From positions 224,001-288,000 of the forward strand of contig CAWHXD010000007.1 in the NCBI GenBank assembly GCA_963833225.1: 64,000 bases of DNA. The letters run 5' to 3'. Below are positions 1-64,000 of this stretch, piece after piece (the stretch's first letter is position 1; every line of letters begins with the position of its first letter). The notes beneath the pieces were generated by a model that was not told where the DNA came from, searched no databases, and worked only from the letters and a program-made list of their open reading frames with translations. The position numbers were made by a program, and so were the translations under genes. The stretch is from an uncultured Chloroflexia bacterium (GTDB taxonomy: Bacteria > Chloroflexota > Limnocylindria > Limnocylindrales > CSP1-4).

Positions 1-218
1 GACGGCAGCTCGAAGCCGCCGATCATCCGCAGGGTGGTCGTCTTCCCGCAGCCGGACGGACCCAGGAGCGAGAAGAACTCGCCGGCGTGGATCTCGAGGT
101 CCACGCCATCGACGGCCTTCACCTCGCCGAACAGCTTGCGCAGCCCGACCAGGCGGACGTCCGCTGCCGACGCGCTCCGCTCCGCGAGCGCCGGGTCGAG
201 CTTCTCAGCCTCCGCCAC
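1..218 (-). CDS. ABC transporter ATP-binding protein, PotA-like (5' part only; runs off the window)
   Basis: Manual minus-strand translation from GTG at 218, with SD GAAGGAGG upstream: ...[53 protein letters not shown] (Walker A GPSGCGKT). Confidence 0.85.
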
Positions 219-423
219 AGACCCTCCTTCGCGCTCACGAGGCACCCGCCCCAGCGGTTCGAGGCGCGCCGAGGTGGGGATCATGCACTGTCGTGCGGTT
301 GACCGTCGCGCGAAATCTGTCCGCTCGTCGTCCTCCGGGGCAAGGGCCCGTCCCGCATCGTGGGTCCCGAAGGTGGCGACGGGGATCGGGTGCGCTCGTG
401 CCGCGCGGGGTACGCTCGCGGTG

Positions 424-1077
424 ATGAGCAACGAGCCGGCGACAATTCCCGCGGCGACCCAGGAGGCCATCGAGGAGCCCGCGGAGCGCGGCTGGGCCGA
501 TTACTACCGGTACACGCTGGGCCGCGAGCCGCGTCCCCTGTTCACCAGAGGGATGACGGCGCTCACGGCCGCCGGGCTGACGCACGGAACCGCGGTGGAC
601 GTGGGGGCGGGCGACGGGACGGAGACCCTGGCGTTGCTCGAGGCGGGCTGGCGGGTCGTGTCCGTCGACAGCGCGCCGGAGTCCGCGGAGGTCCTGCTCC
701 CGCGGGTCCCCGACCTGCACCGGGAGCGGCTGGTCACGGTCACCGCACCGGTCGAGACGGCGGACCTGCCCCCATTCGACCTGTTGTACTCGGCCTACGT
801 GCTGTCCTACCTCGCGCCCGATGCCTTTGGCCGCCTGTGGGCCGCGGCGCGCGACCGGTGTCGGCCCGGGGGCTTCCTCGTGGTCAACATCTTTGGTGAC
901 CGGCACGAGGCGGCGGGCGCGGAGCCGGATACGACGTTCCTGCCGCGCGCCGAGGTGGAGCGGCTGCTCGAGGGCCTCGAGATCGTCGCGTTCGAGGAGG
1001 TGGAGGAGGACGGCGGCTCGTTCACGGGTCCGACACACTGGCACCTGTTCGACATCGTGGCGAGGCGCCCGGCATGA
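424..1077 (+). CDS. Class I SAM-dependent methyltransferase
   Basis: Motif I VDVGAGDG, plus FDLLYS and RPGGFLV. TACGCT -10-like box 7 nt before ATG 424. Stop overlaps the selA start (ATGA). Confidence 0.85.
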
Positions 1078-2447
1078 GCGGCAGGCCCGCCCGGGAGCGG
1101 CCGCCCAGCGTGGAGGCCGTGCTGCGGGTCCTCCGCGAGGAGGTCGAGTGGTCGGAGCCGGAGCCGCTGGCCGACGCCGTCCGCGCCGTCCTGGCGGCCC
1201 ACCGCGCCTCGATCGCGGCCGGTGGTGAGGCCCGGAGCCCCACGGACCTCGCGAGGGAGGCGGCGGCGGGCCTGGTGTGGGCGGCGGCGCCCCAACGCGT
1301 GATCAACGCGACCGGGGTGATCCTCCACACGAACCTGGGGCGTGCGCCCTGGCCCGAGGCCGCCCGCGCCGCCGCCGCGCTTGCCGCCGCGGACTACGGC
1401 TATCTGGAGCTGGATCCAGCGACCGGCCGCCGGGGCCGGCGGTTCCGCGCGGCCGAGGACCACCTGGTGGCGCTGACCGGCGCCGAGGACGCGATGGTGG
1501 TCACCAACAACGCTGCGGCGCTGCTGCTGGCGGTGGGTCTTGCCGGGCGGCGGGGGTCTGTCGTCGTGTCCCGCGGCGAGCTGGTGGAGATCGGCGGCGG
1601 CGTCCGGATCCCGGAGGTCGTCGCCCGGGCCGGCGCCCGACTCATCGAGGTGGGGACGACCAACCGGACCCGCCCGACCGACTTCGAGGCGCCCCTCGCG
1701 GAGGGGCGCGCCCGGGCGGTGCTCCGCGTCCACCCCTCGAACTTCACGATGGAGGGGTTCGCGGAAGCGGCGGACCTCGCCGAGGTCGCCGCGATCGCCC
1801 ACCGTCACGGCGCCCTGGTGATCGACGACCTCGGGTCGGGGGCGCTGCTGGACACGGCCCGGTTCGGCCTCGCGCACGAGCCCACGCCGGCGGAGCGCCT
1901 CGAGGCGGGCGCCGACGTGGTGCTGTTCAGCGGCGACAAGCTCGTCGGCGGTCCGCAGGCCGGGCTCGTGGTGGGGCGCCGGGAGCTCGTGGCGCGGATG
2001 CGGCGGGACCCGCTGGCGCGTGCCGTCCGGCCCGACAAGGCGATCCTGGCCGCCGTCGCCGCGACCCTGGGGATCTACCGGGCCGGCCGCGCACGGCTCG
2101 ACATCCCGGTCTGGCGAACGATCGCCCGGGACGCGGCGGAGCTGCGGACCCGAGCCGGGTGGATCGCCGGCCGGTGCGCCGTTGGGGATGATCCGGCGCC
2201 GGTCCGGGTCGTCGACCTGCGGTCGCCCATCGGCGGGGGCTCGCTGCCCGGCCAGACGCTGCCATCGGCGGGGGTCGCCGTCGCCTGCGGCTCGCCGGCC
2301 CGGGCGGCAGCCGCGCTCCGGCGAGGGGAGCCGCGGATCCTGGCACGCGTCGAGAGCGGCGAGCTGGTGCTTGATCTGCGCACCGTGGACCAGGCCGATG
2401 ACAGCGGCGTCGCACGGGCGATCCAGGGAATCCTCTGCGATCGATGA
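1074..2447 (+). CDS. selA: L-seryl-tRNA(Sec) selenium transferase
   Basis: [40 protein letters not shown], and the PLP-lysine motif [13 protein letters not shown]. Confidence 0.96.
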
Positions 2448-4387
2448 GCGTCGTCATCGGCACGGCCGGCCACATCGACCACGGCAAGACGACGCTCCTC
2501 CGCGCGCTGACCGGGATCGACGCCGACCGGCTGCCCGAGGAGCGCCGGCGCGGCATGACGATCGACGTCGGGTATGCGCACCTCGTCCTCGAGGACGGCT
2601 CGGTGCTGGATTTCGTGGACGTGCCCGGTCATGACCGGCTGGTGGGCAACATGCTCGTCGGGGCGGGCGAGATCGACGCTGCGCTGCTGGTGGTCGCGGC
2701 CGATGACGGGCCAAACGCCCAGACCCTGGAGCACCTCGAGCTGCTCGACGCGATCGGCGTTCGCGAGGCCGTGATCGCGGTGACGAAGACGGACCTGGTC
2801 GACGCCGACCGGGTTGCCGACGTGACCGGGGCCATCGCGTCGCTGGTCGGGCGCACGCGACTCGCGGGCGCGCCCGTGGTCGGCGTGAGCGGCGTCACCG
2901 GCGATGGTGTCGACGAGCTCCGCACGGCCCTTGCGGCGCTGCGCGACCGGGCGGCGGTTGGGCGCCCGCGGGCCGGTTCCGCCCGGCTGGCGATCGATCG
3001 CACGTTTGCCATCCGGGGTCGCGGGCTCGTGGTCACCGGGAGCCTGCGCGGCGGCCCCGTTTCCACCGGGTCGACGCTGCGCCTGGTTCCCGGTGGCATC
3101 GACCTGCGTGTGCGCGAGGTCCAGGTCCGGGGAGCCACGGTGCCGGCGTCCGACGGCGGGCGCACGGCGCTCCTCGTCGCCGGCGCGGAGGCCGAGCTGC
3201 TCGAGCGGGGGCGCATCCTCACGACCGATCCAGCCGTCGTCGCCACGTCGCGAGTCCTCGTCGCGCTACGGCCGCCGGCCGGGCTGGCGGCCATCCGGCG
3301 CGCCGCCGGCACCGCTGCCCGTGGGGGGTCCGCGGAGGCGCCCGCGGACCGTGACCGGCTGCGCCTCCACGTGGGCACGGCGCAGGCCGGCGCCCTCGTC
3401 GTGCGCGGGCCACGCGAGGCGATCGACCTGCCCGATGGGACGACCCTCGCCATCCTCCGGCTGGACACGGAGATCGCCGCCGCCGCCGGGGACTCGTTCG
3501 CGCTGCGCCGGCCGTCGCCGGGCGCGTCCGCGGGTGGTGGCGTGCTCCTTGACCCGTTGCCGCCCCGTGGCGTGTCGCGCCGACGGTTGACGCCGGCGCG
3601 GGCGGCCGCGCTTGCGTCCGCGGTGGCGGCGATGACGCGCGGCGATCCGGACGGAGCACCGGCCGTCGCGGATGCGCGCCTCGACCTCCACGGGGTGGTC
3701 CGCGAGCGTGACGGCTGGCTCGTGGCCCCGGACGTGCATGCCGCGCTGGCGGCCACCGCGCTGGACCTGGTCCGGGCCCACCACGCCGCGGAGCCGGAGT
3801 CTCCGGGCCTGGCGTTGCCGGTCATGCGCTCCGAGCTGGCGCTCGCCGCCCGCCGCCGCGCGACCCTGGGTCGCGCGGCGGCCGAGGACGTCGCCCGTGC
3901 TGAGGTCGACCGGCTGGTTGCCGATGGGACCCTGGCCCGGGACGGCGAGCGGCTGCGGGACCCGGAACGGGCCGCGGGGCTGCCGGCCGCGACGCTGGCG
4001 GCGATGGACCGACTGGAGACCGCGCTCTCGGTTGCCGCACCCCCGGCGCTCTCGGTGGCCGCACGCGACGCGGGCTGCCCGGCTGACGGCGTCCGGGCGC
4101 TCGAGACCGCGGGCCGGATCGTTCGCCTCGAGGACGATCTTGCCTGGGGGGCGGGGACCTACCGGGAGCTGGTGCGCAAGGCGCTGGCGATGGCCGCCGC
4201 GGCGCCGCTCGCCCCCGCCGCCTTCCGCGACGCCACGGGCACCAGCCGGCGCTACGTGCTGGTGGTCCTCGAGGACCTCGACCGGCGGGGTCTCCTTCGC
4301 CGCACCGATCTGGGCCATGTCCTGGGCCCCACGACGATCGCCCGGATGCAGGCCCGGGCGGCCGCCGCGCGGGAGCCCCGCGGGTGA
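2444..4387 (+). CDS. selB: Selenocysteine-specific translation elongation factor
   Basis: [35 protein letters not shown]-terminal winged helix [20 protein letters not shown]. Directly follows selA. Confidence 0.95.
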
Positions 4388-5048
4388 CGATCGCTGCCAT
4401 CGTGCTTGCCGGCGGGGCCTCGTCCCGCTTTGGCGGTGACAAGCTGGCCGCGGCGTACCTGGGGCGGCCGGTCCTCCATCACGCCCTGGCGGCGGTCGCG
4501 GCGGTTGCGGATCCGGTGGTCCTGGTGCTCGCCCCGGACGCCGCTGTCCCGGCGCTTCCGGCCGGGCTCGGGGCAGCGCTGCTCGTTGCGCGGGACGCCG
4601 TGGCGTTCCAGGGGCCGCTGGCCGGGCTGGCCGGGGGCATCGACGCGCTCCCGGCCGGCATCGACCGGGCAATCGTGGTTGCGGGCGACATGCCGACGCT
4701 CGTGCCCGGCGGTGCTCCATGCGCTGCTCGACGCCGTGGTCTCCGATGCCGGCGACCGGGGTCGCCTGCCTGGAGGCGGACCCGGAGTCCCCGCTGCCCA
4801 TGGCCGTACGGCCGTCGCTCGCGGGCCCAGCAGCCGCCCTCCTCCTGGCGGCCGAGCGCCGCAGCCTGCGGGCGCTCGTCGCGGCCGTCCCCTCGGTCGC
4901 GGTCCCGTCGGCCACCTGGCGGCGGCTGGATCCCGACGGGGTAACGCTCCGCGATGTCGACACGCCGGGGGATCTCGGGGGGTTGAGGCATGCTCTGGGC
5001 CTGGCGGCCGAGCGGGCTCGACCAGGGATGACTCACTCCTCGATTTGA
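4384..5048 (+). CDS. mobA: Molybdenum cofactor guanylyltransferase-like NTP transferase (frameshift near 4710)
   Basis: VLAGGASSRFGGDK, QGPLAGL and VVAGDMP in one frame; PLPMAVR...RDVDTPGDL continues in the frame ending at 5048. Confidence 0.75.
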
Positions 5049-5083
5049 GGCGAGCTCGCACGCGGGCCTTCTCTCGCCCCGCG

Positions 5084-6733
5084 TCAGCCGCCCAGCCCGG
5101 GCGCCTCGTGCACGGCCACGCCCTCGATGAACGTCGCGACGGCGTGGGTCTCGCCGATGGGTCCCGCGCCGGGTCGTCGAACAGGTCGCGATCGAGCATC
5201 GCGAGGTCGGCCAAGCGCCCGGCGCCAGCACGCCCGCCTCGTCGAGGTGGTTGGCGTAGGCGGAGCCGGCGGTCGCGGCGGTCAGGATGTCCACCAGCTC
5301 GAGGCGCTCCTCGGGCAGGAACGGCTCGGTGCCGCGCGCCTCGTCCGGGACCCGGTTGACCGCGACCTCCATCTGGACGAACGGGTCCGGCGTGGACACG
5401 CTCCAGTCCGAGCCCATGACGAGGGTGGCCCCGTGGCGACGAAGCGAGCGGAACGGGTACTGGCGCGCGGACACGACGGGCCCAGGATCGGCAGCGTCAG
5501 CTCCGTCCATCTGCGCTTCAGCACGGCCCAGTACGGCTGCGCGTTCGCCAGCGCCCCCAGCCTGCGGAACCGGGCCAGGTCGTCGGGATGGACGACCTGG
5601 AGGTGGGCCAGGTGGGGCCGGGTGTCGGACCAGCCGTTGGCTCGCCGGGCCGCCTCGACCGCATCGAGCGCCTGGCGCACGGCCCGGTCGCCCAGCGCAT
5701 GGAAATGCGGCTGGAACCCGAGGGCGTCGAGTCGCACGACGGCCTGCTTGAGCACCTCCGGGTCGATGAAGTCCTTGCCCCGGTTATCCGTCACGTGGCC
5801 GGCGACATCGAGGTACGGCTCGGTCATCGACGCCGTCTGGTTCTCCACGATCCCATCGACCATCAGCTTCACGCTGGTCGGTGAGAACCGGCCGACGGGT
5901 CCCCTGGCACGTCGCTCGACGAGTGACTCGATCTGCCCCAGGCCCTCGTCGCGCTCCCACCACAGGCCCCCAACGACCCGCGCGGTCAGCTCGCCGGATG
6001 CGCGCCAGCGACCGGTACGCGGCCTCCTCGACGGGGGTCACCCAGGCGTCCTGCCAGTTGGTGATGCCCAGCGAGTGGAGATACCGCTGGCTCTCGAGCG
6101 TGGCCCGGCGGAGGTCGTCGGCCGTGGGCGGTGGGATGAGGCGCTCCACGAGCGCCATCGCCCCCTCGTGGAGGGTGCCGGACGGGGTGCCGTCCGGATC
6201 GCGGGCGATCCGGCCATCGTCGGGGTCGGCCGTGCGCGGCCGAGATGCCGGCCCGGTCGAGCGCGGCCGGGTTGACCCACGCGTCGTGGCCGTCGCGGTT
6301 GGGCAGGAAGATCGGGCGGTCCGGGCAGACCCGGTCGAGGTCCTCCCGCCGCGGCAGGCCGCCCGGGAAGTCCGCCAGCGACCAGCCGCCACCCGTGATC
6401 CATTCGACATCCGGGTTGGCGCTGCGTGTAGGCCGCGACGGCGGCCAGGTAGTCGTCAAGTCCGTGGAGCCCGTGGAGCTCGCAGCGGATGCGCGCGAGG
6501 CCCGCCATCGGTGGGTGGACGTGGCTGTCGCCGAAGCCTGGCGTCACGGTGCGGCCGCGGAGCTCGATGACCCGGGTGCCCGGGCCCACCAGGGGCCGCA
6601 CGTCGCGGTCGCCACCCACGGCGGCGATGCGGCCCCCGCGGACGGCCATGGCCTCCGCCCAGGTCTTCGCGGCATCGGCGGTGAAGATCCGTCCCCCGGT
6701 CAGGACGAGGTCGGCGGCAGTCTCGCTCGGCAT
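5084..6733 (-). CDS. Amidohydrolase, YtcJ-like (several frameshifts)
   Basis: Consecutive frames give TVTPGFGDSHVH, NRDGHDAWVN, GTLHEGA, VKLMVDG, HFHALGDRAV, HLAHLQVVHP, MGSDWSVS and a C-terminus ATFIEGVAVHEAPGLGG*. Confidence 0.85.
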
Positions 6734-6824
6734 GGCCCGCAGGATGACAGGGAGTCCTGCCGACGACGCGCCCGTTTCGAGGCATGCGCCCGATGCCCGC
6801 GCGCGGCGGGCTGGCGGCGCGCGA

Positions 6825-8432
6825 TCAGCTAACGGCGGACACCTCGCCGGCCTCGCGCCCACCGCCGGCAGCCGCCGCATCGTCCGCGTCCTCGCCGGGT
6901 CGCGGCCGCAGCCCGACCCAGTTCGCGAGCGCCCCGCCGAGCAGCAGCGCGGCGCACACCGTGGCGGCGACGTGCAGGGCATCGACCGAGGCCACCCGGG
7001 CGGCGTCGACGAGCATTCCGGTGGCGCCGGCACCGGGCTTGTTGAGGGGCTGGACCAGGGCCCGCGCCGCCGGGTCCGACGGGTCGAACCCCGGGACCGC
7101 GCCGGCCAGCGCCGCGTAGAAGGACCCCGACACCACCACGAAGATGACGGCCGAGAGCAGCGGTTGTCCGATCCGGCTGATCGAGTTGTTGATCGCGGAG
7201 GCGAGGCCGGCGTTCGCCACCGGCACGGAGCCCATCAACGTCGTCGTCAGCGGCGCGACGACGAGCGAGATCCCGAGCCCGAACAGCAGCATGGCCGGCA
7301 GGATGTCGACCAGGACCGAGATCGGCGGCAGCACCGTCGCAGCGTCCCCCAGGGAGAGCCGCCACGCATCCGTCGTGGCCGGGACGCGGGCGAGCCACAG
7401 CAGTCCGGACGCCATCAGGACGGGCCCGATCACCAGGAACGGCCGCACCCCGATCCGTCCGGCAGCCGATCCGACCCGGGCGGAGAGGACCGTGAGCAGG
7501 ATCCCCGTGGGCAGCCCGACGATGCCGGCGGCCGTCGCCGAGTAGCCGATCGTGTTCTGGAGGAACAGCCCCTGGAACGTGAAGATCGTGTACAGCGCGC
7601 CGTAGATCAGCAGCGTTGACAGGTTGATGGTCGCGAAGCGCCGACGCCTGAAGAGCCCCAGGGGGACGAGCGGGTGGCGGCGCCGCACCATGAGCGCCGG
7701 GAACGCGACCAGGGCCACGAGCCCGACCGCCAGCGAACCCCACGCGAGCGGGTCCTGCCATTGCCGGTCCTGTCCCCGGATCGCGCCGAACGCCAGGCCA
7801 CCGACGGCGACGACCGCCACGGCCGCCCCCAGCCAGTCGAAGGTGCCCGGCGCATCGTCGGCCTTCGTCTCCGCCATGTGCCGCCGGGTGGCCCACAGGG
7901 CGATCGCCACCAGGGGGACGTTCACGAGGAATGCCGCCCGCCAGCTCACGCCATCGACGAGGAGCCCGCCGACCACCGGTCCCACGAGGGTCGTCGCCGA
8001 CGTCGCGGCGGCCCAGATCCCGAACGCGCGGGCCCGAGCCTGCCCATCGAACAGCGCCGTGAGGATCGCGAGCGAACCGGGGACGAGCAGCGCGCCCGCC
8101 GCGCCCTGGATCAGCCGGAAGACCACGAGCATCTCCAGCGTGGGCGCAAGGCCGCACAGGACCGACGCGGCGCCGAACCCGACGAGCCCGATGCCGAACA
8201 CGCGGCGACGGCCGTGATAGTCGGCCAGGGCCCCCCCGAGGATCAGCAGCGCGGCCAGGATGGCGAGATAGGCCGAGACCACGTAGGTCTGGCCCTCGAG
8301 CACCGAGACGAGGCTCGCCGGCAGCTCCTCACCGATCCTGGGCAGGGCCAGGTTCACCACGGTGCCGTCGAGGAACACCATCGACGAGCCGAGGATGGCC
8401 GCGAGCATGGTCCAGCGTTGGGACGAGGTCAC
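6825..8432 (-). CDS. MFS transporter, DHA2 (14-TM) family
   Basis: MVFLDGTVVNLALPRI, GGALADYHGRRRVF, RLIQGAAGALLVPGS; many hydrophobic segments. Confidence 0.92.
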   Translation of the reverse strand: MTSSQRWTMLAAILGSSMVFLDGTVVNLALPRIGEELPASLVSVLEGQTYVVSAYLAILAALLILGGALADYHGRRRVFGIGLVGFGAASVLCGLAPTLEMLVVFRLIQGAAGALLVPGSLAILTALFDGQARARAFGIWAAATSATTLVGPVVGGLLVDGVSWRAAFLVNVPLVAIALWATRRHMAETKADDAPGTFDWLGAAVAVVAVGGLAFGAIRGQDRQWQDPLAWGSLAVGLVALVAFPALMVRRRHPLVPLGLFRRRRFATINLSTLLIYGALYTIFTFQGLFLQNTIGYSATAAGIVGLPTGILLTVLSARVGSAAGRIGVRPFLVIGPVLMASGLLWLARVPATTDAWRLSLGDAATVLPPISVLVDILPAMLLFGLGISLVVAPLTTTLMGSVPVANAGLASAINNSISRIGQPLLSAVIFVVVSGSFYAALAGAVPGFDPSDPAARALVQPLNKPGAGATGMLVDAARVASVDALHVAATVCAALLLGGALANWVGLRPRPGEDADDAAAAGGGREAGEVSAVS

Positions 8433-8511
8433 CGGGTCACCATCTTGCGCGGAGTGTCGCAGCAGGGTCCTTCACCCGTCCACCCGCGGGTCGTGCACTA
8501 TGCTGCGGCCG

Positions 8512-9234
8512 ATGAACGGACCCGTGGCGCTCGTCGGCGCCGGTGAATTCCTGGCCCCGATGGCAGAGTTCGATCGGGGTCTGCTCGACGCGACCGGCCG
8601 CGCCCGGCCTCGTGTCGTGATCCTGCCCACGGCCGCCGCCCCGGACGGTGAGCGCACCTTCCGGACCTGGGCGGACATGGGGGTGGAGCACTTCGCGGCG
8701 CTGGGTGCCGAGGTGGAGCCGGTCCTGGTCCGCTCCGTCGCCGACGGATACGACGCGGCCTCCCTCCAGGCGATCGGGGAGGCGGATCTCATCTATCTCT
8801 CCGGCGGGCATCCCGGACACCTGCTCAGGGTCCTGTTCGAGTCGCCCGTGGGCGGGGCGCTGGCCGAGGCGCACGCCCGCGGTGCCGTGCTCGCCGGGTG
8901 CTCGGCGGGGGCCATGGCGCTCGTGGGCAGGATGATCGGGTTCCGAACGCTGCCCAGGGTGCGGATCCCGCTGCCGCTGCTGATCCGCTGGCGTCCGGGG
9001 CTGGGGCTCGTCGCCGGGGTGGCCGTGCTCCCGCACTACGACGCCTGGCCGGAGCCCCTGTCCGCGATGGTCGCCCTCCAGGCCCCGAAACGGACGGTCG
9101 TCCTCGGGATCGACGAGGAGACCGCCATCGTGGGCCGGAACGGCGCCTGGCAGGTTCACGGCTCCGGGCGGGTGACGGTCTGGCGCGGTCGCCACCGGGA
9201 GCGCTACCGCAGGGGCGAGGCCTTCCGGATCTGA
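8512..9234 (+). CDS. Peptidase S51 / cyanophycinase-like protein (class I glutamine amidotransferase-like fold)
   Basis: ILPTAA, ADLIYLSGG, GCSAGAMA nucleophile motif, VLPHYD, LGIDEETA. Confidence 0.85.
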   Translation: MNGPVALVGAGEFLAPMAEFDRGLLDATGRARPRVVILPTAAAPDGERTFRTWADMGVEHFAALGAEVEPVLVRSVADGYDAASLQAIGEADLIYLSGGHPGHLLRVLFESPVGGALAEAHARGAVLAGCSAGAMALVGRMIGFRTLPRVRIPLPLLIRWRPGLGLVAGVAVLPHYDAWPEPLSAMVALQAPKRTVVLGIDEETAIVGRNGAWQVHGSGRVTVWRGRHRERYRRGEAFRI

Positions 9235-10010
9235 GCCGGGGCGCCGGGCGTCTCCCAGACCGAGACGTGCTGCAGGCTCTCACCCGTGAACGGCTCGCCA
9301 CGCCAGCCTGCCCAGCGATCCCGGAGCCGCATCCCGGCCAGCTGCGCCATGAGGTCGAGCTCTGCCGGCCAGACGTAGCGGAACGGGATCGAGAACCGAT
9401 CGCCGCGCCCATCGGTCACGTCCACATGGTTGGACACCAGCCCCTGGCTCGCGAGGTCGTATTCGTCAAAGCCGAAGGTCGTGTCGCCGACATGGAACGG
9501 GTGGATCGTCTGGCCCGGCGGGAGCCAGCGGAGGCGCGGGATCATCACCTCGATCACGAACGTTCCGCCCGGTTCCAGGTGGCGGGCGACGTTGCGGAAG
9601 CACTCGACCTGGGCCCCTTGCGTGGTCAGGTTCATGATCGTGTTGAACACGAGATAGGCCACCCGGAACGTGCCATCCGCGGTCGCGGAGGCGAAATCGC
9701 CGATCGTGACGGCGATGGTCTCGCCACCGGGCTTGGCTCGCAGCCGCGCGGCCATCGCCCGCGACAGCTCGATCCCGGCCACCTCGATCCCGCGCGCGGC
9801 CAGGGGGATGGCGATCCGCCCGGTCCCGATCCCCAGCTCCAGCGCGCGCCCGTCCCCTGCCAGCCCGGCCAGCAGGTCCACCGCCGGCCCCACCACGTCG
9901 GGCTCGAACATGTCGGCGGATTCGACGTCGTAGGTGGCGGCCACCGGCTCGGCGAAGTAGCCGTCGTCCGGCGCGCGGCGATCGCCGTCGTCCACCCCGC
10001 CCCCGGTCAC
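9204..10010 (-). CDS. Class I SAM-dependent methyltransferase
   Basis: ALELGIGTGRIA, VAYLVFNTIMNL, HLEPGGTFVIE, RYVWPAELDLMA. The probable GTG start overlaps the stop of the upstream zinc-ribbon gene. Confidence 0.88.
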   Translation of the reverse strand: MTGGGVDDGDRRAPDDGYFAEPVAATYDVESADMFEPDVVGPAVDLLAGLAGDGRALELGIGTGRIAIPLAARGIEVAGIELSRAMAARLRAKPGGETIAVTIGDFASATADGTFRVAYLVFNTIMNLTTQGAQVECFRNVARHLEPGGTFVIEVMIPRLRWLPPGQTIHPFHVGDTTFGFDEYDLASQGLVSNHVDVTDGRGDRFSIPFRYVWPAELDLMAQLAGMRLRDRWAGWRGEPFTGESLQHVSVWETPGAPAQIRKASPLR

Positions 10011-10342
10011 CCAGGCTTGACCTGGCGGAAGCAGTCCGAGCAATACACCGGCTTGTCCATGCGCGGCCGGAACGGGACCTGCGCCTGGTTGCCGCACGAC
10101 GAGCAGACCGCGACGAAGTACTCCCTCGGGGCGCGGTCGTCGGGGCGCTCGTAGCCGCGCGGTCCGCCCGCGGCATAGGCATCGCCGCTGTCCCGGGTTG
10201 CGCGCCGGTAGGCCCGGCAGGAGGTGCAGCGCTTGGGGTCGGACGTGAACCCCTTCTCCGCGTAGTACTCCTGGTCGGCCGCCGAATGGATGAACTCCAC
10301 CCCGCAATCGGCGCAGGTGATCGTCCGGTCGACGTAGGTCAT
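10007..10342 (-). CDS. Zinc-ribbon domain protein with CxxC-x17-CxxC domain
   Basis: MTYVDRTITCADCG...PKRCTSCR...AVCSSCG...VPFRP...PVYCSDCF; SD GGAGGAG upstream. Confidence 0.9.
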   Translation of the reverse strand: MTYVDRTITCADCGVEFIHSAADQEYYAEKGFTSDPKRCTSCRAYRRATRDSGDAYAAGGPRGYERPDDRAPREYFVAVCSSCGNQAQVPFRPRMDKPVYCSDCFRQVKPG

Positions 10343-10782
10343 GTGGTTGCTCCTCCCGGGCTCGCGATGTGGCAGTGCTGGTGCGGGCCCGGCCCGGGAG
10401 ATGCGCGTTGGCGGTCGCGGCGGGGAGTCAGCCGGGGCCTCCGGGCTTGTTGGCACGCGCTCGGAGTCCCGGGGTCGGGGCGCACTGGTGTCGTCTGGCC
10501 AGCATACCGCCGCTCGCGATTGCGGCTGAGGAAGGCTGTTCGTCCGCTCGCGGCGTGTCGCTGGCGGTGCCATCCAACCTGTCACAATGGGCGGCGAGAC
10601 TCGGCGTGGCGAGACGGGAGCGATGGGGGCGCCCGGATCGCAACCGGGTCCCAGGGGCAACCGGCCCCGCCTGAGCGACGTGCGGCCCTCTGCCAGGGTG
10701 CTGTCGTCGGGGGGCGAGGTGCGGCCGCTCGTGGGGCCCGGTCGGTGCGCCCGCCGGCGGACACATGGAGGCAGCCCACCGC

Positions 10783-11967
10783 ATGCTCCGGCTCCTGCAC
10801 ACCGCGGACGTGCATCTCGGCGCGCGCCATGCCGATCTCGGCGAGGCCGCCGCCGCCCAGCGCGAGCGCCAGTTCGCCGCCTTCGTCGCCAGCGTGGATC
10901 TCGCGCTCTCGGAGAAGGTGGACCTGTTCCTCGTCGCCGGGGACCTGTTCGACTCCAATGTCCAGCCCCGCCGCTCCGTGGAACGAGTCGCGGCGGAGCT
11001 TGGACGCCTGGTCAGGGACCGGGTCCGGACGGTCATCATCCCGGGCACCCACGACGTGTACGACCGCTCGTCCGTCTACCGCGCCTACGACCTCGCGGCC
11101 ATGGCCGGCGCAGCGGCGGGTGACGACCTGGTCACGGTGCTCACGCCGGAGCGCCCCTGGGTGCACCTCGACGCCCTGGACGCCGTGATCCACGGCCCGG
11201 TCTTCGCCACCAAGCGGGCCCCCCACAGCCCCCTTCGGGACCTCGCCTCGGTGAGCACGCCGGAGGCGACCTGGCGGATCGGGCTGGTCCACGGCGCCAT
11301 CGCGATCCCTGGCCGCACGGACCATGACGAGGTCGTGATCACGACCGACGAGATCGCCGCCAGCGGGCTGGACTACCTCGCGCTCGGTCACTGGCACGGC
11401 GCCCAGGTCGCCAGGGCCCGCGGCGTGACCTACGCGTATGCGGGGGCCCCGGAGCCCGTGGCGCTGGACCAGGACAAGGCGGGCAAGGTCCTGCTCGTGA
11501 CCCTGGACCAGCAATCGGGCGACAAGCAGGTCAGCGTCGAGGAGCGAGTGGTCGGGAAGACCACCTTCGAGCGGATCGAGATCGACGCCGCCACCCTCGA
11601 ATCGCAGCCGGCCCTCGTGGCCCGCCTCCGCGCCGCCGCGGACCGGGACCGCGTCCTGGACGTACGGCTGATCGGCGTCCGTCCGGACGCGCTGGACCTG
11701 GACACCGCGGAGGTCGAGGAGGCGCTCAAGCGCGACGTCCTCCGCATCCGCGTGCGGGACCACAGCCAACCGCCGCTGACCGACGGGGTCCTGCCCCCCG
11801 CCGAAACGGTCGCCGGGGCGTTCATCCGGACCATCGAGGGGCGGATCACGGCGCTCGAGGGCACCGACGGGTCGTCCGGCGCGACAGCCGGGCAGGAGGC
11901 GGAGGAGCTGCGTGACGTCCTTCGCCTTGGACGCCTGCTGCTCGCGGGCCGGGAGGTGACGCTGTGA
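10783..11967 (+). CDS. SbcD/Mre11-family metallophosphoesterase nuclease (YhaO-like)
   Basis: LLHTADVHLG, VAGDLFD, IPGTHD, LVHG, YLALGHWH, YAGAPE. Confidence 0.92.
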   Translation: MLRLLHTADVHLGARHADLGEAAAAQRERQFAAFVASVDLALSEKVDLFLVAGDLFDSNVQPRRSVERVAAELGRLVRDRVRTVIIPGTHDVYDRSSVYRAYDLAAMAGAAAGDDLVTVLTPERPWVHLDALDAVIHGPVFATKRAPHSPLRDLASVSTPEATWRIGLVHGAIAIPGRTDHDEVVITTDEIAASGLDYLALGHWHGAQVARARGVTYAYAGAPEPVALDQDKAGKVLLVTLDQQSGDKQVSVEERVVGKTTFERIEIDAATLESQPALVARLRAAADRDRVLDVRLIGVRPDALDLDTAEVEEALKRDVLRIRVRDHSQPPLTDGVLPPAETVAGAFIRTIEGRITALEGTDGSSGATAGQEAEELRDVLRLGRLLLAGREVTL

Positions 11968-14151
11968 GGATCAGCAGCCTCTCCGTTCGCGACCTGCGCC
12001 GCTACCAGGACTCGACGATCGAGCTGGCACCCGGCCTGACCGTCGTCCGGGGGCCCAACGAGGCGGGCAAGTCCACCCTCCAGCGGGCGATCGAGCTGGC
12101 CCTGACCCGCAAGCCGACGACGACGGCCGCCGATATCGACGGGCTTGCCCCGTGGGGCTCCGGCCCCGAAGCGCGGCCCTGGGTCGCGCTCTCGTTCACC
12201 TGGGATGACGAGGACGGCGTCATCCACGAGGGTCGCCTCGAGAAGCACTTCCTGGGCGCCAGGGGCACGGTTCGGCTCGAGGTCGGCGACGAGATCGTGA
12301 CCGATCCGGTCCGTGCCGACGAGCTGCTCGCCGAGCTCTCGGGTGTGCCCACCGAGGGCTTCTTCCGGTCCACGGCGTCGGTCCGGCACCACGAGCTGGC
12401 CGGGCTCCAGCGCGACGAGGCCGCGCTGCGGGACCGCCTCCAGGCATCGATCAGCGGTGCGGACCGGGGCACCAGCCGCGCGAAGAAGCAGCTCGATCGC
12501 GCGCTGCGGCGGGCTCCGCGCGAGCGGGGCCAAGAACCCGGGCCGGCTCAAGGTGGCCGAGGACGCCCTGGGCGATGCCACCGCGCAGCTTCGGCTCGGG
12601 GAGGAGGGCCTCGCCAGGCTCGAACGGGACCGAGACACGCTGTCGCTTGCCCGCGAGCGCCGCACCGAGACGGAGAAGGCGCTGCTCGAGCGCCGTGCCC
12701 TGCTGGACAAGGCCCGCCAGGCCGAGCGGCTGACCTCCGAGCGGGAGGCCGCCCGTGAGCGGTACGAGCGGCTCCGCAGCGCGGTCATCGTGCGCGACGA
12801 GCTGGCCGACCTGGACGCGAACCACCCGTCACCCCAGCCCGTCGCCGTGCTCAAGCCGGCCGTCGAGCGGCTTCGGGCCCTGGAGACCAAGATCGCGACC
12901 CTCGAGGCGATGCTGCAGGGCGAGGTCCAGGTCAGCTTCGAGGCCAAGCCGGAGACGCGCTGGCGCCCGTTGTCGAGGCTCGCCCTGGTCCTGGCCGTCA
13001 TCGGCATCCTGGTGGCTGCGGGCGGGTTCGCGCTCGACGCGCTCGGGATCGTGGCGCTGGGCCCGGCCCTGCCGGCGGTGGGTGGCGGGCTGGCGGTCGT
13101 CGCCGTCGGGTTCGGCATCGTGGGCTGGTGGCTTCGCCGCAAGGACCGCGTCCAGCAGCAGCTCCAGGACGTGGAGGTGGATCGCCGTCTCCGCGGTCGG
13201 TCAGAGATCGAGCACGAGCTCAAGGCGGCCAACGTCGATCGGACGGCCGAGCTCGAGGCGCTTGCCGTCGAGATCACCGCCGAGGCCGAGGAGCGCCTCC
13301 GGGTCGAGGAGGCGCATGTCGCCCAGATCGACGAGCGCCGGGCGCGCCTCGCGGGGCTCGTGGGCGATGAGCCGCGGGACCGGCTGCCGGACCTGCGGGA
13401 CGCCTCGGCCCTGGAGATCGAGCAGAAGACATCGGCGCTCGATGCCCTGGGCCCGATCGCCAAGGAGCCCCGGGCGAGGGAGCGCCTGGAGGTCGAGGTC
13501 GCGGATGCCGAGCGCCAGCTGGAGCGCGCCCGCGACGAGGAGGCCGATGCCCGCGCCCGGGTCGAGCAGAACCCGGTGGACGCCGAGGAGGTCGCCGGCC
13601 TGGCCGAGCGGGTGGCGACCTGGACGGAGGAGCTGGCCGCCCTCAAGCGCCGCGAGCGCGTCTACGCCCTCACCCTGCGCGAGATCAACGCGGCGGAACA
13701 GGCCACCATGCAGCGCGCCACACGCTACCTCGAGCGTCGCATGGTCAAGGATCTCGCCCGCGTGACCGATGGCCGCTATCGCCGCGTCCGGGTGGACGAC
13801 ACCAACCTCAGCATCGACGTGTTCTCACCCGAGAAGGGCGACTGGGTGCCGGTGTCGGACCTTTCACAGGGCACGCTCGATGTCGTGTACCTCGCGGCCC
13901 GGCTGGGCCTGGTGCGGCTCGTGACCGGCGACCGCCGGCCACCGCTGGTCCTCGACGACCCGTTCGTGACCCTGGACGACCGCCGCGCCCCGCGGGCACT
14001 CGAGCTGCTGCGCGAGGTCAGTGCCGATTTCCAGGTGATCTACCTCACCACCTCGACCCGGTACGACGCGCTGGCGGACAAGGTCGTGGAGCTCGCCGGT
14101 CCCACCGCCACGGACCCCCATGTCGAGGCCGAGGAGGCCGCGCCTGCCTGA
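11964..14151 (+). CDS. SbcC/Rad50-like SMC ATPase with internal TM hairpin (YhaN-like; frameshift near 12505)
   Basis: Walker A GPNEAGKST, long coiled coils, two hydrophobic helices, signature LSQGT, Walker B PLVLDDPFV. Confidence 0.88.
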
Positions 14152-15010
14152 GCTCGGACCGGGCATCATCGTGGTCGTCCTGGGCCTCACGTCGGCGGTG
14201 ACCTGGGGGACCGGGGACTTTGGCGGCGGGCTGCTGAGCCGCCGGGCGCCCCTGTTCGGCGTGGTCGGCCTGACGCAGATCACCGGGATGTTCGCGGCGC
14301 TCGCGCTCGCGGTCGCCCTCGGCGAGCCGGTGCCGACGTTCCCGGACATCGGGTGGGCGATCGGCGCGGGGATCGGTGGGATCGTCGGGATCTCGTGCCT
14401 CTACCGCGGCCTCGCCGTGGGACGCATGGGCGTCGTGGCGCCGACCACCGGAATCATCGCGGCCACGGTCCCGGTCCTGGTCGGGTTCGCGATGCAGGGC
14501 ATCCCGGTGCCGGCGACCATCGCGGGGATCGTCGGTGCCCTGGTCGCGGTCGGGCTCGTCACGCGGGCGCCGGGTGTTGGCAGCGACCGGCCGTCGGGCC
14601 TGGAGTGGGCGGTCGTCTCGGGCATCGCCATCGCCTGGTTCAACATCTGCATCGGCCAGTTCAGCGGCGACAGCGCCTTCGGGCTGCTGGTCATCATCCG
14701 GCTCCTGCAGGCGATCGTGATGGCCTTGCTGATCGTCCTGTGGCGTCAGCCCTGGCGGCTCCCCGCGGACATCCTGGGCAAGCTGCTGGTCATCGGCCTG
14801 CTGGACATGATCGGGAATGCGGCGTTCATCCTCGCCGCCCAGGCCGGCGACCTCGCCGTCGCCGTGGTGCTGTCATCGCTGTACCCCGTGGTCACCGTGG
14901 TGCTGGCGATCGCCATCCTGCGCGAGCACCTGTCCCGCAGCCACGTGGCCGGCATCGTCCTGACCGCCATCTCGATCGTCCTGATCACGGCCGGGTCGGC
15001 CGGAGGGTGA
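14120..15010 (+). CDS. EamA/DMT family transporter (start uncertain)
   Basis: WGTGDFGGG, GRMGVVAP, LSSLYPVVTVVLAIAILREHL; about 10 TM segments. Confidence 0.88.
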   Translation: MSRPRRPRLPELGPGIIVVVLGLTSAVTWGTGDFGGGLLSRRAPLFGVVGLTQITGMFAALALAVALGEPVPTFPDIGWAIGAGIGGIVGISCLYRGLAVGRMGVVAPTTGIIAATVPVLVGFAMQGIPVPATIAGIVGALVAVGLVTRAPGVGSDRPSGLEWAVVSGIAIAWFNICIGQFSGDSAFGLLVIIRLLQAIVMALLIVLWRQPWRLPADILGKLLVIGLLDMIGNAAFILAAQAGDLAVAVVLSSLYPVVTVVLAIAILREHLSRSHVAGIVLTAISIVLITAGSAGG

Positions 15011-15032
15011 TCGTGGCCGGTACGATGCGCCC

Positions 15033-15491
15033 GTGAGGATCTCCGCCAAGGTCGACTACGCGGTCCGCGCCCTGTGCGAGCTCGCCGCTCACCAGGCCGA
15101 TGTGCCCCTCAAGGCCGAGCAGATCGCCACCGCCCAGGAGATCCCGCTCTCGTTCCTCGAGAACATCCTCGTGGACCTGCGGCGCGCCGGGTTCGTGCGC
15201 TCGCTCCGCGGGCAGGTTGGCGGCTACCGGATGGCGAAGCCGGCGTCCGAGATCACGATCGCCGACGTCATCCGGGCCGTGGAGGGTCCGCTCGCCGATG
15301 TTCGCGGGCTGCGGCCCGAGCACCTGGAGTTCACGGGCTCCGCCACGGCGCTTCGCGACGTCTGGCTGGCGACGCGCGTGGGGCTGCGGCGGGTCCTGGA
15401 GCGGATCACCATCGGGGACGTGGTGGCCGGCAGCATCCCGCCCGACGTCGCGGTCCTGCTCGAGGACCCGGACGCGCTCATCCCGCACTGA
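15033..15491 (+). CDS. Rrf2-family transcriptional regulator (CymR-like, lacks the Fe-S cysteine triad)
   Basis: MRISAKVDYAVRAL, FLENILVDLRRAGFVRSLRGQVGGY, ITIADVIRAVEGPL. Confidence 0.92.
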   Translation: MRISAKVDYAVRALCELAAHQADVPLKAEQIATAQEIPLSFLENILVDLRRAGFVRSLRGQVGGYRMAKPASEITIADVIRAVEGPLADVRGLRPEHLEFTGSATALRDVWLATRVGLRRVLERITIGDVVAGSIPPDVAVLLEDPDALIPH

Positions 15492-15526
15492 CCCGCGTGC
15501 CGGGCGGCACCTCGGGCCCGTTCGCG

Positions 15527-16399
15527 CTAGGTGGTCAGGAGCCCCCGCTTCTCACGGATGCGCCGATCCAGCGTCCCGAACACCAGCGAGTCCAGCACGA
15601 TCCCGATGATCAGGATCACCAGCATGGTCGCCAGCAGGCCCTGCGCGTCGGACAGCTCCCGGTTGACCTGGAGCAGCTGGCCAAGGGACGCCTGGTTGGC
15701 GATGACCACGATCAGCTCGCCGGCCATCAGGCTCCGCCAGGCGAACGCCCATCCATTCTTGATGCCCGCCATGAACGAGGGCATCGCCGCCGGCAGGATG
15801 ACGTGGCGGTACTCGTCGATCCCCGTCGCACCGAGCACGCGGCCGGCCCGCCGGAGCACGGGCGGGATGTGGTCGATGCCGTGGATGAGCCCGTTCGCGA
15901 TCGACGGGGCCGCGCCGAGCACCACGACGAACGTGATGGCTTCCTCGGACAGCTTGAACAGCAGGATCGCCAGCGGGAACCAGGCGATCGAGGGCATGGT
16001 CTGGAGCCCGGTGATGAGCGACCCGATGGCCGCCCGCATGATCCGGAATCGCGTCACCATCGCCCCGATCGCCACCCCGATGACGATGGCCGCGGCAAAG
16101 CCCCAGATGCCACGCCGAAACGTGGTTGCCACGGCCAACCACAGTTGCGGTGTCTGCAGGTCCGACGCGAGCCGGGCCAGCACGTCAACCGGGCTCGGCA
16201 GCACGTACTGGGGGCGCCAGCCGGTCCAGACGACGGTCTGCCACAGCAGGAAGACCATGCTCAGCGCAAGCACCTTCGGCCACAGGCCGGACCAGGTGCG
16301 CCGGAGCGGGGACGCCGGGCCGACCAGCGGCGCGGCCAGGGCGTCCAGCCCGGCGACCTCCGCCCGGGATCGGGGCAGGTGCCGGATGCTAGCGGCCAT
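15527..16399 (-). CDS. ABC transporter permease (SsuC/TauC-like)
   Basis: GLQTMPSIAWFPLA, EAA-like loop RAGRVLGA, WAFAWRSLMAGEL. Confidence 0.9.
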   Translation of the reverse strand: MAASIRHLPRSRAEVAGLDALAAPLVGPASPLRRTWSGLWPKVLALSMVFLLWQTVVWTGWRPQYVLPSPVDVLARLASDLQTPQLWLAVATTFRRGIWGFAAAIVIGVAIGAMVTRFRIMRAAIGSLITGLQTMPSIAWFPLAILLFKLSEEAITFVVVLGAAPSIANGLIHGIDHIPPVLRRAGRVLGATGIDEYRHVILPAAMPSFMAGIKNGWAFAWRSLMAGELIVVIANQASLGQLLQVNRELSDAQGLLATMLVILIIGIVLDSLVFGTLDRRIREKRGLLTT

Positions 16400-17204
16400 G
16401 GCTGGCGACCTCCTCACGCAGCCGCGCCGTCACGAGCGCGGCGAGCGCGGCGACGTCCGGATCCTCGATCCGGCGCGGCCGTGGGATGTCCACGCAGAAC
16501 TCCTCGGCCACTCGACCGGGCCGGCTGGTCAGCAGCACGATCCGGTCGCCGAGGCGTGCCGCCTCGCGGACGTTGTGGGTCACGAACACGATCGTGCAGC
16601 CGGTCTGCTGCCAGATCCGCTCCAGCTCGTCGTGCAGGATGTCGCGGGTCATCGCGTCCAGCGCGCCGAACGGCTCGTCCATGAGCAGGATCTCCGAGTC
16701 GCGGGCGAGGGCCCGCGCCAGGGCAGCGCGCTGGCGCATCCCGCCCGAGAGCTCGTGCGGCTGGCGATCCGCGAAGGCCGTGAGCTGGACCAGCTCGAGA
16801 AGCTCGGCGACACGCTCACGCCGCTCCCGGGTGGGGACCTTTCGGAGCTTGAGCGGCAGCTCGACGTTGCGCTCGACGGACAGCCACGGGAACAGGGCCG
16901 CATCCTGGAACATGAAGGATGGGTCGTCGGCACGGTGGACGGATCCGGTGGTCGGGGCGTCGAGGCCCGCGATCAGGTTGAGCAGCGTGGACTTGCCGCA
17001 CCCCGAGGCGCCGAGGATCGACACGAACTCGCCCTCGTGGACGGTCAGGCTGATGTCCTCGAGCGCGGTCACGGACCCGGAACCGGCGGGGAACACCTTG
17101 GTGACGGCATCGATCCGGACGGTGACCCGCCCGCCCGCGGTGGCCGGCGACTCGGGCGCGGACGGCCGCTCATCACCGCGTTCGGGAGCGCGGAGGGCGA
17201 TCAT
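16389..17204 (-). CDS. ABC transporter ATP-binding protein (SsuB/TauB-like)
   Basis: GASGCGKST, LSGGMRQR, LLMDEPFGALD, FVTHN. Confidence 0.93.
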   Translation of the reverse strand: MIALRAPERGDERPSAPESPATAGGRVTVRIDAVTKVFPAGSGSVTALEDISLTVHEGEFVSILGASGCGKSTLLNLIAGLDAPTTGSVHRADDPSFMFQDAALFPWLSVERNVELPLKLRKVPTRERRERVAELLELVQLTAFADRQPHELSGGMRQRAALARALARDSEILLMDEPFGALDAMTRDILHDELERIWQQTGCTIVFVTHNVREAARLGDRIVLLTSRPGRVAEEFCVDIPRPRRIEDPDVAALAALVTARLREEVASHGR

Positions 17205-18296
17205 CGGCCCATGACCTCCGGCCGGCCGAGCGCCTTCAGGAGCGCGTTGAGCGGCGCGAGGTCGTACAGGCCCGTGAGATCACCCGGGTCCTCCAGCAGC
17301 CCGACGGCGATCGCGTCCTCCGCTGAGGTCGCGAGCGACGACGCGATCGGGTCGACCGTGAAGGTCAGGTTGCCCCACGCCGCCCTGAGCAGGCTGTCGC
17401 CGAGCTTCTTCGTCGTCCACTTCTGGATCTCCGCGTTGACGATCGCCTGCGCCTGATCCGGGTGTTCGTTGGTGAAGTCCACGGCTCTGATGGTCGCGAG
17501 CAGGATCCGCCGGATGACCTCCGGGTTCGCTTCCATGTACCGGCGGGAGACGAGAAGGTGCGTCGTGACGTACCGGCCGTCCGGCCACAGGTCCCGCTCG
17601 TCGACCAGCACCCTGGCGCCGGCATCCTCGATGAGCCGGGTCGCCCACGGCTCCGGGACCCAGGCGCCGTCGATGGTGCCCGCGATGAAGGTGTCGAGGG
17701 TCTGCGAGTTGTCCTGCGGGACGACGGACACGTCGCCGCCGCCGGCCGTGTCCGTGGACAGCCCCTGATCCCTGAGCCACGAACGAAGCGCGACGTCCTG
17801 GGTGTTGCCGAGCGACGGGCTCGCAACCTTCCTGCCCCTGAGGTCGGCAGCCGTGTCGATCCCGGGGCGAACGACGAGGAACGCGCCGCCCGAGGTGGAG
17901 CCCGAGATCACCTTGAAGTCGCCCCCGGCCTTGGAGAAGGCGTTGATGGCCGGGTTGGGACCGATGAACGTGATGTCGATCGCGTCGGCGAACAGCGCCT
18001 CGACGGCACTGGTGCCCGAGTTGAACGCCGAGACCTGGACCGTCGCCTTGGGCAGCAGCTCCGACAGCTGGCCACCGTCGGCGAGCGCCACCAGGCCGGG
18101 AGCGTGGGTGATGTTGGGGAACACCCCGAACCGGATCGTCACCGCGTCGTCGATGGGGCCGGGGACCCCCATCGTCGGCCGAGATGGCCGCGGCGGGTGC
18201 GGGACTGGGCAAGGACGCCCCGCTCCCACACGACACGGTCAGCAGCAGGGTGATGGCGGCGAGGGCAGGGACCCTGCCACCCACAGATGAGCCCAT
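17201..18296 (-). CDS. ABC substrate-binding lipoprotein (SsuA-like; frameshift near 18180)
   Basis: Signal peptide with lipobox (LLLTVSC) in the frame starting at 18296. FPNITHAP, IGPNPAIN, LGNTQDVALR and WVPEPW are in the frame ending at 17201. Confidence 0.87.
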
Positions 18297-18330
18297 CGCG
18301 TTTCCCTTCCGCCTTTCACATCTTTCGACC

Positions 18331-18356
18331 TTTGTCGACCAACAAACTGAACATTA
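18331..18356 (-). promoter_or_regulatory. Putative -10 box (TAATGT) and palindromic operator TTTGT-N6-ACAAA upstream of the ABC operon
   Basis: AT-rich patch. ACATTA at 18351-18356 on the plus strand; TTTGTCGACCAACAAA at 18331-18346. Confidence 0.5.
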
Positions 18357-18412
18357 GCACACGGGTGGGGTGCCTGTCGCGGATGGCACGGCTCATGGCG
18401 GAGTAGCGGTCG

Positions 18413-18949
18413 TCAAGCTCTCGCCGGCACGCGCACGACCAGGGCGCTGTCGATGTCGATCGCGGTGGTGAGCCGCCACACGTTCTCGAATCCCTCCCGG
18501 GCCAGCTGACCGTCCGCGAGCGCGCGGCCGAGATCGGCCAGGTGCGAGCGGACGGCGTCGTCCGGGACCGCGAGCCGCCCCGGGCGTGCCCGGTTCCTCG
18601 CCAGCACCAGGTCCGCCGGCAGGTCGAGCGCGATCGCGATCGCCGGCAGGCCGGCGATCGAGGCCTCGCGGAGCAGGGCCGCCCGGGCGCGGGCCGTCAC
18701 GTTGGTCGCGTCGACCACGGTCAGGCGGCGGTCATGGAGTCGCCTGCGCAGGGCTCCGTGGAGGGCCGCGAACGCGGGCCGCGTCGCGCGCTGATCGGTG
18801 GGGTCGCCGCTCACCAGCCCGCGGTAGGCGTCCGACGAGAGGATCTCGTCCGCACCGAAATGCTGCGCCGCGAACGTGGACTTGCCGGCCCCCGCGGCGC
18901 CCACGAGCACGACCAGGCAGGGATCAGGGAGTCGGATCTCGGAGGGCAT
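18413..18949 (-). CDS. AAA_33 P-loop kinase (resembles the kinase domain of bacterial Pnkp)
   Basis: LVVLVGAAGAGKSTFA, LSSDAYR, LTVVDATNV. Confidence 0.85.
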   Translation of the reverse strand: MPSEIRLPDPCLVVLVGAAGAGKSTFAAQHFGADEILSSDAYRGLVSGDPTDQRATRPAFAALHGALRRRLHDRRLTVVDATNVTARARAALLREASIAGLPAIAIALDLPADLVLARNRARPGRLAVPDDAVRSHLADLGRALADGQLAREGFENVWRLTTAIDIDSALVVRVPARA

Positions 18950-20645
18950 GGGGCGCGCCCCCGGGCGCCGGTGCACCTTCGGGCGCGGGCGTGCTCTTGG
19001 GCGTCGGCGTGGATGCGGGTGTCGGCGTGGGCGTGCTCTTGGGCGTGGGCGTCGATGCGGGTGTCGGCGTGGGCGTGCTCTTGGGCGTGCTCTTGGGCGT
19101 GGGCGTCGATGCGGGTGTCGGGGTCGGTGACTTGGTGGGCTTGGGGGTCGGCTTGGGGGTCGGCTTGGGGGTCGGCTTGGGGGTCGGCTTGATCCCGCAC
19201 GTGGTCGATGTGGTCGGCCGCTTGGTCGGCCCCGAGCCCGCGGCGGGCATTGCATCGAACCCCTTGGGCCGGACGCCCGTCGGCGTGAACAGCTTGGCCG
19301 CCATCGCCCGGATTTGCTTGACCTGGGGAAGCTGGATCGAACCGCGAGCGTCATAGCCGCTCTTCACGTACGGGTGGCCCAACACGAACCGGAACGTGTC
19401 ATTGCGCCCGACCTGGCTCGCGGCGTCGATCCAGTCGGCGATGAACGACGGCTTGATGTTGGTGCTGACCGTCTCGCCCACGCCCTTGAGGAACTTGGCC
19501 GGGTTCTCGAGCAGGCCTCCCTTGACGATCTTGTCGCGCAGGGCGGCGATCACCTCCTGCTGGCGCGCCTGGCGGGTGAAGTCGCTCTCGCCGGCGGCCT
19601 TGCGGCTGCGGGCGTAGGCGAGGGCATTCTGGCCGTTGAAGTGGTAACGGCCGGGCGTGATGCTGAACCCTTTGAAGTCCTGGTAGGTATACGTGGGGTC
19701 GCAGAAGCCGTCGGTCACGGTGACGTTGATGCCGCCGACGCCGTCCACGAGATCGACGAACCCGTTGAGGTTGACCTCGGCCCACATCTCGATGTGGATC
19801 TTCAGCAGCTGGCCGATCGCGGCGGCAAGGACGGATTCACCCCGCTTGGCACCAGCGAAGGCCTTCGGGTTGTGGTTCGCGAACGACACCAGGCCGTTGA
19901 TCTTCCCCTTGTAGACCCGCCCATCGGGGAGCGGCACGTCAACCATGTCGCGCGGCAACGAAAGCATCGAGACCGTGTTGCCGACCGGGTCGAGCGAGGC
20001 GACGATCATCGTGTCGGTCAGGAACGTGTGCACGTTCGGGCGCCCCGAGTCCACGCCGATCAGCAGCACGTTGACGCGGGGAACCTCCGGCACCTCGGAC
20101 GGTTCGAGCGAGGCGGAGGGAGACGGGAGCGCGGAGGCGTCCGGATCCACCGCGAAGTCGGGATCGTTGGAGGCGACCGGCACGGGGCTCGAATCCGGCA
20201 CCCAGGCTTCGCCCCCGTCGACCGGCGCGTAGACCTCGGCCGCGGCGTCCCGGGCGTCCAGGGTCAGGCCGGCGACCACCAGCTGCGGCGCAGCGACGAT
20301 GGCGATGGCGACGATGGCCGCCACGATCGTGGACGCCGAACCCCGGATCGGCGTGATCTGGCGAACCGCGGCGAGCGCGCCCAGCCGCCACGCGAGCAGC
20401 AGCCCCTGGATCACGAGCAGCACGGCGAGCACCTGCGGGTCGAACAGGCGGGCCGCGAGCGAGGTCACGCTGCTGCCGAGGAGCAGCGCCACGCCAATCC
20501 CCACCAGCACGAACGCGGGCAGGGCCAGGATCAGGGCCCAGCGCCGCCGCCCGGCGACGAGGTGGCCAAGACCCGGGAACACGGCATTGAGAATCAGCAG
20601 GCGCTCAGCAGAGGAGGCGGGCGCAGGACGGTCGGTCGGGGACAT
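18924..20645 (-). CDS. LCP (LytR-CpsA-Psr) family protein with Pro/Thr-rich C-terminal repeats
   Basis: N-terminal TM segments, NVLLIGVDS, TDTMIVASLD, LSLPRD, ALAYARSR, SDFTRQARQQ. Confidence 0.92.
   Translation of the reverse strand: MSPTDRPAPASSAERLLILNAVFPGLGHLVAGRRRWALILALPAFVLVGIGVALLLGSSVTSLAARLFDPQVLAVLLVIQGLLLAWRLGALAAVRQITPIRGSASTIVAAIVAIAIVAAPQLVVAGLTLDARDAAAEVYAPVDGGEAWVPDSSPVPVASNDPDFAVDPDASALPSPSASLEPSEVPEVPRVNVLLIGVDSGRPNVHTFLTDTMIVASLDPVGNTVSMLSLPRDMVDVPLPDGRVYKGKINGLVSFANHNPKAFAGAKRGESVLAAAIGQLLKIHIEMWAEVNLNGFVDLVDGVGGINVTVTDGFCDPTYTYQDFKGFSITPGRYHFNGQNALAYARSRKAAGESDFTRQARQQEVIAALRDKIVKGGLLENPAKFLKGVGETVSTNIKPSFIADWIDAASQVGRNDTFRFVLGHPYVKSGYDARGSIQLPQVKQIRAMAAKLFTPTGVRPKGFDAMPAAGSGPTKRPTTSTTCGIKPTPKPTPKPTPKPTPKPTKSPTPTPASTPTPKSTPKSTPTPTPASTPTPKSTPTPTPASTPTPKSTPAPEGAPAPGGAPHALRDPTP
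18978..19190 (-). repeat. Coding tandem repeats (KPTP and STPTP units) in the LCP tail
   Basis: GGCTTGGGGGTC occurs four times in tandem near 19138-19185, followed by repeated PKSTPTPTPASTPT units. Confidence 0.85.
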
Positions 20646-20715
20646 CGGGCGAAGGATCGGCTGCTTCGCCGATTTTCGCAACTCGACCCTGGCCGCGCTC
20701 CGGTACGGTGGCGTC

Positions 20716-21969
20716 GTGATGCCAGCCAGCCTCCGGCCGACCATCGACTGGCGCCGTCTCGTCGCCGTGTTCTGGGTGACACAGCTCGTGGAGACGCTGG
20801 GCGTGAGCCAGGTCTACGCGCTGCTGCCGGCCTACCTGCGAGAGCTCGGTGTGCCGGAGGCGGACCGGCTGCCATTCATCGGCCTCTACGGCTCGCTCAT
20901 CTTCGTGCTCGGGCTGCCGCTGGTCCCGTTGTGGGGGGTCTGGGCGGACAAGATCAGCCGCAAGGCCGTCATCGTGCGCAGCTCGTTGGTCATGGCGATC
21001 GTGCTCACGCTGGCCTCGCTTGCCCGGGAGCCATGGCAGATGGCCGTCGCGGTGATGCTCATCGGGCTCCAGCTCGGCAACACCGGCGTCATGCTGGCCG
21101 GGATCCGGGACGTGACCCCGCGCCACCGCCTGGGGGTGACGATCGCCCTGTTCGGGGCCGCCGGCCCGGTCGGCTTCGCGGTTGGTCCGGTGCTCGCGGG
21201 GATCCTGATCGACGGCCTCGGCTGGTCCATCTCCGCCGTCTATGCGACATCGGCCGCGCTCTCGCTCGGGACCGGGCTCCTCGTCGCGTTCGGCACTCGA
21301 GAGATCCGGCCCGAGGTCATCCCCGCAGGCTCCACGCTCCGTCTCGCGTTCGGGGCGATCCTCGGCGTGCTCGCGGCCCCGGATGTCCGGCGGCTGTTCG
21401 CGATCTACGGCGTGGTCTTCCTCGCCAACCAGGTGTCGCGGCCGTACACGCCGGTGCTGGTGGAGGGGATCACCGGCACGGGTCCCGGGCTGGCCACCGG
21501 GATTGGCCTGGTGATGGGTCTCGGCGCGCTGGTGGGCGCGCTCGGTTCGCCGGCGGCCGGCTGGGTCGGCGACCGGGTGGGGTTCCGACCGGTGCTGATC
21601 GCGTCCCTCGCCGCGGGTGGCGTCGCCAGCCTGCTGATGCCGGCGGTCCCCGGGCTGTGGCTTCTCGCGGCAACTGCCGTGCTGCTCGGGGCGGCCGTGG
21701 CCACGACCGGCGCGATGGTGATGTCCATGCTGGCGACGGAGGTTCCGGCCGAGCGCCGGTCTGCCACGCTCAACCTCGTCTACCTGCCGCTGTATGTCGC
21801 CGGGATCGTGGGCCCCGCGCTGGGCAGCGGGGTGGCCGCGGCGGCCGGCCCCGGGGCCCCGTTCGTCGCCGGCGGGATCGTCTTCCTCGCGGGCGCCGTG
21901 GCCGTCTGGGCCCGCCGCCGGCCCGCCGCGCGTCGACAGGCCGTATCGGGATCGTCGCCGCTGCGCTAG
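20716..21969 (+). CDS. MFS transporter
   Basis: WGVWADKISRK and GWVGDRVGFRP motif A copies; about 12 TM segments. Confidence 0.9.
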   Translation: MMPASLRPTIDWRRLVAVFWVTQLVETLGVSQVYALLPAYLRELGVPEADRLPFIGLYGSLIFVLGLPLVPLWGVWADKISRKAVIVRSSLVMAIVLTLASLAREPWQMAVAVMLIGLQLGNTGVMLAGIRDVTPRHRLGVTIALFGAAGPVGFAVGPVLAGILIDGLGWSISAVYATSAALSLGTGLLVAFGTREIRPEVIPAGSTLRLAFGAILGVLAAPDVRRLFAIYGVVFLANQVSRPYTPVLVEGITGTGPGLATGIGLVMGLGALVGALGSPAAGWVGDRVGFRPVLIASLAAGGVASLLMPAVPGLWLLAATAVLLGAAVATTGAMVMSMLATEVPAERRSATLNLVYLPLYVAGIVGPALGSGVAAAAGPGAPFVAGGIVFLAGAVAVWARRRPAARRQAVSGSSPLR

Positions 21970-22000
21970 GATCGCGCCATGCGATCCGGGGCCCCTCCAA

Positions 22001-22996
22001 GTGCCGAACCTTCTGTCCCGGCCCAGGCTGCGCGGTGCGCGGCCCGGGACGCTGGCCCCTGCCCCGGGAACGGTTGACGACGTCGAGCCCGAGATCATCG
22101 CCCACGGCGGTGTCCGCTGGCTCAACCTGGAGCGACCGCGAGAGGCGGATCGAGAATGGCTGGAGCGCGAGTTCGGGTTCCACCCGCTCGCCATCGAGGA
22201 CGTCGCCTCCCGGAACCAGCGGCCCAAGCTGGATGCCTACGACGACTACCTGTTCATCGTTCTCCACTTCCCGGTGTTCGACAAGTCGCAGGACCGGCTG
22301 CTGACCGCTGAGCTCGACCTGTTCGTCGGCCCGGACTACCTGATCACGCTGCCGGACCAGAACCTGCCGCCCCTCACGGCCATGTTCGAGCGCTACCGGC
22401 AGCGCGAGCAGGTGCGTGAGGACGTGTTCTCGAACGGCACGGGCTACCTGCTGTACAAGATCGTCGATACCTGCGTGGATGCCTCGTTCCCGATGCTGCG
22501 GCGCATGGGCGACAAGCTGGACCGCCTCGAGGACGACATCTTTGAGGGCCGGTCGGCCCAGATCGTGCGCGAGCTGTCCAACGCCAAGCAGGAGATCATC
22601 AACTTCCGGCGCGTCATGCGGCCGATGCGCGCGGTGCTCCGCGACCTCGAACGCACCAAGCAGCGCTACCTCGCCGATGAGCTGGACATCTACTTCGACG
22701 ACATCACCGACGCGGCCGAGCGGATCTGGGACGTCCTGGAGAACTACAAGGAGGTTGCCGAGGCGCTCGAGGACTCCAACGAGTCCGTGCTGTCACACCG
22801 CCTGAACGAGAGCCTCCGGGTCCTCACCGCGTTCAGCGTCGCGATGCTGCCGCTGACCCTGATCGCGTCGATCGGGGGCATGAACGTCAAGCTCCCGGGC
22901 GACGGGACCATCTTCGAGTTCTGGGCGATCATCGCCACGATGACCCTGATCCTCGGCGGGGTCCTCGTCTTCTTCCGCAGGCGGGGCTACCTCTAG
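22001..22996 (+). CDS. corA: CorA-family Mg2+/Co2+ transporter (start uncertain)
   Basis: FHPLAIED, QRPKLDAYDDYLF, and PLTLIASIGGMN (GMN signature) with two C-terminal TMs. Confidence 0.92.
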   Translation: MPNLLSRPRLRGARPGTLAPAPGTVDDVEPEIIAHGGVRWLNLERPREADREWLEREFGFHPLAIEDVASRNQRPKLDAYDDYLFIVLHFPVFDKSQDRLLTAELDLFVGPDYLITLPDQNLPPLTAMFERYRQREQVREDVFSNGTGYLLYKIVDTCVDASFPMLRRMGDKLDRLEDDIFEGRSAQIVRELSNAKQEIINFRRVMRPMRAVLRDLERTKQRYLADELDIYFDDITDAAERIWDVLENYKEVAEALEDSNESVLSHRLNESLRVLTAFSVAMLPLTLIASIGGMNVKLPGDGTIFEFWAIIATMTLILGGVLVFFRRRGYL

Positions 22997-23017
22997 GGTC
23001 CGCGCCCGCCGGGCGCG

Positions 23018-24133
23018 TCAGCCGGGGAGGTGGCGCTCCGCGGCGCCGATGTACCGCATGTCCGGGCGGATGAGCCGGTTGTTGGCACCCTGCTCGATGG
23101 CGTGGGCGGTCCAGCCGGCGTGCCGTGCCAGCGCGAAGGCAGCCGGGAACAGGTCCGGCTTGAGGCCCACACCCATCAGCACCGGCGCCGCGTAGTACTC
23201 GACGTTGGTCTTGAGCGCGCGGTCGGGGTGCTTCTCGGCCAGGACCCGCAGCGCGACATCCTCCACGGCGATCGCCAGCGCCAGCCACTCGGGCTTGCGC
23301 TCCATCGATTCGGCGACCTCGCGCAGGGCGGCCGCCCGAGGGTCGTACGCGCGGTAGACGCGGTGCCCGAAGCCCATCAGGCGGGTGCCGTTCTCGATCG
23401 CCTCGCGCACCCATGCCTCCGCGCGCTCCGGCGTGCCGACCTCGTGGATCTGCTCCACCACCTCGGACGGGGCTCCACCGTGGAGCGGGCCCTTCATCGC
23501 CCCGATGGCGCCGGCCACCGCCGACGCGATGTCCGAGCGCGTCGAGGTGATGACCCGGGCGGTGAAGGTCGAGGCGTTGAACCCGTGTTCCGCGCCGACG
23601 ATGAAATAGGCGTCCAGGGCCCGTGCGGCCTCGGCCTCCGGCTTCACGCCGTTGAGCTGGTAGAGGAACCCTGGGACCAGGTCGAGGTCCGGGTCCGGCG
23701 CCACCGGCTCCAGGCCCTGGCGCAGGCGGGCGAACGCGGCGAGCGCCGAGGGCGAGAACGCGGTCAACGCGCGGGCCTGCTCGGGTGTCGGCGGCCAGGA
23801 CGGGTTGGTCACCGCTCCCCATACCGAGACGGCCGTCCGCAGCGCGTCCATCGGGCGGGCATCCGCGGGCAGGGCGCGGAGCGCTGTCATGACGCCATCC
23901 GGCACGGGCAGGCAGGGCAGCTTGGCCGAGGGGTTCCACGCGTCGGTCCAGAGCAGCTCCGTGACCGCGGCGTAGGACCCGTGCTTCACGAGCTCACCGA
24001 TGGGGTAGCCGCGATACAGGAGTCGGCCGGCCCCACCATCGATGAACGACAGTGAGGTCTCCCCGGCGACGATGCCCTCGAGGCCTGGAGAGTAGGGACG
24101 GGTGTCGGCAGTCGCCGAAGCGGGCTCAATCAT
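23018..24133 (-). CDS. Citrate synthase / 2-methylcitrate synthase family
   Basis: YSPGLEGI, LLYRGY, EHGFNASTF, GPLHGGA, LMGFGHRVY, DPRA. Confidence 0.93.
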   Translation of the reverse strand: MIEPASATADTRPYSPGLEGIVAGETSLSFIDGGAGRLLYRGYPIGELVKHGSYAAVTELLWTDAWNPSAKLPCLPVPDGVMTALRALPADARPMDALRTAVSVWGAVTNPSWPPTPEQARALTAFSPSALAAFARLRQGLEPVAPDPDLDLVPGFLYQLNGVKPEAEAARALDAYFIVGAEHGFNASTFTARVITSTRSDIASAVAGAIGAMKGPLHGGAPSEVVEQIHEVGTPERAEAWVREAIENGTRLMGFGHRVYRAYDPRAAALREVAESMERKPEWLALAIAVEDVALRVLAEKHPDRALKTNVEYYAAPVLMGVGLKPDLFPAAFALARHAGWTAHAIEQGANNRLIRPDMRYIGAAERHLPG

Positions 24134-24235
24134 GGACGGATGGTAGCCCGCCCGGCACGCACGTGACGGGCCGAGCGATGCAGGTCGGGTGCCGAATGGC
24201 GCAACCGAGAGGTGCTGGATGCGCGCTCGAGACCG

Positions 24236-24934
24236 TCAGTCGCGACGTTCGCCGTGGGCCGGCTCGGCCTCAAGGGCCTCGACCCGGATCCCGATGTGGT
24301 CGGCCAGCAGCGGCGCCAGGTCCAGCAGCTGGTCCGGGGCCATGACCGCTCCGTGGAGACCACCGACCCCGCGCACGGTGCCCAGTCGAGTCCGGCGGAG
24401 GTCCAGTCTCGCGAGCCGCGCCGCGTTCACGTCGAGGAGCTCCACCATCCCGCCCCGGACCGCGAGGTTGCGCACCTCGGCGCCGGCGAGATCGAGCTCG
24501 CCCACGACGCAGTCCTCGATCACGACGTCCCGCAGCCGGCCGCCGGCAAGGACGAGGTAGTCGATCTTGCCGCCCCGAAGCCGCAGGTGCGTCCAGCTCG
24601 CCCCCGGCGCCGAGAGCGCCCCGATGCGGGCTTCGCGCACCACGACCTCCCGCCAGGTCGAGTCCGCGGCGTCCACCGTGACCCCGTGGACGTCCTCCAG
24701 CACGCAGGCTGACCAGCTCGTGCGGGCGAGGCCCACGGCGTCGAGCCCGCAGCGGGCCAGGCGGCACTCGCGGAACGACGCGCCGAGCGCCACCTGGCCG
24801 CCGAGGTCGAGATCCTCGAATGCCAGGCCGTCGTAGTCACCGCCCGTCTCCAGCCAGTCGGCGGCGAACGGTGACAGCTCCGGCAGCTCGATGACCGACG
24901 GTGGCTCGGACGGCCGGCTCGGGCGCGCCGCCAT
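24236..24934 (-). CDS. Pentapeptide-repeat protein
   Basis: Periodic F/L/W-x4 pattern (ASFRE CRLAR ... STWRE VVVRE ... LDLAG AEVRN). Confidence 0.8.
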   Translation of the reverse strand: MAARPSRPSEPPSVIELPELSPFAADWLETGGDYDGLAFEDLDLGGQVALGASFRECRLARCGLDAVGLARTSWSACVLEDVHGVTVDAADSTWREVVVREARIGALSAPGASWTHLRLRGGKIDYLVLAGGRLRDVVIEDCVVGELDLAGAEVRNLAVRGGMVELLDVNAARLARLDLRRTRLGTVRGVGGLHGAVMAPDQLLDLAPLLADHIGIRVEALEAEPAHGERRD

Positions 24935-24938
24935 TCGA

Positions 24939-25700
24939 TCAGGGCCGCGGGATCGCGGACGCGGCGGCCTCGTCAAGGACCCAGGTCGCCGTCGGCAGGC
25001 GAGCTGCCCTCACCGGCAGCTCGCACAGGTCATGTCCGGACCAGGCCCGCCCCAGGCTGGCTGCCTTGGACACGCCCGCGGTGACCACCAGCACGGACCG
25101 TGCCGCCGCCACCAGGCGCGGGTGCAGCGTCACGCGGTCCAGGTGGGGCCCCACGTGGGTCGGTGCGGGAACGGCAGCGCAGGCACCCTCAACCTCCCAC
25201 ACCGCCGAGTCCGGGAAGACCGAGAGGATGTGGCCGTCCGGACCCACGCCCAGCACGATCAGGTCCAGCACGGGCGTCCCGGCCGCGTCGAGTGGAACGG
25301 TGGCCGTGAGTGCCTCGGCGTAGCGGGCTGCCGCCCACCCCGGTCCCTCGCCAGCACCCATCGCCTCCGGGATGGGCCATGGATGCAGGTTCCCGCCGGG
25401 GATCGAGATCCCGCCCAGCAGCCCCTCGGTGAGCGGCCGGACGTTGGACTCCGGGTCGTCGTATGGGACCCACCGGTCATCGCCCCACCAGGTCTGCACT
25501 CGATCCCAGGCGACCTGTTCGCGCAACGGCGACGCGACCAGCGCCCGGTAGATGCCCGGGGCCGCGGAGCCCCCGGTGGTCGCCCAGTGGGCCTCACCCT
25601 TCGTGGCAATCGTGCCGGCAAGCGTGTCGGCGATGACCTCGGCCGCCGTCGCCGACACGGCATCCGTGGGGACGATGCGGAGCGCGGGCAGATGGAGCAA
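24939..25700 (-). CDS. pgl: 6-phosphogluconolactonase
   Basis: TGGSAA, WGDDRWVP, ESN, LGVGPDGHILSVFP, RVTL; located after zwf-opcA. Confidence 0.92.
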   Translation of the reverse strand: MLHLPALRIVPTDAVSATAAEVIADTLAGTIATKGEAHWATTGGSAAPGIYRALVASPLREQVAWDRVQTWWGDDRWVPYDDPESNVRPLTEGLLGGISIPGGNLHPWPIPEAMGAGEGPGWAAARYAEALTATVPLDAAGTPVLDLIVLGVGPDGHILSVFPDSAVWEVEGACAAVPAPTHVGPHLDRVTLHPRLVAAARSVLVVTAGVSKAASLGRAWSGHDLCELPVRAARLPTATWVLDEAAASAIPRP

Positions 25701-25715
25701 CGCCTGGCCTCCTGT

Positions 25716-27050
25716 TCAGATTCGAGGGTTGTCGCCGATCAGCCTGGCCGCCGTCCGGATGCTGCCGATGGTGACCGCGTCGCGAGCGCTGCCCTCCAGC
25801 GCCTCGCCCAGGAGATCCACCTCGGTGCGGCGAGGCGACTTGAACGTCCGGTCCACGGACTCCACCCCGTCCACCCAGGTGTGCACGTGGACGTTCTCAA
25901 CCTCGGCGGTGACGTCGGCGCGAAGCTCCGAGCCGCGACGGTCGGCCAGGATCTCGACCCGCAGGGTGGTCCCGGGTGGCATCGATGACGCGATCGGCCG
26001 GATGACGACCGCCACCTCGGATGAGGACGACCGGCCGGAGAGGCGGGCCGCAAGACCGCGATGCATCGGCGGCTTCTCACCGGGCCGGGGCCGGACCGGG
26101 GCGCCGGCCCGGCCCTTCGCCTCCACCGGCGCGAGCGGCGACACGACGCGCAGCCCGAGTCGCGAGGCCAGCCACGCGACGTGGTACAGCGGCTTCACCA
26201 CGTTGGTGGAGCCGGGTGCCCCGGTCTCGGACCCGGCGGCGTAGGTGACGGAGATGCGGCGGATGAAGGGGAGGTACGGGAGGAAGTCGGCGAGATCGAA
26301 GATCGTGGCGATCGCCTCTCGCCAGCGCGACTGGCGGACCAGCGCGAAGTCGCGGATCGAGAGTCGCTCGAACCGGTCGTAGAGGTTGGCGAGCTGGACC
26401 AGCCGGGCGAGGCCATCGCCGGACCACGCTGACCCGTCCACGATGAGCCGGTCGATGCCCTCGAGGAGCTCCTCGGCCGGGGCCGTTCCCAGCGGCGGCT
26501 CACCAGGCCACCAGACGGTGACCGGCAGGTCGTGGATCAGCAGCGGAGCGACGAGGGCGGACAGGTGCCGGCCGGTCTCACCGCCGGCGGACAGGAAGAT
26601 CTGCTCGGAGCACATCTCGGGGGCGTCGGCGCGGGGCAGGACGCAGTGGGCCTGGATTCGCGCGTCCAGCCAGCCAGGGCCGTCCGGGTCCGCCGACTGC
26701 ACGATCAGCGTCCGCGACGGATGGCGGCCGGTGAGCCGCGAGACGATCTCCGCCGCCCGCTCGCCCGTCTCGGGTCGGCGGGCGACGACGACCAGGTTCA
26801 GCACCGAGGTCCGGCCCGCGATGTGGCGCCCCGGGCGCTCGTCCGCGCCAGGCGCCAGCAGGTTCGGCTGGGACCAGATCCGGCCAAGCTCGGTTTCGAT
26901 GTCGTCGATCGAATGGGCGTGGCTCAGCCAGCGCATCGTGGGCTCGCCGGGCTGCGGCGGCTCCGCCAGCTCGATCCGCCCGCCGCCCGCCGGCCGCACA
27001 CCCACGGCGATGATCTCCCCGAACGACCGCCCCAGGCTCTCGCCGGACAC
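25716..27050 (-). CDS. opcA: Glucose-6-phosphate dehydrogenase assembly protein OpcA
   Basis: VLNLVVV, HPSRTLIV, CSEQI, PLLIHDLPVTVWW, RLIVDG, WLASRLG; immediately downstream of zwf. Confidence 0.88.
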   Translation of the reverse strand: MSGESLGRSFGEIIAVGVRPAGGGRIELAEPPQPGEPTMRWLSHAHSIDDIETELGRIWSQPNLLAPGADERPGRHIAGRTSVLNLVVVARRPETGERAAEIVSRLTGRHPSRTLIVQSADPDGPGWLDARIQAHCVLPRADAPEMCSEQIFLSAGGETGRHLSALVAPLLIHDLPVTVWWPGEPPLGTAPAEELLEGIDRLIVDGSAWSGDGLARLVQLANLYDRFERLSIRDFALVRQSRWREAIATIFDLADFLPYLPFIRRISVTYAAGSETGAPGSTNVVKPLYHVAWLASRLGLRVVSPLAPVEAKGRAGAPVRPRPGEKPPMHRGLAARLSGRSSSSEVAVVIRPIASSMPPGTTLRVEILADRRGSELRADVTAEVENVHVHTWVDGVESVDRTFKSPRRTEVDLLGEALEGSARDAVTIGSIRTAARLIGDNPRI

Positions 27051-27052
27051 GC

Positions 27053-28763
<1,711 letters not shown>

Positions 28764-28780
28764 CTAGCGCCTCACCGTTG

Positions 28781-28872
28781 TCACATCCATCGGACCTGTT
28801 CCGCCTTCACCGCGTGGTCGCCGAGCTCGTTCCGGCGCCCATCCGGCCGAGGCCGATGAAGCCGATGCGCAT
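28781..28872 (-). pseudogene. gnd: 6-phosphogluconate dehydrogenase remnant: N- and C-terminal ends joined, body missing
   Basis: After SD GGAG: MRIGFIGLGRMGA, fused out of frame to RNELGDHAVKAEQVRWM*. Sits directly upstream of zwf. Confidence 0.8.
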
Positions 28873-29183
28873 GGTGCAGATCTCCACTGGGCGGGCCGGA
28901 TGGCGCCATGGGTGTCAGTCCAAGGATAGGCCCGCTCCGCGATTCACTGTCAGCGGTGCGATCGTCGCCCGGATGGCAGCTGCTCGTGCCCGAGCCGGGA
29001 TCAGCTCGTGCCGAGCCGGCGCCAGCTCGCGCAACCGGCCCCATCTCGTGCCACAGATCACCCGGGCCCACTGTTGGGACCGCCCGCTGGCGGAGAGGGG
29101 CGCCTTGCAGCAGCAGGGGGCGATATTCAGCCCGGTTTCGAGCTCCTGGGCGTGCCTGGACGGGTGGTGGCCGATATCTGGCG

Positions 29184-29828
29184 CTAGCTGGATCGCAGGC
29201 GCCGGTAGGCCCGGATCTGATCGATCGGCGGTTCTGGGACCGCCTCGAAGAACCAGCCAGGCGATGCGTCCGCGACATCGATCGTCGTGTACGCATACTC
29301 GAACGTCCGCTCGCCGTCATCGAGCCGCAGGCCAAACGGCAGGATCTGTCCGCCCGCCGGGCGCCAGTCGGCGAAGACCACCTCGATCGGCGCCGCGCCC
29401 GGGAACTCGAAGCGCAGGCCCGCGGCCCATCCCCCGTCATCGCCCTCGATCAGCTGCACCGAGCCGCCATACGGAAAGGGGCCGCCGATGCCGCGCCGCT
29501 CGCCGCCCCCAAAGGGGATGGCCGTCATCGGCTCCGCGTCGTCGATGATCTCCTCGAAGGCGAGCAGGAACGCGTGAAACTGGTGCCCCAGCGCGAAGCC
29601 ACGCTGGGCGTCGCTGCCCAGCCGCGCCACCCCGCCCTCGCTCGTCCACCCGAACGGCCCCTCGACCGCCACCGTGCGCACGTCGTCGCGCACATGCCGC
29701 ACGGCCGCCTCGTTCCTGGCGTGGAACAGCGTCTCCAGCACGAACCGGGAGCCGTCGGAGACGTGGGCCTCGGCGATCGCGTGGATGTGTCGCCTCGAGC
29801 GCCCGTCCGGTGCCGCGCCAGCCGTCAA
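29184..29828 (-). CDS. Hypothetical protein (start uncertain)
   Basis: Open frame with protein-like composition (GHQFHAFLLAFEEI...LPFGLRLDDGERTFEYAY), downstream of rpiB. Confidence 0.6.
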   Translation of the reverse strand: MTAGAAPDGRSRRHIHAIAEAHVSDGSRFVLETLFHARNEAAVRHVRDDVRTVAVEGPFGWTSEGGVARLGSDAQRGFALGHQFHAFLLAFEEIIDDAEPMTAIPFGGGERRGIGGPFPYGGSVQLIEGDDGGWAAGLRFEFPGAAPIEVVFADWRPAGGQILPFGLRLDDGERTFEYAYTTIDVADASPGWFFEAVPEPPIDQIRAYRRLRSS

Positions 29829-29838
29829 CCGGCCACCA

Positions 29839-30315
29839 TCAGTCCCCGCTCGACCCCATCGACTCGGCCTCGATCGCGAGGACCTTGTCAAGGCGCCGCC
29901 GGTGCCGCGGCTCGCCGGAGAAGCGCGCCGCGAGGAACGCCAGCGCACATTCGACGGCGGGCTCGATCCCGATCACCCGGGAACCGAGCGTGAGCACGTT
30001 CATGTCGTCATGCTCCACGCCCTGGTGCGCGCTGTAGGTGTCGTGGCACAGCCCGGCGCGGACGCCGCGCATCTTGTTGGCCGCGATGGACGCGCCCACG
30101 CCGGACCCGCAGACCAGGATCCCCCGGTCGGCCCGGCCCTCCTGGAGCGCGCGGCCCAGCAGGTGGCTGAAGTCCGGGTAGTCGTCCCCCGGGTCAGAGC
30201 CATCGCCGCCGAGATCGATCAGCTCGTGCTCTCCGGCGGTGAGCCTGGCCAGCTTCGCGAGCAGCTCGTCCTTGAACCTGGCACCCGCGTGGTCGGCAGC
30301 AAACACGATGCGCAT
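29839..30315 (-). CDS. rpiB: Ribose-5-phosphate isomerase B
   Basis: [47 protein letters not shown]. Confidence 0.95.
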
Positions 30316-30331
30316 CGCGCTGAGCCTCCGT

Positions 30332-32411
30332 CTAGTGGCCGTGCGGGACGTGGAGCGTCGCCTGGCGACCGTGCAGTCCCTCGCGGACCACGCGCCGGGC
30401 GACGTCGGCCACGCGGTCCGTGGTGAACCCGAACTCCCGCAGGATCGTCCCGGCGGGCGCGCTCGCGCCGAAGTGATCGATGCCGATGATCGCACCCTCG
30501 TCGCCCGCGTAGCGCTCCCAGCCCATGGAGACGCCCATCTCCACGGTGACGCGCTTGCGGATCGACGGCGGCAGGACGCTGTCCCGGTACGCCTGGTCCT
30601 GCGCCTCGAACCGCTCCCAGCAGGGGAGCGACACCACCCGCGTCGGGATGCCGTCGTCCTCGAGGGTGCCGGCCGCGTTGAAGGCGAGCTGGAGCTCCGA
30701 GCCGGTGGCCACCAGGATCAGCTCCGGCGCGCCACTCGCGGCCTCTCGCAGGATGTAGCCACCGCGGCGCACGCCTTCGCGCGCGAGCTCCGTGGTGCCC
30801 GGGAGGGTGGGCAGCTTCTGGCGGGTCAGCGCCAGCGCCACCGGCCCGCTGCCCGCACCGTCGAGCGAGGGCCGCTCCACCGCGAGCGCCCAGGCCGCGG
30901 CCGTCTCGTTGGCATCGCCCGGGCGGACGAACCACAGGTTGGGAATCGCGCGCAGGGCGGCGTAGTGCTCCACCGGCTGGTGGGTCGGGCCATCCTCGCC
31001 GAGGCCCACCGAGTCGTGCGTCCAGACATAGATCACGTGCAGGCTCGAGAGCGCCGCGATCCGGACCGCGCCGCGCATGTAGTCGCTGAAGGTGAGGAAG
31101 GTGGCCGCGTACGGGAGGAAGCCGCCGTGGTAGGCGATGCCGTTGGCGATGCCGCCCATCGCGTGCTCTCGGACCCCGAACCGCAGGTTGCGGCCCGCGT
31201 GCTCGGCCTCGAAGTGGTCGTGGCCGAGGGCCTTGACGTCGGTCAGGTTGGACTCGGAGAGGTCCGCGGAGCCGCCGAACAGCTCCGGTACCGGCCCCGC
31301 GAGCGACTGGATCAGGTCCTGGCTCGCGTTGCGGGTCGCGACCTCGGTGCCGGTCTCGTAGACGTTCAGGCCGGCGTTCCAGCCGTTGGCCAGGACGGCG
31401 CCGGTCATCCGTCGGCGGAGCTCCGCGGCCGCTTCCGGATAGGCGTCCCGATAGGCGTCGGGACCGCGCTTCCCAGTCCGCGACGAGCGCCTGCCCGGCC
31501 CCGACGGCCTCACGGAACAGCGCGCTCGCCTCGTCGGGGACGAAGAACGTCTTGTCCGGATCCCAGCCGTAGGCCTCCTTGGTCAGGCGGACCTCGTCCG
31601 CGCCGAGCGGGGCGCCGTGCGCCTTCTGCGTGTCCTGCTTGTTCGGGCTGCCGAAGCCGATGTGGGTGCGGACCGCGATGATCGACGGCCGGTCGTCCGC
31701 CTTGGCGGCCTCGATGGCGGCGCTGATCGCGGCGACGTCGGTGCCGTCCTCGACCCGCTGCGTGTGCCAGCCGTACGCGGCGTAGCGCCCGAGGACGTCC
31801 TCCGTGAAGGCCCATGCGGTAGGCCCATCGAGCTGGATCCGGTTGTCGTCGTAGAGGGCGATCAGCTTGCCCAGCTTCAGGTGTCCGGCCAGCGAGCTGG
31901 CCTCGGCGCTGACGCCCTCCTGGAGGTCACCGTCGGAGCAGATGACGTAGGTGCGATGGTCGACGATCTCGTGCCCGTCGCGGTTGAACTCCCCGGCGAG
32001 ACGGCGCTCGGCGATGGCCATGCCGACAGCGTTGACGAGCCCCTGGCCGAGCGGGCCCGTGGTGGCCTCGACGCCCGGGGTGAGGCCGAACTCCGGGTGG
32101 CCCGGGGTGATCGATCCCCACTGGCGGAAGGCCTTGAGATCGTCGAGGCTGACCGCGTAGCCGGTCAGGTGGAGCAGCGAGTAGAGCAGCATCGACGCGT
32201 GGCCGGCGGACAGCACGAATCGGTCGCGATTGGCCCATGCGGGATCGCTCGGGGCATGCCGCAGGTGCTTCGTCCACAGCGCGAACGCCATCGGCGCCAT
32301 GCCCATGGGGGCACCCGGGTGCCCGGAGTTCGCCTGCTGGACGCCGTCGATGGCGAGGGTGCGGATGGTGTCGACGGCCAGCCGCTCGAGCTGGTCCTGG
32401 GCAAGGGTCAT
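30332..32411 (-). CDS. tkt: Transketolase (frameshift near 31460)
   Basis: [57 protein letters not shown]. Confidence 0.96.
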
Positions 32412-32560
32412 CGCTGCTTCTCCGGGTGTTCGGAACGCCTGGCGGGACTGCCTCGCGTGGGTCCGGCGCGAGCAGCGCGGCGCGTTCGGCCGCGAGGAGC
32501 CATCGTACCGCGCCATGCTTCACGGCCATGGTGTCGGTGTCGCCGTCGTATGCTCGGGTC

Positions 32561-33547
32561 ATGCCCAGCCTCCCCAAGCCGCGACGACTCTCGACGCCGC
32601 GCCGCCGGCCCGCCGCGGTGCCGGGTGCCGTGGTGGTCGTGCTCGGTGACCTCGTGGTGGACGTCGTGCTTGCCCCTGACCGGGACCTCGAGCGCGGGAC
32701 GGACGTCACCGGGAAGGTCCAGCTCCGGCAGGGCGGCTCCGCGGCGTCCACCGCGCGCTGGCTGGGGCGCCTCGGAGCCCGGACATCGCTGATCTGCGCC
32801 ATCGGGCGCGATGCCCCGGGCCGGGCGCTTGTCAGGGCCGTTGCCACGGACAAGGTGCAGGTCCGCGCGGTGCGCATCGCGGGTGCCCGGACCGGCCGGA
32901 TCGGCGTGCTCGTGGAGCCGGGTGGCGGCCAGCGGTCATTCGTCACCGAGCGTGGCGCCGCGCTCCGGCTGCGGCCCGAAGATGTGCGGCCCCAGTGGCT
33001 CGCGGGTGCCGACGCCCTTCACCTGCCTGCCTACTCGCTCCTGGACCAGCCGCTCGGCGACGCGGGGCTGGCCGCGGCGAAGCTGGCCCACGCCGAGGGG
33101 GTCCTCGTCTCGGTTGACCTCTCCTCGTCGGGGCCGCTGCTCGCCCGCGGGCGGCAGGGCGCCCTCGCACTGATCCTCAACGCCGCCCCGGACCTGCTGT
33201 TCGCGACGCGGGACGAGACACGGGCCCTCGTCGGCGGCAAGCACGAGGAGCGGCTCCTGGACCTGGCGCCGATCGCCGTCGTCAAGCGTGGCCGGAAGGG
33301 GGCGACGGTCTTTGCCCGCGACGGCCACGCCATGCTGCGGTTCGAGGTCGCCACGACGCCGATCACGGTGGCCGATACGACGGGCGCCGGCGACGCGTTC
33401 AACGCGGGGTTCCTGGCCGGCTGGCTTGACGCCCGACGTCGCGGGTCCCCGCTTGCCGCGGCTCTCCAGCGCGGTGCCGTGCAGGGCAACCGGACGGCCC
33501 TGCGGCACCTGACCACGCCGCCCGGCGAGCTGGTGCTCGGGCGCTGA
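32561..33547 (+). CDS. PfkB-family carbohydrate kinase
   Basis: LGDLVVDV, GGSAASTARWL, VVKRGRKG, DTTGAGDAFNAGFL. Confidence 0.92.
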   Translation: MPSLPKPRRLSTPRRRPAAVPGAVVVVLGDLVVDVVLAPDRDLERGTDVTGKVQLRQGGSAASTARWLGRLGARTSLICAIGRDAPGRALVRAVATDKVQVRAVRIAGARTGRIGVLVEPGGGQRSFVTERGAALRLRPEDVRPQWLAGADALHLPAYSLLDQPLGDAGLAAAKLAHAEGVLVSVDLSSSGPLLARGRQGALALILNAAPDLLFATRDETRALVGGKHEERLLDLAPIAVVKRGRKGATVFARDGHAMLRFEVATTPITVADTTGAGDAFNAGFLAGWLDARRRGSPLAAALQRGAVQGNRTALRHLTTPPGELVLGR

Positions 33548-33596
33548 GGCCGACCCGGCCGGTCCGCCGTGCCAGCGCCCGCCCCCAGGACCGGCC

Positions 33597-35669
33597 CTAC
33601 GCCCGGACGAAGCGGTCGAACCAGTCGAGCATCCGGGTCATCCGGTCGATCCGCCGGTCGATCCGGCCCGTCGCCTGGATCCCGTGGTACTCCTCCGGGT
33701 AGACCACGTATTCCACGGTTCGTTCCAGCCAGCGCAGCGCCGCGAAGAACTGCTCGTTGTCGGCCGGCGGACAGCGCTTGTCCGCCTCGGCCTGGAGCAT
33801 CAGCAGCGGCGTGTGGACATCGGCCACGTTGCGCAGCGGTGACTGCCGCCACAGCCGGTCGATGCCCTCGGGCGTGGTCGGATCGCCCATGTGCGAGGCG
33901 CGGCAGTACTCGGGACCCGTGTCACTGTGGGCCCAGGCGGAGACCTGGTTCGTGACCCCGTTCTCCGACACGGCCGCCTTGAACCGGTCCGACGTTCCGA
34001 CCAGCCAGTTGACCATGAACCCGCCGTACGAGAGGCCAAGGGCGCCGAGACGCCCGGGATCGGCGAGGCCCAACGAGACCACGTGGTCGAGCGCGGCGTG
34101 GACATCGTCGGCGTCGGGCCCGCCCCACTCGCCAAGCTGCGGCGTGATCCACTCGGCGCCATAGGACGCCGACCCGCGGATGTTGGGCAGGACCACGCGA
34201 TAGCCGCGCGCGCAGAGCAGGACCACCTCCATGCTGGGCGCCGGTGACCACGCACCGAGCGGCCCACCGTGGACATCGACCACCGTTGGCAGCGCCTCGT
34301 CGTTCGAGGCGCCGGCCGGGGAGGCGATCCACGTCTCCACCGGTCCGCCGGGTCCGGGCGCCTCCACGCACCGCATCGACGGCCAGGCAAGCCCGCCCAC
34401 CCACGCCGATCCGATCGTGGTGACCGGGCGCAGCTCGCCCGCGACGTCATCGACCACGCACAGCTCCGGTGGACGGCTCCCGATGCTGGCGGTGACGGTC
34501 GTCCGGTCCCCCCTGGCTGCCAGCGTGCGTGCCCACGAGTCGCCCTGCGCCAGGCGCACAGGGTCGCCCGCGGGTCCGCCCGTCGCGGGGTCCACCGGGA
34601 AGCGCCACGGGTGGGTGCGACCGCGATCCGTGACCAGGGTCACGACCCCACTCCCGTCGGCCGTCCAGAACGGCCCTAGGCGCTGCTCCGCCTGCCAGCC
34701 CGTGAGATCGCCGTCCGCCCAGTCGCCAACCGGCCGATCGAGGTCCGGCGCCAGGGTCACGGCCTCCGCGGAACCGTCGGCCGGCCCGACCACGACCGTC
34801 GGCGACACGTCGTCGAAATAGTCGGGGTCGTCCACCCCGACCGCGGCCAGCCAGCGGCCGTCGGGCGAGTAGGCGGGAAAGCGAACGGGACCCGCGAGCG
34901 CAAGGACCTCATTCGGCGCCGCGTACCCCTTGCCCCGCGGAGCCGTTGCCGGAACCTCGAAGATGGATCCCCGTGGATGGAGGTCGGCGTCGGCTCGCGG
35001 ATCCGTGACGAACGCGATCGCCCGTCCGTCCGGCCGCCAGGCGATGTCGGACACGCCGCCGGCCGCGTCGGTGAGGCGGCGCGGCTTCGCTCCGTCCGAC
35101 GCCTCGACGACGTGGAGCTGCGACCGCCGGTCGAGGTACCCCTCGTAGTCGTAGCGGTAGTCGAGGACCGTGATCCGGCGCGCCATCGGCTCATCGTCCT
35201 TGGGCGCCTTGCCGACGATGAAGCGCTGGGGATCGGCCTGGGCGATGAAGGCGATCCGGCGGCCGTCGGGCGACCAGGCGGGCTCCCCGCAGGACAGCTC
35301 GCCGAGCGCCGGCGCGATGGGCTCGCCCCCGGCCAGGTCCAGGATCCGGAGCGAGGTCGGCTCCTTGTCCTTGCCGGGCGTTCCACGCGTGTAGGCGACA
35401 CGCCGGCCATCTGGCGAGATGCGGGGCCACATGTCGCGAACCGTGCCCGTGGTCAGTCGCCGGGGCTCGGGCGCGGAGGCCCCGCCGGGGCGGCCCGTCG
35501 CCAGGGGCACGAGCCAGAGATGCGAGACATAGTGATCCCCGTCCACGACCCGGCGGCTGATCACGGCAAACGAGCCGTCAGGAGCAAGGTCATGCTCCTC
35601 GACGACCACCTGGCGGCGGAGGAGCTCGGGGGTGGGGACCTGGAGGGTGCGGCGTCGGTTCTGCGGCAT
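33597..35669 (-). CDS. S9 family peptidase (prolyl oligopeptidase / acylaminoacyl peptidase)
   Basis: WD40-like SPDG repeats, VHGGP, GLSYGG nucleophile, Asp in DKRC, His in EEYH. Confidence 0.93.
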   Translation of the reverse strand: MPQNRRRTLQVPTPELLRRQVVVEEHDLAPDGSFAVISRRVVDGDHYVSHLWLVPLATGRPGGASAPEPRRLTTGTVRDMWPRISPDGRRVAYTRGTPGKDKEPTSLRILDLAGGEPIAPALGELSCGEPAWSPDGRRIAFIAQADPQRFIVGKAPKDDEPMARRITVLDYRYDYEGYLDRRSQLHVVEASDGAKPRRLTDAAGGVSDIAWRPDGRAIAFVTDPRADADLHPRGSIFEVPATAPRGKGYAAPNEVLALAGPVRFPAYSPDGRWLAAVGVDDPDYFDDVSPTVVVGPADGSAEAVTLAPDLDRPVGDWADGDLTGWQAEQRLGPFWTADGSGVVTLVTDRGRTHPWRFPVDPATGGPAGDPVRLAQGDSWARTLAARGDRTTVTASIGSRPPELCVVDDVAGELRPVTTIGSAWVGGLAWPSMRCVEAPGPGGPVETWIASPAGASNDEALPTVVDVHGGPLGAWSPAPSMEVVLLCARGYRVVLPNIRGSASYGAEWITPQLGEWGGPDADDVHAALDHVVSLGLADPGRLGALGLSYGGFMVNWLVGTSDRFKAAVSENGVTNQVSAWAHSDTGPEYCRASHMGDPTTPEGIDRLWRQSPLRNVADVHTPLLMLQAEADKRCPPADNEQFFAALRWLERTVEYVVYPEEYHGIQATGRIDRRIDRMTRMLDWFDRFVRA

Positions 35670-35735
35670 GGTCGCAGCCTAGTCCGCCTGTCGTCCGGCC
35701 GCATGCGCCGTCCCGCGCAGCGTACCCTGACGGCC

Positions 35736-36668
35736 ATGATCCCGCCCGCCCGCCTGTCGATCGCGCCGGAGGTCGCCGACGCGCTCCGCGACGGCACCCC
35801 CGTCGTGGCGCTCGAATCCACGCTCATCAGCCACGGCCTGCCGTACCCGCAGAACGTCGAGGTCGCCACCGCCTCCGAGGCCGCGGTCCGGTCCTCCGGA
35901 GCCGTGCCCGCCACCGTGGCCCTCAACGCCGGACGGCTGCTGGTGGGGCTGGCGCCGGACGAGCTCGAGGCGCTCGCGACCGCGCCCACAGGCTCCGTTC
36001 GCAAGGTCTCGCGTCCAAACCTTGGCCTCGCGATCGCGTCTGGGACGTGGGGTGCGACCACCGTGGCCGCGACCATGATCGCGGCCGAGGCAGCGGGCAT
36101 CCGGGTCTTCGCCACCGGGGGCATCGGCGGCGTGCACCGCGGGGCCATCGACGGTGACGCACCGAGCCTCGACATCTCGGCCGATCTCGACGAGCTGGCC
36201 CGGACGCGGGTCGCCGTGGTGTGCGCGGGCCCCAAGGCGATCCTGGACGTCCCACGAACCCTGGAATACCTCGAGACCCGTGGTGTCCCGGTGTTCAGCC
36301 TCGGGATCGACGAGGTGCCCGGGTTCTACTCACGCCGCTCCGGGATCCCGGCGCCGGCCCACGTCCCCGACATCGCGGCCGCGGCCGCGGTCATCCGGGC
36401 CCATGAGGCGATGGGCCTCGCCTCCGGGCTGGTCATCTGCAACCCCGTGCCGGAGGCCGACGCGCTGCCGCTCGAGGTCGCCCGCGGGGCGATCGAACGC
36501 GCCATTCGCGATGCCGAGGCGGCCGGTGTCAGCGGTGCCGCGGTGACGCCCTGGCTCCTCGCCCGCGTTGCCGAGATCACCGGCGGCGCGTCCGTGAAGG
36601 CGAATATCAGCCTGATCGTGAACAACGCGCGCGTGGCCGGCGAGCTGGCGGGCGCGCTCGGGGGCTGA
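35736..36668 (+). CDS. psuG: Pseudouridine-5'-phosphate glycosidase
   Basis: VVALESTLISHGLPYPQN, FATGGIGGVHRG, DISADLDEL, VCAGPKAILD, VTPWLL. Confidence 0.95.
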   Translation: MIPPARLSIAPEVADALRDGTPVVALESTLISHGLPYPQNVEVATASEAAVRSSGAVPATVALNAGRLLVGLAPDELEALATAPTGSVRKVSRPNLGLAIASGTWGATTVAATMIAAEAAGIRVFATGGIGGVHRGAIDGDAPSLDISADLDELARTRVAVVCAGPKAILDVPRTLEYLETRGVPVFSLGIDEVPGFYSRRSGIPAPAHVPDIAAAAAVIRAHEAMGLASGLVICNPVPEADALPLEVARGAIERAIRDAEAAGVSGAAVTPWLLARVAEITGGASVKANISLIVNNARVAGELAGALGG

Positions 36669-36868
36669 CCCGGGAATCGGTCGCGCTTCCGTGGCCAGCG
36701 GTCACCGCTTCTGCCGCGAAGGGCGCAACGAGGATCCGGTTAGCCTTGTTCCGCACCGGGGCGGTCGTTACACTCGCGGCGACCGCGGTCATCCGGTCGA
36801 GCGTGCGTCAGGCCAGATGCCACGGCCTGCCCGATCAGAGACCGGAGCCGCAGCGAGGGAGCAGCACC

Positions 36869-37378
36869 ATGCGGATCTACGAGGGCAGCCCTCGACAGGA
36901 CTTCGAGGAGGTGTTCCGTTCGATCGGAGCCTTTCTCGACACCCGCGCGATGCGCGACATCCTGATCCTCGAGGTGCCCGACGGCTTCATCGTCCAGGGC
37001 CTCGTGGCCGCGGGTGCGTCCTCGTCGGCGTGGTCGGACACGATGGGCACGGTCAGCAAGGAGACCCTGTCGTTCCTTGACGAGGATGTCGCCAAGTTCA
37101 TGGAGGAGGCGGCCAAGCGCCGTGGCGCCGCCGAGGAGGCGGGCTCCGAGGCCGGCGTCCACGAGCGTGCCCTGCGCGTGATCGGCCACTGGATCGACGG
37201 GGAGCGGCCCAAGGACGTGTTCCTGTTCGAGCAGGAGGGGGCGTACGTCGTCCGGCTCAACATGGGCGGCCAGCAGGTGGCGCACCACAAGCTCGCGGAG
37301 TTCACGACCGAAGACGTCGACGGGCTCGTCTCGCAGGGGCCGGAATTGCGCGCCAAGCCGGCGCCGCCGGCAAGCTGA
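36869..37378 (+). CDS. Hypothetical protein with internal duplication
   Basis: SD GAGGGAG. Two similar halves: EEVFRSIGAFLD..DILILEVPDGFIV and ERALRVIGHWID..DVFLFEQEGAYVV. Confidence 0.75.
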   Translation: MRIYEGSPRQDFEEVFRSIGAFLDTRAMRDILILEVPDGFIVQGLVAAGASSSAWSDTMGTVSKETLSFLDEDVAKFMEEAAKRRGAAEEAGSEAGVHERALRVIGHWIDGERPKDVFLFEQEGAYVVRLNMGGQQVAHHKLAEFTTEDVDGLVSQGPELRAKPAPPAS

Positions 37379-37485
37379 TCGATCGCGACGGGCCTGTCCA
37401 CGGTCGCCGGGTCCGTGACATCCCGGCCGATCCGGGGCACAATCGCCCCCGATAGGCATCGTGCCGTAACGAAGGAGGCCCAACC

Positions 37486-37641
37486 GTGAAGGCACTCAAG
37501 ACGGTTGCCGTCGCGCTCGGGGTCACCCTGGGCGCCCTGATCATCATCCCGCTGGTCGTGCTTGCCGGCCTGTTCGTGTGGCTCAAGCTCACCGAGGAGG
37601 ACGACGAGGAGGCGCTGGAGCTCGAGCAGGAAGGCGCCTGA
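37486..37641 (+). CDS. Small single-pass membrane protein, 51 aa (not in the ORF track)
   Basis: Strong SD AAGGAGG; MKALKTVAVALGVTLGALIIIPLVVLAGLFVWLKLTEEDDEEALELEQEGA*. Confidence 0.75.
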   Translation: MKALKTVAVALGVTLGALIIIPLVVLAGLFVWLKLTEEDDEEALELEQEGA

Positions 37642-37724
37642 TCGACACACCCGACCTCCGGAGTCCAGACCCGGGGAGCCCGCCCACCACAGGTTCGACG
37701 CCCGCCGGCAAGGCGGGCGTCTCC

Positions 37725-38699
37725 GTGTCCACGTCGCAGAGTGCCACGGATGCGCACGGCACCGCCCCGGAGCGTCGGGTCGCGGAGCTGCTGGTCCTCG
37801 TCACCGTGGCGATCTGGTCAGCCAACTTCGTGGTCGTCAAGGCCGCCGTCGACGCCATCGGACCCCTGACGTTCACGGCCGCCCGCTTCACCGTCGCCGC
37901 CATCACGCTGTTCCTGCTGGTCCGCTGGCGGCTGGGTGCGGTGCGCCCGCCCGCCCGGAGCGCGCTGACGCTGATCGGCCTCGGGATGCTGGGCTTCGGC
38001 GGCTACCAGGTCCTGTGGACGGTCGGGCTCACGCAGATCACGGCCGGCGACTCCGCGCTGATCATTGCCGCGTCGCCGGTCCTGACGGCGCTGCTGGCGG
38101 GAGCCGTCGGGATGGACCGCCTGACCCCACCCAAGCTGGTGGGGGCGCTGGTCGCATTCACCGGCGTGGCCGTGGTGGTGGTCGCCGGTCACGAGCTCTC
38201 GCTCGGCGCGTCGCTCGTCGGCGATGGCCTCACGCTGGGGGCGGCCGTGCTGTGGGCGATCTACACGGTCTCCGGGACCCGCATGCTGCGCAGCGTCGAC
38301 CCCATCCAGGCGACCGCGTGGGCCGTGCTCGGCGGGACACTGATCCTGCTTCCCTTCGGCGTCGCCGAGGTCGCGACATCGCCGGCGCCCTCGATCTCGC
38401 CGCCGGTCATCCTTGCGGTCCTCTACGCGGGCGCGCTCGCGGCCGGCGTCGCCAACGTGTTCGTGTTCAACGCGATCCGCCTGGTGGGCCCCACTCGTGT
38501 CACCGTCAACCAGCTGCTGGTGCCCGCCGGCGCGGTCGTGCTCGGGGCGATCTTCCTGTCCGAGCCCGTGGGCATCGCCCAGGTCCTGGGCGGCGCCGTG
38601 ATCGTGCTGGGCGTGTGGCTCACGCGGCGTCCGGCGGTGCTGCCGGAGCCCGTGCGCTCGAGGATCGCTTCGCGCGCCGGGGCTACGCCTCGAACATGA
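37725..38699 (+). CDS. EamA/DMT family transporter (start uncertain)
   Basis: IWSANFVVVK, FTAARF, SALIIAASPV, GAIFLSEP; about 10 TM segments. Confidence 0.9.
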   Translation: MSTSQSATDAHGTAPERRVAELLVLVTVAIWSANFVVVKAAVDAIGPLTFTAARFTVAAITLFLLVRWRLGAVRPPARSALTLIGLGMLGFGGYQVLWTVGLTQITAGDSALIIAASPVLTALLAGAVGMDRLTPPKLVGALVAFTGVAVVVVAGHELSLGASLVGDGLTLGAAVLWAIYTVSGTRMLRSVDPIQATAWAVLGGTLILLPFGVAEVATSPAPSISPPVILAVLYAGALAAGVANVFVFNAIRLVGPTRVTVNQLLVPAGAVVLGAIFLSEPVGIAQVLGGAVIVLGVWLTRRPAVLPEPVRSRIASRAGATPRT

Positions 38700-38765
38700 G
38701 CGTGCCCATCATCGATGGCCTGACACCAGCCGACGGTCCACGTCGACCCCGGATCGCAACCCTAA

Positions 38766-40532
<1,767 letters not shown>

Positions 40533-40570
40533 CCCGACCGGGTCAACGCCGCCAGCACAAGGTGGACCCC

Positions 40571-41969
40571 ATGGACGATGTCATCGCATCGGTTACCCCA
40601 GCGCTGGAAGCGAAGATCGGTGCGTACCGGCGCGAGCACCGGCTGCCCGGGATCGTGGCCGGGATCGCGGACCGCGACGGCCTGCGGTGGTGGCACGCGA
40701 CCGGCTTCGCGGACCTCCAGACCGGGCGACGCGCCGACCAGCGGACGCTGTACCGCGTCGCGTCGATCACCAAGACCGTCACCGCGACCGCCGTGCTGCA
40801 GCTGCGCGACGAGGGGCGGGTCCGGCTGGACGACCCGGCCGTGCGGTACCTGCCCGAGCTGGAGCAGGTCGCGGATCCGCATGGGCTCATCGAGGACGTC
40901 ACCATCCGCCGCCTGCTGATGCACACCTCCGGCCTGCAGGGCGAGCTGCCGTGGCAGGACCTGGACCGCTTCTGGCTCTATCGCCCCGAGGAGATCCCGG
41001 GGGTCCTGCACCTGGGCGCCGTCCGCACGCCGCCCGAGGCCGGCCACAAGTACAGCAACTTCGCGTTCGAGCTCCTGGGCCTGCTCGTGGAGCGGGTCGC
41101 CGGTCGCGGGTTCGCGGAGCACGTCCGGGCGTCGATCCTCGATCCGCTGGGGATGACGGACACGACCTGGGACCCGGACCCGGACCAGGCCGCCCGCAAG
41201 GCCACCGGCTACGACGCCCGCGACCACGCCGACATCCCGCCGCCGGCCCGCGACATGGACTCCGGCCTGTTCCTCGCCGACGGCGGGCTGTGGAGCACGG
41301 CGGAAGACCTGGGTCGATGGCTTGGCCAGCAGCTTCGCGCGGACCCTGCGCTGGGGCGCGGTCGAGGGCGATGTCCTGGCCGGTCGCACCCTGACCGAGA
41401 TGCACCGTCCCACGTGGATCACGGATCCGGCGTGGAAGGAGGCCCAGGGCCTGTGCTGGTACGGGACTCGCACCGGCGAGACGATCGTGGTGGGGCACTC
41501 GGGCTCACTCTGGGGCTTCCAGACCAACATCTCGTTCTCGGCGTCGGGCAAGGTGGGCGCGGTCGTGATGCTCAACGGCATCGGCAGTGCGGCGAAGCTG
41601 TCGCGCCAGCTCATCGAGACGCTCCTGCCGGCCCTCAGGGAGGCCGAGGATCGCGCCGAGGTGGCGCCGTTCGCCCCGGTGCCGGCCGCGTTCGGGGAGC
41701 TGCTCGGCACCTACCGGGATCCGGAGTTCGGCGAGGATGTCCGGGTCGAGTGGCGGGACGGCAAGCTGGCGATGGTCAGCGCGGACGCCGACGAGCCACC
41801 GCGGGAGCTCCGCCCGACCGAGGACCCGCTGGTGTTCACGATCTCGGGCGGCCGTCCGGCGGAGGAGGCGATGGCCTTCTCGCGCGGCGCCGACGGGAGG
41901 ATCGACCGGGCCAACGCTGCCGGCTACCCGATGATGCGCGTGGACCTGGTTCGCGAGCCCACCTGGTAG
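40571..41969 (+). CDS. Serine hydrolase, beta-lactamase family (frameshift near 41360)
   Basis: SITK (SxxK), LLMHTSGL, YSN, GGLWSTAEDL, then GHSGSLWGF in the second frame. Confidence 0.88.
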
Positions 41970-42170
41970 GGAGACCGTCGGGCGGCACCGCGGACGGGAC
42001 GATCACACCCGTTGACGGCTCGCGCAGCGGTGATATCCTGCGCTCATCCCCACCGGCTGCGCGCGACGGCACCCCGATTCCGCGCGAAGCAACAGCTCGT
42101 GGCGCGACTCAACGTTCCCCGCCGGACTGTTCCGGTGCCGAACCCCACCCCGCTAGGTGTGCCCATTCCA

Positions 42171-43553
42171 ATGCCCAACGGCCCCGACCAGCGTCCCAGC
42201 CGCAACCGCCGGCCGCGTCGTCGATCCCAGACCACCAACCGCCTCCCCGTGACCGAGCAGGACGAGGTCGCCGAGCTCGAGGCCGCGCGCGAGCGCCACG
42301 ACCTGGACATCCGCGACCTGCGCGAGATGTCCGTCAAGGAGCTCCGCGACGTCGGCGCCAAGCTCGACATCGAGGATCCGTCCACCAATCGCACGGACGA
42401 CCTGGTCGACCAGATCCTCCAGGCCCAGACCGAACGGGCCGGCCTCGACTTCGCCTTCGGCATCCTCGACATCGTGGACGAGGGCTACGGCTTCATGCGC
42501 CGCCACGGCCTGCTGCCCAGCGCGGACGACGTGTACGTCAGCTCCAGCCAGGTCCGGCGCTACGGGCTCCGGATCGGGGACCGGGTCACCGGCGCGGTCC
42601 GCGCCCCCCGCGAGGGTGAGAAGTACTGGGGCCTCATCCGTGTCGACGGCGTCAACGGGGTCGACTACGAGACGGCCCGCCGCCGGCCGATCTTCAACGA
42701 CCTGACGCCGATCCACCCGATCGAGCTCATCAACCTCGAGTCGGATCCCAAGAACCTCAGCCAGCGGCTCGTCAACCTGGTCAACCCGCTGGGCAAGGGG
42801 CAGCGCGCGCTCATCGTGTCGCCGCCCAAGGCGGGCAAGACGATGCTGCTCAAGAGCATCGCGAACGGGATCACCGCCAACTACCCGGACATCCTGCTCA
42901 TGGTCGCGCTCATCGGCGAGCGGCCGGAGGAGGTGACGGACATGCGCCGGAGCGTCCACGGCGAGGTCATCAGCTCCACGTTCGACGAGCCCACCGAGAA
43001 CCACACGCACGTCGCCGAGATGGCGCTCGAGATCGCCAAGCGCCAGGTCGAGACCGGCCGGGACGTGGTGATCCTGCTGGACTCGATCACCCGCCTCGCG
43101 CGCGCGTACAACCTGGCCCTGCCGCCGAGCGGCCGGACCCTGTCGGGCGGCATCGACCCGATCGCGCTGTACCCGCCCAAGCGGTTCTTCGGCGCCGCGC
43201 GGAAGATCGAGGAGGGCGGCTCGCTCACCATCATCGGCACCTGCCTGGTGGACACGGGCTCGCGCATGGACGACGTCATCTACGAGGAGTTCAAGGGCAC
43301 CGGCAACTCGGAGCTCATCCTCGACCGGAAGCTCGCCGAGAAGCGCATCTTCCCGGCGATCGACGTCCAGCGCTCCGGAACCCGCCGCGAGGAGCTGCTC
43401 CTCGAGGAGGGCACCCTCAAGATGGTCTGGACGATGCGCCGGATGCTGTCCGCGGTCGGCACCAACGAAGGGATCGAGCTGCTGCTCAACCGGATCGCCA
43501 AGACCGAGAGCAACGCGCAGTTCCTGGGGACGCTGACCAAGACCCTGGAGTAG
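42171..43553 (+). CDS. rho: Transcription termination factor Rho
   Basis: EGYGFMR, DVYVS, GKGQRALIVSPPKAGKT, LLDSITRLARAYN, FFGAAR, EFKGTGN. Confidence 0.98.
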   Translation: MPNGPDQRPSRNRRPRRRSQTTNRLPVTEQDEVAELEAARERHDLDIRDLREMSVKELRDVGAKLDIEDPSTNRTDDLVDQILQAQTERAGLDFAFGILDIVDEGYGFMRRHGLLPSADDVYVSSSQVRRYGLRIGDRVTGAVRAPREGEKYWGLIRVDGVNGVDYETARRRPIFNDLTPIHPIELINLESDPKNLSQRLVNLVNPLGKGQRALIVSPPKAGKTMLLKSIANGITANYPDILLMVALIGERPEEVTDMRRSVHGEVISSTFDEPTENHTHVAEMALEIAKRQVETGRDVVILLDSITRLARAYNLALPPSGRTLSGGIDPIALYPPKRFFGAARKIEEGGSLTIIGTCLVDTGSRMDDVIYEEFKGTGNSELILDRKLAEKRIFPAIDVQRSGTRREELLLEEGTLKMVWTMRRMLSAVGTNEGIELLLNRIAKTESNAQFLGTLTKTLE

Positions 43554-43755
43554 TCGCCTCCCGACGACGCGCCGGTCGCGCGGTGCCGCGGCGCGAGTGG
43601 CACGGGTGATTCGCCGAGATTCATGACATCCGGCCCTCAAGAACGGGACCCTGCCCGCCGTCGCGCGGTGCGGGCGTGACGTTTGCCCGGCTCGCAACCT
43701 TTCTGGTACGGTCTGGGCGACGGCCCTCCGGATGCGATCCGCTTGCGGATGACAC

Positions 43756-45180
43756 GTGGACTTGGAGGTCCGTCGGAACACGCCCCGGGAGGACCCGGTC
43801 CGCGCTCCCCAGAGCGCGCCGTCCCCGAGCCTTTGGTCCTCGCGTCAGGAGACCGTATTGCAGAAGCCGACGGACCGCGTCCGGCGACCCACCGACACCG
43901 CGCGTCCGCGCCGAGCCTCCGCGATCGCCCGCTTCAACCAGCGGAGCGTGCGGCTGGCCCGTAGCGCCCAGGCCTGGCTGCAGGCCCATGCCGGCGTGAG
44001 CGTCGGCTCCTTCGTTGCCGCCACCCGTTCCACGCTCCGTCCGTTCACGACTCCCGAGCGCGCCCTTCCCGTTGGCGTCGCGGCCATGGTCGCGGTCGCC
44101 TCGCTGCTCGCGGTCGTGCCCAGCACCCCGGCCGGCGCCGTCGGCGGCGTCACGGGCAGCGGCGAGAACGTCCGGCTCGTCGTCGGTGGCGGGTACGCCT
44201 CCACGTCGCAGACCGTGATCCCGCCGCATCCCGCCGCCATGGCGCTCGACGCCATCCCGAGCTTCACGCCGATCGTCCTGCCGCAGGACGTCACCAACGA
44301 TCCTCAGGCCGAGCTGGCCAGCGTGGAGGCCGGCAACTTCCGCGACGACGGCACGCTGATGACCGGGTACGCACCGGACACCGAGGTCGTTGACGGCTCG
44401 GACCTGATCAGCCGCTACAAGGTGAAGTCGGGCGACACGCTGGGCGCCATCGCGCACAAGTTCGGGGTCTCGATGATGACCCTGTGGTGGGCGAACAAGC
44501 TCGACTCCAAGGACGACCTCCACGTCGGCCAGGTCCTGCGGATCCCGCCGGTCTCCGGCCTGGTCGTGACCGTCAAGGACACCGACACGCTCGAGGCGCT
44601 CGCGACCAAGTACGACGTCAAGTCGTCGCGGATCGTGGATCTCAACGGCCTCGAGGACACCACGCTCGTCGTGGGGCAGGTCCTGGTGGTCCCGGGCGCG
44701 AAGGGTGCCCCCCTCCCCACCCCCAAGCCGACGCCAAGGCCGCAGGTCAGGCAGGCCACCGGCGGCGGCGGTTCGCGGCCCCCGGTCCAGTACACCGGCG
44801 GCAAGCTTCGCTGGCCCGTCGTGGGCGGCCACAACTACATCAGCCAGTACGCCCACGCCGGGCACATGGCGCTCGACATCGCGGCCGACTACGGCACCCC
44901 GGTGGTCGCCGCGTCGGGAGGCAGGGTCGTGTTCGCCGGCTGGAAGAACAACGGTGGCGGCTGGCAGGTCTGGATCAGCCACGGCGGCGGGATGTACACG
45001 ACGTACAACCACATGTCCGCCCTGTCGGTCGGCAACGGACAGTCAGTGGGGCGTGGCCAGCGCGTGGGACGCATCGGCGCCACCGGGTGGGCAACGGGTC
45101 CCCATCTGCACTTCGAGGTCTGGCTGGGTGGCATGCCATGGGCCGGCGGCTACCAGGTCAACCCCCTGCGCTACTTCTAG
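43756..45180 (+). CDS. LysM x2 + M23 peptidase cell-wall protein
   Basis: TM segment, YKVKSGDTLGAIA and TVKDTDTLEALA LysM repeats, HMALD, YNH, TGPHLHFE. Confidence 0.92.
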   Translation: MDLEVRRNTPREDPVRAPQSAPSPSLWSSRQETVLQKPTDRVRRPTDTARPRRASAIARFNQRSVRLARSAQAWLQAHAGVSVGSFVAATRSTLRPFTTPERALPVGVAAMVAVASLLAVVPSTPAGAVGGVTGSGENVRLVVGGGYASTSQTVIPPHPAAMALDAIPSFTPIVLPQDVTNDPQAELASVEAGNFRDDGTLMTGYAPDTEVVDGSDLISRYKVKSGDTLGAIAHKFGVSMMTLWWANKLDSKDDLHVGQVLRIPPVSGLVVTVKDTDTLEALATKYDVKSSRIVDLNGLEDTTLVVGQVLVVPGAKGAPLPTPKPTPRPQVRQATGGGGSRPPVQYTGGKLRWPVVGGHNYISQYAHAGHMALDIAADYGTPVVAASGGRVVFAGWKNNGGGWQVWISHGGGMYTTYNHMSALSVGNGQSVGRGQRVGRIGATGWATGPHLHFEVWLGGMPWAGGYQVNPLRYF

Positions 45181-45234
45181 CGCCACCTCACGCCCGGAAC
45201 GGTCCCTTCCCGGGCCCGTGCGACAATGCCGGCG

Positions 45235-46524
45235 ATGTTCCTTGACGATGTCCGCATCTCCGTGCGCGCTGGCGCCGGCGGCGACGGCGCGTCCACGATG
45301 CGCCACGAGGCCCACGTTCCCCGTGGCGGCCCGGATGGCGGGGATGGTGGCCGTGGTGGATCCGTGTACCTGCGGGTTGACGCCGGCCAGACCGCCCTCC
45401 ACGACTTCCGCTTCAAGCACCGCTTCTCAGCCACACCGGGGGGCCGCGGGGAGCGCCAGAAGCGGCATGGGAAGGCCGGCGTGGATCTCCACCTGGCGGT
45501 GCCGCCCGGAACGGCCGTGATCGACCTTGCGAGCGAGATGTTGGTCGCGGACCTGGTGGCGGTGGGCCAGGAGGTTATGGTGGCCAAGGGCGGCCGCGGG
45601 GGCCTTGGCAACGTCCACTTCGCCACCGCCACGCACCAGGCGCCGCGTCACGCGCAGAAGGGTGAGCCGGGTGAGGAGCGGGAGATCCGCCTCGAGCTGC
45701 GGCTGATCGCCGATGTCGGCCTGGTCGGCCTGCCAAACGCCGGCAAGTCCACCTTGCTCGCCGCGCTCACCAACGCGACGCCCAAGATCGCCTCGTACCC
45801 GTTCACCACCCTGGAGCCCAACCTGGGGGTGATGGACCTCGGGATCGACGATGGCCGGCAGCCGACGATCGCGGACGTGCCCGGCCTGATCGAGGGGGCG
45901 TCCACCGGCGCCGGGCTGGGGCACGCCTTCCTGCGCCACGTCTCGCGGACCCGGGTGCTGCTCCACATCGTGGATGGCGCCTCGCGCGACCCCCTCTGGG
46001 ATCACCAGGTCATCCGTGAGGAGCTGGGCGCCCACGACCCGGCCCTGCTCGCCAAGCCGATGCTGACCGTGTTCAACAAGATCGACCTCCCCGCGGCGCG
46101 TGATGCATGGCCGGTGTTCGAGGCCGCCATGCGGGCGGCCGGCATCCTCGTCCTCGCGATCTCCGCCGACGCAGGCGAGGGCCTCGATGTCCTGCGTGAT
46201 GCCGTGGGCGACCTGCTCCCGGACAGCGAAGGGTTCGCGGAGCCGCCGGACCCGGCCGGCGTGGTGATCCACCGCATCGAGGCGGCCGGCGACGGGTTCA
46301 CCCTGGAGCTCGACGATGCGGGCTACATCGTGAATGGCCGGCGCATCGAGCGGCTCGCCCACCAGACCAACTTTGAAAACGAGGAATCGGCGGAGCGGTT
46401 CCAGCGCGACCTGGCTCGCACCGGTGTCGAGGCGGCCCTCAAGAAGGCAGGCGTCCGGGCGGGCGACACCGTGCGGATCGGCACGGTCGAGCTGGAGTGG
46501 GAGCCGCTCGAGGAGGGCCGGTGA
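45235..46524 (+). CDS. obgE: GTPase ObgE/CgtA
   Basis: Gly-rich Obg fold, GLPNAGKST, YPFTT, DVPGLIEGA, NKID, C-terminal OCT domain. Confidence 0.98.
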   Translation: MFLDDVRISVRAGAGGDGASTMRHEAHVPRGGPDGGDGGRGGSVYLRVDAGQTALHDFRFKHRFSATPGGRGERQKRHGKAGVDLHLAVPPGTAVIDLASEMLVADLVAVGQEVMVAKGGRGGLGNVHFATATHQAPRHAQKGEPGEEREIRLELRLIADVGLVGLPNAGKSTLLAALTNATPKIASYPFTTLEPNLGVMDLGIDDGRQPTIADVPGLIEGASTGAGLGHAFLRHVSRTRVLLHIVDGASRDPLWDHQVIREELGAHDPALLAKPMLTVFNKIDLPAARDAWPVFEAAMRAAGILVLAISADAGEGLDVLRDAVGDLLPDSEGFAEPPDPAGVVIHRIEAAGDGFTLELDDAGYIVNGRRIERLAHQTNFENEESAERFQRDLARTGVEAALKKAGVRAGDTVRIGTVELEWEPLEEGR

Positions 46525-47192
46525 GCGAGCCCGTGGCCGACGCGGTCATGCCGCCCGCGCCGGTGGTTCCGGGTTCCGTGGGCATCCTGGGTGGCACCTT
46601 CGACCCGGTGCACCACGGGCACCTGGTGATCGCCGAGGAGGCCCGCGAGGCGCTGGGGCTGGAGCGTGTGCTGCTGGTCCCGGCCGCGGCGCCGCCGCAC
46701 AAGCCCGGACGTCCGGTCACGGACGCGGTGCACCGGCTGGCGATGGCGGAGCTGGCGGTTGCCGGCAATCCGTCCTTCGAGGTCAGCCGCCTGGAGCTGG
46801 ACCGGGGTGGGACCTCGTTCACGGTGGACACGCTGGAGGCCCTGCGCGCGGGCGGCATCGTGGAGCCCTGGTTCATCCTCTCCGCCGAGGCGCTCGCCGA
46901 CTTTCCGTCCTGGCGCGACCCGGGGCGCATCCTGGATCTCGCGCGTCTCGCGGTGGTGCCGCGCGGCGGCTCCGACCCGCTCGGGTCCGCCTGGTTCACG
47001 GCCCGTTTCCCCGATCGCGGCGACCGGGTCAGGTTCCTGTCCGGGCCCCTATTGCCCATCTCGGGTAGCGTGGTGCGACGACGGGCGGCCGCGGGCCGCT
47101 CGGTGCGGTACCTCGTGCCGGACGCCGTCGCCGCGTACATCGCCCAGCATTCGCTCTACACGGACCCCACCTGGAGGACCCATCCCTCGTGA
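46521..47192 (+). CDS. nadD: Nicotinate-nucleotide adenylyltransferase
   Basis: GILGGTFDPVHHGHL, PPHK, SFTVDTL, ISGSVVR, RYLVP. Confidence 0.95.
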   Translation: MSEPVADAVMPPAPVVPGSVGILGGTFDPVHHGHLVIAEEAREALGLERVLLVPAAAPPHKPGRPVTDAVHRLAMAELAVAGNPSFEVSRLELDRGGTSFTVDTLEALRAGGIVEPWFILSAEALADFPSWRDPGRILDLARLAVVPRGGSDPLGSAWFTARFPDRGDRVRFLSGPLLPISGSVVRRRAAAGRSVRYLVPDAVAAYIAQHSLYTDPTWRTHPS

Positions 47193-47611
47193 CCGAACCT
47201 GCCCCCGCCACCGGGCCGCGTCCCGACGGCCTCCCGCACCGCGACGAGGCCGCTCCGGCGACCGACCGGGCACCGCTCGACCTCGCGCGTCGCATCGTGG
47301 AGCTGGCGGAGGACAAGAAGGCCGCCGACATCGTCCTGCTCGACCTCGGCGAGCTGACCACGCTCGCCGATGCCTTCGTCATCTGCTCGGGCGGCTCCGA
47401 GCGCCAGATCAGCGCCATCGCCGACGGGATCGTCGAGGGGCTGCGCGACGAGAAGGTCAAGCCCATCGGCCGCGAGGGGACGTCGGAGTCGCACTGGGTC
47501 CTGCTTGACTACGGCAGCGTGATCGTCCATGTGTTCACGCCCCCCGAGCGCGACTACTACCAGCTGGAACGCCACTGGTCGGGCGCGAAGACGGTGCTCC
47601 GGGTCCAGTAG
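47189..47611 (+). CDS. rsfS: Ribosome silencing factor
   Basis: DKKAADI, FVICSG, WVLLDYGSVIVHVF, RDYYQLE. Confidence 0.95.
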   Translation: MTEPAPATGPRPDGLPHRDEAAPATDRAPLDLARRIVELAEDKKAADIVLLDLGELTTLADAFVICSGGSERQISAIADGIVEGLRDEKVKPIGREGTSESHWVLLDYGSVIVHVFTPPERDYYQLERHWSGAKTVLRVQ

Positions 47612-47815
47612 CCCGGGCGCCCCGGGGCCGCGACGAGCGGTGCTCCGGGGCCCTGCGGGTGGTGCTCGGCGGTCCAGGAGGCTGGTGCGCTCGGGCCACC
47701 CATCAGTCGGGTACGGGGTCCCGCGGTACGGACGGGTCATGTCGGCGCCGGGGAGCCCATCCTAGATTGGCTGCAGGTCGTCGGTCAGCGGGATCGGCGC
47801 CACCGGAGACGCCCC

Positions 47816-48070
47816 ATGTCGGGCACTCGAGACCGCTGCCCCGGTTGCAGCCATCGACTCATCATCACCCGGTTTGACACCACGTTCCGGCTGCCAGATC
47901 GGACGGAGCGGCTGTGCTTCGGCATCCCCGGTGGGCTGTGCGAGGACTGTCACCAGCTGTACATCGACCCCGAGCTGATCGACGTCCTGGAGCTCGGCGA
48001 GAGCCGGTGCGTGTTCGCGATCGAGAGCGACACCGTCCTCCAGGAGGAGGCCTGGTCCTCCGCCGACTGA
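47816..48070 (+). CDS. Small zinc-finger protein (YgiT-like)
   Basis: SD GGAG; CPGC ... GIPGGLCEDCHQLYID. Confidence 0.65.
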   Translation: MSGTRDRCPGCSHRLIITRFDTTFRLPDRTERLCFGIPGGLCEDCHQLYIDPELIDVLELGESRCVFAIESDTVLQEEAWSSAD

Positions 48071-48074
48071 CCGC

Positions 48075-49169
48075 TCAGCGGTGGCCCGCTGCGGGGCGCC
48101 CGGTGTCCTGGCCGGCCCGGCCTCCGGCCGATCGTGAGCGTGGATCCGCGACTCGCTCCTGCACCCACAGCGTGAACGCCAGCCGAACCTGGCGGTCCGT
48201 GCTCCCCCAGCCTGTCGCCCCCTTGATCATCGCGTCGAGCTCCAGCACGCCCTCGAGGGCGACGTCGAGCTCCGGCAGCGACCAGCGGCGGGCCTGTTCC
48301 ACCAGCTTCTGCGCCCGGAACGGGTGCCCGCCGATGGCCTTCACGATCTCCGGCGGGCGGCTGCCGGACGCGACATGGTCCGCGGCGATCAGCAGGTCCC
48401 GGATCCGCCGGTGGAGCTGGACGACGATCACCGGGTACGGCGTCGTGTCGAGCAGCCGGTCCAGCAGCGGGCCCGCGACGTCCGCGCGGCGATCCGCGAC
48501 GGCATCGAGCATGGCCCAGGTGCTGTCCGGGATGACCTCGGGGACGAGCGCTCGGACGTCCGCGATGGTGATCGGCGCCGCCTGCCGGTAGAGCGCCAGC
48601 TTCTCCAGCTCCGCCGCGGCCAGCGATCCCTGGCGCTGGCGATCCACGTCGCCTTCGCCCACGAACCCGCCGACGCGCCGCGCCAGCTCGTCCGCGGCGT
48701 CGCGCTCGAGCGTGATCTCGCGCTCCGTGGCCAGGTTGCGCAACCAGCCCGCGAGCTGTCCGGCCTTCGGCGCCGCAAACGCGCGCGCGGAGCCGCCGGC
48801 CTTGAGCACGGAGGCCTCGAGGGTCGCGTACATCGCGGCCCGCTTGTTCCCCGCGTCGCCCTGCTCGATGAACACCAGCGCGTTGCCCGGGGCGACCGCG
48901 CCCAGGGCGCGCCCCAGCGACTCGCGCCCGTCCTTGGAGCGGAGCAGGGGACCCGGATCCGTGACCACGGCCACGCAGCCGCCGCCGAACATCGGCGCCG
49001 TGCCGACGCGCTCGGCGATCTGGGCAACGCTGGTCTCGGCGCCGCTGACCCGCCAGCGGTCCGGCGCGGCGCCGGTCTCCTGCTCGAGGCGGTGCGCGAT
49101 CGCGATCACGGCCCGGTCGAGCGCATAGCCGTCGCCGCCACGGTAGTAGGCGATGACCGGCGCGCTCAC
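48075..49169 (-). CDS. holA: DNA polymerase III delta subunit
   Basis: PMFGGG, AELEKLALY, WAMLDAV, DAMIKG; conserved position downstream of comEC. Confidence 0.85.
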   Translation of the reverse strand: MSAPVIAYYRGGDGYALDRAVIAIAHRLEQETGAAPDRWRVSGAETSVAQIAERVGTAPMFGGGCVAVVTDPGPLLRSKDGRESLGRALGAVAPGNALVFIEQGDAGNKRAAMYATLEASVLKAGGSARAFAAPKAGQLAGWLRNLATEREITLERDAADELARRVGGFVGEGDVDRQRQGSLAAAELEKLALYRQAAPITIADVRALVPEVIPDSTWAMLDAVADRRADVAGPLLDRLLDTTPYPVIVVQLHRRIRDLLIAADHVASGSRPPEIVKAIGGHPFRAQKLVEQARRWSLPELDVALEGVLELDAMIKGATGWGSTDRQVRLAFTLWVQERVADPRSRSAGGRAGQDTGRPAAGHR

Positions 49170-49804
49170 CGGGTGGCCTCGCGAAGCGCGCGTCGCGCCC
49201 AGCGCAGCCGGCGCACGCCCGCGGGCGCGACCCCGGCGAGGCCGCAGATCTCCAGCTCCAGCGCCCCGGCCCGGGCCTCCACCCGTGCGGCCGTCTCGTC
49301 GTCCCAGCCCCGACCGCGCGGTGGTCGATCACCCGCGGCCAGCACCGGCTCGCCCGGTCCCGACGGGTAGCGCCGGCGCCACGAGGCGAACCGGGCCTCC
49401 ATGGGCTCGATCCGCTGGCCAGCACGCTTGTCCGCGTAGGCGATGATCCGCGCCTCGAGCGGCGCCGCGGCCAGGCGCCGCGTGTCCGCCTCGTCTGCGT
49501 ATCGGCTCACGGGATGATCCCGCACGAGCGGCCCGAGCTTCGGGAAGCCCTGCGCCGCCAGCCACGCGGCGGACCCCTCGCCGTGGCGGGCGCCAGCCAC
49601 CCGCCCGGCCGGGATCTTGTCCACGTCGTGGAGCAGCGCCGCCGCCTCGACCGCGCGCACGTCGCACGGCGTCCCGTTGCCGGCGATCGCCCGGGCGAGC
49701 CAGCCGGCGACGTCCGCGACCGCGCACGCGTGCTGGAGCGACCAGTCGGGCGGGTCCAGGGACAACAGCAGGCGGGCGGCCTCGCGGCGTGTCGGAGTGG
49801 TCAT
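49166..49804 (-). CDS. HD-domain protein
   Basis: HACAVA, AALLHDVDK, HGEGSAAWL, RDH, IIAYADKR. Confidence 0.85.
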   Translation of the reverse strand: MTTPTRREAARLLLSLDPPDWSLQHACAVADVAGWLARAIAGNGTPCDVRAVEAAALLHDVDKIPAGRVAGARHGEGSAAWLAAQGFPKLGPLVRDHPVSRYADEADTRRLAAAPLEARIIAYADKRAGQRIEPMEARFASWRRRYPSGPGEPVLAAGDRPPRGRGWDDETAARVEARAGALELEICGLAGVAPAGVRRLRWARRALREATR

Positions 49805-52304
49805 CACCGGCATCGTAGCCGGTGAGGGCGACGCGGGCGGGGATCTCCGGGGTCGTCGCCGCGGAGGTCCGTGGAGTCCCCGTGGTCCGGACCCGCAGCC
49901 CGTCCGGGCGCAGCCCCACCTCCACCGTCCCGTCGAGGTCCGTGCGGAGGATGCGCGCCCCGATGTCGCGCAGCCGTGCAAGGGTCGACGCGGCCGGGTG
50001 TCCGTAGTCGTTGTCCGCCCCCACCGAGACCAGCGCGAGCGTCGGCCGCAGGGCCGCGAGGAGCGGCGCACTGGTGGCGGTGGCGCTGCCATGGTGTGCA
50101 ACCTTGAGGACGTCGATGGCCGGGAGGCCGCGGGCGAGCAGCGCCGGATCCACGTCGTCCTCGGCGTCGCCCGTGAGCAGGAATCGGCGGCCGTTGGCCT
50201 CGCCGAGGAGGACGATCGAGGTGTCGTTGATCCCCCGTCCCGTGGCGGCCGGTTCCGTGGGCACGCCGGGGTCCGGCCAGAGCACCGTCAGCGAGATCTC
50301 GTCGAGGCGCAGCCGGGCACCCGTGGCCAGCGTCGCCCTCGGCGGGCCGTGCTCGAGGGCCGCATCCCAGGCCGCCCACCCTGGTCCCGGTCCGTGCATG
50401 CCGGGTTCGAACACCTGCCCAACCCGGTACCGCTCCAGCACCCGCACCAGGCCCGCGACGTGATCCTCGTGGGGATGGGTCAGCACGATGATGTCGATCC
50501 GCCGGTCCCAGGGCGGGACGCGCTGGTCCAGGGCCACCAGGAGGCGGTCCGGGTCCGGCCCGCCATCGACCAGCATGCGCGCACCGCCCCGGGTCTCGAC
50601 CAGGATCGCGTCGCCCTGTCCCACGTCGAGCATCACGAGCCGCGTGGACCGCCCGGCGACATCGGCCATCGCGAGCGTCGACAGCGCCACGACAACCGCC
50701 GCGACGCCAAGCGCCAGCCGGCTGCCGCGCGAGGCGGGGATCGGCAGGCGACCAGCCGTCGCACCGGTCCCGGCCCGGGGCGACGGTGCCTGTTGACCGG
50801 GTCGTCGCTGCCCCGGCCGCCGGCGCCGACGGGCGCGCGAAGCCCGGAGCCGCCGGATCATGCCGGGCGCCCCCAGGACCAGCACCGCGGCCATGAGCGC
50901 CGCGGCCGGCGCCGCCTCCGGCGGGATCGGCACGGCCGCGAACGGCACCCCGGCTCCCAGCCGCACGAACGCGACGATGAGGTGGAGCAGCAGCCAGGCC
51001 GGCAGGCCGAGCATCGTTGCCAGCCCGTCCGGCAGCCCGGCCATGGACAGGGCGCCGCCCCCCATCGCGACCACGCCCGCGCCCATCGCCGCCGGCACGA
51101 GCGGGACGACCGCAAGGTTGACCACCGGCGCCACCAGCGACAGGCGCCCGAACGTGACCAGCACGTCCGGCAGCGTCGCCGCCTGGGCGGCCAGCGAGAT
51201 CCCGAGCCCCTCCGCCAGCCAGCCCGGGATCCGCCCGCCACCCAACCCCGCAAACCAGCGGCCCAGCGGCGTTCCCCAGGCCAGGAGCCCGGCGGTGGCG
51301 ACCACGGACAGCCGGAATCCGGCATCGCCGATCATCGTCGGGTCGACCACCAGCATCGAGAACGCGGCGAGGGCCAGGGCCGCCGGCGCGCGTGCCGACC
51401 GCCCCGACTCCCGGGCCAGCAGGACCACCGCCGCCATCACGGCCGCCCGGACCACCGACGGCGAGGCGCCCGCGGCGAGCACATACGCGCCGATCGTGCC
51501 CCCGACCACGATCGCGACCGCGCGGCGCGACCGACCGCGCATCAGGGCGCCCACGAGACCCGCCACGATGGCGATGTTCCAGCCCGAGATGGCGACCACG
51601 TGGCTGACGCCCGCCGTCGCGAAGTCGGCAGCCAGCGCCCGATCCACGCGCTCCCGGAGGCCCACCAGGATCCCCGCGGCCAGGCCCGCCTCCGGCTCCG
51701 GGAGCGAGACCTGCAGCGCGTCACCCGCCGCGTCCCGGGCCGGCTGGAGCGACAGGCCGCTCGCCCGTTCAACGATCCCGAGCGATCGTGCGTCCAGGCT
51801 GCCCGCGGCGCCCGTGCGGCGCAGGTACTCGCCGTAGCCGTCGTCCTCGGGCGGCGGTCGCAGACGGCCGTCGACCTCCACCGTGTCACCCGCGTGGACC
51901 GCCGGGAACGATGGCAGTGTTGCCGCAACACGCACCGGCCCCGGTTCCACCTGCAGCGCGAGGCGGGCGACCTGGCTCCCGTCCCGCGGTGAGCCCACGG
52001 AGTCCACGACCGCCGTCCAGGGCCCCGGCGTGGCCGGCAGCGGCGGGACGGGGGGAGCCGGCGGACCCAGCAGCAGCCGGAGCGCGACCAGGACCGCCCC
52101 GATGCCCGCCGGCGTCAAGGGAGCGACAGCCAGCGCCCGGGGAACCGCCAGCCCGATCGACACCGCCAGCAGCCCCACGACCAGGACGCCGGCCATCGGC
52201 CCGCCCGCGTACGCGACCGCTGCCGACACGGCGGCCCCGATCGCGAGCCACGCGCTGCGCGGGAGCGCCGGGAGCGCCGGGAGCGCTGGCGCGGCCGGCT
52301 TCAC
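49329..52304 (-). CDS. comEC: Competence protein ComEC/Rec2 (true 3' end probably near 49850)
   Basis: AGVSHVVAISGWN, SPSVVRAAVM, GFRLS, LDVGQGDA, LTHPHEDH, LLTGDAE, LKVAHHGS, NDYGHP, RTDLDG. Confidence 0.93.
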   Translation of the reverse strand: MKPAAPALPALPALPRSAWLAIGAAVSAAVAYAGGPMAGVLVVGLLAVSIGLAVPRALAVAPLTPAGIGAVLVALRLLLGPPAPPVPPLPATPGPWTAVVDSVGSPRDGSQVARLALQVEPGPVRVAATLPSFPAVHAGDTVEVDGRLRPPPEDDGYGEYLRRTGAAGSLDARSLGIVERASGLSLQPARDAAGDALQVSLPEPEAGLAAGILVGLRERVDRALAADFATAGVSHVVAISGWNIAIVAGLVGALMRGRSRRAVAIVVGGTIGAYVLAAGASPSVVRAAVMAAVVLLARESGRSARAPAALALAAFSMLVVDPTMIGDAGFRLSVVATAGLLAWGTPLGRWFAGLGGGRIPGWLAEGLGISLAAQAATLPDVLVTFGRLSLVAPVVNLAVVPLVPAAMGAGVVAMGGGALSMAGLPDGLATMLGLPAWLLLHLIVAFVRLGAGVPFAAVPIPPEAAPAAALMAAVLVLGAPGMIRRLRASRARRRRRPGQRRPGQQAPSPRAGTGATAGRLPIPASRGSRLALGVAAVVVALSTLAMADVAGRSTRLVMLDVGQGDAILVETRGGARMLVDGGPDPDRLLVALDQRVPPWDRRIDIIVLTHPHEDHVAGLVRVLERYRVGQVFEPGMHGPGPGWAAWDAALEHGPPRATLATGARLRLDEISLTVLWPDPGVPTEPAATGRGINDTSIVLLGEANGRRFLLTGDAEDDVDPALLARGLPAIDVLKVAHHGSATATSAPLLAALRPTLALVSVGADNDYGHPAASTLARLRDIGARILRTDLDGTVEVGLRPDGLRVRTTGTPRTSAATTPEIPARVALTGYDAGDDHSDTPRGRPPAVVPGPARLVAPARVRGRGRRRLARPGDRRQRDAVRRARGRGGGAAPRRGQDPGRAGGWRPPRRGVRRVAGGAGLPEARAARAGSSREPIRRRGGHAAPGRGAARGADHRLRGQACWPADRAHGGPVRLVAPALPVGTGRAGAGRG

Positions 52305-52999
52305 GGGCCGATCGTGACGAGCGGCCGGAGCTTGTCCATCGTCGCGGCGCTCACCACCTTGCGGGCGAGCAGGTCATCGACGCTCGTGAACGGTTGCTCC
52401 TCCCGCGCCGCGATGATCTTGGCCGCCGTCACGGGCCCGATCCCGGGCAGCGTGTCCAGCGCCTCCGCTGAAGCCCGGTTGAGATCGATCGGACCCGCGC
52501 CGCCGGCCACCCCGCCGCCCTGGTCCGTGCCAGGAGCCGCTGGATCCTCTCCGCGAACGGGCACGCGGATCTTCTGGCCATCCGTGATCGACGCCGCGAG
52601 ATTGAGCTGCCGGTCCACCAGGCCCGCGTCGACCGTCGCCGCGTACCCGCCTGCCGCGTCGATCGCGTCGGCGACGCGGGCGCCCGCCGGCAGCTGGTAC
52701 ACGCCGGGGCGAGTGACCGCCCCACCGACATCCACCACGAGCATGACCGCAGGTGCCGGACTTGCCGAGCGCGTCGCGCCGAGGTCTGCCGGCATCGCGC
52801 CCAACCCATTCGCGCCGTCCACGCTGATCACCGGCTCCTCCCCGCCAGCGACCAGGACGGCCCCGACGCCGACCAGGACCGCGAGAACGGCCGCGACGAC
52901 GGCGGGCCACGGCAGGCCACCAGGCGTCGCTTGGTGATCGGGCGGGGCTTCGGGCTCAGAGGCCTCGAGGACGCGCCACGGCGCGCTGCTTGGCTCCAC
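52301..52999 (-). CDS. comEA: Competence protein ComEA (TM, SLBB, HhH)
   Basis: VVDVGGAVTRPGVYQL, RVADAIDAAGG, IDLNRASAEALDTLPGIGP. Probable GTG start at 52999 after GGGAG. Confidence 0.92.
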   Translation of the reverse strand: MEPSSAPWRVLEASEPEAPPDHQATPGGLPWPAVVAAVLAVLVGVGAVLVAGGEEPVISVDGANGLGAMPADLGATRSASPAPAVMLVVDVGGAVTRPGVYQLPAGARVADAIDAAGGYAATVDAGLVDRQLNLAASITDGQKIRVPVRGEDPAAPGTDQGGGVAGGAGPIDLNRASAEALDTLPGIGPVTAAKIIAAREEQPFTSVDDLLARKVVSAATMDKLRPLVTIGP

Positions 53000-53082
53000 G
53001 GGTCGGGTCGCTCCCCGGCGGGATCCGGCGGCGGGCGTGGGTGTGGATGCGGTTGCGAGCACAGGTGGAGCGCCCGTGCGGG

Positions 53083-53095
53083 AGGGGGCACGTCC
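53083..53095 (+). repeat. attL core AGGGGGCACGTCC
   Basis: Exact match to 61917-61929; lies 15 nt upstream of the recombinase ATG. Confidence 0.88.
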
Positions 53096-53110
53096 ACATA
53101 TAATGCGGGT

Positions 53111-54355
53111 ATGAGTACCGCCGTCGCCTACCTTCGCCGGAGCCGGGTGGACACCCGCCGCCCTGGCACCGTCTCCCACGCCGAGCAGAAGCCGCCGTCA
53201 CCGCTCTGGCCGCCCAGCATGGCGATCACGATCTAGATGTTCTCGAGGACTGGGGGCGATCGGGCCGAGACGAGAAGCTCGCCAAGCGCGACGCGTTCGC
53301 CGATCTCCGGGCCCGCGTCAAGCGTGGCGACGTGACCGCCGTCTACGCCTACGACGTGTCGCGGCTCGGGCGCTCCGTCGTGACCCTCCACCAGCTGATG
53401 ACCGAGTGCAAGGCCGCCGGCATCCCCATCCGCTGCGCGTCGGGCTACTCCCCCGACATCAGCACCGCCGAGGGGCGGCTGGTGTTCGCCAACCTCGCCG
53501 CGATGTTCCAGTACCTCGCCGAGAGCGTGCAGGAGCGGGCCGCGCGGCGCGTCGAGGAGCGGCGCGAGAAGGGGGAGCTCATGGGCCCCGCGCCCTTCGG
53601 CTACCGGCTCGTGGACGGCAAGCATGTCCCCAACCCGGCCGAGGACCTCGCCACCGTGATCGAAACGTGGCGCGCGTCCGAGAGTGTCGCGGAGGCGTGC
53701 CGGCGCCTGAAGATGCCGGGGTGCGGACCCGGTCAGGCGTCCAGTGGCTACCATCGACGCTGTACGCGATCCTCGAGCACGAGGGGCTGCGCGTCCGCAC
53801 CCTGCAACGTGGACGGCCCGTGAAACGCACCTACCGGTTCTCGCGGCTCCTGCGATGCCCGCACGACGACTCCGCGCTCGTGGGCAACGGCAAGAACGGG
53901 CTCGTGCAGTACGAGTGTCGCGCGTCGCGCCTGACCGGCGATCACCCGTACCCACGCAGCATCTCCGAGCGGCTGATCCTGCCGTGGGCGGAGACTGAAG
54001 TGGACAGGCTGCGGCTGCCGGTGGACACGGTACAGACCGCGGTGGACAACGCCGAGCGCCGGGCCATCCTCTCCGGGCGCTTGGACCGCGCCAACGAGCT
54101 CTACATCGCCGGGAGCATCCCCAAGGACCGATACGAGCGGGAGGCCGCCGCGGTGGCCGCGGAGCTCGACGGCTTGGACGCCGAGGACGAGATGATCGCG
54201 GTCCCGCCGATCGGGCCGCACGATTGGGACACTTGGGCGCCCGCGGACCTCAACCGGACACTCCGCGCCCTCTGGTCCCGCGTCGAGCTCGGGGCCGATA
54301 TGCGGCCTGTCCGTGCGGAGTGGCGCAGCCGGCCCTGTGGAGCCCGGCGTCGTGA
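53111..54355 (+). CDS. Large serine recombinase/integrase (apparent frameshifts near 53190, 53710, 54325)
   Basis: AYLRRS (catalytic Ser), EDWGRSG, YDVSRLGRS, PAPFGY, zinc-ribbon-like LLRCPHD..YECR, coiled coil. TATAAT lies 6 nt before the ATG. Confidence 0.9.
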
Positions 54356-54675
54356 TCCTGCGACCGCTCGCCGTCGTGGGTTCGGCTGCCCGGTGCCCCG
54401 AGCCCACCTGTGGAGCCTGGATTGGCCGCGTCCGACGCGACCGGCGCGTCACCGAGCGTCACGGGCAGGAACCAACGCCCTATGTCGCCGAGACCTTGAT
54501 CCTCTCGACGCTCTGGCGGCCCGTCAACGGCGCTTGGCGCCTCGGCCGCCACCATGGGATGGACGAGCGGACGGTTACCTTCAGGCCGCTACCGATCGTG
54601 TGTCCCAAGTGCCACCACAAGGCCGCCGCACCGCCGCTGGTTTCGCGATTGCAGCCGAGGCCGCACACGGCGTAG
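54352..54675 (+). CDS. Hypothetical zinc-finger protein
   Basis: GTG overlaps the inferred integrase stop (GTGA); CPEPTC ... CPKC. Confidence 0.55.
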   Translation: MILRPLAVVGSAARCPEPTCGAWIGRVRRDRRVTERHGQEPTPYVAETLILSTLWRPVNGAWRLGRHHGMDERTVTFRPLPIVCPKCHHKAAAPPLVSRLQPRPHTA

Positions 54676-54772
54676 TATCTGGCTACCAACCCCAAGCGCG
54701 AGCCGACAGCGCGGCTCCACCGCTCTGCTCAACCGACAACGACGGGCAGGGTCAACGTGGAGTCGCGTTTCG

Positions 54773-54948
54773 ATGTTGTCGGAGAAGAACCCGCGCAAGG
54801 TTCGCGCCGGTCAGGCTGCGATGCGCAAGCGCTGGGGGCCGCAGCGAGTGCTGGCCTGGACCAGCTCGATCCCGTCACCCGTGAAGTGATCCTGTCCATC
54901 GTCGAGGCTCGGCGCAACGCCGCCGCTGCCGACGCCGGGCAGCAGTAA
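54773..54948 (+). CDS. Small basic hypothetical protein (one apparent frameshift)
   Basis: SD GGAG; MLSEKNPRKVRAGQAAMRKRWGPQRVL / LDQLDPVTREVILSIVEARRNAAAADAGQQ*. Confidence 0.5.
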
Positions 54949-55125
54949 GGGCCGCCGTCATGCGAGCAACCGGCAGCCCTCCGTCCAAGCCTACCCCCGA
55001 CGAGTGGGAGCGGGCTAATCACGCCGCCTACATGGTCGGCGTCATCCTCCGATACCGGCACCCGGCTGGGTCGTCGCGGAGCGGTTCCGCGAACTTGAGG
55101 CCGCGGGAGAGGCCCACAACGACGC

Positions 55126-56142
55126 ATGGTTCGGGACCGCGACGATGGTCCGCGGCTGGGACCAGACGTGAGCCTCACCGAGCCCGAGTGGGTCCGGGAT
55201 GGGCCTACGATCATCCCTGAGGCCGTCACACGGCCCCGGCTGGCCGTCACCGGCTCGCACCGCCTCTCGGTCCTGCGCTGGCAGGAGCTGATGACCTCGC
55301 CGCCCGAGCCGCCGCCGGTCCTCCGGGCCGGTATCCCGGAGGTGGGCGTCACTGTCCTTGCCGGGAGCCCGAAGGTGGGTAAGACACTCTGGAGCTCCCA
55401 GACGGCGCTGGAGATCCGCAAGCCCGTCCTGCTCGTCATCGAGGAGGGCAGCATGAGCGGGATCACCTACCGGCTGGCCAGACAGGCCGCCGCCCTCGAC
55501 ATTGCCGCGCCACCCATCGCGGTTCTGCACCGTCAGCGGATCCGCCTGGACAACCGGAGCAGCGTGGACGCCCTCCGGGCCATCGTGGCGGCCGAGCGGC
55601 CCGCGCTCGTGGTCCTGGACCCGCTCAACCGGCTCCACGGGGCCGATGAGAACCGGCCCACGCAGATGACCCCGGTCATGGACGCCATGGCCGGCATCGC
55701 CTACGACTACGGGGTCGCGGTCCTGGCGATCCACCACCTGTCCAAGCCCTCCGCCGAGCGGCGCGGGGACATCTGGGACCGCTACCGCGGCGCGTCCTCG
55801 ATCCGCTCCGGCACGGACGCCAACCTCGCGCTCGACGGGTCCGGAGACCGCGTGCGGCTGAGGGGTGAATTCCGGGATGCAGAGCCGCTGTCCGAGTACC
55901 TCGAGCTCGACCGCAACACGCTGCTATTCGGGCCGGGCGACGCCCCGGAGGCGCCGACCAAGGTGGACGCCCTCGCGCTGCGCCTGTTCGTCCAGGAGCG
56001 GACGCAGGTCACGGCGGCACAGGTCATGGCCGAGTACGCCGTGTCGAAGATGACCGCCCTTCGAGCCCTTCGAGCCCTCGGCTGTGACGAGTTCCCCGGT
56101 GTCCGCGGGACCCTGACGTTCACCCTCGGAGGTGGCTCGTGA
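55126..56142 (+). CDS. AAA_25 / RepA-type SF4 helicase with C-terminal HTH-like segment
   Basis: Walker A LAGSPKVGKT, Walker B LVVLDP, GADEN, IHHLSK, YRGASSI. Confidence 0.88.
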   Translation: MVRDRDDGPRLGPDVSLTEPEWVRDGPTIIPEAVTRPRLAVTGSHRLSVLRWQELMTSPPEPPPVLRAGIPEVGVTVLAGSPKVGKTLWSSQTALEIRKPVLLVIEEGSMSGITYRLARQAAALDIAAPPIAVLHRQRIRLDNRSSVDALRAIVAAERPALVVLDPLNRLHGADENRPTQMTPVMDAMAGIAYDYGVAVLAIHHLSKPSAERRGDIWDRYRGASSIRSGTDANLALDGSGDRVRLRGEFRDAEPLSEYLELDRNTLLFGPGDAPEAPTKVDALALRLFVQERTQVTAAQVMAEYAVSKMTALRALRALGCDEFPGVRGTLTFTLGGGS

Positions 56143-56146
56143 GCCT

Positions 56147-56300
56147 CCACCGTCCACCGTCTAACGACCGTATACCCACCGTCCATTGGACGCTGTCCAG
56201 GGACTGTCCCACCGTATCGTCACACGCCCCCTTTAGGGGGTGGGCTATGCGGTGGACGGTGGACGCCCGGAAGGGACAGTCCCAGAGGGACGACCGTATA
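56147..56300. repeat. Origin-like region with iterons and palindromes
   Basis: CCACCGT x4 plus an inverted copy, CGACCGTATA x2, inverted GGGACTGTCCC/GGGACAGTCCC, and central CCCCCTTTAGGGGG; directly after the helicase. Confidence 0.65.
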
Positions 56301-56421
56301 GCGCGCCCGGCGAAGCCATGGGGGCTTTGGCTAACTCCGCCACCCCCGCCACCCTCCACCCGCGCCTTAGGCGACTCGCTGTGAGCCTGTCCCTTTCCCG
56401 ACCCGTTTCCCAGAGGTTGAC

Positions 56422-56730
56422 ATGACCCCACCCATCCGCCCGCCCTCGCACCTGTCCAAGCCGTCCAAGGCGCTTTACATCGATGTCATGGGCAGCTACC
56501 TGCTCGAGCCCCACCACGTGGCCCTGCTCGTCAAGGCGCTGGAGGCCCGCGACCGTGCCGACCAGGCACGCGCCGAGATTGGCCGCGGACCACTCATGGT
56601 CACCTCCCGGCTCGGCGAACAGAAGCCCCACCCGCTGCTCACCGTCGAGCGGGACGCCCGCGCCCAGTTCGGCACGCTGATGAAGCAACTCGGCCTGGAC
56701 ATCGACGGCCCGCCGTCCAACCGGAGATAG
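56422..56730 (+). CDS. Phage terminase small subunit, P27 family
   Basis: PPSHLSK N-terminus; GPLMVTSRLGEQKPHPLL; FGTLMKQLGL C-terminus, typical of P27 TerS. Confidence 0.82.
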   Translation: MTPPIRPPSHLSKPSKALYIDVMGSYLLEPHHVALLVKALEARDRADQARAEIGRGPLMVTSRLGEQKPHPLLTVERDARAQFGTLMKQLGLDIDGPPSNRR

Positions 56731-56732
56731 CC

Positions 56733-56942
56733 ATGCCCTCCCCCAAGCGCCGCCCCAAGCTGCACCGCCCGCCCCCTGCCGATCTGTCCGGCCTCGCCTA
56801 CTGGGAACTCGTGGAACTCGCCAAGCGTGGCGAGATCACCTGGTCCGACATCTCGGCCGAGACCCACCGTCAGGTCCTCGCGTCCAACGGCGGCATCGAC
56901 CCCTACGCCCACCTCCGCATCGACAGGGAGCCCCTCGCATGA
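56733..56942 (+). CDS. Hypothetical protein
   Basis: SD GGAG; tightly packed between terS and the next ORF (ATGA overlap). Confidence 0.6.
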   Translation: MPSPKRRPKLHRPPPADLSGLAYWELVELAKRGEITWSDISAETHRQVLASNGGIDPYAHLRIDREPLA

Positions 56943-57180
56943 ACGCCACCGCCGCCGAAATCGCCGAGGCAATCGCCAACCTGGCCGCCGCCGCCCACCA
57001 GCGGCTCGACCGCGGCGACCTGTTCGCCCTGCTGGACGATCCGGCCGCGGAGAAGCGGGTTGACGTGGACGGAGACACCTACCGGCTCACGGCCGGCGAC
57101 GTGACCCTGTGGAAGGCCCTACGGCCGCCGTCGCCGCCGCGGTCGAGATCCTGGCCGCCAAGCGCGACAAGCTGAACTAG
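56939..57180 (+). CDS. Hypothetical protein (probable frameshift near 57120)
   Basis: SD GGGAG; MNATAAEIAEAIANLAAAAHQRLDRGDLFALLDD... Confidence 0.55.
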
Positions 57181-57184
57181 CCCG

Positions 57185-57214
57185 TTGCCGGAACGTGCGC
57201 CCTAGCGGTAACAT
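57185..57214 (+). promoter_or_regulatory. Sigma70-like promoter upstream of the capsid gene
   Basis: TTGCCG (57185-57190), 18-nt spacer, TAACAT (57209-57214). Confidence 0.55.
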
Positions 57215-57337
57215 GTTCTCGCCGCCCAGAGGGTGGCAGTCAACGGGGCAGCGCGCCCGGTGGGCCCAGAGGGCCCGTCAGGAGCAGCGCCCGCCGCCAG
57301 AGGACCGCGCCAGAGGCGAGGCCCACGAGGCAGCGGA

Positions 57338-58709
57338 ATGGCCGACCCGGCCGCCTATCTGCTGGCGATCTCGGCGCCCCTTGGAGACACCGTGACCCCG
57401 ACCAACTTCGACTACACCGCCGAGCAGCTTCGTGCGCTCGATCATGCCATCGAGGGCGCGCGTACCGTCGTCCGGCTCGATGAGATGCGAGACGACGGCA
57501 AGGAGTTGACCTTCAACCAGTCGACCGACCGCGCCGAAGCATCCGGGCGTGGAACGACGCGGCCGACATCGTGCCCAGCCTCGCCCGGTGGGAGAGCATC
57601 ACTACCGACAGCGAGGCCTTCACCCGCTCCCTGGCCACCCTCCGCATGCACCTGCAAATGGGCAAGGGCGCAGCCCTCAGGGCCGAGATGCGTGCCAACG
57701 GCGCGGCCTACCTATTCGATGGAACGCTGGACCGCCCTGGCAGCGGCAATCCCGAAGCCATCACGATGAACGACCAGATCCGCGAGCTCTTGCAGTCCGG
57801 CGAGCGGCAGCACGACTTCGAGTACCTCGAGACCGACGCCATCCGCGAAATCCGCCGTCCTTCGCCGCCGGCGAGCAGAGGGCCATTGCCAACTTCTCGG
57901 ACGCCTCATCGCTGCATGTCAACGACTTCCGGCGACAGGTGGCGATGTACGCCCGCACGGCCAGTCCGTGGCTCGGACTGGCAACCGTCGTGACCTCCGA
58001 CGCGGGCCGGCCTCTGATCGTGCCCAAGCTCACGGGTGACGGCACCGTCTACACCCCGGGTGAGGGGACTGCCGTGTCCGAGAGCTCGGCCGTGCTGGAC
58101 TCCGTCACCGTGACCCCGACCGGGTTCAAGGCGTTGACGTACATCAGCCGTGAGAGCTGGGACGATGAGGAGGTGGACCTCGGCCGCCTGCTTGCCGCCT
58201 CGCACGCGCGGGCCATCGGCCTGGCGTTCGGCTCGACCGCGACCACGGCCGTCCTGGCTGGGATCAGAACGGCGGCACCGCGTCCGGCCTCGGTGGCGAC
58301 GGTACGGCCGTCGTGCCGTTCCTGGATACGAGGACTTGATCGACCTCCAGATGGGTCGAGCAGCCCCGTACCGCGAGGGCGGTGCCTACGTGATGGCCAA
58401 CGGCGCCATCACCAAGGTCAAGAAGTTCAAGGACGGACAGGGGTCCTACCTCTGGCCGACCGGCGCCCTGCCCATCGGTGGCATGGCGTATGAGGACCCG
58501 AACCTGGCGCTCCCGCCTCGGCCACCAAGAGTGTGTGCTTCGGGGATTGGGGCGCCGCCCTGATCATCAAGGCCACGCCGATCCGGGTCGAGGTGTCGCG
58601 GGACTTCCTGTTCAACACCGACCAGGTGGCCATCAAGACCGTCCAGCGCATCGCCCTCGCGGTGCAGGACCCGGCCGCTGCCGCGTACCTCGTGAGCGCC
58701 GATACGTAG
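57338..58709 (+). CDS. HK97-fold major capsid protein with N-terminal extension (several frameshifts)
   Basis: Joined frames give LATVVTSDAGRPLIVPK, EGTAVSES, TYISRESWDDEEVDL, YEDLIDL, AYVMAN, KFKDGQGSYLW, CFGDW, VEVSRDFLFNTDQVAIK. Confidence 0.85.
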
Positions 58710-58945
58710 ATCCCCCGGACCGCCAGTACCCCTCCGGCCTGTCCACCTCAATCGCCCGCACGGGTTCCGCGTCGTCGCTCCACCTCGAAGGCGCGGCGCT
58801 CTGGCAGCAGCTTCGGGTCCGGCCGGAGCGTGCGGGCTAGGCCGTCGCTGACCGGCGGCGCAACCCCCCGTGGGGAACGCAGGACCTTCGAACGAGGTAA
58901 AGTCACGTACGGTCATGACAACGATGACGAACGACCAACCCGACA

Positions 58946-59770
58946 ATGCGTGATCGGGACCGCGACAAAGTCGCGCTCCGGGGCTCCATCGTTGACTTCG
59001 GCGATCCGCCGGTTATCGAAGTGGCCCTGTCGACCGAGATCCGTCGTTTACCGCACATGAGCCTGGTCCGCATCGTGGACGCATGGCACGAGCTGTATCA
59101 GGATCGCTTCCCGGAGGTTCAGGAACAGGCTCGCTACGCGCCCCCGCCGCTAAACGCGGAGCGCGGGCAGAGGATTTGCATGATGTCCCAACTTCCCACG
59201 CCAAGGCTGTGGTTCCTCAATCAGGCTCGAACCGACCTCATTCAGCTCCAGAACGACTGGTTTGGGCGCAACTGGCGCAAGGTTGAGGGCGCCGAGGAGT
59301 ATCCACGATACGGCGTCCTCCGCGAGGCGTTCGCCCACGACCTTGGGCTACTGCGGGACTTCACCGAGCGCAATGCGCTGGGATCTCTTGTGCCCACTAC
59401 CTGTGAGATCACGTACATCAACCACATCGAACTGGCACCAGACTTGGGTGTTGAACAGGTCCTCGGCGTGCTATCGCGGGATGGTGGAGGCTTCCTCCCC
59501 AAGATGGAGGCAGGTAGCCTGTCGGCTCGCTTCGCAATTACGGACGGCGAACACGCGCGAGGTACGCTTGCCGTCAACGCCTCGACCGCCACCCGGGCTG
59601 GCGACAATGCCAGCATTCTCGCGTTGCAGGTGACGGCTCGAGGGAACGCCACCACAGGCGATGTTGCTGGCGTGCTGCGATTTTTGGATCTCGGTCACGA
59701 ATGGGTTGTGCGTGCATTTGCGGAGTTGACGACCGAGCAGATGCACCAGCGCTGGGGGAGGACGCAATGA
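58946..59770 (+). CDS. TIGR04255-like protein
   Basis: FGDPPVIEVAL, PRLWFLN, LIQLQNDWF..NWR, YPRY, CEITYINHI, FAELTTEQMHQRW. Recognised from memory of the family pattern. Confidence 0.75.
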   Translation: MRDRDRDKVALRGSIVDFGDPPVIEVALSTEIRRLPHMSLVRIVDAWHELYQDRFPEVQEQARYAPPPLNAERGQRICMMSQLPTPRLWFLNQARTDLIQLQNDWFGRNWRKVEGAEEYPRYGVLREAFAHDLGLLRDFTERNALGSLVPTTCEITYINHIELAPDLGVEQVLGVLSRDGGGFLPKMEAGSLSARFAITDGEHARGTLAVNASTATRAGDNASILALQVTARGNATTGDVAGVLRFLDLGHEWVVRAFAELTTEQMHQRWGRTQ

Positions 59771-60284
59771 CGGCTCTGCTGCCAGAGACACGGTACCTAT
59801 CGGACCACCTGGTGAATGGCCAGTTCGAGGACTTTGCCGCCACGGGGGCCGCAACGACTGGGAGTCCGGCGTCTTTCACCTATCGCCTGGGGACAGCAGA
59901 TCTTGCTCCTTACATCGCACGCCAACGAGCTGACGAGTTCGTGTCGCGCGCGATCGAGCGACTGGAGTTGATGCGCCCGAACTGGGACGGAGACAACGGG
60001 CGGGCGATCTCGCCTCGAGCCCTTGCATACGCGGCCGGGCTGGTTCCCGATCTTGCTGCCCAGGGGGTGATGATCCCAAGCCTCGTTCCGGTGTCGGATG
60101 GCGGGATCTCGATTGAGTGGCACCGCGGGGGCCGCCAAAGCTGACCCTCTACGTCCCTCCGCGGTTCCCGGACGAGGACGCCGTCGCCTACTACCTCGAC
60201 GAGCGCACTGGCAACGAGTGGGAGGAAGCGCTGCCAGCCAACGAGTCGCGCGTTGAGGCGCACTTGGCGCAGTTCCTGGAGTAG
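59767..60284 (+). CDS. Hypothetical protein (frameshift near 60140)
   Basis: ATGA-coupled to the upstream gene. LELMRPNWDGDNGRAISP...VPVSDGGISIEWH continues as LTLYVPP...AHLAQFLE*. Confidence 0.7.
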
Positions 60285-60343
60285 CCCGATTTGGAAACGT
60301 CGACGCTGACTGGCAACGCTTCCGTGAGCCAGGGGACCGAGGT

Positions 60344-60754
60344 TTGACTGAGGCGCGGGTAGAGGCTGATGCCATCCTTCTGCGCAAGATCACTCCCGAT
60401 TGGGTGGTGCCCGACAACGAAGGTGGGTTTCGTGTGTCGAGTGCGGCGTACAGAGGCAATCGGACTGCCTCGAATTTGAGGGCGTTCTCGGTGTTCGTCG
60501 AGGCCCGGCTGACAGCGTCCGGGGCTGACGCCTCCGTACTCTTGGACGCTGATCAAGGCCTCTGGAGCGTCGTGAGCATCGACATCGGGACCGTGCGCGA
60601 AGTCGACCTTGAAGCGTGGTACCGCCCCGAAGGGGTGGACCCCATCCTAATTGAAGCCCACGCAGAGGTTGAAGGATCCATCAGCACGAAGAAGGCGTCG
60701 ACACTGGCTCGCAAGTCGCGACAGGTGATTTGGCGAGGGTCGTCGTCAGCGTGA
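60344..60754 (+). CDS. Hypothetical protein, possible ADP-ribosyltransferase-fold toxin
   Basis: Pattern LLRKI...SSAAY...FSVF...HAEV, resembling the R / S / H strands of small ART-like toxins. Confidence 0.6.
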   Translation: MTEARVEADAILLRKITPDWVVPDNEGGFRVSSAAYRGNRTASNLRAFSVFVEARLTASGADASVLLDADQGLWSVVSIDIGTVREVDLEAWYRPEGVDPILIEAHAEVEGSISTKKASTLARKSRQVIWRGSSSA

Positions 60755-60806
60755 GTGCTGGGTGCCATATCCCGCCCGCTTGCCAGTTCGCGATTGTCCT
60801 CCGGGC

Positions 60807-61055
60807 CTACGAGGGCGTTCCACCCTCGCGGATCAGCCGAAGGCACCGAGCCAGTTCCCGGATGACCCCCAGCTCGGTCGGGGCAATGGCCGTCCACTCC
60901 TGCGACCGAGCGCCCGCCTGAGCCCACTCTCGCGGATCGAAAGCGTACTGCTCCCACACATTCCGCCCCTCGTCGTAGGACGGCCGGCCCACGAACCAGC
61001 CCGGAGGCTTCGCTTCGTAGAGCTCGCTCCAGGCGGCCTCTAGGTCGGTGGGCAT
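60807..61055 (-). CDS. Hypothetical protein
   Basis: TACCAT 7 nt before the ATG; Trp-rich 82-aa ORF. Confidence 0.65.
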   Translation of the reverse strand: MPTDLEAAWSELYEAKPPGWFVGRPSYDEGRNVWEQYAFDPREWAQAGARSQEWTAIAPTELGVIRELARCLRLIREGGTPS

Positions 61056-61100
61056 GGGGCCGATGGTACGGCTATGGCGGCCTTGCGGATCAGTGGTCTG

Positions 61101-61772
61101 CTACTCGCCTGTCCTTTGGGCCATCGAGACCGCGAGCGCGAGGACCGCGACGACTGCACCTGCCACCAGTATCCACAGTCCATACCCCACCGAGGCGCGG
61201 GTGCTCTCACTGCTGGCATCTATGAGGCGGTTCGACATATTGACTAGGTCGTACGCGGACAGCGCGACGAGCACCAGGGCGCCTAGCAGTGCCAGCGGAC
61301 GGCGACGGCGGAAGCCGGTCGCCAACGGAAACGCAAGAACGGCAACCAGCACCGCAAGCCAAAGAGTCAGGACGCCGTCGCCGTCCGTGCCGGCGATAGA
61401 GAAACTGCCAAGACCGCTCTGCGCGCTGGCCCACGGCAGGACACTGCCGACTGCAGCCACAACCGCAGCACCAGCAGCCACATAGCCAAGTTGCGTCGAG
61501 GCTTGGCGAGCGAGCGTGGCGGCTACCGGATCGACCGGGACGGTCCGTATGCGGCCCCAGCTCAGGATCGCGTCCCCACCCAGCCTGTCGAGGACGGCTT
61601 CGCCAATGTTGTCGAGCGGCACCCGAATTTCGTCGCCACTCTTTGTGGACCGGATGATGACCACGCCCGGCTCGAGACGCAGCACCTCGCCACGAGTGCC
61701 GGTCGCTGGTGTCGGAACCTTGTACTTGATGCGAACACGTTGACCCGTCCGTAACTCCGGAAGGCCTGTCAT
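61101..61772 (-). CDS. Membrane protein with N-terminal SH3/KOW-like beta domain
   Basis: SD AAGGAG; GQRVRIKY..RGEVL; four C-terminal hydrophobic helices (LPW, GYGLWILV). Confidence 0.7.
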   Translation of the reverse strand: MTGLPELRTGQRVRIKYKVPTPATGTRGEVLRLEPGVVIIRSTKSGDEIRVPLDNIGEAVLDRLGGDAILSWGRIRTVPVDPVAATLARQASTQLGYVAAGAAVVAAVGSVLPWASAQSGLGSFSIAGTDGDGVLTLWLAVLVAVLAFPLATGFRRRRPLALLGALVLVALSAYDLVNMSNRLIDASSESTRASVGYGLWILVAGAVVAVLALAVSMAQRTGE

Positions 61773-61916
61773 CCCATGCTCCTTTGACACCTCGGTCTTC
61801 GCGACCGGCTCGACGGGTGGTTGCCTGTGAGGCCAGCCTACGCGGATCGCGGCGATGCCGAAGCGTTCGGGCGGGGTCTCCTTCCATGCGCCCGATGCGT
61901 GACCCGCAAAGTTGAC

Positions 61917-61929
61917 AGGGGGCACGTCC
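61917..61929 (+). repeat. attR core AGGGGGCACGTCC
   Basis: Exact match to 53083-53095. Its first base completes TTGACA (61912-61917). Confidence 0.88.
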
Positions 61930-62052
61930 TTCCGCACGGGTGTCCGGTTCAAACCCTATCCGCCGCCACTTATCTGCCACTTACGCGGAGGGTGGTACTG
62001 GGCGCTCCCGCGGGAGTCAGGCTAGGATCGGCCCCCGACACCGAGGAGCCGA

Positions 62053-62679
62053 ATGGTCGAGGATCCCTTCCCGCGCGAGCGCGTTGCCGCCACCCTGCGC
62101 CGGATGCCCGCGTACCTGAAGCTCGCCTGGCGTCTGGGCCGTGATCCGCTGCTCAGCCGCGTGCGGCGGACGGCCATCGTCGCGGCGGCCGGCTACCTCG
62201 CCTCGCCCATCGACCTCGTCCCCGGGGTCATCCCGCTCCTTGGGCAGCTCGACGACATCGCGGTCGTGCTGGCCACCCTGCGGTTCGCGCTCGCGGGGCT
62301 CGACGCGGAGCGACGCCACATGCATCTCGAGGCTGTGGGGCTTGGTGACGACAACCTGAACGAGGACCTGCGGACGGTGGCGGTGACGAGCGCCTGGCTG
62401 GTCCGCGCCGGCGCGAGGACCACGGGCCGGGCCGTGGTGCGGGGTGGGAGGCTGGCCGCGCGCGGCGCGAAGGTGGCCGGCAGGGCGTCGATCAGCCTTG
62501 CCTCGGCAACCCGGCGGGCGACGTCGAGGGCGACGCCGGTGGTGAGGGATGCGGCCGGGCGGGGAGTGGGAGCCGCGAAAGGGCTGGCGTCGCACCGCGC
62601 GAGCCGTGCCCTCGAGGACGAGCAGCTCGCCGTCGACGTGGACGATGCCCCCGGCGCGGAGGAGCCGCCGACGGCGTAG
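62053..62679 (+). CDS. YkvA/DUF1232 family protein
   Basis: YLASPIDLVPGVIPLLGQLDD; SD GAGGAG. Confidence 0.9.
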   Translation: MVEDPFPRERVAATLRRMPAYLKLAWRLGRDPLLSRVRRTAIVAAAGYLASPIDLVPGVIPLLGQLDDIAVVLATLRFALAGLDAERRHMHLEAVGLGDDNLNEDLRTVAVTSAWLVRAGARTTGRAVVRGGRLAARGAKVAGRASISLASATRRATSRATPVVRDAAGRGVGAAKGLASHRASRALEDEQLAVDVDDAPGAEEPPTA

Positions 62680-62712
62680 GGCCGAACATCGGCTGCCTCC
62701 TCGAGGGCAACG

Positions 62713-62961
62713 CTACGCTGCCCGGCCCTCCAGGCGCGCCGCGGCTGTGCACGCGCCATCGGACAGCATGTGCGCGACGCTCGCGACCCGACGCAGCGCG
62801 CCGGCGAACGCCCGCCGCAGCGGCCCGGGGCCCGACGGACGGCCGACGGGAACCATCGGCGCTGACCCCGCATCGAAGATCCGGTTGAGCGCCGCGAGCT
62901 CGGCTTCCTGTCGGCGGTCGTGGATGATGTCCTGGGCGAGCATCGCGTAGATCTGCCACAT
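62713..62961 (-). CDS. Small hypothetical protein
   Basis: SD GGAGGAG; MWQIYAMLAQDIIHDRRQEAELAA... Confidence 0.65.
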   Translation of the reverse strand: MWQIYAMLAQDIIHDRRQEAELAALNRIFDAGSAPMVPVGRPSGPGPLRRAFAGALRRVASVAHMLSDGACTAAARLEGRAA

Positions 62962-62977
62962 GCCTGGAGCTCCTCCG

Positions 62978-63100
62978 TCAGTGTCCGAATGAGTGGTTGT
63001 GATCGGTGTGCTCGAAGCCGTCACGGCTCTCTGCCGCGCCGGCAAGCGCGGCGACGACGAGCACCGCGAACAGGGCGATGACCATGATCAGGGCGTCCAT
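62978..63100 (-). CDS. 40-aa membrane peptide (not in the ORF track)
   Basis: SD GGAGGT; MDALIMVIALFAVLVVAALAGAAESRDGFEHTDHNHSFGH*. Confidence 0.65.
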   Translation of the reverse strand: MDALIMVIALFAVLVVAALAGAAESRDGFEHTDHNHSFGH

Positions 63101-63126
63101 CGGGGGACCTCCGTGGGGCGGGTCAG

Positions 63127-63205
63127 GTAACCGGCACAAAGGACTTCAACAGTTACGAACGATAGCGGCTTGCAAGTAACCTGTCAAGTGGTATAACGTG
63201 GTTAC
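63127..63205. promoter_or_regulatory. Two GTAAC-N20-GTTAC inverted-repeat boxes
   Basis: 63127-63156 and 63176-63205, each 30 bp, in a divergent intergenic region. Confidence 0.7.
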
Positions 63206-63213
63206 CGACAGTT

Positions 63214-63831
63214 ATGCCCATCGACATTCCCACCACCCCGCACGCCCACACTGCCGACCTCGAGGCATGCCTCGATCTGATCAACACGGTCGAGCTGACC
63301 GACGGGGTTCCCGACGACCACATCCCCACCGCCGAGGACGCGATCGCCTTCCTCGCGGAGCGCGACCTGGCCCACGAGGCCGACCTGCGCCGCCAGCAGC
63401 GTCGCGAGGGCGACGCGTGGCTGGACCGGGTCCGGGAGACCCGTTCCGCCCTGCGTGAGCTGTGGGATTCGCAGGTCGAGGGTCGCGCACCCGCATCGGG
63501 CGCCCTCGTCACACTCAACGCCCTGCTGGACCGCGCGCCACGAGTCGAGCTGCGCGCCACCCTGGCCGGCGTCGAGATCACGCACGACCACCGGCCCGAC
63601 GATCCCACGGGCGAGGCGCTCGCTCGCACCGCCATGCCGCTCGTGGAGGCGATCGCGACCGGCCAGACGGACCGGTTCCGGATCTGCGCCAACGACGGCT
63701 GCCGCTGGGTGTTCGAGGATTCCTCGCGCGCGGGCCGCCGCCGATGGTGCGACATGACCACCTGCGGCAACCGCGCGAAGGTCCGGCGGTTCCGCTCGCG
63801 GCAGCGCGAGGGCTCGTCAGCGCCCGGCTGA
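63214..63831 (+). CDS. ABATE-domain / CGNR zinc-finger regulator
   Basis: CLDLINT; RICANDGCRWVFEDSSRAGRRRWCDMTTCGNRAKVRRFR. Confidence 0.93.
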   Translation: MPIDIPTTPHAHTADLEACLDLINTVELTDGVPDDHIPTAEDAIAFLAERDLAHEADLRRQQRREGDAWLDRVRETRSALRELWDSQVEGRAPASGALVTLNALLDRAPRVELRATLAGVEITHDHRPDDPTGEALARTAMPLVEAIATGQTDRFRICANDGCRWVFEDSSRAGRRRWCDMTTCGNRAKVRRFRSRQREGSSAPG

Positions 63832-63851
63832 GCGCACCGCCGGGCGGCCGG

Positions 63852-64000
63852 TCAGAGCTGCTCGAGGCGCGGCCTGACCTCCGTCGCGAACCGCGTCATC
63901 GACTCCTCGTCATAGTCCGCGGGGACACCCACGATCAGGTGCCGATACCCGAGCGCGACCTTGGGGGCGATCTTCTCGACCACATCGTCCACCGTGCCCA
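63852..64000 (-). CDS. 3' end of a probable LLM-class flavin-dependent oxidoreductase (partial)
   Basis: GTVDDVVEKI...LGYRHLIVG...ESMTRFATEVRPRLEQL*. Confidence 0.6.
   Translation of the reverse strand, partial: GTVDDVVEKIAPKVALGYRHLIVGVPADYDEESMTRFATEVRPRLEQL

Follow-up and report, generated by a model that had tools for sequence, protein, structure and literature searches.

[quoted passage not shown] The locus described here resembles those elements in having a serine recombinase whose gene lies at the end of the element; it differs in being a phage-satellite-like island of a high-GC Chloroflexia-type lineage, in its site-specific hairpin-loop target, and in its predicted leaderless mRNA and 15-nt spacer, and it is known from sequence alone. 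Phage-inducible chromosomal islands and capsid-forming satellites are the comparison class for the island, which, judged by its genes, shares with them its size (8.8 kb) and its set of integrase, replication ATPase, small terminase and capsid. Insertion of a mobile element in a competence gene has a precedent in the Listeria comK prophage.

The principle of a circle-junction promoter is established for Tn4451/Tn4453, ICEclc and ICEKp1: in the two ICEs, a promoter at the far end (Pcirc in ICEclc, P3'end in ICEKp1) drives int only once the ends are joined at attP, and integration changes the promoter serving int (PMC13023037). Both of these ICEs use a tyrosine recombinase and sit in tRNA genes; their far end carries a whole promoter and their leader is long, whereas here the far end would give the -35 alone and the crossover would fall inside the spacer. 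Like those of the model for Listeria A118-family integrases (PMC3783163), our sites are short pseudo-palindromes around a central dinucleotide, and their outer motif CCCG/CGGG stands at a greater distance from the centre in attP than it does in attB, by 3-4 bp here (hand count) versus 5 bp in the model; unlike the model, the enzyme is shorter (about 410 aa) and the attB arms are the stem of a host hairpin that covaries between species. A study of pneumococcal attB sites places one between a promoter and its start codon and another in ssbB (bioRxiv 10.1101/2024.08.13.607808). The element described here likewise lies in or before a DNA-uptake gene; unlike the pneumococcal and Listeria cases, its target is the loop of a comEA-comEC leader hairpin in an uncultured lineage, and the effect on competence would be a predicted one.

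No principle is changed by this locus; promoters formed at a junction and elements inserted in competence genes had both been described before. What it offers is an attP/attB pair that is mapped in full and comes with natural empty sites, for a compact (about 410 aa) serine integrase family of an uncultured high-GC lineage, the family having intact relatives in G067 and G427:C77; a sequence-level case, with spacer length controlled against the host's own promoters, of an integrase promoter that only the circle would make whole; and an attB palindrome that is a conserved comEA leader hairpin, which would connect the control of natural competence with a mobile element in a group without genetics.

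Ends of the island and the host hairpin

The window, that is, the whole 64-kb stretch of DNA analysed, holds an island with the following ends:

53073..53081, no strand: B arm, left half of the hairpin stem, CCCGTGCGG; the empty sites of G008 and G013 have the same arm
53083..53095, no strand: left core copy (attL); repeat searches of window and assembly
53096..53110, plus strand: P' arm of attP, with the candidate -10 TATAAT at 53099-53104 and the arm TGCGGGT at 53104-53110
61902..61916, plus strand: P arm of attP, with the arm ACCCGCA at 61902-61908 and the candidate -35 TTGACA at 61912-61917
61917..61929, no strand: right core copy (attR); repeat searches of window and assembly
61932..61940, no strand: B' arm, right half of the hairpin stem, CCGCACGGG; from the sequence and the empty sites

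The two copies of the 13-bp core AGGGGGCACGTCC are identical and are the only ones in the window with up to one mismatch allowed (0.31 expected; two copies were reached in 3 of 100 shuffles), as they are the only ones in the whole assembly; they delimit an island of 8.8 kb (53096-61929). The predicted attB occurs letter for letter in two relatives, G008 and G013, where the matches to both flanks overlap by exactly the 13-bp core. In six more genomes (G014, G004, G006, G024, G011 and G005) the flanks abut at the core, the right-flank match beginning with the right core itself, or in G004 one base before it, at 12-27 nt from the left-flank match. Different boundaries were thus found in none of the eight relatives, and the element, attB and boundaries proposed in the initial annotation of this DNA stand: the island and its att sites are real. 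The last A of TTGACA is also the first base of the right core.

All four junctions (attP, attB, attL and attR) were assembled by script from coordinates. In attP the inverted arms ACCCGCA/TGCGGGT are perfect over 7 bp and each lies 8 nt from the core, while the attB arms are perfect over 9 bp and lie 1 and 2 nt from it; short attP and attB show imperfect dyad symmetry around a shared central dinucleotide, and attL and attR are hybrids of the two. From the symmetry of attB and the palindromic attP of a related element, G067, the crossover point would be the CA at 53089-53090, in the centre of the loop.

The palindrome of attB is a conserved host hairpin before comEA, with a stem that covaries and a loop that is invariant. 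What had been noted as a strong palindrome does have perfect arms, but these belong to a host structure and not to a site shaped by the integrase. A search of Rfam with four empty-site loci gave just a chance snoRNA match (E 0.51), the hairpin falling in no Rfam family, and a hand tally of wobble cells from the alignment (8 G-U versus 9 A-C) does not distinguish the RNA strand. The surrounding host features are:

52301..52999, minus strand: comEA (SLBB and helix-hairpin-helix); Pfam HHH_3 and SLBB, single-frame tblastn match to relatives
61953..61983, minus strand: predicted comEA promoter region; invariant columns in a 12-genome alignment, same motifs in other genera
62053..62679, plus strand: DUF1232 host gene of the right flank; Pfam DUF1232

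Conservation suggests that comEA starts with GTG at 52999, preceded by a Shine-Dalgarno-like CTCCCC (plus strand, 53011-53016). The predicted promoter region holds an invariant TAnnnT (TAGGGT, minus strand, 61958-61953) and a TAAGTG repeat in two copies, 11 nt apart (CACTTA on the plus strand, 61967-61972 and 61978-61983); it may serve as the comEA promoter, a function that would have been lost through the insertion. The region now lies 8.8 kb from comEA.

The integrase gene and the cargo of the island

53111..54355, plus strand: serine integrase, predicted leaderless ATG at 53111, stop at 54353-54355; Resolvase domain and homologue alignment
55126..56142, plus strand: AAA_25/primase-helicase-like replication ATPase; Pfam AAA_25 1.3e-21, PHROG primase/helicase families
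56422..56730, plus strand: small terminase subunit, P27 type; Pfam Terminase_4, phrog_83 and phrog_1496
57549..58563, plus strand: HK97-type major capsid protein in at least two reading frames; Phage_capsid profile, PHROG major head protein
60807..61055, minus strand: 82-aa ORF, no function assigned; multi-copy family in relatives
61101..61772, minus strand: predicted membrane protein, last ORF before the right end; ORF without a Pfam or PHROG family match

The identification of the recombinase as a serine recombinase was confirmed by a Resolvase match (PF00239, 5.3e-18, on window 53191-53823) and by alignment: its YLRRS, which includes the catalytic serine, falls on the invariant Y, R and S columns of the YxRxS motif, and the N-terminus MSTAVAYLRRS is conserved in the alignment to homologues of 398-450 aa. 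Resolvase is present in 24 homologues of 398-545 aa, two of which (P0002 and P0003) also carry Recombinase (PF07508). The piece of the window in which a Recombinase domain and a zinc ribbon with a coiled-coil would be expected, 53712-54884, had no Pfam match at E<=0.01; it is 31-58% identical over its length to homologues, two of them carrying PF07508. Judged by domain and alignment, the enzyme is a large serine recombinase of about 410 aa. Three-frame translation places three single-base changes in its gene, near 53190, 53705 and 54325, so the copy in the window, as assembled, has no intact reading frame.

The gene set comprises integrase, replication and packaging/capsid functions without tail or lysis genes, as in satellites of the class of about 8-15 kb. 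The capsid profile is split, with positions 7-113 in the ORF at 57549-58493 and positions 148-192 in the ORF at 58150-58563. The island is phage-satellite-like and probably partly decayed. About half of its ORFs are without annotation; the 82-aa ORF found no lead in Pfam, PHROG or Atlas and gave repeated matches (query 9324-9574) in G015, G017, G001 and G020.

Hexamers at the joined ends and promoter spacing in the host

The attP built from coordinates reproduces the junction as originally described: TTGACA and TATAAT, which together match at 12 of 12 hexamer positions, are separated by a 15-nt spacer, and the integrase ATG follows after 6 nt. The best promoter score in attL is 8 of 12, with 2 of 6 for the -35 part, and TTGACA stands in place only in the joined form, which upholds the claim that circularisation supplies this hexamer. 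The hexamers lie at opposite ends of the island on the same strand and face the recombinase gene. No -10-like hexamer was found in attR or attB, and the integrated 9.6 kb held no two-hexamer promoter and no other promoter-like site. TATAAT is present in a single copy in the window, both strands counted, and TTGACA in eight (both strands, 128 kb; 6.8 expected). A split promoter is plausible as a design, if unproven.

For the -10 and the leaderless start we consider the earlier reading well supported: the one TATAAT of the window ends 6 nt before the ATG with no Shine-Dalgarno sequence, and a TAnnnT ending 5-8 nt before the start, again with no Shine-Dalgarno sequence, is found in 16 of 33 homologues (15 of 31 without the unpublished genomes G548 and G316) versus 0.55% of background positions. 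Transcription would then start at the integrase ATG.

The spacer is a different matter. The host genome uses TTGACA/TAnnnT promoters, and a genome-wide count of such pairs by spacer length N gave 24 pairs for N=17 and 15 for N=18, then 5 for N=16 and a single pair for N=15; as the last value is background, the junction of the island appears out of register for the host polymerase, and at 16-18 nt the window attP scores only 1 of 6 for a -35. The initial annotation was right that 15 nt is shorter than the optimal 17, but the spacer is not merely suboptimal: it lies beyond host usage. A "consensus promoter" that is "strongly expressed" does not fit this spacing, and strong expression of the integrase from this copy is doubtful.

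Related elements allowed the junction to be compared. The closest relative of the integrase is that of G067 (Zn_ribbon_recom, PF13408, with PF07508 below the cut-off), encoded by a related island in the same hairpin whose ends share only GCACTTCC, whose attP forms an almost perfect palindrome about C|A, and which has TAATAT 6 nt before the integrase ATG. In four mapped elements the -35 position lies in the P arm, and in each the attP score exceeds that of attL: 6 versus 2 in the window, 4 versus 1 in G067, 5 versus 2 in G427:C77, the ends of which are confirmed by at least ten empty sites, and 3 versus at most 1 (at 16-18 nt) in G097, where attL reaches 3 of 6 at 15 nt. Among background positions, a best score over 16-18 nt of at least 4 occurs in 7.2% and of at least 5 in 0.8%; the -35-like hexamers of G067 and G427:C77 lie 18 nt away across the junction. 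The split-promoter design is not general in the family, however: in G332 the -35 position falls within the shared core and attP scores the same as attL, G186 keeps a whole promoter at the near end (TTGACA-17-TAGAGT-7-ATG), and the junction -35 of G097 matches at only three of six positions.

A proposed switch and its alternatives

The best overall explanation, to which we give a probability of about 0.55, is a satellite-type island whose integrase promoter would be complete on the circle and act as a self-limiting switch, weak or dead in this copy. The island would have been inserted by its own serine recombinase of about 410 aa at the central CA of the host hairpin loop upstream of comEA. From the left end it is 15 nt to the start of the integrase gene, which would be read as a leaderless mRNA from the TATAAT of the P' arm; the expected -35 position falls beyond the crossover, so that it would be occupied by the GC-rich hairpin stem in the chromosome and by the AT-rich P arm with its TTGACA on the circle. 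On the circle, whether after excision or on entry, the complete promoter would allow integrase to be made, and integration would split it, lowering output to the level of a -10 alone. What the -35 does, and which way the switch works, we infer. The present copy probably switches poorly or not at all: its spacer is 15 nt against the 17-18 nt of the host, and its integrase and capsid genes carry frameshifts.

It is quite possible, although we lean the other way, that the promoter consists of the -10 only and that TTGACA is part of the P arm bound by the integrase, with equally low leaderless output from attL and attP and regulation through binding of the integrase to its own promoter. The background-level frequency of 15-nt spacers in the host would fit such an arrangement, as would contact of large serine recombinases with half-sites over about 25 bp (PMC3783163). 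In the integrated state, a -35 of at least 4 of 6 at 16-18 nt is seen in just 2 of the 16 leaderless homologues (read by eye from 40-nt upstream stretches, not computed), so -10-only promoters seem usual for the integrase gene. In G067 and G332 a -10-like motif is mirrored in the opposite arm of attP, and with AT-rich hexamers lying in integrase-bound arms the resemblance to a promoter may partly be recognition sequence. Against this, a perfect TTGACA on the right strand and a few nucleotides from its expected place is rare, given eight copies in 128 kb, and G067 and G427:C77 independently bring hexamers of 4 and 5 of 6 to 18 nt; in addition, the inner 8 nt of the two window attP arms agree at one of eight positions (read by eye), and the arms are thus not simply a symmetric binding motif. 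That both hexamers are a chance likeness, the integrase being transcribed from an internal promoter or by read-through, strikes us as very improbable: AT-rich stretches are few in high-GC genomes and att arms are often AT-rich, but the TATAAT is unique in the window and correctly placed, the arrangement recurs in about half of the homologues, and the integrase is the first gene at the island end, with a divergent host gene upstream and no other promoter-like site.

The decay itself might be apparent only, with the frameshifts being assembly errors in an intact, mobile island whose switch is in use. All three breaks in the integrase gene look like the loss of one base from a run of two or three G or C; apart from them the protein sequence is well conserved and free of in-frame stops, and the 13-bp cores match perfectly, as do both pairs of arms. 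At least one frameshift lies outside the island too, near 41358 in a conserved chromosomal gene of an assembly with 86% marker completeness in 20 contigs. We nevertheless regard this as unlikely, since the island has four or more frame changes (three in the integrase, at least one in the capsid) and the chromosome on its flanks just one in about 14 kb. We also considered, and rejected, a systematic error at a single sequence motif as the cause: around two of the breaks the sequence context shows no genome-wide depletion, which gives no sign of such an error.

The preferred reading, a promoter completed on the circle, has a more far-reaching version that we find improbable, in which a clade of small serine integrases of this Chloroflexia-type lineage has turned one crossover into a two-sided switch. 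Integration would at once split the integrase promoter and so turn it down, cut the DNA-uptake operon comEA-comEC from its promoter and halve the leader hairpin; competence would be off and the island safe from curing by transformation, until excision restored both. The enzyme would here track the covarying stem, and it would use a natural RNA hairpin because its stem is a ready-made symmetric site for a dimer.

A search of 401 genomes with the G067 integrase gave no further copy above 43% identity, limiting the comparison at this site to two elements; a search of genome contigs with the same protein returned distant relatives only, and the viral contigs scanned for related loci gave no matches. 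Exact 12-bp repeats in L080 and L092 were considered as far ends and rejected, as empty sites place the ends elsewhere. The two islands found in this hairpin, that of the window and that of G067, differ in gene content.

Ends of the island and the probable crossover point

In the window, the ends of the island and its first start codon read as follows.

53073 to 53113: left end, CCCGTGCGG-G-AGGGGGCACGTCC-ACATATAATGCGGGT-ATG
53083 to 53095 and 61917 to 61929: 13-bp direct repeat (core)
53111: ATG of the integrase
61902 to 61940: right end, ACCCGCA-AAGTTGAC-AGGGGGCACGTCC-TT-CCGCACGGG

In the window the core occurs only at these two places, also when one mismatch is allowed (expected 0.31; at least two copies in 3 of 100 shuffles), and the 3.89-Mb assembly as a whole adds no further copy. 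The four junctions (attP, attB, attL and attR) were assembled from coordinates by script. The joined attP reads TTGACA-15 nt-TATAAT-6 nt-ATG and has perfect 7-bp arms 8 nt off the core on either side; in attB the perfect arms are 9 bp long and lie 1 and 2 nt off the core. TATAAT occurs once in the 64-kb window, counting both strands, and TTGACA eight times. The best attL candidate has 8 of 12 hexamer matches, with 2/6 in the -35, and neither attR nor attB contains a -10-like hexamer. The core repeats, the structures of attP and attB and the hexamers described in the initial annotation are all present in the sequence.

Empty sites were sought by comparing window positions 51500 to 63500 with 41 genomes (40 relatives and the window's own assembly, G000). 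In the two closest relatives, G008 and G013 (~80% DNA identity), the flank matches overlap by exactly the 13-bp core, and the predicted attB is found verbatim in both. In G014, G006, G024, G011 and G005 the right-flank match starts with the right core's first base, in G004 one base earlier; in all six genomes 12 to 27 nt separate it from the left-flank match. Because the flank matches of the relatives' empty sites meet at the core, we place the island at 53096 to 61929; its G+C content of 67.8% is below that of the flanks (72.5% and 71.4%).

Genome G067 has a related ~8.8-kb island inside the same host hairpin (see the next section). Compared with the three in-frame pieces of the window's integrase, the G067 enzyme shows 73%, 53% and 40% identity, and the two ends of its island have only GCACTTCC in common. 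The G067 attP is a near-perfect palindrome centred on C|A, with 6 nt between the arms, and the window's attB is centred between the same C and A, with 16 nt between the arms; given this shared centre, the crossover dinucleotide is most likely CA at 53089 to 53090. By manual count the CCCG/CGGG outer motif lies 3-4 bp farther out in attP than in attB, a shift of the same nature as that in the A118-family integrase model as outlined in PMC3783163, although there it is 5 bp.

A host hairpin as the attachment site

Sequence comparison shows that the attB palindrome is a host hairpin. An alignment of twelve empty sites (eleven in the genus, plus one on contig C12 of the window's own assembly) gives one shared 16-pair fold with the core in the loop. 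Both sides of the stem have changed in 10 of the 16 pairs, and 93% of cells pair, against 39-51% with the partner slid by 1-3 columns; no shuffle of 500 attained the observed values. Folded one by one, the sequences reach about -30 to -38 kcal/mol (z -1.6 to -4.6). The stem covaries around an invariant loop, GGA(C/A)GUGCCCCC in comEA sense (alignment A3; window 61953 to 61983 and 53030 to 53082). Tallies of G-U versus A-C pairs fail to discriminate the RNA strand.

In comEA sense, two TAAG(T/C)G repeats 11 nt apart and an invariant TAnnnT lie upstream of the hairpin, and comEA starts ~60-90 nt after it; the arrangement of repeats, TAnnnT and hairpin is found in 22 genomes of several genera. 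The loop 12-mer is present in 294 of 401 family genomes, a tally that takes in three unpublished ones. Its context was readable at 19 of 20 chosen places (one in each of 17 single-match genomes and the three places of G152): ten sit beside a comEA homologue, inside the loop of a strong hairpin whose stem differs in sequence, none has a DUF1232 gene next to it, and nine are chance matches elsewhere. We infer only that the comEA mRNA would carry the hairpin at its 5' end or close to it, and that comEA-comEC would now be cut off by the island from the putative promoter upstream of the hairpin. The hairpin has no match in Rfam, and the leader could represent a cis-regulatory element of the competence operon that is not yet on record.

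G000 has a second comEC-comEA-hairpin-DUF1232 locus, an empty one, at positions 3000-7400 of contig C12 (L098; 67-75% identity). Its probable source is a second species in the bin (contamination 3%); a paralogous locus is the alternative.

A proposed junction promoter of the integrase

The leaderless -10 start proposed in the initial annotation is well supported. TATAAT ends 6 nt before the integrase ATG, with no Shine-Dalgarno sequence between them. Of 33 homologues from genus, family and class searches, 16 lack an SD-like motif and have a TAnnnT that ends 5-8 nt (mostly 6-7) upstream of the inferred start, against a background of 0.55% of positions, and 12 have an SD-like motif instead; leaving out the two rows that belong to unpublished genomes (L101 of G548, one of the 16, and L074 of G316) gives 15/31. 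The integrase would most likely be made from a leaderless transcript beginning at 53111.

The -35 position lies beyond the crossover and so differs between attL and attP: on the circle the P arm (right end) would provide it, and after integration the hairpin stem would take its place. By the promoter-finder's rule, the integrated 9.6 kb contains no two-hexamer promoter. As a gauge of the spacing that the host polymerase accepts, TTGACA-N-TAnnnT pairs were counted across the whole of G000.

Spacer lengths of TTGACA-N-TAnnnT pairs in G000 (N, count)
15 nt: 1
16 nt: 5
17 nt: 24
18 nt: 15
19 nt: 3
every other length, 10-25 nt: 0-3 each

The host clearly uses this promoter type, and the sharp peak at 17 and 18 nt is a direct read-out of promoter grammar in this uncultured lineage; a 15-nt spacer is at background level. 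Circularisation does join TTGACA to TATAAT, as had been claimed, but at this out-of-register spacing. In this lineage, attP is about as likely as not to be a better promoter than attL; a strong promoter in the window's copy is a good deal less likely. A circle-junction int promoter of the same logic was demonstrated by experiment for ICEclc and ICEKp1 (PMC13023037), and was reported for Tn4451/Tn4453 according to a title in the reference list of that paper.

Five members of the integrase family with mapped ends were compared by their best -35 score at 16-18 nt, against a background of 7.2% of positions scoring at least 4 and 0.8% at least 5. Ends were mapped by empty sites in G427:C77 (at least 10) and G097, and in G332 by a repeat of 14 bp together with a 13-of-15 inverted repeat.

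Best -35 score at 16-18 nt (attP; attL; remark)
Window: 1; 2; at 15 nt, 6 vs 2
G067: 4; 1; TTTACG at 18 nt
G427:C77: 5; 2; TAGACA at 18 nt
G097: 3; at most 1; attL 3/6 (TTGTGG) at 15 nt
G332: 1; 1; -35 position inside the shared core

A sixth element, in G186, has a whole promoter, TTGACA-17-TAGAGT-7-ATG, within its near end. From these scores and the G186 layout, the split design recurs in the family without being universal, the window's version being out of register. On inspection by eye, a -35 of at least 4/6 at 16-18 nt in the integrated state is present in just 2 of the 16 leaderless homologues. The 10.3-kb element of G427:C77 (L087, 1501-11813; core AACTGGCACCA) gives TAGACA-18 nt-TACAGT-7 nt-ATG when its ends are joined, a better-spaced split promoter than the window's.

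The attB of the G186 element (L092, contig C22, reverse strand, ~1440-1500 and ~11300-11330) is also hairpin-like, with 13-bp arms CCGAAGCGGCGCC/GGCGCCGCTTCGG either side of the crossover. Family members in G097, G379, G001, G220 and G364 directly adjoin an N-terminally cut SSB frame, in G097 (L080, contig C10) at 18459-18818 (+) beside the integrase at 17228-18445 (-); that element is 15.4 kb long, with core TGGTAC and ends set by empty sites in many genomes. The cut frames and the G097 ends indicate that the family also targets an ssb gene.

Island genes, decay and the comEA/DUF1232 interval

The first gene encodes a serine recombinase (Resolvase domain, 5.3e-18) with rare homologues (24 proteins, 398-545 aa, E <= 1e-5), whose N-terminus, M-(S/K)-T-(A/P)-V-A-Y-L-R-(R/K)-S, is matched exactly from the ATG at 53111. 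Downstream come genes for a primase-helicase-like ATPase (AAA_25), a small terminase of P27 type and an HK97 capsid, the last with a Pfam match divided between two frames, along with several ORFs without annotation. Lacking tail, lysis and large-terminase genes, the island resembles a phage satellite or a strongly reduced prophage.

The integrase changes frame near 53190, 53705 and 54325 before its stop at 54353-54355. The island has at least four frameshifts, against one clear one (near 41358) in ~14 kb of adjoining chromosome, and the sequence context of two of the breaks is not depleted genome-wide; on these grounds we read the island as decaying. Locally poor assembly could also account for the breaks. 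The flanking comEC and comEA are each in a single frame when compared with relatives. A conserved gene of ~507 aa, whole in G008 and G013, is broken over two frames at ~41353-41364; the frameshift may be genuine or may stem from the assembly.

Species differ in how long the comEA/DUF1232 interval is: the extra DNA amounts to ~24.5 kb (G015:C1:121295-145923), ~3.3 kb (G001:C2:731203-734661), ~2.7 kb (G002:C156:16434-19251) and ~1.5 kb (G007:C65:56913-58607). None of these four intervals contains a match to the window's integrase family; the genomes of G015, G002 and G007 lack one altogether, and the single match in G001 lies outside its interval. Other elements may use this site as a hotspot. 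Pneumococcal prophages are known to insert in competence genes or in front of them, as indicated in bioRxiv 10.1101/2024.08.13.607808. An 82-aa ORF of unknown function in the island (60807-61055, minus strand) is multi-copy in relatives, with at least seven matches within the 24.5-kb insert of G015 and several more in G017, G001 and G020.

Follow-up and report, generated by a model that had tools for sequence, protein, structure and literature searches.

An 8,834-bp insertion in the genome of an uncultured bacterium is, on balance, best read as a minimal phage satellite, that is, an integrated, helper-dependent element that brings its own capsid protein and its own small terminase subunit (TerS). 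It is flanked by identical 13-bp repeats at 53083–53095 and 61917–61929 of the window, by which we mean the whole stretch of 64,000 nucleotides that was analysed. The host is probably a member of the Chloroflexota, as a first-pass annotation of this DNA had proposed, and relatives of the helicase and the capsid protein are assigned to named Chloroflexota. To our knowledge, phage satellites come almost exclusively from Proteobacteria and Bacillota, and a satellite with a capsid gene of its own carries the complete head module. All items listed in the first-pass annotation were found where it had placed them, and the element is composed as follows.

53083–53095, no strand: attL core, the left 13-bp repeat AGGGGGCACGTCC; the sequence to its left continues that of the empty site in congeners
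53112–54886, + strand: large serine recombinase (integrase), about 590 codons in at least four frame pieces (Pfam Resolvase, phrog_95, GC3 frame plot)
55126–56142, + strand: AAA_25 (RepA/DnaB-like) replicative helicase, 338 aa, intact (Pfam AAA_25, E 1.2e-21)
56143–56421, no strand: non-coding spacer with iteron-like repeats, putative replication origin (repeat analysis)
56422–56730, + strand: P27-family TerS, 102 aa (Terminase_4, phrog_83, TIGR01558)
56733–56942, + strand: ORF of 69 aa with a strong coding signal (GC3 0.89)
56939–57175, + strand: ORF of 78 aa with a strong coding signal (GC3 0.87)
57338–58709, + strand: HK97-fold major capsid protein with an N-terminal delta/scaffold-like region, in six frame pieces (PF05065)
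58946–59770, + strand: cargo, TIGR04255-family protein, 274 aa (NCBIfam, 41.4 bits against a cut-off of 30)
59701–60754, + strand: cargo, two ORFs (59701–60144 and 60344–60754), candidate parts of the defence system PDC-M32 (weak PADLOC matches)
60807–61055, − strand: cargo, 82-aa protein from a family with several copies in congeners
61101–61772, − strand: cargo, predicted membrane protein with a hydrophobic C-terminal half (translation)
61917–61929, no strand: attR core, the right copy of the repeat (repeat match and comparison with the empty site)

The 13-mer has two exact occurrences in the window, where none is expected (100 shuffles). The host neighbours of the insertion are comEA and a DUF1232 gene, which are spaced 0.15–1.1 kb apart in 10 of the 11 congener loci examined, with a single exact copy of the core between them in seven of the 11. 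Joining the left flank of attL, the core, and the right flank of attR reconstructs the empty site, which folds into an extended hairpin or palindrome centred on the core (−45.8 kcal/mol, z −5.7). A 24.6-kb island found at the same locus (G015) contains neither phage structural genes nor an integrase, as judged by tblastn with 22 queries. The element is a discrete mobile insertion with exact ends, and its empty site exists in congeners. The agent of the insertion was presumably the large serine recombinase, which would have placed the element at the centre of the palindromic attB that separates comEA from the DUF1232 gene.

The integrase is identified by its Resolvase domain (PF00239, E 2e-18), by a 33-bit match to gamma-delta resolvase, and by phrog_95 (651 positions), which is matched at 113–262 and 361–563 in two frames, the latter match ('integrase', E 3.4e-10) lying in the frame that follows. 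The ATG and the region of the catalytic serine motif share one frame up to ~53190, while the rest of the Resolvase domain, ending at ~53700, lies in the next, so that the serine motif stands in a separate frame; later pieces cover ~53700–54300, ~54300–54672, and ~54680–54886. There are thus at least four frame changes, positioned by GC3 and profile matches alone, without an alignment. PF07508 and PF13408 were not matched in the C-terminal part by Pfam, a test hampered by the frame breaks, and the C-terminal frame had no match in the PDB. Close relatives of the integrase were found neither in 300 genomes of the class (E 1e-10), nor among longer proteins in a word-indexed search, nor by a HMMER search of 1.84 billion proteins, which returned nothing at E 0.001.

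The capsid gene is similarly fragmented, with PF05065 (280 positions) covered at 7–113, 148–192, and 217–278 across three frames, and with its probable start, at 57338, taken from the translation. A frameshift-aware alignment nevertheless runs over the full length of an intact capsid protein from a related element, L012, with end-to-end identities to relatives of 52–66% (52% for L012, 66% for P0123). The five breaks are single-base deletions near 57541, 57852, 58265, 58324, and 58509, and the frame pieces used contain no internal stop codons. At E ≤0.01, the only Pfam family matched is the phage family PF05065, with no encapsulin family among the matches.

Breaks of this kind recur in the same genome, where purA, purD, aroA (three frames), fhs, trpB, and transketolase are likewise split over frames according to Pfam, and where we counted 596 candidate frameshifts, including 35 clusters of at least three. 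Because housekeeping genes of the same genome are also frame-broken, the breaks in the integrase and capsid genes are probably errors of an indel-rich assembly and not signs of decay. It is unlikely, if not far-fetched, that the element is instead a dead copy, the remnant of a satellite or prophage that lost integrase and capsid through real frameshifts and persists as a fixed, cargo-carrying island. That interpretation would account for the uneven distribution of the breaks, at least four in the integrase and five in the capsid gene but none in the helicase and TerS genes, for a density (at least nine per 3.1 kb of integrase and capsid) several-fold above the genome-wide estimate of about one per 6 kb, and for the lack of a close relative of the integrase in any search. 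It fits poorly with the clustered breaks in the essential genes named above, with capsid breaks that are all single-base deletions, and with segments that are free of stop codons, keep an intact GC3 signal, and align end to end at 52–66% identity; the helicase, moreover, is frame-split in a related locus, L016, from another metagenome-assembled genome (MAG). The earlier argument that intact ends speak against decay overlooks the integrase and capsid frames, which are broken in the assembly, probably as artefacts. Whether the present copy still works is more than this error-ridden draft assembly can tell, and, with many genes broken by assembly, gene-level claims from this genome call for polishing first.

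The helicase has 147 homologues, with 50–75% identity among the matches listed, some of which carry a fused Prim-Pol domain. The repeat-rich 280-bp spacer that follows it contains CCACCGTCCA in both orientations, two copies of ACGACCGTATA, and the palindromes GGGACTGTCCC/GGGACAGTCCC, and its location immediately after the helicase gene makes it a putative replication origin. Scans of IMG/VR with the helicase yielded no close relatives, which indicates that the replication module does not come from those phages. At E 1e-40, relatives were likewise absent from 400 genomes of the class and 400 of the phylum, so the element type is either rare or poorly sampled. A metagenome scan with the helicase alignment kept 80 loci, of which one, L031 (1.4 kb), is close and the others show 23–32% identity; six distant loci that we examined are mobilizable elements from human gut or activated sludge, with a relaxase, a DUF6076 protein, a sigma factor, and an integrase, and a capsid gene is absent from all six. 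In comparisons of the element with its relatives, tblastx was noisy in this GC-rich DNA and usable for the helicase alone.

TerS scores 28.8 bits against Terminase_4, above the Pfam cut-off of 24.7; it also matches phrog_83 (E 3.9e-7) and TIGR01558 (33.9 bits, E 2.5e-8, below the NCBIfam cut-off of 45.6). The 69-aa and 78-aa ORFs matched no family in Pfam, PHROG, NCBIfam, or PADLOC, and neither they nor TerS showed similarity to the relatives or to related phage contigs at E 1e-3 or E 0.05. On the right, some 3 kb of lower GC (58.9–61.9 kb) would be variable cargo, possibly including a defence pair; both PADLOC matches are weak (PDC-M32A, E 3.5e-6, C-terminal part only; PDC-M32B, E 0.0015). 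The membrane protein was not assigned to any family by Pfam/PHROG-type, NCBIfam, or PADLOC scans, and its ORF as listed reaches 61952, a start that is probably not the true one.

The gene set is as small as the first-pass annotation had maintained. Between 52.9 and 62.3 kb, no Pfam or PHROG match was obtained for TerL, portal, protease, tail, lysis, primase, or HTH regulator genes in stop-to-stop frames of at least 50 aa, all 138 of which were scanned by Pfam and 56 of these 138 by PHROGs, and neither a regulator nor an excisionase was found in the element. In principle, such a set could be left by a prophage of 30–50 kb from which TerL, portal, protease, tail, and lysis genes had been deleted at random, any likeness to small elements being coincidental: TerS and then capsid is what remains when the middle is taken out of the phage gene order, and the capsid lineage is related to that of normal siphophage-like contigs, whose capsids are 44–60% identical to that of L012. 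We consider this very improbable, since both ends are exact, the congener site is empty, and two independent elements of 8–9 kb have intact genes with different integrases and sites.

These two elements, L012 and L015, have the same build and come from Chloroflexota MAGs. L012, of ~8 kb, lies between the host genes ymdB and rny and contains a tyrosine integrase, an AAA_25 helicase (67% identical), two small ORFs, an intact 438-aa capsid protein (52% identical), and three small ORFs. L015 sits at a tRNA-Val gene, where 41-bp repeats enclose 8,962 bp, and encodes an integrase, an AAA_25 helicase, an HTH protein, and a capsid protein to which the other capsids of its genome are dissimilar. The nearest elements of known context are likewise 8–9 kb in size, and not prophages of 30–50 kb. 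The likeness has limits: TerS was detected in the present element only, and not in L012, L015, or L011; the small ORFs are not common to the present element and L012; and, of the four helicase relatives for which 2.5 kb or more of downstream sequence is available, two carry a capsid gene and two, L014 and L016, do not.

In the capsid tree, the present capsid and that of L012 fall within a clade of 15 rows (P0122–P0136; 99% SH-aLRT support), two of which have an established genomic context. The clade contains none of the 14 phage-borne rows from IMG/VR, 13 of which form another clade (support 94), so the phylogeny places these capsids apart from the phage-borne ones examined. A separate clade is a further point against random decay of a prophage, as is the absence of the helicase module from the phage contigs and the failure of TerS and the small ORFs to match related phage contigs (E 1e-3). 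In the seven phage contigs scanned, portal, capsid, and glycosyltransferase genes were present throughout and an S78 protease match in four, with TerS, TerL, or tail genes seen in single contigs.

Under the satellite reading, the element, once excised, would replicate from the iteron region by means of its own AAA_25 helicase, and its P27-type TerS would mark its DNA for the large terminase of a helper phage. The HK97 capsid protein, with its N-terminal scaffold-like region, may then assemble on the helper's portal and be matured by the helper's S78-type protease, giving heads sized for the 8.8-kb genome or for concatemers, and the helper's tails would complete the particle. The earlier claim that the element redirects a helper's TerL and portal stays putative: no helper was identified, and the genome lacks a PF04860 portal and any PF05065 capsid besides that of the element. 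A phage-like region on contig C14 was considered as a resident helper and rejected, its TerS and integrase having no similarity to those of the element (E 0.01).

The element also resembles the mini HK97 'twilight-zone' genomes of Aguilar et al. 2026 (PMC13669383), for which all statements here follow the accessible part of that paper. These genomes of ~8.75 kb encode an integrase, sometimes an excisionase, a RepA or helicase, and an HK97 capsid protein; they lack portal and tail, and a satellite lifestyle is one proposed hypothesis. With 8,834 bp, an HK97-fold capsid, and neither portal nor tail, the element falls within the published bounds (<11.6 kb). The dominant group, circular (DTR) contigs from the human gut, has no terminase or packaging gene and encapsulin-enriched capsids. 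The present element lies outside that group: it encodes a TerS, its capsid is a plain PF05065 protein, and it is found integrated, with exact att sites. The element might instead be an autonomous or non-satellite entity, integrative and plasmid-like, with a portal-less, encapsulin- or procapsid-like shell that would have a role apart from helper-dependent transfer or would package DNA by a portal-free route; both ideas are discussed for the twilight-zone genomes. The published description fits its 8.8 kb with integrase, helicase, and HK97 capsid and without portal or tail, and no helper was found in this genome; we nevertheless regard an autonomous or non-satellite nature as improbable, because a TerS is meaningful only alongside TerL and portal, the capsid matches PF05065 and no encapsulin family in Pfam at E ≤0.01, and the nearest outgroup of the capsid consists of capsids from ordinary phages bearing portal and protease.

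Among established satellites, the closest comparison is with cf-PICIs, whose model requires at least nine of 11 core parts (PMC10085698) and whose head and packaging set, in a median of 14 kb, comprises capsid, protease, portal, head-tail adaptor and connector, TerL, TerS, and HNH (PMC10085698; PMC10690885; accessible parts of both). Like them, the element is integrated and has its own HK97-type capsid (PF05065), TerS (Terminase_4), and replication gene, without tail, holin, or other lysis genes. Unlike them, it has at most four core parts in 8.8 kb (TerL, portal, protease, adaptor, connector, and HNH were unmatched in frames of at least 50 aa), a serine integrase, and a Chloroflexota-like host. 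Judged by the definition in the accessible part of PMC10085698, it stands outside the cf-PICI model, so that this existing model does not account for it. Its integrase, helicase with adjacent iteron-like region, and TerS recall SaPI-type PICIs.

SaPI-type PICIs combine an integrase with a replication initiator or helicase, next to which lies an iteron origin, and with a TerS that redirects the helper terminase. SaPIs have no capsid gene of their own but remodel the helper capsid (Cpm, Ppi), and they use tyrosine integrases and Stl/AlpA-type regulators. The present element, by contrast, has its own capsid; a tyrosine integrase and such regulators were not found, HTH, AlpA, and primase domains were unmatched, and the AAA_25 helicase is the analogue of the replicase. 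The accessible part of PMC10690885 gives some of these features of SaPI-type PICIs. P4-like elements are likewise a poor fit, as Pfam, PHROG, and NCBIfam scans of the element frames detected no Psu, Sid, Delta, Epsilon, alpha primase-helicase, or AlpA. The PLE of Vibrio cholerae is a satellite with a large serine recombinase, a feature shared by the present element, which differs in having a capsid gene; we know of no capsid gene in PLEs and of no source other than Vibrio. The Streptomyces satellites MulchRoom and MiniFlayer resemble it in their high-GC, Gram-positive-type host and in having their own capsid and TerS, yet they are its reverse, as the present element has replication and lacks TerL and portal.

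The literature searched contained no account of such an element type in Chloroflexota; a preprint on Dehalococcoides IME1, considered as a match, concerns, in its accessible part, capsid-less elements of 21–28 kb that are unrelated. [quoted passage not shown]

We tentatively propose, as a possibility somewhat short of an even chance, that the element and its capsid-clade relatives form a distinct Chloroflexota lineage of 8–9 kb capsid-plus-TerS satellites. Such satellites would build small, self-sized heads from a private capsid protein that evolves separately from those of phages, rely on HK97-like helpers for portal, protease, TerL, and tail, and readily exchange both cargo and integrases (serine or tyrosine). 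If so, they would be intermediate between PICIs, which remodel the helper capsid, and cf-PICIs, with their complete head module, and a shell protein plus a DNA-recognition subunit would be the most compact hijacking kit known to retain control over capsid identity, drawn from an uncultured soil and freshwater phylum. They would also readily explain what at least some of the published mini HK97 genomes without a portal are. As to the nature of those genomes, the present element speaks for the satellite answer, being integrated, with exact att sites, a site that is empty in congeners, and a TerS, and it supplies concrete proteins with which the question can be tested.

The element at positions 53083-61929 of the window is a precise insertion with genuine ends. 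The window has a G+C content of ~72%, no tRNA gene was found within its 64 kb, and the genome to which it belongs, G000, comprises 3.89 Mb in 20 contigs with a completeness rated at 86%; the window spans positions 224001-288000 of contig C7. The 13-mer AGGGGGCACGTCC occurs as two exact copies in the window, at 53083-53095 and 61917-61929, where none is expected (100 shuffles). We surveyed empty sites by searching 30 genomes of the genus for the DUF1232 protein encoded in the right flank, and read 11 loci. The spacing between comEA, the left-flanking gene, and the DUF1232 gene is 0.15-1.1 kb in 10 of these loci, and an exact 12-base core lies between the two genes in seven. Aligning attL and attR with three empty sites shows that, in the congeners, the attL left flank runs through the core straight into the attR right flank; the element is therefore an insertion of 8,834 bp.

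The empty site is centered on the core and forms an extended imperfect palindrome (-45.8 kcal/mol, z -5.7) with arms of ~25 bp, as at positions 1335-1400 of locus L173, and the two halves are separated by the element in the window (53050-53095 and 61917-61960). Large serine recombinases act on palindromic attB sites in which crossover takes place at the center. The central 13 bases are identical across the three aligned empty sites, and in the congener G014 the stem is kept despite changes on both sides; the palindrome may itself function as an operator or RNA element. The same locus in another congener, G015, holds a 24.6-kb island of lower G+C content (contig C1, 121264-145923; L201 and L202), in which tblastn found neither phage genes nor an integrase. 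This island has at least six copies of an 82-residue gene family that is also present in the element's cargo, and arrays of the family occur in the congeners G017 and G001 as well.

The gene content between the repeats was determined using Pfam on 138 stop-to-stop frames of at least 50 residues and PHROGs on 56 of those. The features that could be delimited are as follows.

55126-56142: AAA_25 helicase, intact (Pfam, E 1.2e-21)
56422-56730: P27-type small terminase subunit, TerS (Terminase_4, 28.8 bits, above the cut-off; phrog_83, E 3.9e-7)
58946-60754: cargo, TIGR04255-family protein and two ORFs that weakly match the two components of PDC-M32, a candidate system in PADLOC; the first of these ORFs overlaps the TIGR04255 gene by 70 bp
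60807-61055: cargo, 82-residue protein
Right-hand 3 kb: further cargo, namely a membrane protein

The TerS also scores 33.9 bits against TIGR01558, which is below the cut-off of that model. Also matched were a serine recombinase, with a Resolvase domain at E 2e-18 and a hit to phrog_95, and an HK97-family capsid protein, for which three frame pieces match PF05065. The 280 bp 3' of the helicase gene are non-coding and dense in short direct and inverted repeats, and two small ORFs in the interval between TerS and capsid show a strong G+C preference at third codon positions. None of the frames scanned gave a Pfam or PHROG match to a TerL, portal, protease, tail, lysis, primase, or regulator family. 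The cargo region has a lower G+C content (0.62-0.66). The ORF following the TIGR04255 protein matches only the C-terminal part of the 375-residue PDC-M32A profile, and the two may be a single gene split by another frame break.

The integrase and capsid genes of the element are broken across reading frames. The start and catalytic-serine region of the integrase are not in the frame that encodes the remainder of its Resolvase domain, and the coding frame changes at least three more times downstream. Frameshift-aware alignment to the intact capsid of L012, a similar element in a Chloroflexota metagenome-assembled genome (MAG), covers the capsid gene end to end and gives five net frame changes, near 57541, 57852, 58265, 58324, and 58509, each a single-base deletion. 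The events at 57582 and 57607 offset each other and are probably alignment noise, and none of the capsid pieces used contains an internal stop codon. A frame-state Viterbi scan on G+C periodicity returned 596 candidate frameshifts in the 3.55 Mb of coding sequence of G000 (some of which may be false positives), with 35 clusters of three or more. Pfam searches of the host part of the window and of 10 of the 35 clusters revealed that housekeeping genes are split over frames too: transketolase (window 30222-32519), an amidohydrolase in four pieces (window 4482-7234), EPSP synthase (aroA) in three frames (contig C8, 803649-806211), adenylosuccinate synthetase (purA) and GAR synthetase (purD) (C8, 375495-378987), formate-THF ligase, and tryptophan synthase beta. 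A TerL gene on contig C14 is also split, as is the helicase at a related MAG locus, L016. Because frame breaks pervade the whole assembly, those in the element do not imply decay, and we consider it quite probable that they are assembly errors, although they are denser than the genome average and leave the helicase and TerS untouched. Gene-level claims from G000 therefore need polishing first, and the activity of this copy of the element is uncertain because of assembly quality. The completeness of 86% may likewise be an underestimate owing to frame breaks.

The capsid belongs to a lineage apart from the phage-borne capsids examined. The L012 capsid has many homologues of 400-460 residues, and 17 IMG/VR contigs encode capsids 44-60% identical to it. 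Seven of these phage contigs (L120, L125, L128, L129, L131, L133, and L135) were scanned with Pfam; all carry a portal (PF04860) together with the capsid, four have an S78 protease match, and TerS, TerL, tail tube, and tape-measure-like genes are each present in some. In a quick maximum-likelihood tree of 51 capsid rows, from which L123 and L128 (duplicates) and L133 (capsid frame miscalled) were left out, the element and L012 capsids fall in a 15-row clade (SH-aLRT 99), in which genomic context is known for these two rows. None of the 14 phage rows in the tree lies inside this clade, and 13 of them form a separate 32-row clade (support 94). The protein closest to the element capsid is P0123 (66% identical), and long branches lead to L136 and L015. 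In all seven scanned phage contigs the gene immediately after that for the capsid encodes a family-4 glycosyltransferase, and further glycosyltransferase or methyltransferase genes often come next; capsids may be glycosylated in this phage group.

The helicase has 147 homologues, and the 120 listed are 50-75% identical, several being named Chloroflexota and some being fused to a Prim-Pol domain. A scan of species genomes yielded six close loci, all titled Chloroflexota, Limnocylindrales, or Chloroflexia; no relative was found at E 1e-40 in 400 genomes of the class or 400 of the phylum, and no close relative was found in IMG/VR. L012 encodes a tyrosine integrase, a 122-residue ORF, the helicase, two small ORFs, the intact 438-residue capsid, and three small ORFs, in ~8 kb between ymdB and rny, with an 11-bp repeat as the sole candidate for its ends. 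L015, also from a Chloroflexota MAG, consists of tRNA-Val, a tyrosine integrase, the helicase, an HTH_23 protein, small ORFs, a divergent capsid, and a 580-residue ORF, bounded by 41-bp direct repeats 8,962 bp apart. A third, partial (33-bp) copy of this tRNA-Val repeat lies 1.6 kb past attR (L015, 16798-18473), and may be the scar of a second, tandem element. In L011, whose gene order is taken from a genome flagged as unpublished, the contig ends after tRNA-Lys, a tyrosine integrase, the helicase, and the HTH protein. No capsid gene occurs within 2.5-2.7 kb after the helicase in L014 and L016; among the four helicase loci in which 2.5 kb or more of sequence follows the gene, two carry one. 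The helicase thus serves as replication module in a broader range of integrative elements.

Distant helicase relatives (26-28% identity) from gut metagenomes are found in relaxase-bearing mobilizable elements. Six human-gut or activated-sludge contigs of 7.5-10.4 kb with distant AAA_25 relatives (L038, L056, L064, L068, L098, and L107) encode a sigma factor, a DUF6076 protein, a MobA/VirD2 relaxase, and a serine or tyrosine integrase, and gave no match to capsid families. In size and gene list (sigma factors, helicase, integrase) they resemble the dominant gut group of mini genomes described in PMC13669383.

G000 gave no sign of a resident helper: neither a PF04860 portal nor a further PF05065 capsid was found in it. 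A compact, phage-like region of 12.7 kb at the start of a contig (C14, 1765-14476; L170) encodes a ParB-methyltransferase, TerS (phrog_83), TerL, portal (phrog_104), capsid (phrog_212), major tail protein, Holliday-junction resolvase, and serine integrase; no tape-measure or lysis gene was seen in it. Its capsid belongs to a different family from that of the element, and its TerS and integrase are unrelated in sequence to those of the element at E 0.01. The region is also full of frame breaks (seven candidates); it may represent either a prophage truncated where the contig ends or a further satellite-like element.

Among known satellites, PICIs of the SaPI type have their own TerS but remodel the capsid of the helper. 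The cf-PICIs are described as supplying the whole head and packaging set, with at least nine of 11 core parts required (PMC10085698, PMC10690885), and the element falls short of that core set. MulchRoom and MiniFlayer are described as having TerL, portal, and capsid and lacking replication genes (PMC10690885). The closest published counterparts are the mini HK97 genomes of the "twilight zone" (Aguilar et al. 2026, PMC13669383), of ~8.75 kb, with an integrase, RepA or helicase, capsid, and scaffold, and without terminase, portal, or tail; a satellite lifestyle is one of the two hypotheses of these authors. Our element differs from these in that it encodes TerS, has a plain capsid of phage type, is seen in the integrated state between exact att sites, and has another host phylum; non-dominant groups of that study may already include such elements. 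The literature searched held no account of elements of this type in Chloroflexota.

The element thus combines a precise insertion, a self-contained module of integrase, helicase, and putative origin, TerS, and a private capsid lineage, with no portal, TerL, protease, or tail. As a mode of life we propose that the serine recombinase would excise the element, which would replicate from the iteron repeats; TerS would direct packaging by the TerL of a helper through that helper's portal, and the shell receiving the DNA would be assembled from the capsid protein of the element, with the helper providing the maturation protease and the tails. Such a helper would probably be an HK97-like phage from the sister clade of capsids. 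We lean, if only slightly, towards the view that the element is a minimal phage satellite defined by capsid plus TerS; it is a sharply bounded element of 8.8 kb, of a rare and little-described build.

Follow-up and report, generated by a model that had tools for sequence, protein, structure and literature searches.

A recurrent trio of genes with matches to the defence candidate PDC-M32 on a decaying, phage-satellite-like island of a Chloroflexia bacterium

CmdTAC is a real precedent for a three-gene system made up of an ADP-ribosyltransferase (ART) toxin, an antitoxin and a chaperone and, in the text available, it is triggered by a capsid protein; the defining component of toxin–antitoxin–chaperone (TAC) systems is described there as a chaperone of the SecB-like type, which recognises a ChAD element. 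A different point of comparison is PDC-M32, which the available text lists as one of 145 untested PADLOC candidates that were picked because they lie within BREX, DISARM or type I RM loci, and for which matches are reported in Sinorhizobium prophages (PMC12429752). PDC-M32 comprises two genes, encoding M32A (about 375 aa) and M32B (about 123–131 aa). A third point of comparison is the TIGR04255 family, an NCBIfam subfamily model of unknown function, of which there was no mention in the literature searched. Here, we analysed a 64,000-nt stretch of a contig from an uncultured Chloroflexia bacterium (the window), near the end of which the original prediction had placed a CmdTAC-like operon of a chaperone or sensor (gene 1), an antitoxin (gene 2) and an ART-fold toxin (gene 3). 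We establish the gene structure of this trio, the families to which its proteins belong, its recurrence and association with mobile elements, and a frameshift in its second gene.

Gene structure and recurrence of the trio

The locus consists of three co-oriented open reading frames on the + strand at 58946–60754, including a displaced piece of gene 2 (Table 1), and the reading frames of the three genes are backed by codon-position GC. ATGA at 59767–59770 forms the overlap of genes 1 and 2. The GC content of the trio is 62.8%, whereas that of the window is 71.8%; of 311 sliding windows of equal length, not one was as low. These features were correctly anticipated in the original prediction (i.e. 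co-orientation, ATGA coupling and GC lower than that of the host), and the motifs that it had read in gene 2 (NWDG and VPVSDGGISIEW) and the R..S-V..H-A-E-V spacing in the 136-aa gene 3 are also present. The promoter of the operon is presumed, rather than located, in the non-coding stretch ahead of gene 1, since a sigma-70 consensus scan found no site in 58710..58945. A terminator consensus scan found none, and Rfam gave no credible RNA in 58500–61200.

Table 1. Features of the trio and its upstream region in the window
Feature	Position	Strand	Basis or comment
Non-coding stretch, 236 nt	58710..58945	+	Separates last capsid fragment from gene 1; no coding signal in any ORF
Gene 1, TIGR04255 family protein, 274 aa	58946..59770	+	NCBIfam profile match
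Gene 2 5′ part, 125 codons from ATG at 59767, then premature stop	59767..60144	+	PDC-M32A match; L001 alignment
Gene 2 frameshift site, approximate; run of five G then CCGCCAAAG	60127..60141	+	Two reading frames overlap
Gene 2 3′ part, different frame, 48 codons + stop	60138..60284	+	L001 alignment
Gene 3, 136 aa, TTG start, basic alpha/beta protein	60344..60754	+	Family profile; distant relative of PDC-M32B

Co-occurrence of the three genes elsewhere, on which the original prediction depended, was found in both outside loci that carry them. The trio therefore has an identical order in 3/3 contexts, a count that covers the window and two loci in unrelated bacteria (L001 and L002), in a gene 3 family of about 99 clusters. 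L001, in a Chloroflexia metagenome-assembled genome, was the one locus returned when searching via gene 3 with a 4-sequence alignment. Its proteins share 53% (gene 1; L001 3601–4506), 44–52% (gene 2) and 47% (gene 3; L001 5001–5417) identity with those of the window, and the ATGA overlap of genes 1 and 2 is kept. L002, on a plasmid of Mycobacterium paragordonae, was reached independently via gene 1; its gene overlaps are 14 and 4 nt. In L002, gene 2 shares 26% identity with that of L001 (E 4e-6), and gene 3, which lies far from the window gene 3 on the family tree (3.9 substitutions per site), was recognised by the family profile with an hhalign probability of 97.8% (E 8e-13). The L002 gene 3 nonetheless keeps R14, S49, R85, P95 and H106.

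Each of the three contexts is a mobile element. In the window, the trio forms the end of a phage-satellite-like island, in L001 it adjoins a Recombinase-domain gene, and in L002 it directly follows the MobF relaxase gene of the plasmid, where a type IV coupling protein is also present. In tblastn searches of phages and/or plasmids, gene 1 matched one Mycobacterium plasmid only, and there was no match for gene 3, the L001 gene 2 or the low-GC family members P0051 and P0071.

A frameshift in gene 2 and decay of the island

Gene 2 of the window meets a premature stop at 60142–60144, and its continuation lies in another frame at 60138–60284. An intact homologue (L001 4503–4982, 159 aa) reads straight across the equivalent position; the 5′ part of the window gene is 44% identical to its residues 1–116, and the 3′ part is 52% identical to its residues 117–158. 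Since the intact homologue spans both pieces, gene 2 is broken by a frameshift. Third-position GC for the 3′ part is 0.88 (measured on ORF 60117–60284). The unbroken gene encodes a protein of roughly 160–175 aa. The exact base of the frameshift cannot be placed within the overlap of the two frames. The break had been missed in the earlier description of the locus.

The island itself is decaying. Its integrase is split over two frames, with phrog_95 profile positions 113–262 and 361–562 in different ORFs, and its capsid gene is divided among three ORFs that differ in frame. The island has no convincing flanking repeats of the attachment-site type. The idea of foreign-looking cargo on a satellite-like island held: the trio lies at the island's end and has the lowest GC in the window. 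Within the trio, genes 1 and 3 are intact, and gene 3 has all family-invariant residues. A protein of 116 aa from a separate source matches part of gene 3 with 98% identity, but at its 3′ end it passes into a different frame.

Because gene 2, the integrase and the capsid gene are all frameshifted, the window copy of the trio is probably no longer functional. We therefore lean towards the view that the trio in this genome is a dead remnant that has no function at present, irrespective of the family's role in other places. The broken gene 2, integrase and capsid genes favour this, given that host genes of the same window are long and intact, and so does the frame change at the 3′ end of the 116-aa protein. 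The intact state of genes 1 and 3 speaks against it, and a single-base sequencing error at the run of five G is possible. This view is about the copy rather than the family, and it can hold together with the explanation that we propose below.

Family assignments and predicted folds

Gene 1 belongs to the TIGR04255 family, as had been suggested: it matched the NCBIfam model with 41.4 bits (curated cutoff 30; E 1.5e-10) over profile positions 4–252 of 252. Its homologues in L001 and L002 scored 57.7 and 51.2 bits, both above the cutoff, and all three proteins are full-profile members. In agreement, the nearest ESM Atlas clusters of gene 1 are all named TIGR04255 (0.96–0.97). There was no other match in Pfam, NCBIfam or PADLOC at E ≤ 1, and sequence and profile searches of the PDB gave chance-level matches only. 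A structure model, built from two sequences only, had a pLDDT of 57.3, and its best 50 fold matches (all E > 0.001) include TBP-like, RepD-like and helix-grip proteins, resemblances that we treat as a lead only. Since an hhalign comparison of the N-terminal and C-terminal halves gave a probability of 0.08%, an internal duplication of gene 1 is suggested by the secondary-structure pattern alone. The proposed role of gene 1 as a SecB-like chaperone found no support, because TIGR04255 is the sole family match of this protein and SecB is absent among the best 50 fold matches of the low-confidence model.

Gene 2 is related to PDC-M32A, with E values of 2.4e-6 (window), 3.8e-12 (L001) and 3.7e-3 (L002). 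The 5′ part in the window is composed of a poorly conserved N-terminal tail and the first two thirds of a domain of the PDC-M32A C-terminal type. Of the 375 profile positions, the window gene covers 258–320 and the intact L001 homologue 254–356; this longer match assigns the piece at 60138–60284 to the same domain as the 5′ part. Searches of the PDB with gene 2, by sequence and by profile, gave chance-level matches only, and Pfam had no match for the trio or its homologues.

Gene 3 matched two PDC-M32B models (E 1.5e-3 and 0.011). Among 101 members of the gene 3 family, 22 matched PDC-M32B at E ≤ 1e-3 (best 2.4e-6) and 79 did not, and the L001 and L002 homologues had no match at E ≤ 0.01. As these matches are weak, we regard the gene 3 family as a sister group and not as M32B proper. 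The trio is nonetheless linked to a defence candidate, because genes 2 and 3 match the A and B proteins of PDC-M32, and in this respect the PADLOC search bore out the expectation of a candidate defence link. The trio resembles PDC-M32 in that M32A- and M32B-type matches come from adjacent genes in the same order on mobile elements, and differs in having a separate, coupled TIGR04255 gene in place of the N-terminal ∼250 positions of M32A. A full-length PDC-M32A match (about 375 positions) is absent from the trio, which matches the C-terminal part via gene 2. That the trio is a split form of PDC-M32 is unproven, because gene 1 had no match to PDC-M32A, including these N-terminal ∼250 positions, at E ≤ 1 (its homologues had none at E ≤ 0.01). 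When longer, fused proteins were sought with the intact gene 2, none of 2658 candidates was found at E ≤ 0.001, which is weak evidence.

A search for relatives of gene 3 returned 103 representative clusters at E ≤ 1e-3. Four of these are giant repeat proteins that we rejected as spurious, as they had no match to the 101-sequence profile at E ≤ 10. The family thus appears to be rare, at about 99 clusters, and the cluster look-up gave only ‘hypothetical protein’ names. A Pfam search with the 101 members gave one match, DUF6758, at chance level. In the 101-sequence alignment, R14 (95/95), S49 (100/101) and H106 (100/100) are essentially fixed, and R30 (90/98) and R85 (91/100) are strongly conserved. 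We regard gene 3 as a candidate enzyme that acts as an effector.

The catalytic triad of ARTs is H-Y-E or R-S-E, and in the R-S-E enzymes Arg, then Ser, then the third residue lie on successive strands. The AF2 model of gene 3 (pLDDT 94.4) has the same order. However, gene 3 has neither triad: it has the invariant R14 and S49, whereas E108 and E110 each fall short of 60% in the 101-sequence alignment, and the invariant residue in this region is H106, i.e. the third position is His and not Glu as in R-S-E ARTs. A fold search of the PDB and BFVD gave no match at E ≤ 0.001. All seven PDB matches with a probability of at least 0.25 belong to the ART superfamily (AvrPphF ORF2 and six Tpt1/KptA entries), with probabilities of 0.28–0.63 and TM scores of 0.38–0.44, below the usual 0.5, and the matches in the viral library BFVD include a phage ‘putative RNA 2′-phosphotransferase’. 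Members of the ART superfamily, which includes Tpt1/KptA, AvrPphF ORF2/HopF and RES proteins, are the sole structural neighbours of gene 3 above noise. As in ART-superfamily enzymes, the invariant residues of gene 3 are rich in Arg and His, but it has 136 aa whereas Tpt1/KptA proteins have about 180 aa in two lobes. Comparison of the 101-sequence family with E. coli KptA by hhalign gave a probability of 0.17%, and Tpt1 was absent from the matches of a profile search of PDB sequences, all of which were at chance level. The ART-like character proposed for gene 3 is therefore weakly supported: its best fold matches are ART-superfamily proteins, but all are below significance, the profiles give no link to KptA and the family does not conserve the Glu of the H-A-E-V motif.

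Possible roles of the trio and competing readings

What is new here is that the orphan TIGR04255 family is repeatedly linked to genes 2 and 3 as a pair. We tentatively propose, at close to but not quite a balance of probability, that the trio is one operon that moves as a unit between mobile elements, and that it is a split three-component variant of PDC-M32, probably of an abortive-infection type. The functional roles, the binding between the proteins and the part in defence are what we infer from the relationships above. Gene 1, whose translation is coupled to that of gene 2, would be a sensing or regulatory subunit. Gene 2, with a folded domain homologous to the C-terminal domain of PDC-M32A, may hold gene 3 as an adaptor or inhibitor. 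Gene 3, small, basic and distantly homologous to PDC-M32B, would be the effector enzyme, with a chemistry that could act on NAD+ and/or the phosphate groups of nucleic acids, as suggested by its invariant Arg, Ser and His and its weak fold resemblance of the Tpt1/KptA type. The broken gene 2 next to an intact gene 3 speaks against this proposal, as it would not be expected of a toxic gene 3 restrained by gene 2 alone.

The same genes could instead form a type II toxin–antitoxin pair (gene 2 antitoxin, gene 3 toxin) with gene 1 as an accessory regulator, which stabilises the mobile element and does not defend against phages. The small size of the genes, their adjacency or overlap, the upstream position of the putative antitoxin, carriage by a plasmid and integrated elements, the tail and folded domain of gene 2 and the basic, enzyme-like nature of gene 3 are all consistent with this. 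However, the combination of a broken gene 2 and an intact gene 3 argues against simple toxin–antitoxin dependence in the window copy, as a strict addiction module should not tolerate it unless silent. In addition, gene 1 is an equally conserved partner in 3/3 loci, and its translation is coupled to that of gene 2. We therefore regard a type II pair as unlikely, albeit deserving of consideration.

A more specific form of our proposal is a new three-component abortive-infection system. Here, gene 3 would found a minimal, hitherto unrecognised ART branch with an Arg-Ser-His centre that ADP-ribosylates nucleic-acid phosphates or bases, the TIGR04255 protein with a duplicated TBP-like saddle would sense a phage or satellite molecule, and PDC-M32 would be the fused two-gene form. 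We consider this combination of claims rather unlikely.

A module for counter-defence or establishment, in which gene 3 is a Tpt1/KptA-like enzyme that repairs or masks attacked nucleic acids and genes 1 and 2 are its specificity partners, appears improbable. The text available describes KptA as an ART for RNA repair that phages encode and that has phosphate as its nucleophile (PMC9503650). The best structural neighbours of gene 3 include RNA 2′-phosphotransferases, one of them from a phage, and the L002 trio comes immediately after the relaxase gene of a conjugative-type plasmid, in agreement with such a role. In contrast, the resemblance in fold does not reach significance, comparison of sequence profiles gives no connection to KptA, and the sole family link is to the defence candidate PDC-M32, itself of candidate status only.

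The CmdTAC-like reading, with a reversed gene order, would cast gene 1 as a SecB-like chaperone or a sensor of capsid, gene 2 as an antitoxin that depends on the chaperone and gene 3 as an ART toxin that targets nucleic acid. The trio and CmdTAC share three genes on mobile elements, a possible ART-like effector (given that the sole above-noise fold matches of gene 3 are to the ART superfamily) and a partner with a flexible tail (the poorly conserved N terminus of gene 2), but they differ in gene order, and the effector of the trio is far smaller, with no catalytic Glu. PADLOC contains a CmdTAC model under an earlier name. No PADLOC model besides PDC-M32 matched any trio protein at E ≤ 1, and gene 3 matched PDC-M32B rather than any CmdT-type toxin at this threshold. 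With no SecB match of the 274-aa gene 1 in Pfam, NCBIfam or PADLOC at E ≤ 1, none among the best 50 fold matches of its low-confidence model and nothing else in the trio to indicate a SecB-like chaperone recognising ChAD, the original prediction of a CmdTAC-like system is without support, and we consider it very improbable.

For this genome, the practical consequence is that the island should be treated as decaying and gene 2 annotated as a pseudogene. If intact forms of the trio are functional, PDC-M32 would have a split three-gene form found on satellites, integrative elements and plasmids across phyla, and gene 3 would be a small effector with a confidently predicted fold that has no significant match to a solved structure. 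Intact, functional forms would also provide the first functional context for the orphan TIGR04255 family.

Composition and setting of the trio

The three co-oriented ORFs at 58946-60754 on the plus strand (genes 1 to 3) stand out as originally predicted. GC content is 62.8% compared with 71.8% for the window, a minimum as low as which none of 311 equal-length sliding windows fell, the three called frames agree with codon-position GC, and the ATGA overlap of genes 1 and 2 was read directly in the window sequence. Since the motifs quoted for genes 2 and 3 were also found, the trio is real and beyond chance, with one important omission, a break in gene 2. Its neighbours include integrase, terminase and capsid genes, and it can fairly be called the cargo carried at one end of a small satellite-like island. 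In a crude tiling, ORFs with high third-position GC cover 84% of 1-53000 versus 27% of 53000-61000. The island, next to comEA/comEC, resembles a phage satellite or prophage remnant in decay.

Two convergent genes lie 3′ of the trio, where GC (66% over 60755-61952) is also below that of the host. The product of the first matched no family and that of the second gave chance-level matches only, to an SH3 domain and a membrane-protein family; both genes may be part of the island cargo.

Features of the window and of the outside locus L001
Feature	Position	Strand	Remarks
comEC and comEA	49329-53197	-	left of island
Island	53104-58709		beside comEA/comEC
Serine integrase, split	right of comEC/comEA, before 55126		Resolvase domain; phrog_95 113-262 in one ORF, 361-562 in a second ORF out of frame with it
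AAA_25/primase-helicase-like gene	55126-56142
Small terminase subunit	56422-56730
Capsid gene fragments	end at 58709		Pfam Phage_capsid 7-113, 148-192 and 225-278 in three ORFs, different frames
Gene 1	58946-59770	+	274-aa ORF
Gene 2	59767-60144	+	125 aa from ATG overlapping gene 1 stop
Gene 3	60344-60754	+	136-aa ORF, TTG start
Convergent gene	60807-61055	-	82 aa
Convergent gene	61101-61952	-	283 aa
L001, ORF without family	3022-3597	-	191 aa, between recombinase gene and trio
L001, gene-2 homologue	4503-4982		159 aa, single ORF

Recurrence of the trio and the break in gene 2

Co-occurrence elsewhere had been proposed as a check, and both outside loci examined carry the trio, so the genes do co-occur elsewhere (3/3 contexts seen including the window, a small sample). 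L001, from a Chloroflexia MAG, was reached via gene 3, and L002, on a Mycobacterium paragordonae plasmid, independently via gene 1. In L001, a TIGR04255 gene (57.7 bits; 53% identity to window gene 1) overlaps an intact gene 2 by ATGA, the gene 3 product shares 47% identity with that of the window, and upstream, on the opposite strand, is a Recombinase-domain gene. In L002, a MobF relaxase gene is directly followed by a TIGR04255 gene (51.2 bits), a 180-aa gene and a 142-aa gene, with overlaps of 14 and 4 nt. The product of the 180-aa gene shares 26% identity with L001 gene 2 (E 4e-6). For the 142-aa protein, comparison with the gene-3 family profile gives a probability of 97.8%; this protein is distant on the family tree, yet keeps R14, S49, R85, P95 and H106 (gene 3 numbering).

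The L001 gene-2 homologue reads '...VSDGGVTIEWHQGMRQLVLYVPPR...', whereas window gene 2 reads '...VSDGGISIEWHRGGRQS' to a stop, followed by 'KLTLYVPPRFPDED...FLE' and a stop in a different frame; the two pieces share 44% and 52% identity with the corresponding stretches of that homologue. The shift, at ∼60127-60141 near a run of five G then CCGCCAAAG, leaves the main ORF short of about one third of the conserved domain. Since the integrase and capsid genes are damaged likewise and the host genes of the window are intact and long, we take these frameshifts to reflect genuine decay. For gene 2, a possible alternative is a local sequencing error in the run of G. Programmed frameshifting is unlikely, because no canonical slippery site was found at the shift and the homologues in L001 and L002 are both single ORFs. 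The window copy of the trio is probably dead.

Families and folds of the three proteins

Gene 1 belongs, as first guessed, to TIGR04255 (NCBIfam; 41.4 bits, cutoff 30, full profile), and its closest ESM Atlas clusters are likewise named. It had no match in Pfam, PADLOC, PHROG or PDB sequences, and no mention of TIGR04255 was found in the literature searched. Its AlphaFold model is poor (pLDDT 57.3; alignment of two sequences) and presents a strand, helix, several strands and long helix pattern occurring twice. All fold matches had E>0.001 (TATA-binding proteins, a RepD-type replication initiator, PafA/Dop and helix-grip proteins), and hhalign found no sequence similarity between the halves (probability 0.08%). 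Given the poor model, these E-values and the dissimilar halves, we treat a duplicated saddle-like fold as a lead rather than a finding. Nothing supported the proposed SecB-like chaperone; SecB was absent among the 50 fold matches listed for this model.

Gene 2 matched no Pfam or NCBIfam family, and a word-indexed search returned no close relative other than itself; longer fused relatives were not found, which is weak evidence. PADLOC matched it to M32A, the first of two proteins of the phage defence candidate PDC-M32, at positions 258-320 for the shortened window protein (E 2.4e-6) and 254-356 for the intact L001 protein (E 3.8e-12), with the L002 homologue at E 3.7e-3. These matches are confined to the C-terminal part of the 375-position profile. 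Gene-2 residues 1 to 45-58 align with gaps and poor conservation.

A gene-3 profile search of 1.84 billion representatives (E<=0.001) returned 103 proteins, nearly all of 95-171 aa; their clusters are tiny and unnamed. Four giant repeat proteins (P0006, P0010, P0020 and P0059; 2517-6859 aa) were rejected as spurious. They reached E-values down to 5e-21 against a 4-sequence profile because the scores of numerous repeats, none above 14.3 bits, add up; with no match to the 101-sequence profile, they are false positives of the narrow one. In the alignment of 101 sequences, conservation is seen at R14 (95/95), S49 (100/101), H106 (100/100), F36 (97/99), R30 (90/98), R85 (91/100), P95 (93/101) and G111 (93/100). 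The 'H-A-E-V' motif of the original prediction is present, but the two Glu of the stretch 'H-A-E-V-E' are not conserved. No Pfam family matches. Window gene 3 matches PDC-M32B at E 1.5e-3, as do 22/101 family members at E<=0.001 (best 2.4e-6), and these weak matches therefore mark the family as a distant sister of PDC-M32B. Separately, a 116-aa protein from another source (P0004), compared over 60560-60930, is 98% identical to gene 3 residues ∼78-121 and then follows the reading frame of window ORF 60730-60921, which suggests an indel at the gene 3 3′ end in a near-identical relative.

The gene 3 model is confident (pLDDT 94.4, pTM 0.88), and no PDB or BFVD structure matched at E<=0.001. Seven PDB entries had probability >=0.25, AvrPphF ORF2 and six Tpt1/KptA entries (TM 0.38-0.44), the remainder being at <=0.11. 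In BFVD, the viral library, an unnamed 149-aa viral protein, A0A9E7QQI2, was best (probability 0.89, 16% identity) and may be a phage-borne family member; a phage 'putative RNA 2′-phosphotransferase' also stood out (0.38). ADP-ribosyltransferases (ARTs) of the R-S-E type carry their triad in strand order. R14, S49 and H106 lie on strands 1, 4 and 7 of the model, a similar Arg-Ser order with His where those ARTs have Glu. The predicted ART fold is weakly favoured by the seven best PDB entries, all ART-type, but not by the E-values, the unconserved Glu or the E. coli KptA sequence, to which the family profile showed no similarity (probability 0.17%); an ART-like fold is possible and unproven.

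A proposed split relative of PDC-M32

PDC systems are described as 145 untested candidates chosen because they lie within BREX, DISARM or type I RM loci, and PDC-M32 is reported as a PADLOC match in Sinorhizobium prophages (PMC12429752). Adjacent genes 2 and 3 match its A and B proteins, and the place of ∼250 additional positions at the M32A N-terminus is taken here by gene 1, a separate and translationally coupled gene. Most economically, we read the trio as a split, three-component relative of this candidate. On this reading, catalysis would fall to gene 3 as effector, with gene 2 binding it as partner; gene 1 would work through gene 2 as a sensing or regulatory subunit. Gene 1 may be equivalent to the M32A N-terminus, an equivalence to which the M32A profile lends no support. 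Judged solely from its invariant basic residues and its weak likeness to ARTs, our best guess for gene 3 is NAD+ chemistry directed at phosphate, of the kind described for KptA and RES domains (PMC9503650).

The chaperone–antitoxin–toxin scheme is not supported, and the analogy to CmdTAC fails on the chaperone by which that system is defined. The idea that the trio is a candidate defence system gains indirect support from the PDC-M32 matches. A counter-defence role is possible. Unless the operon is silent, a simple addiction module fits poorly with a disrupted gene 2 next to an intact gene 3. As a split relative of PDC-M32, the trio would be a new variant of a known candidate system.
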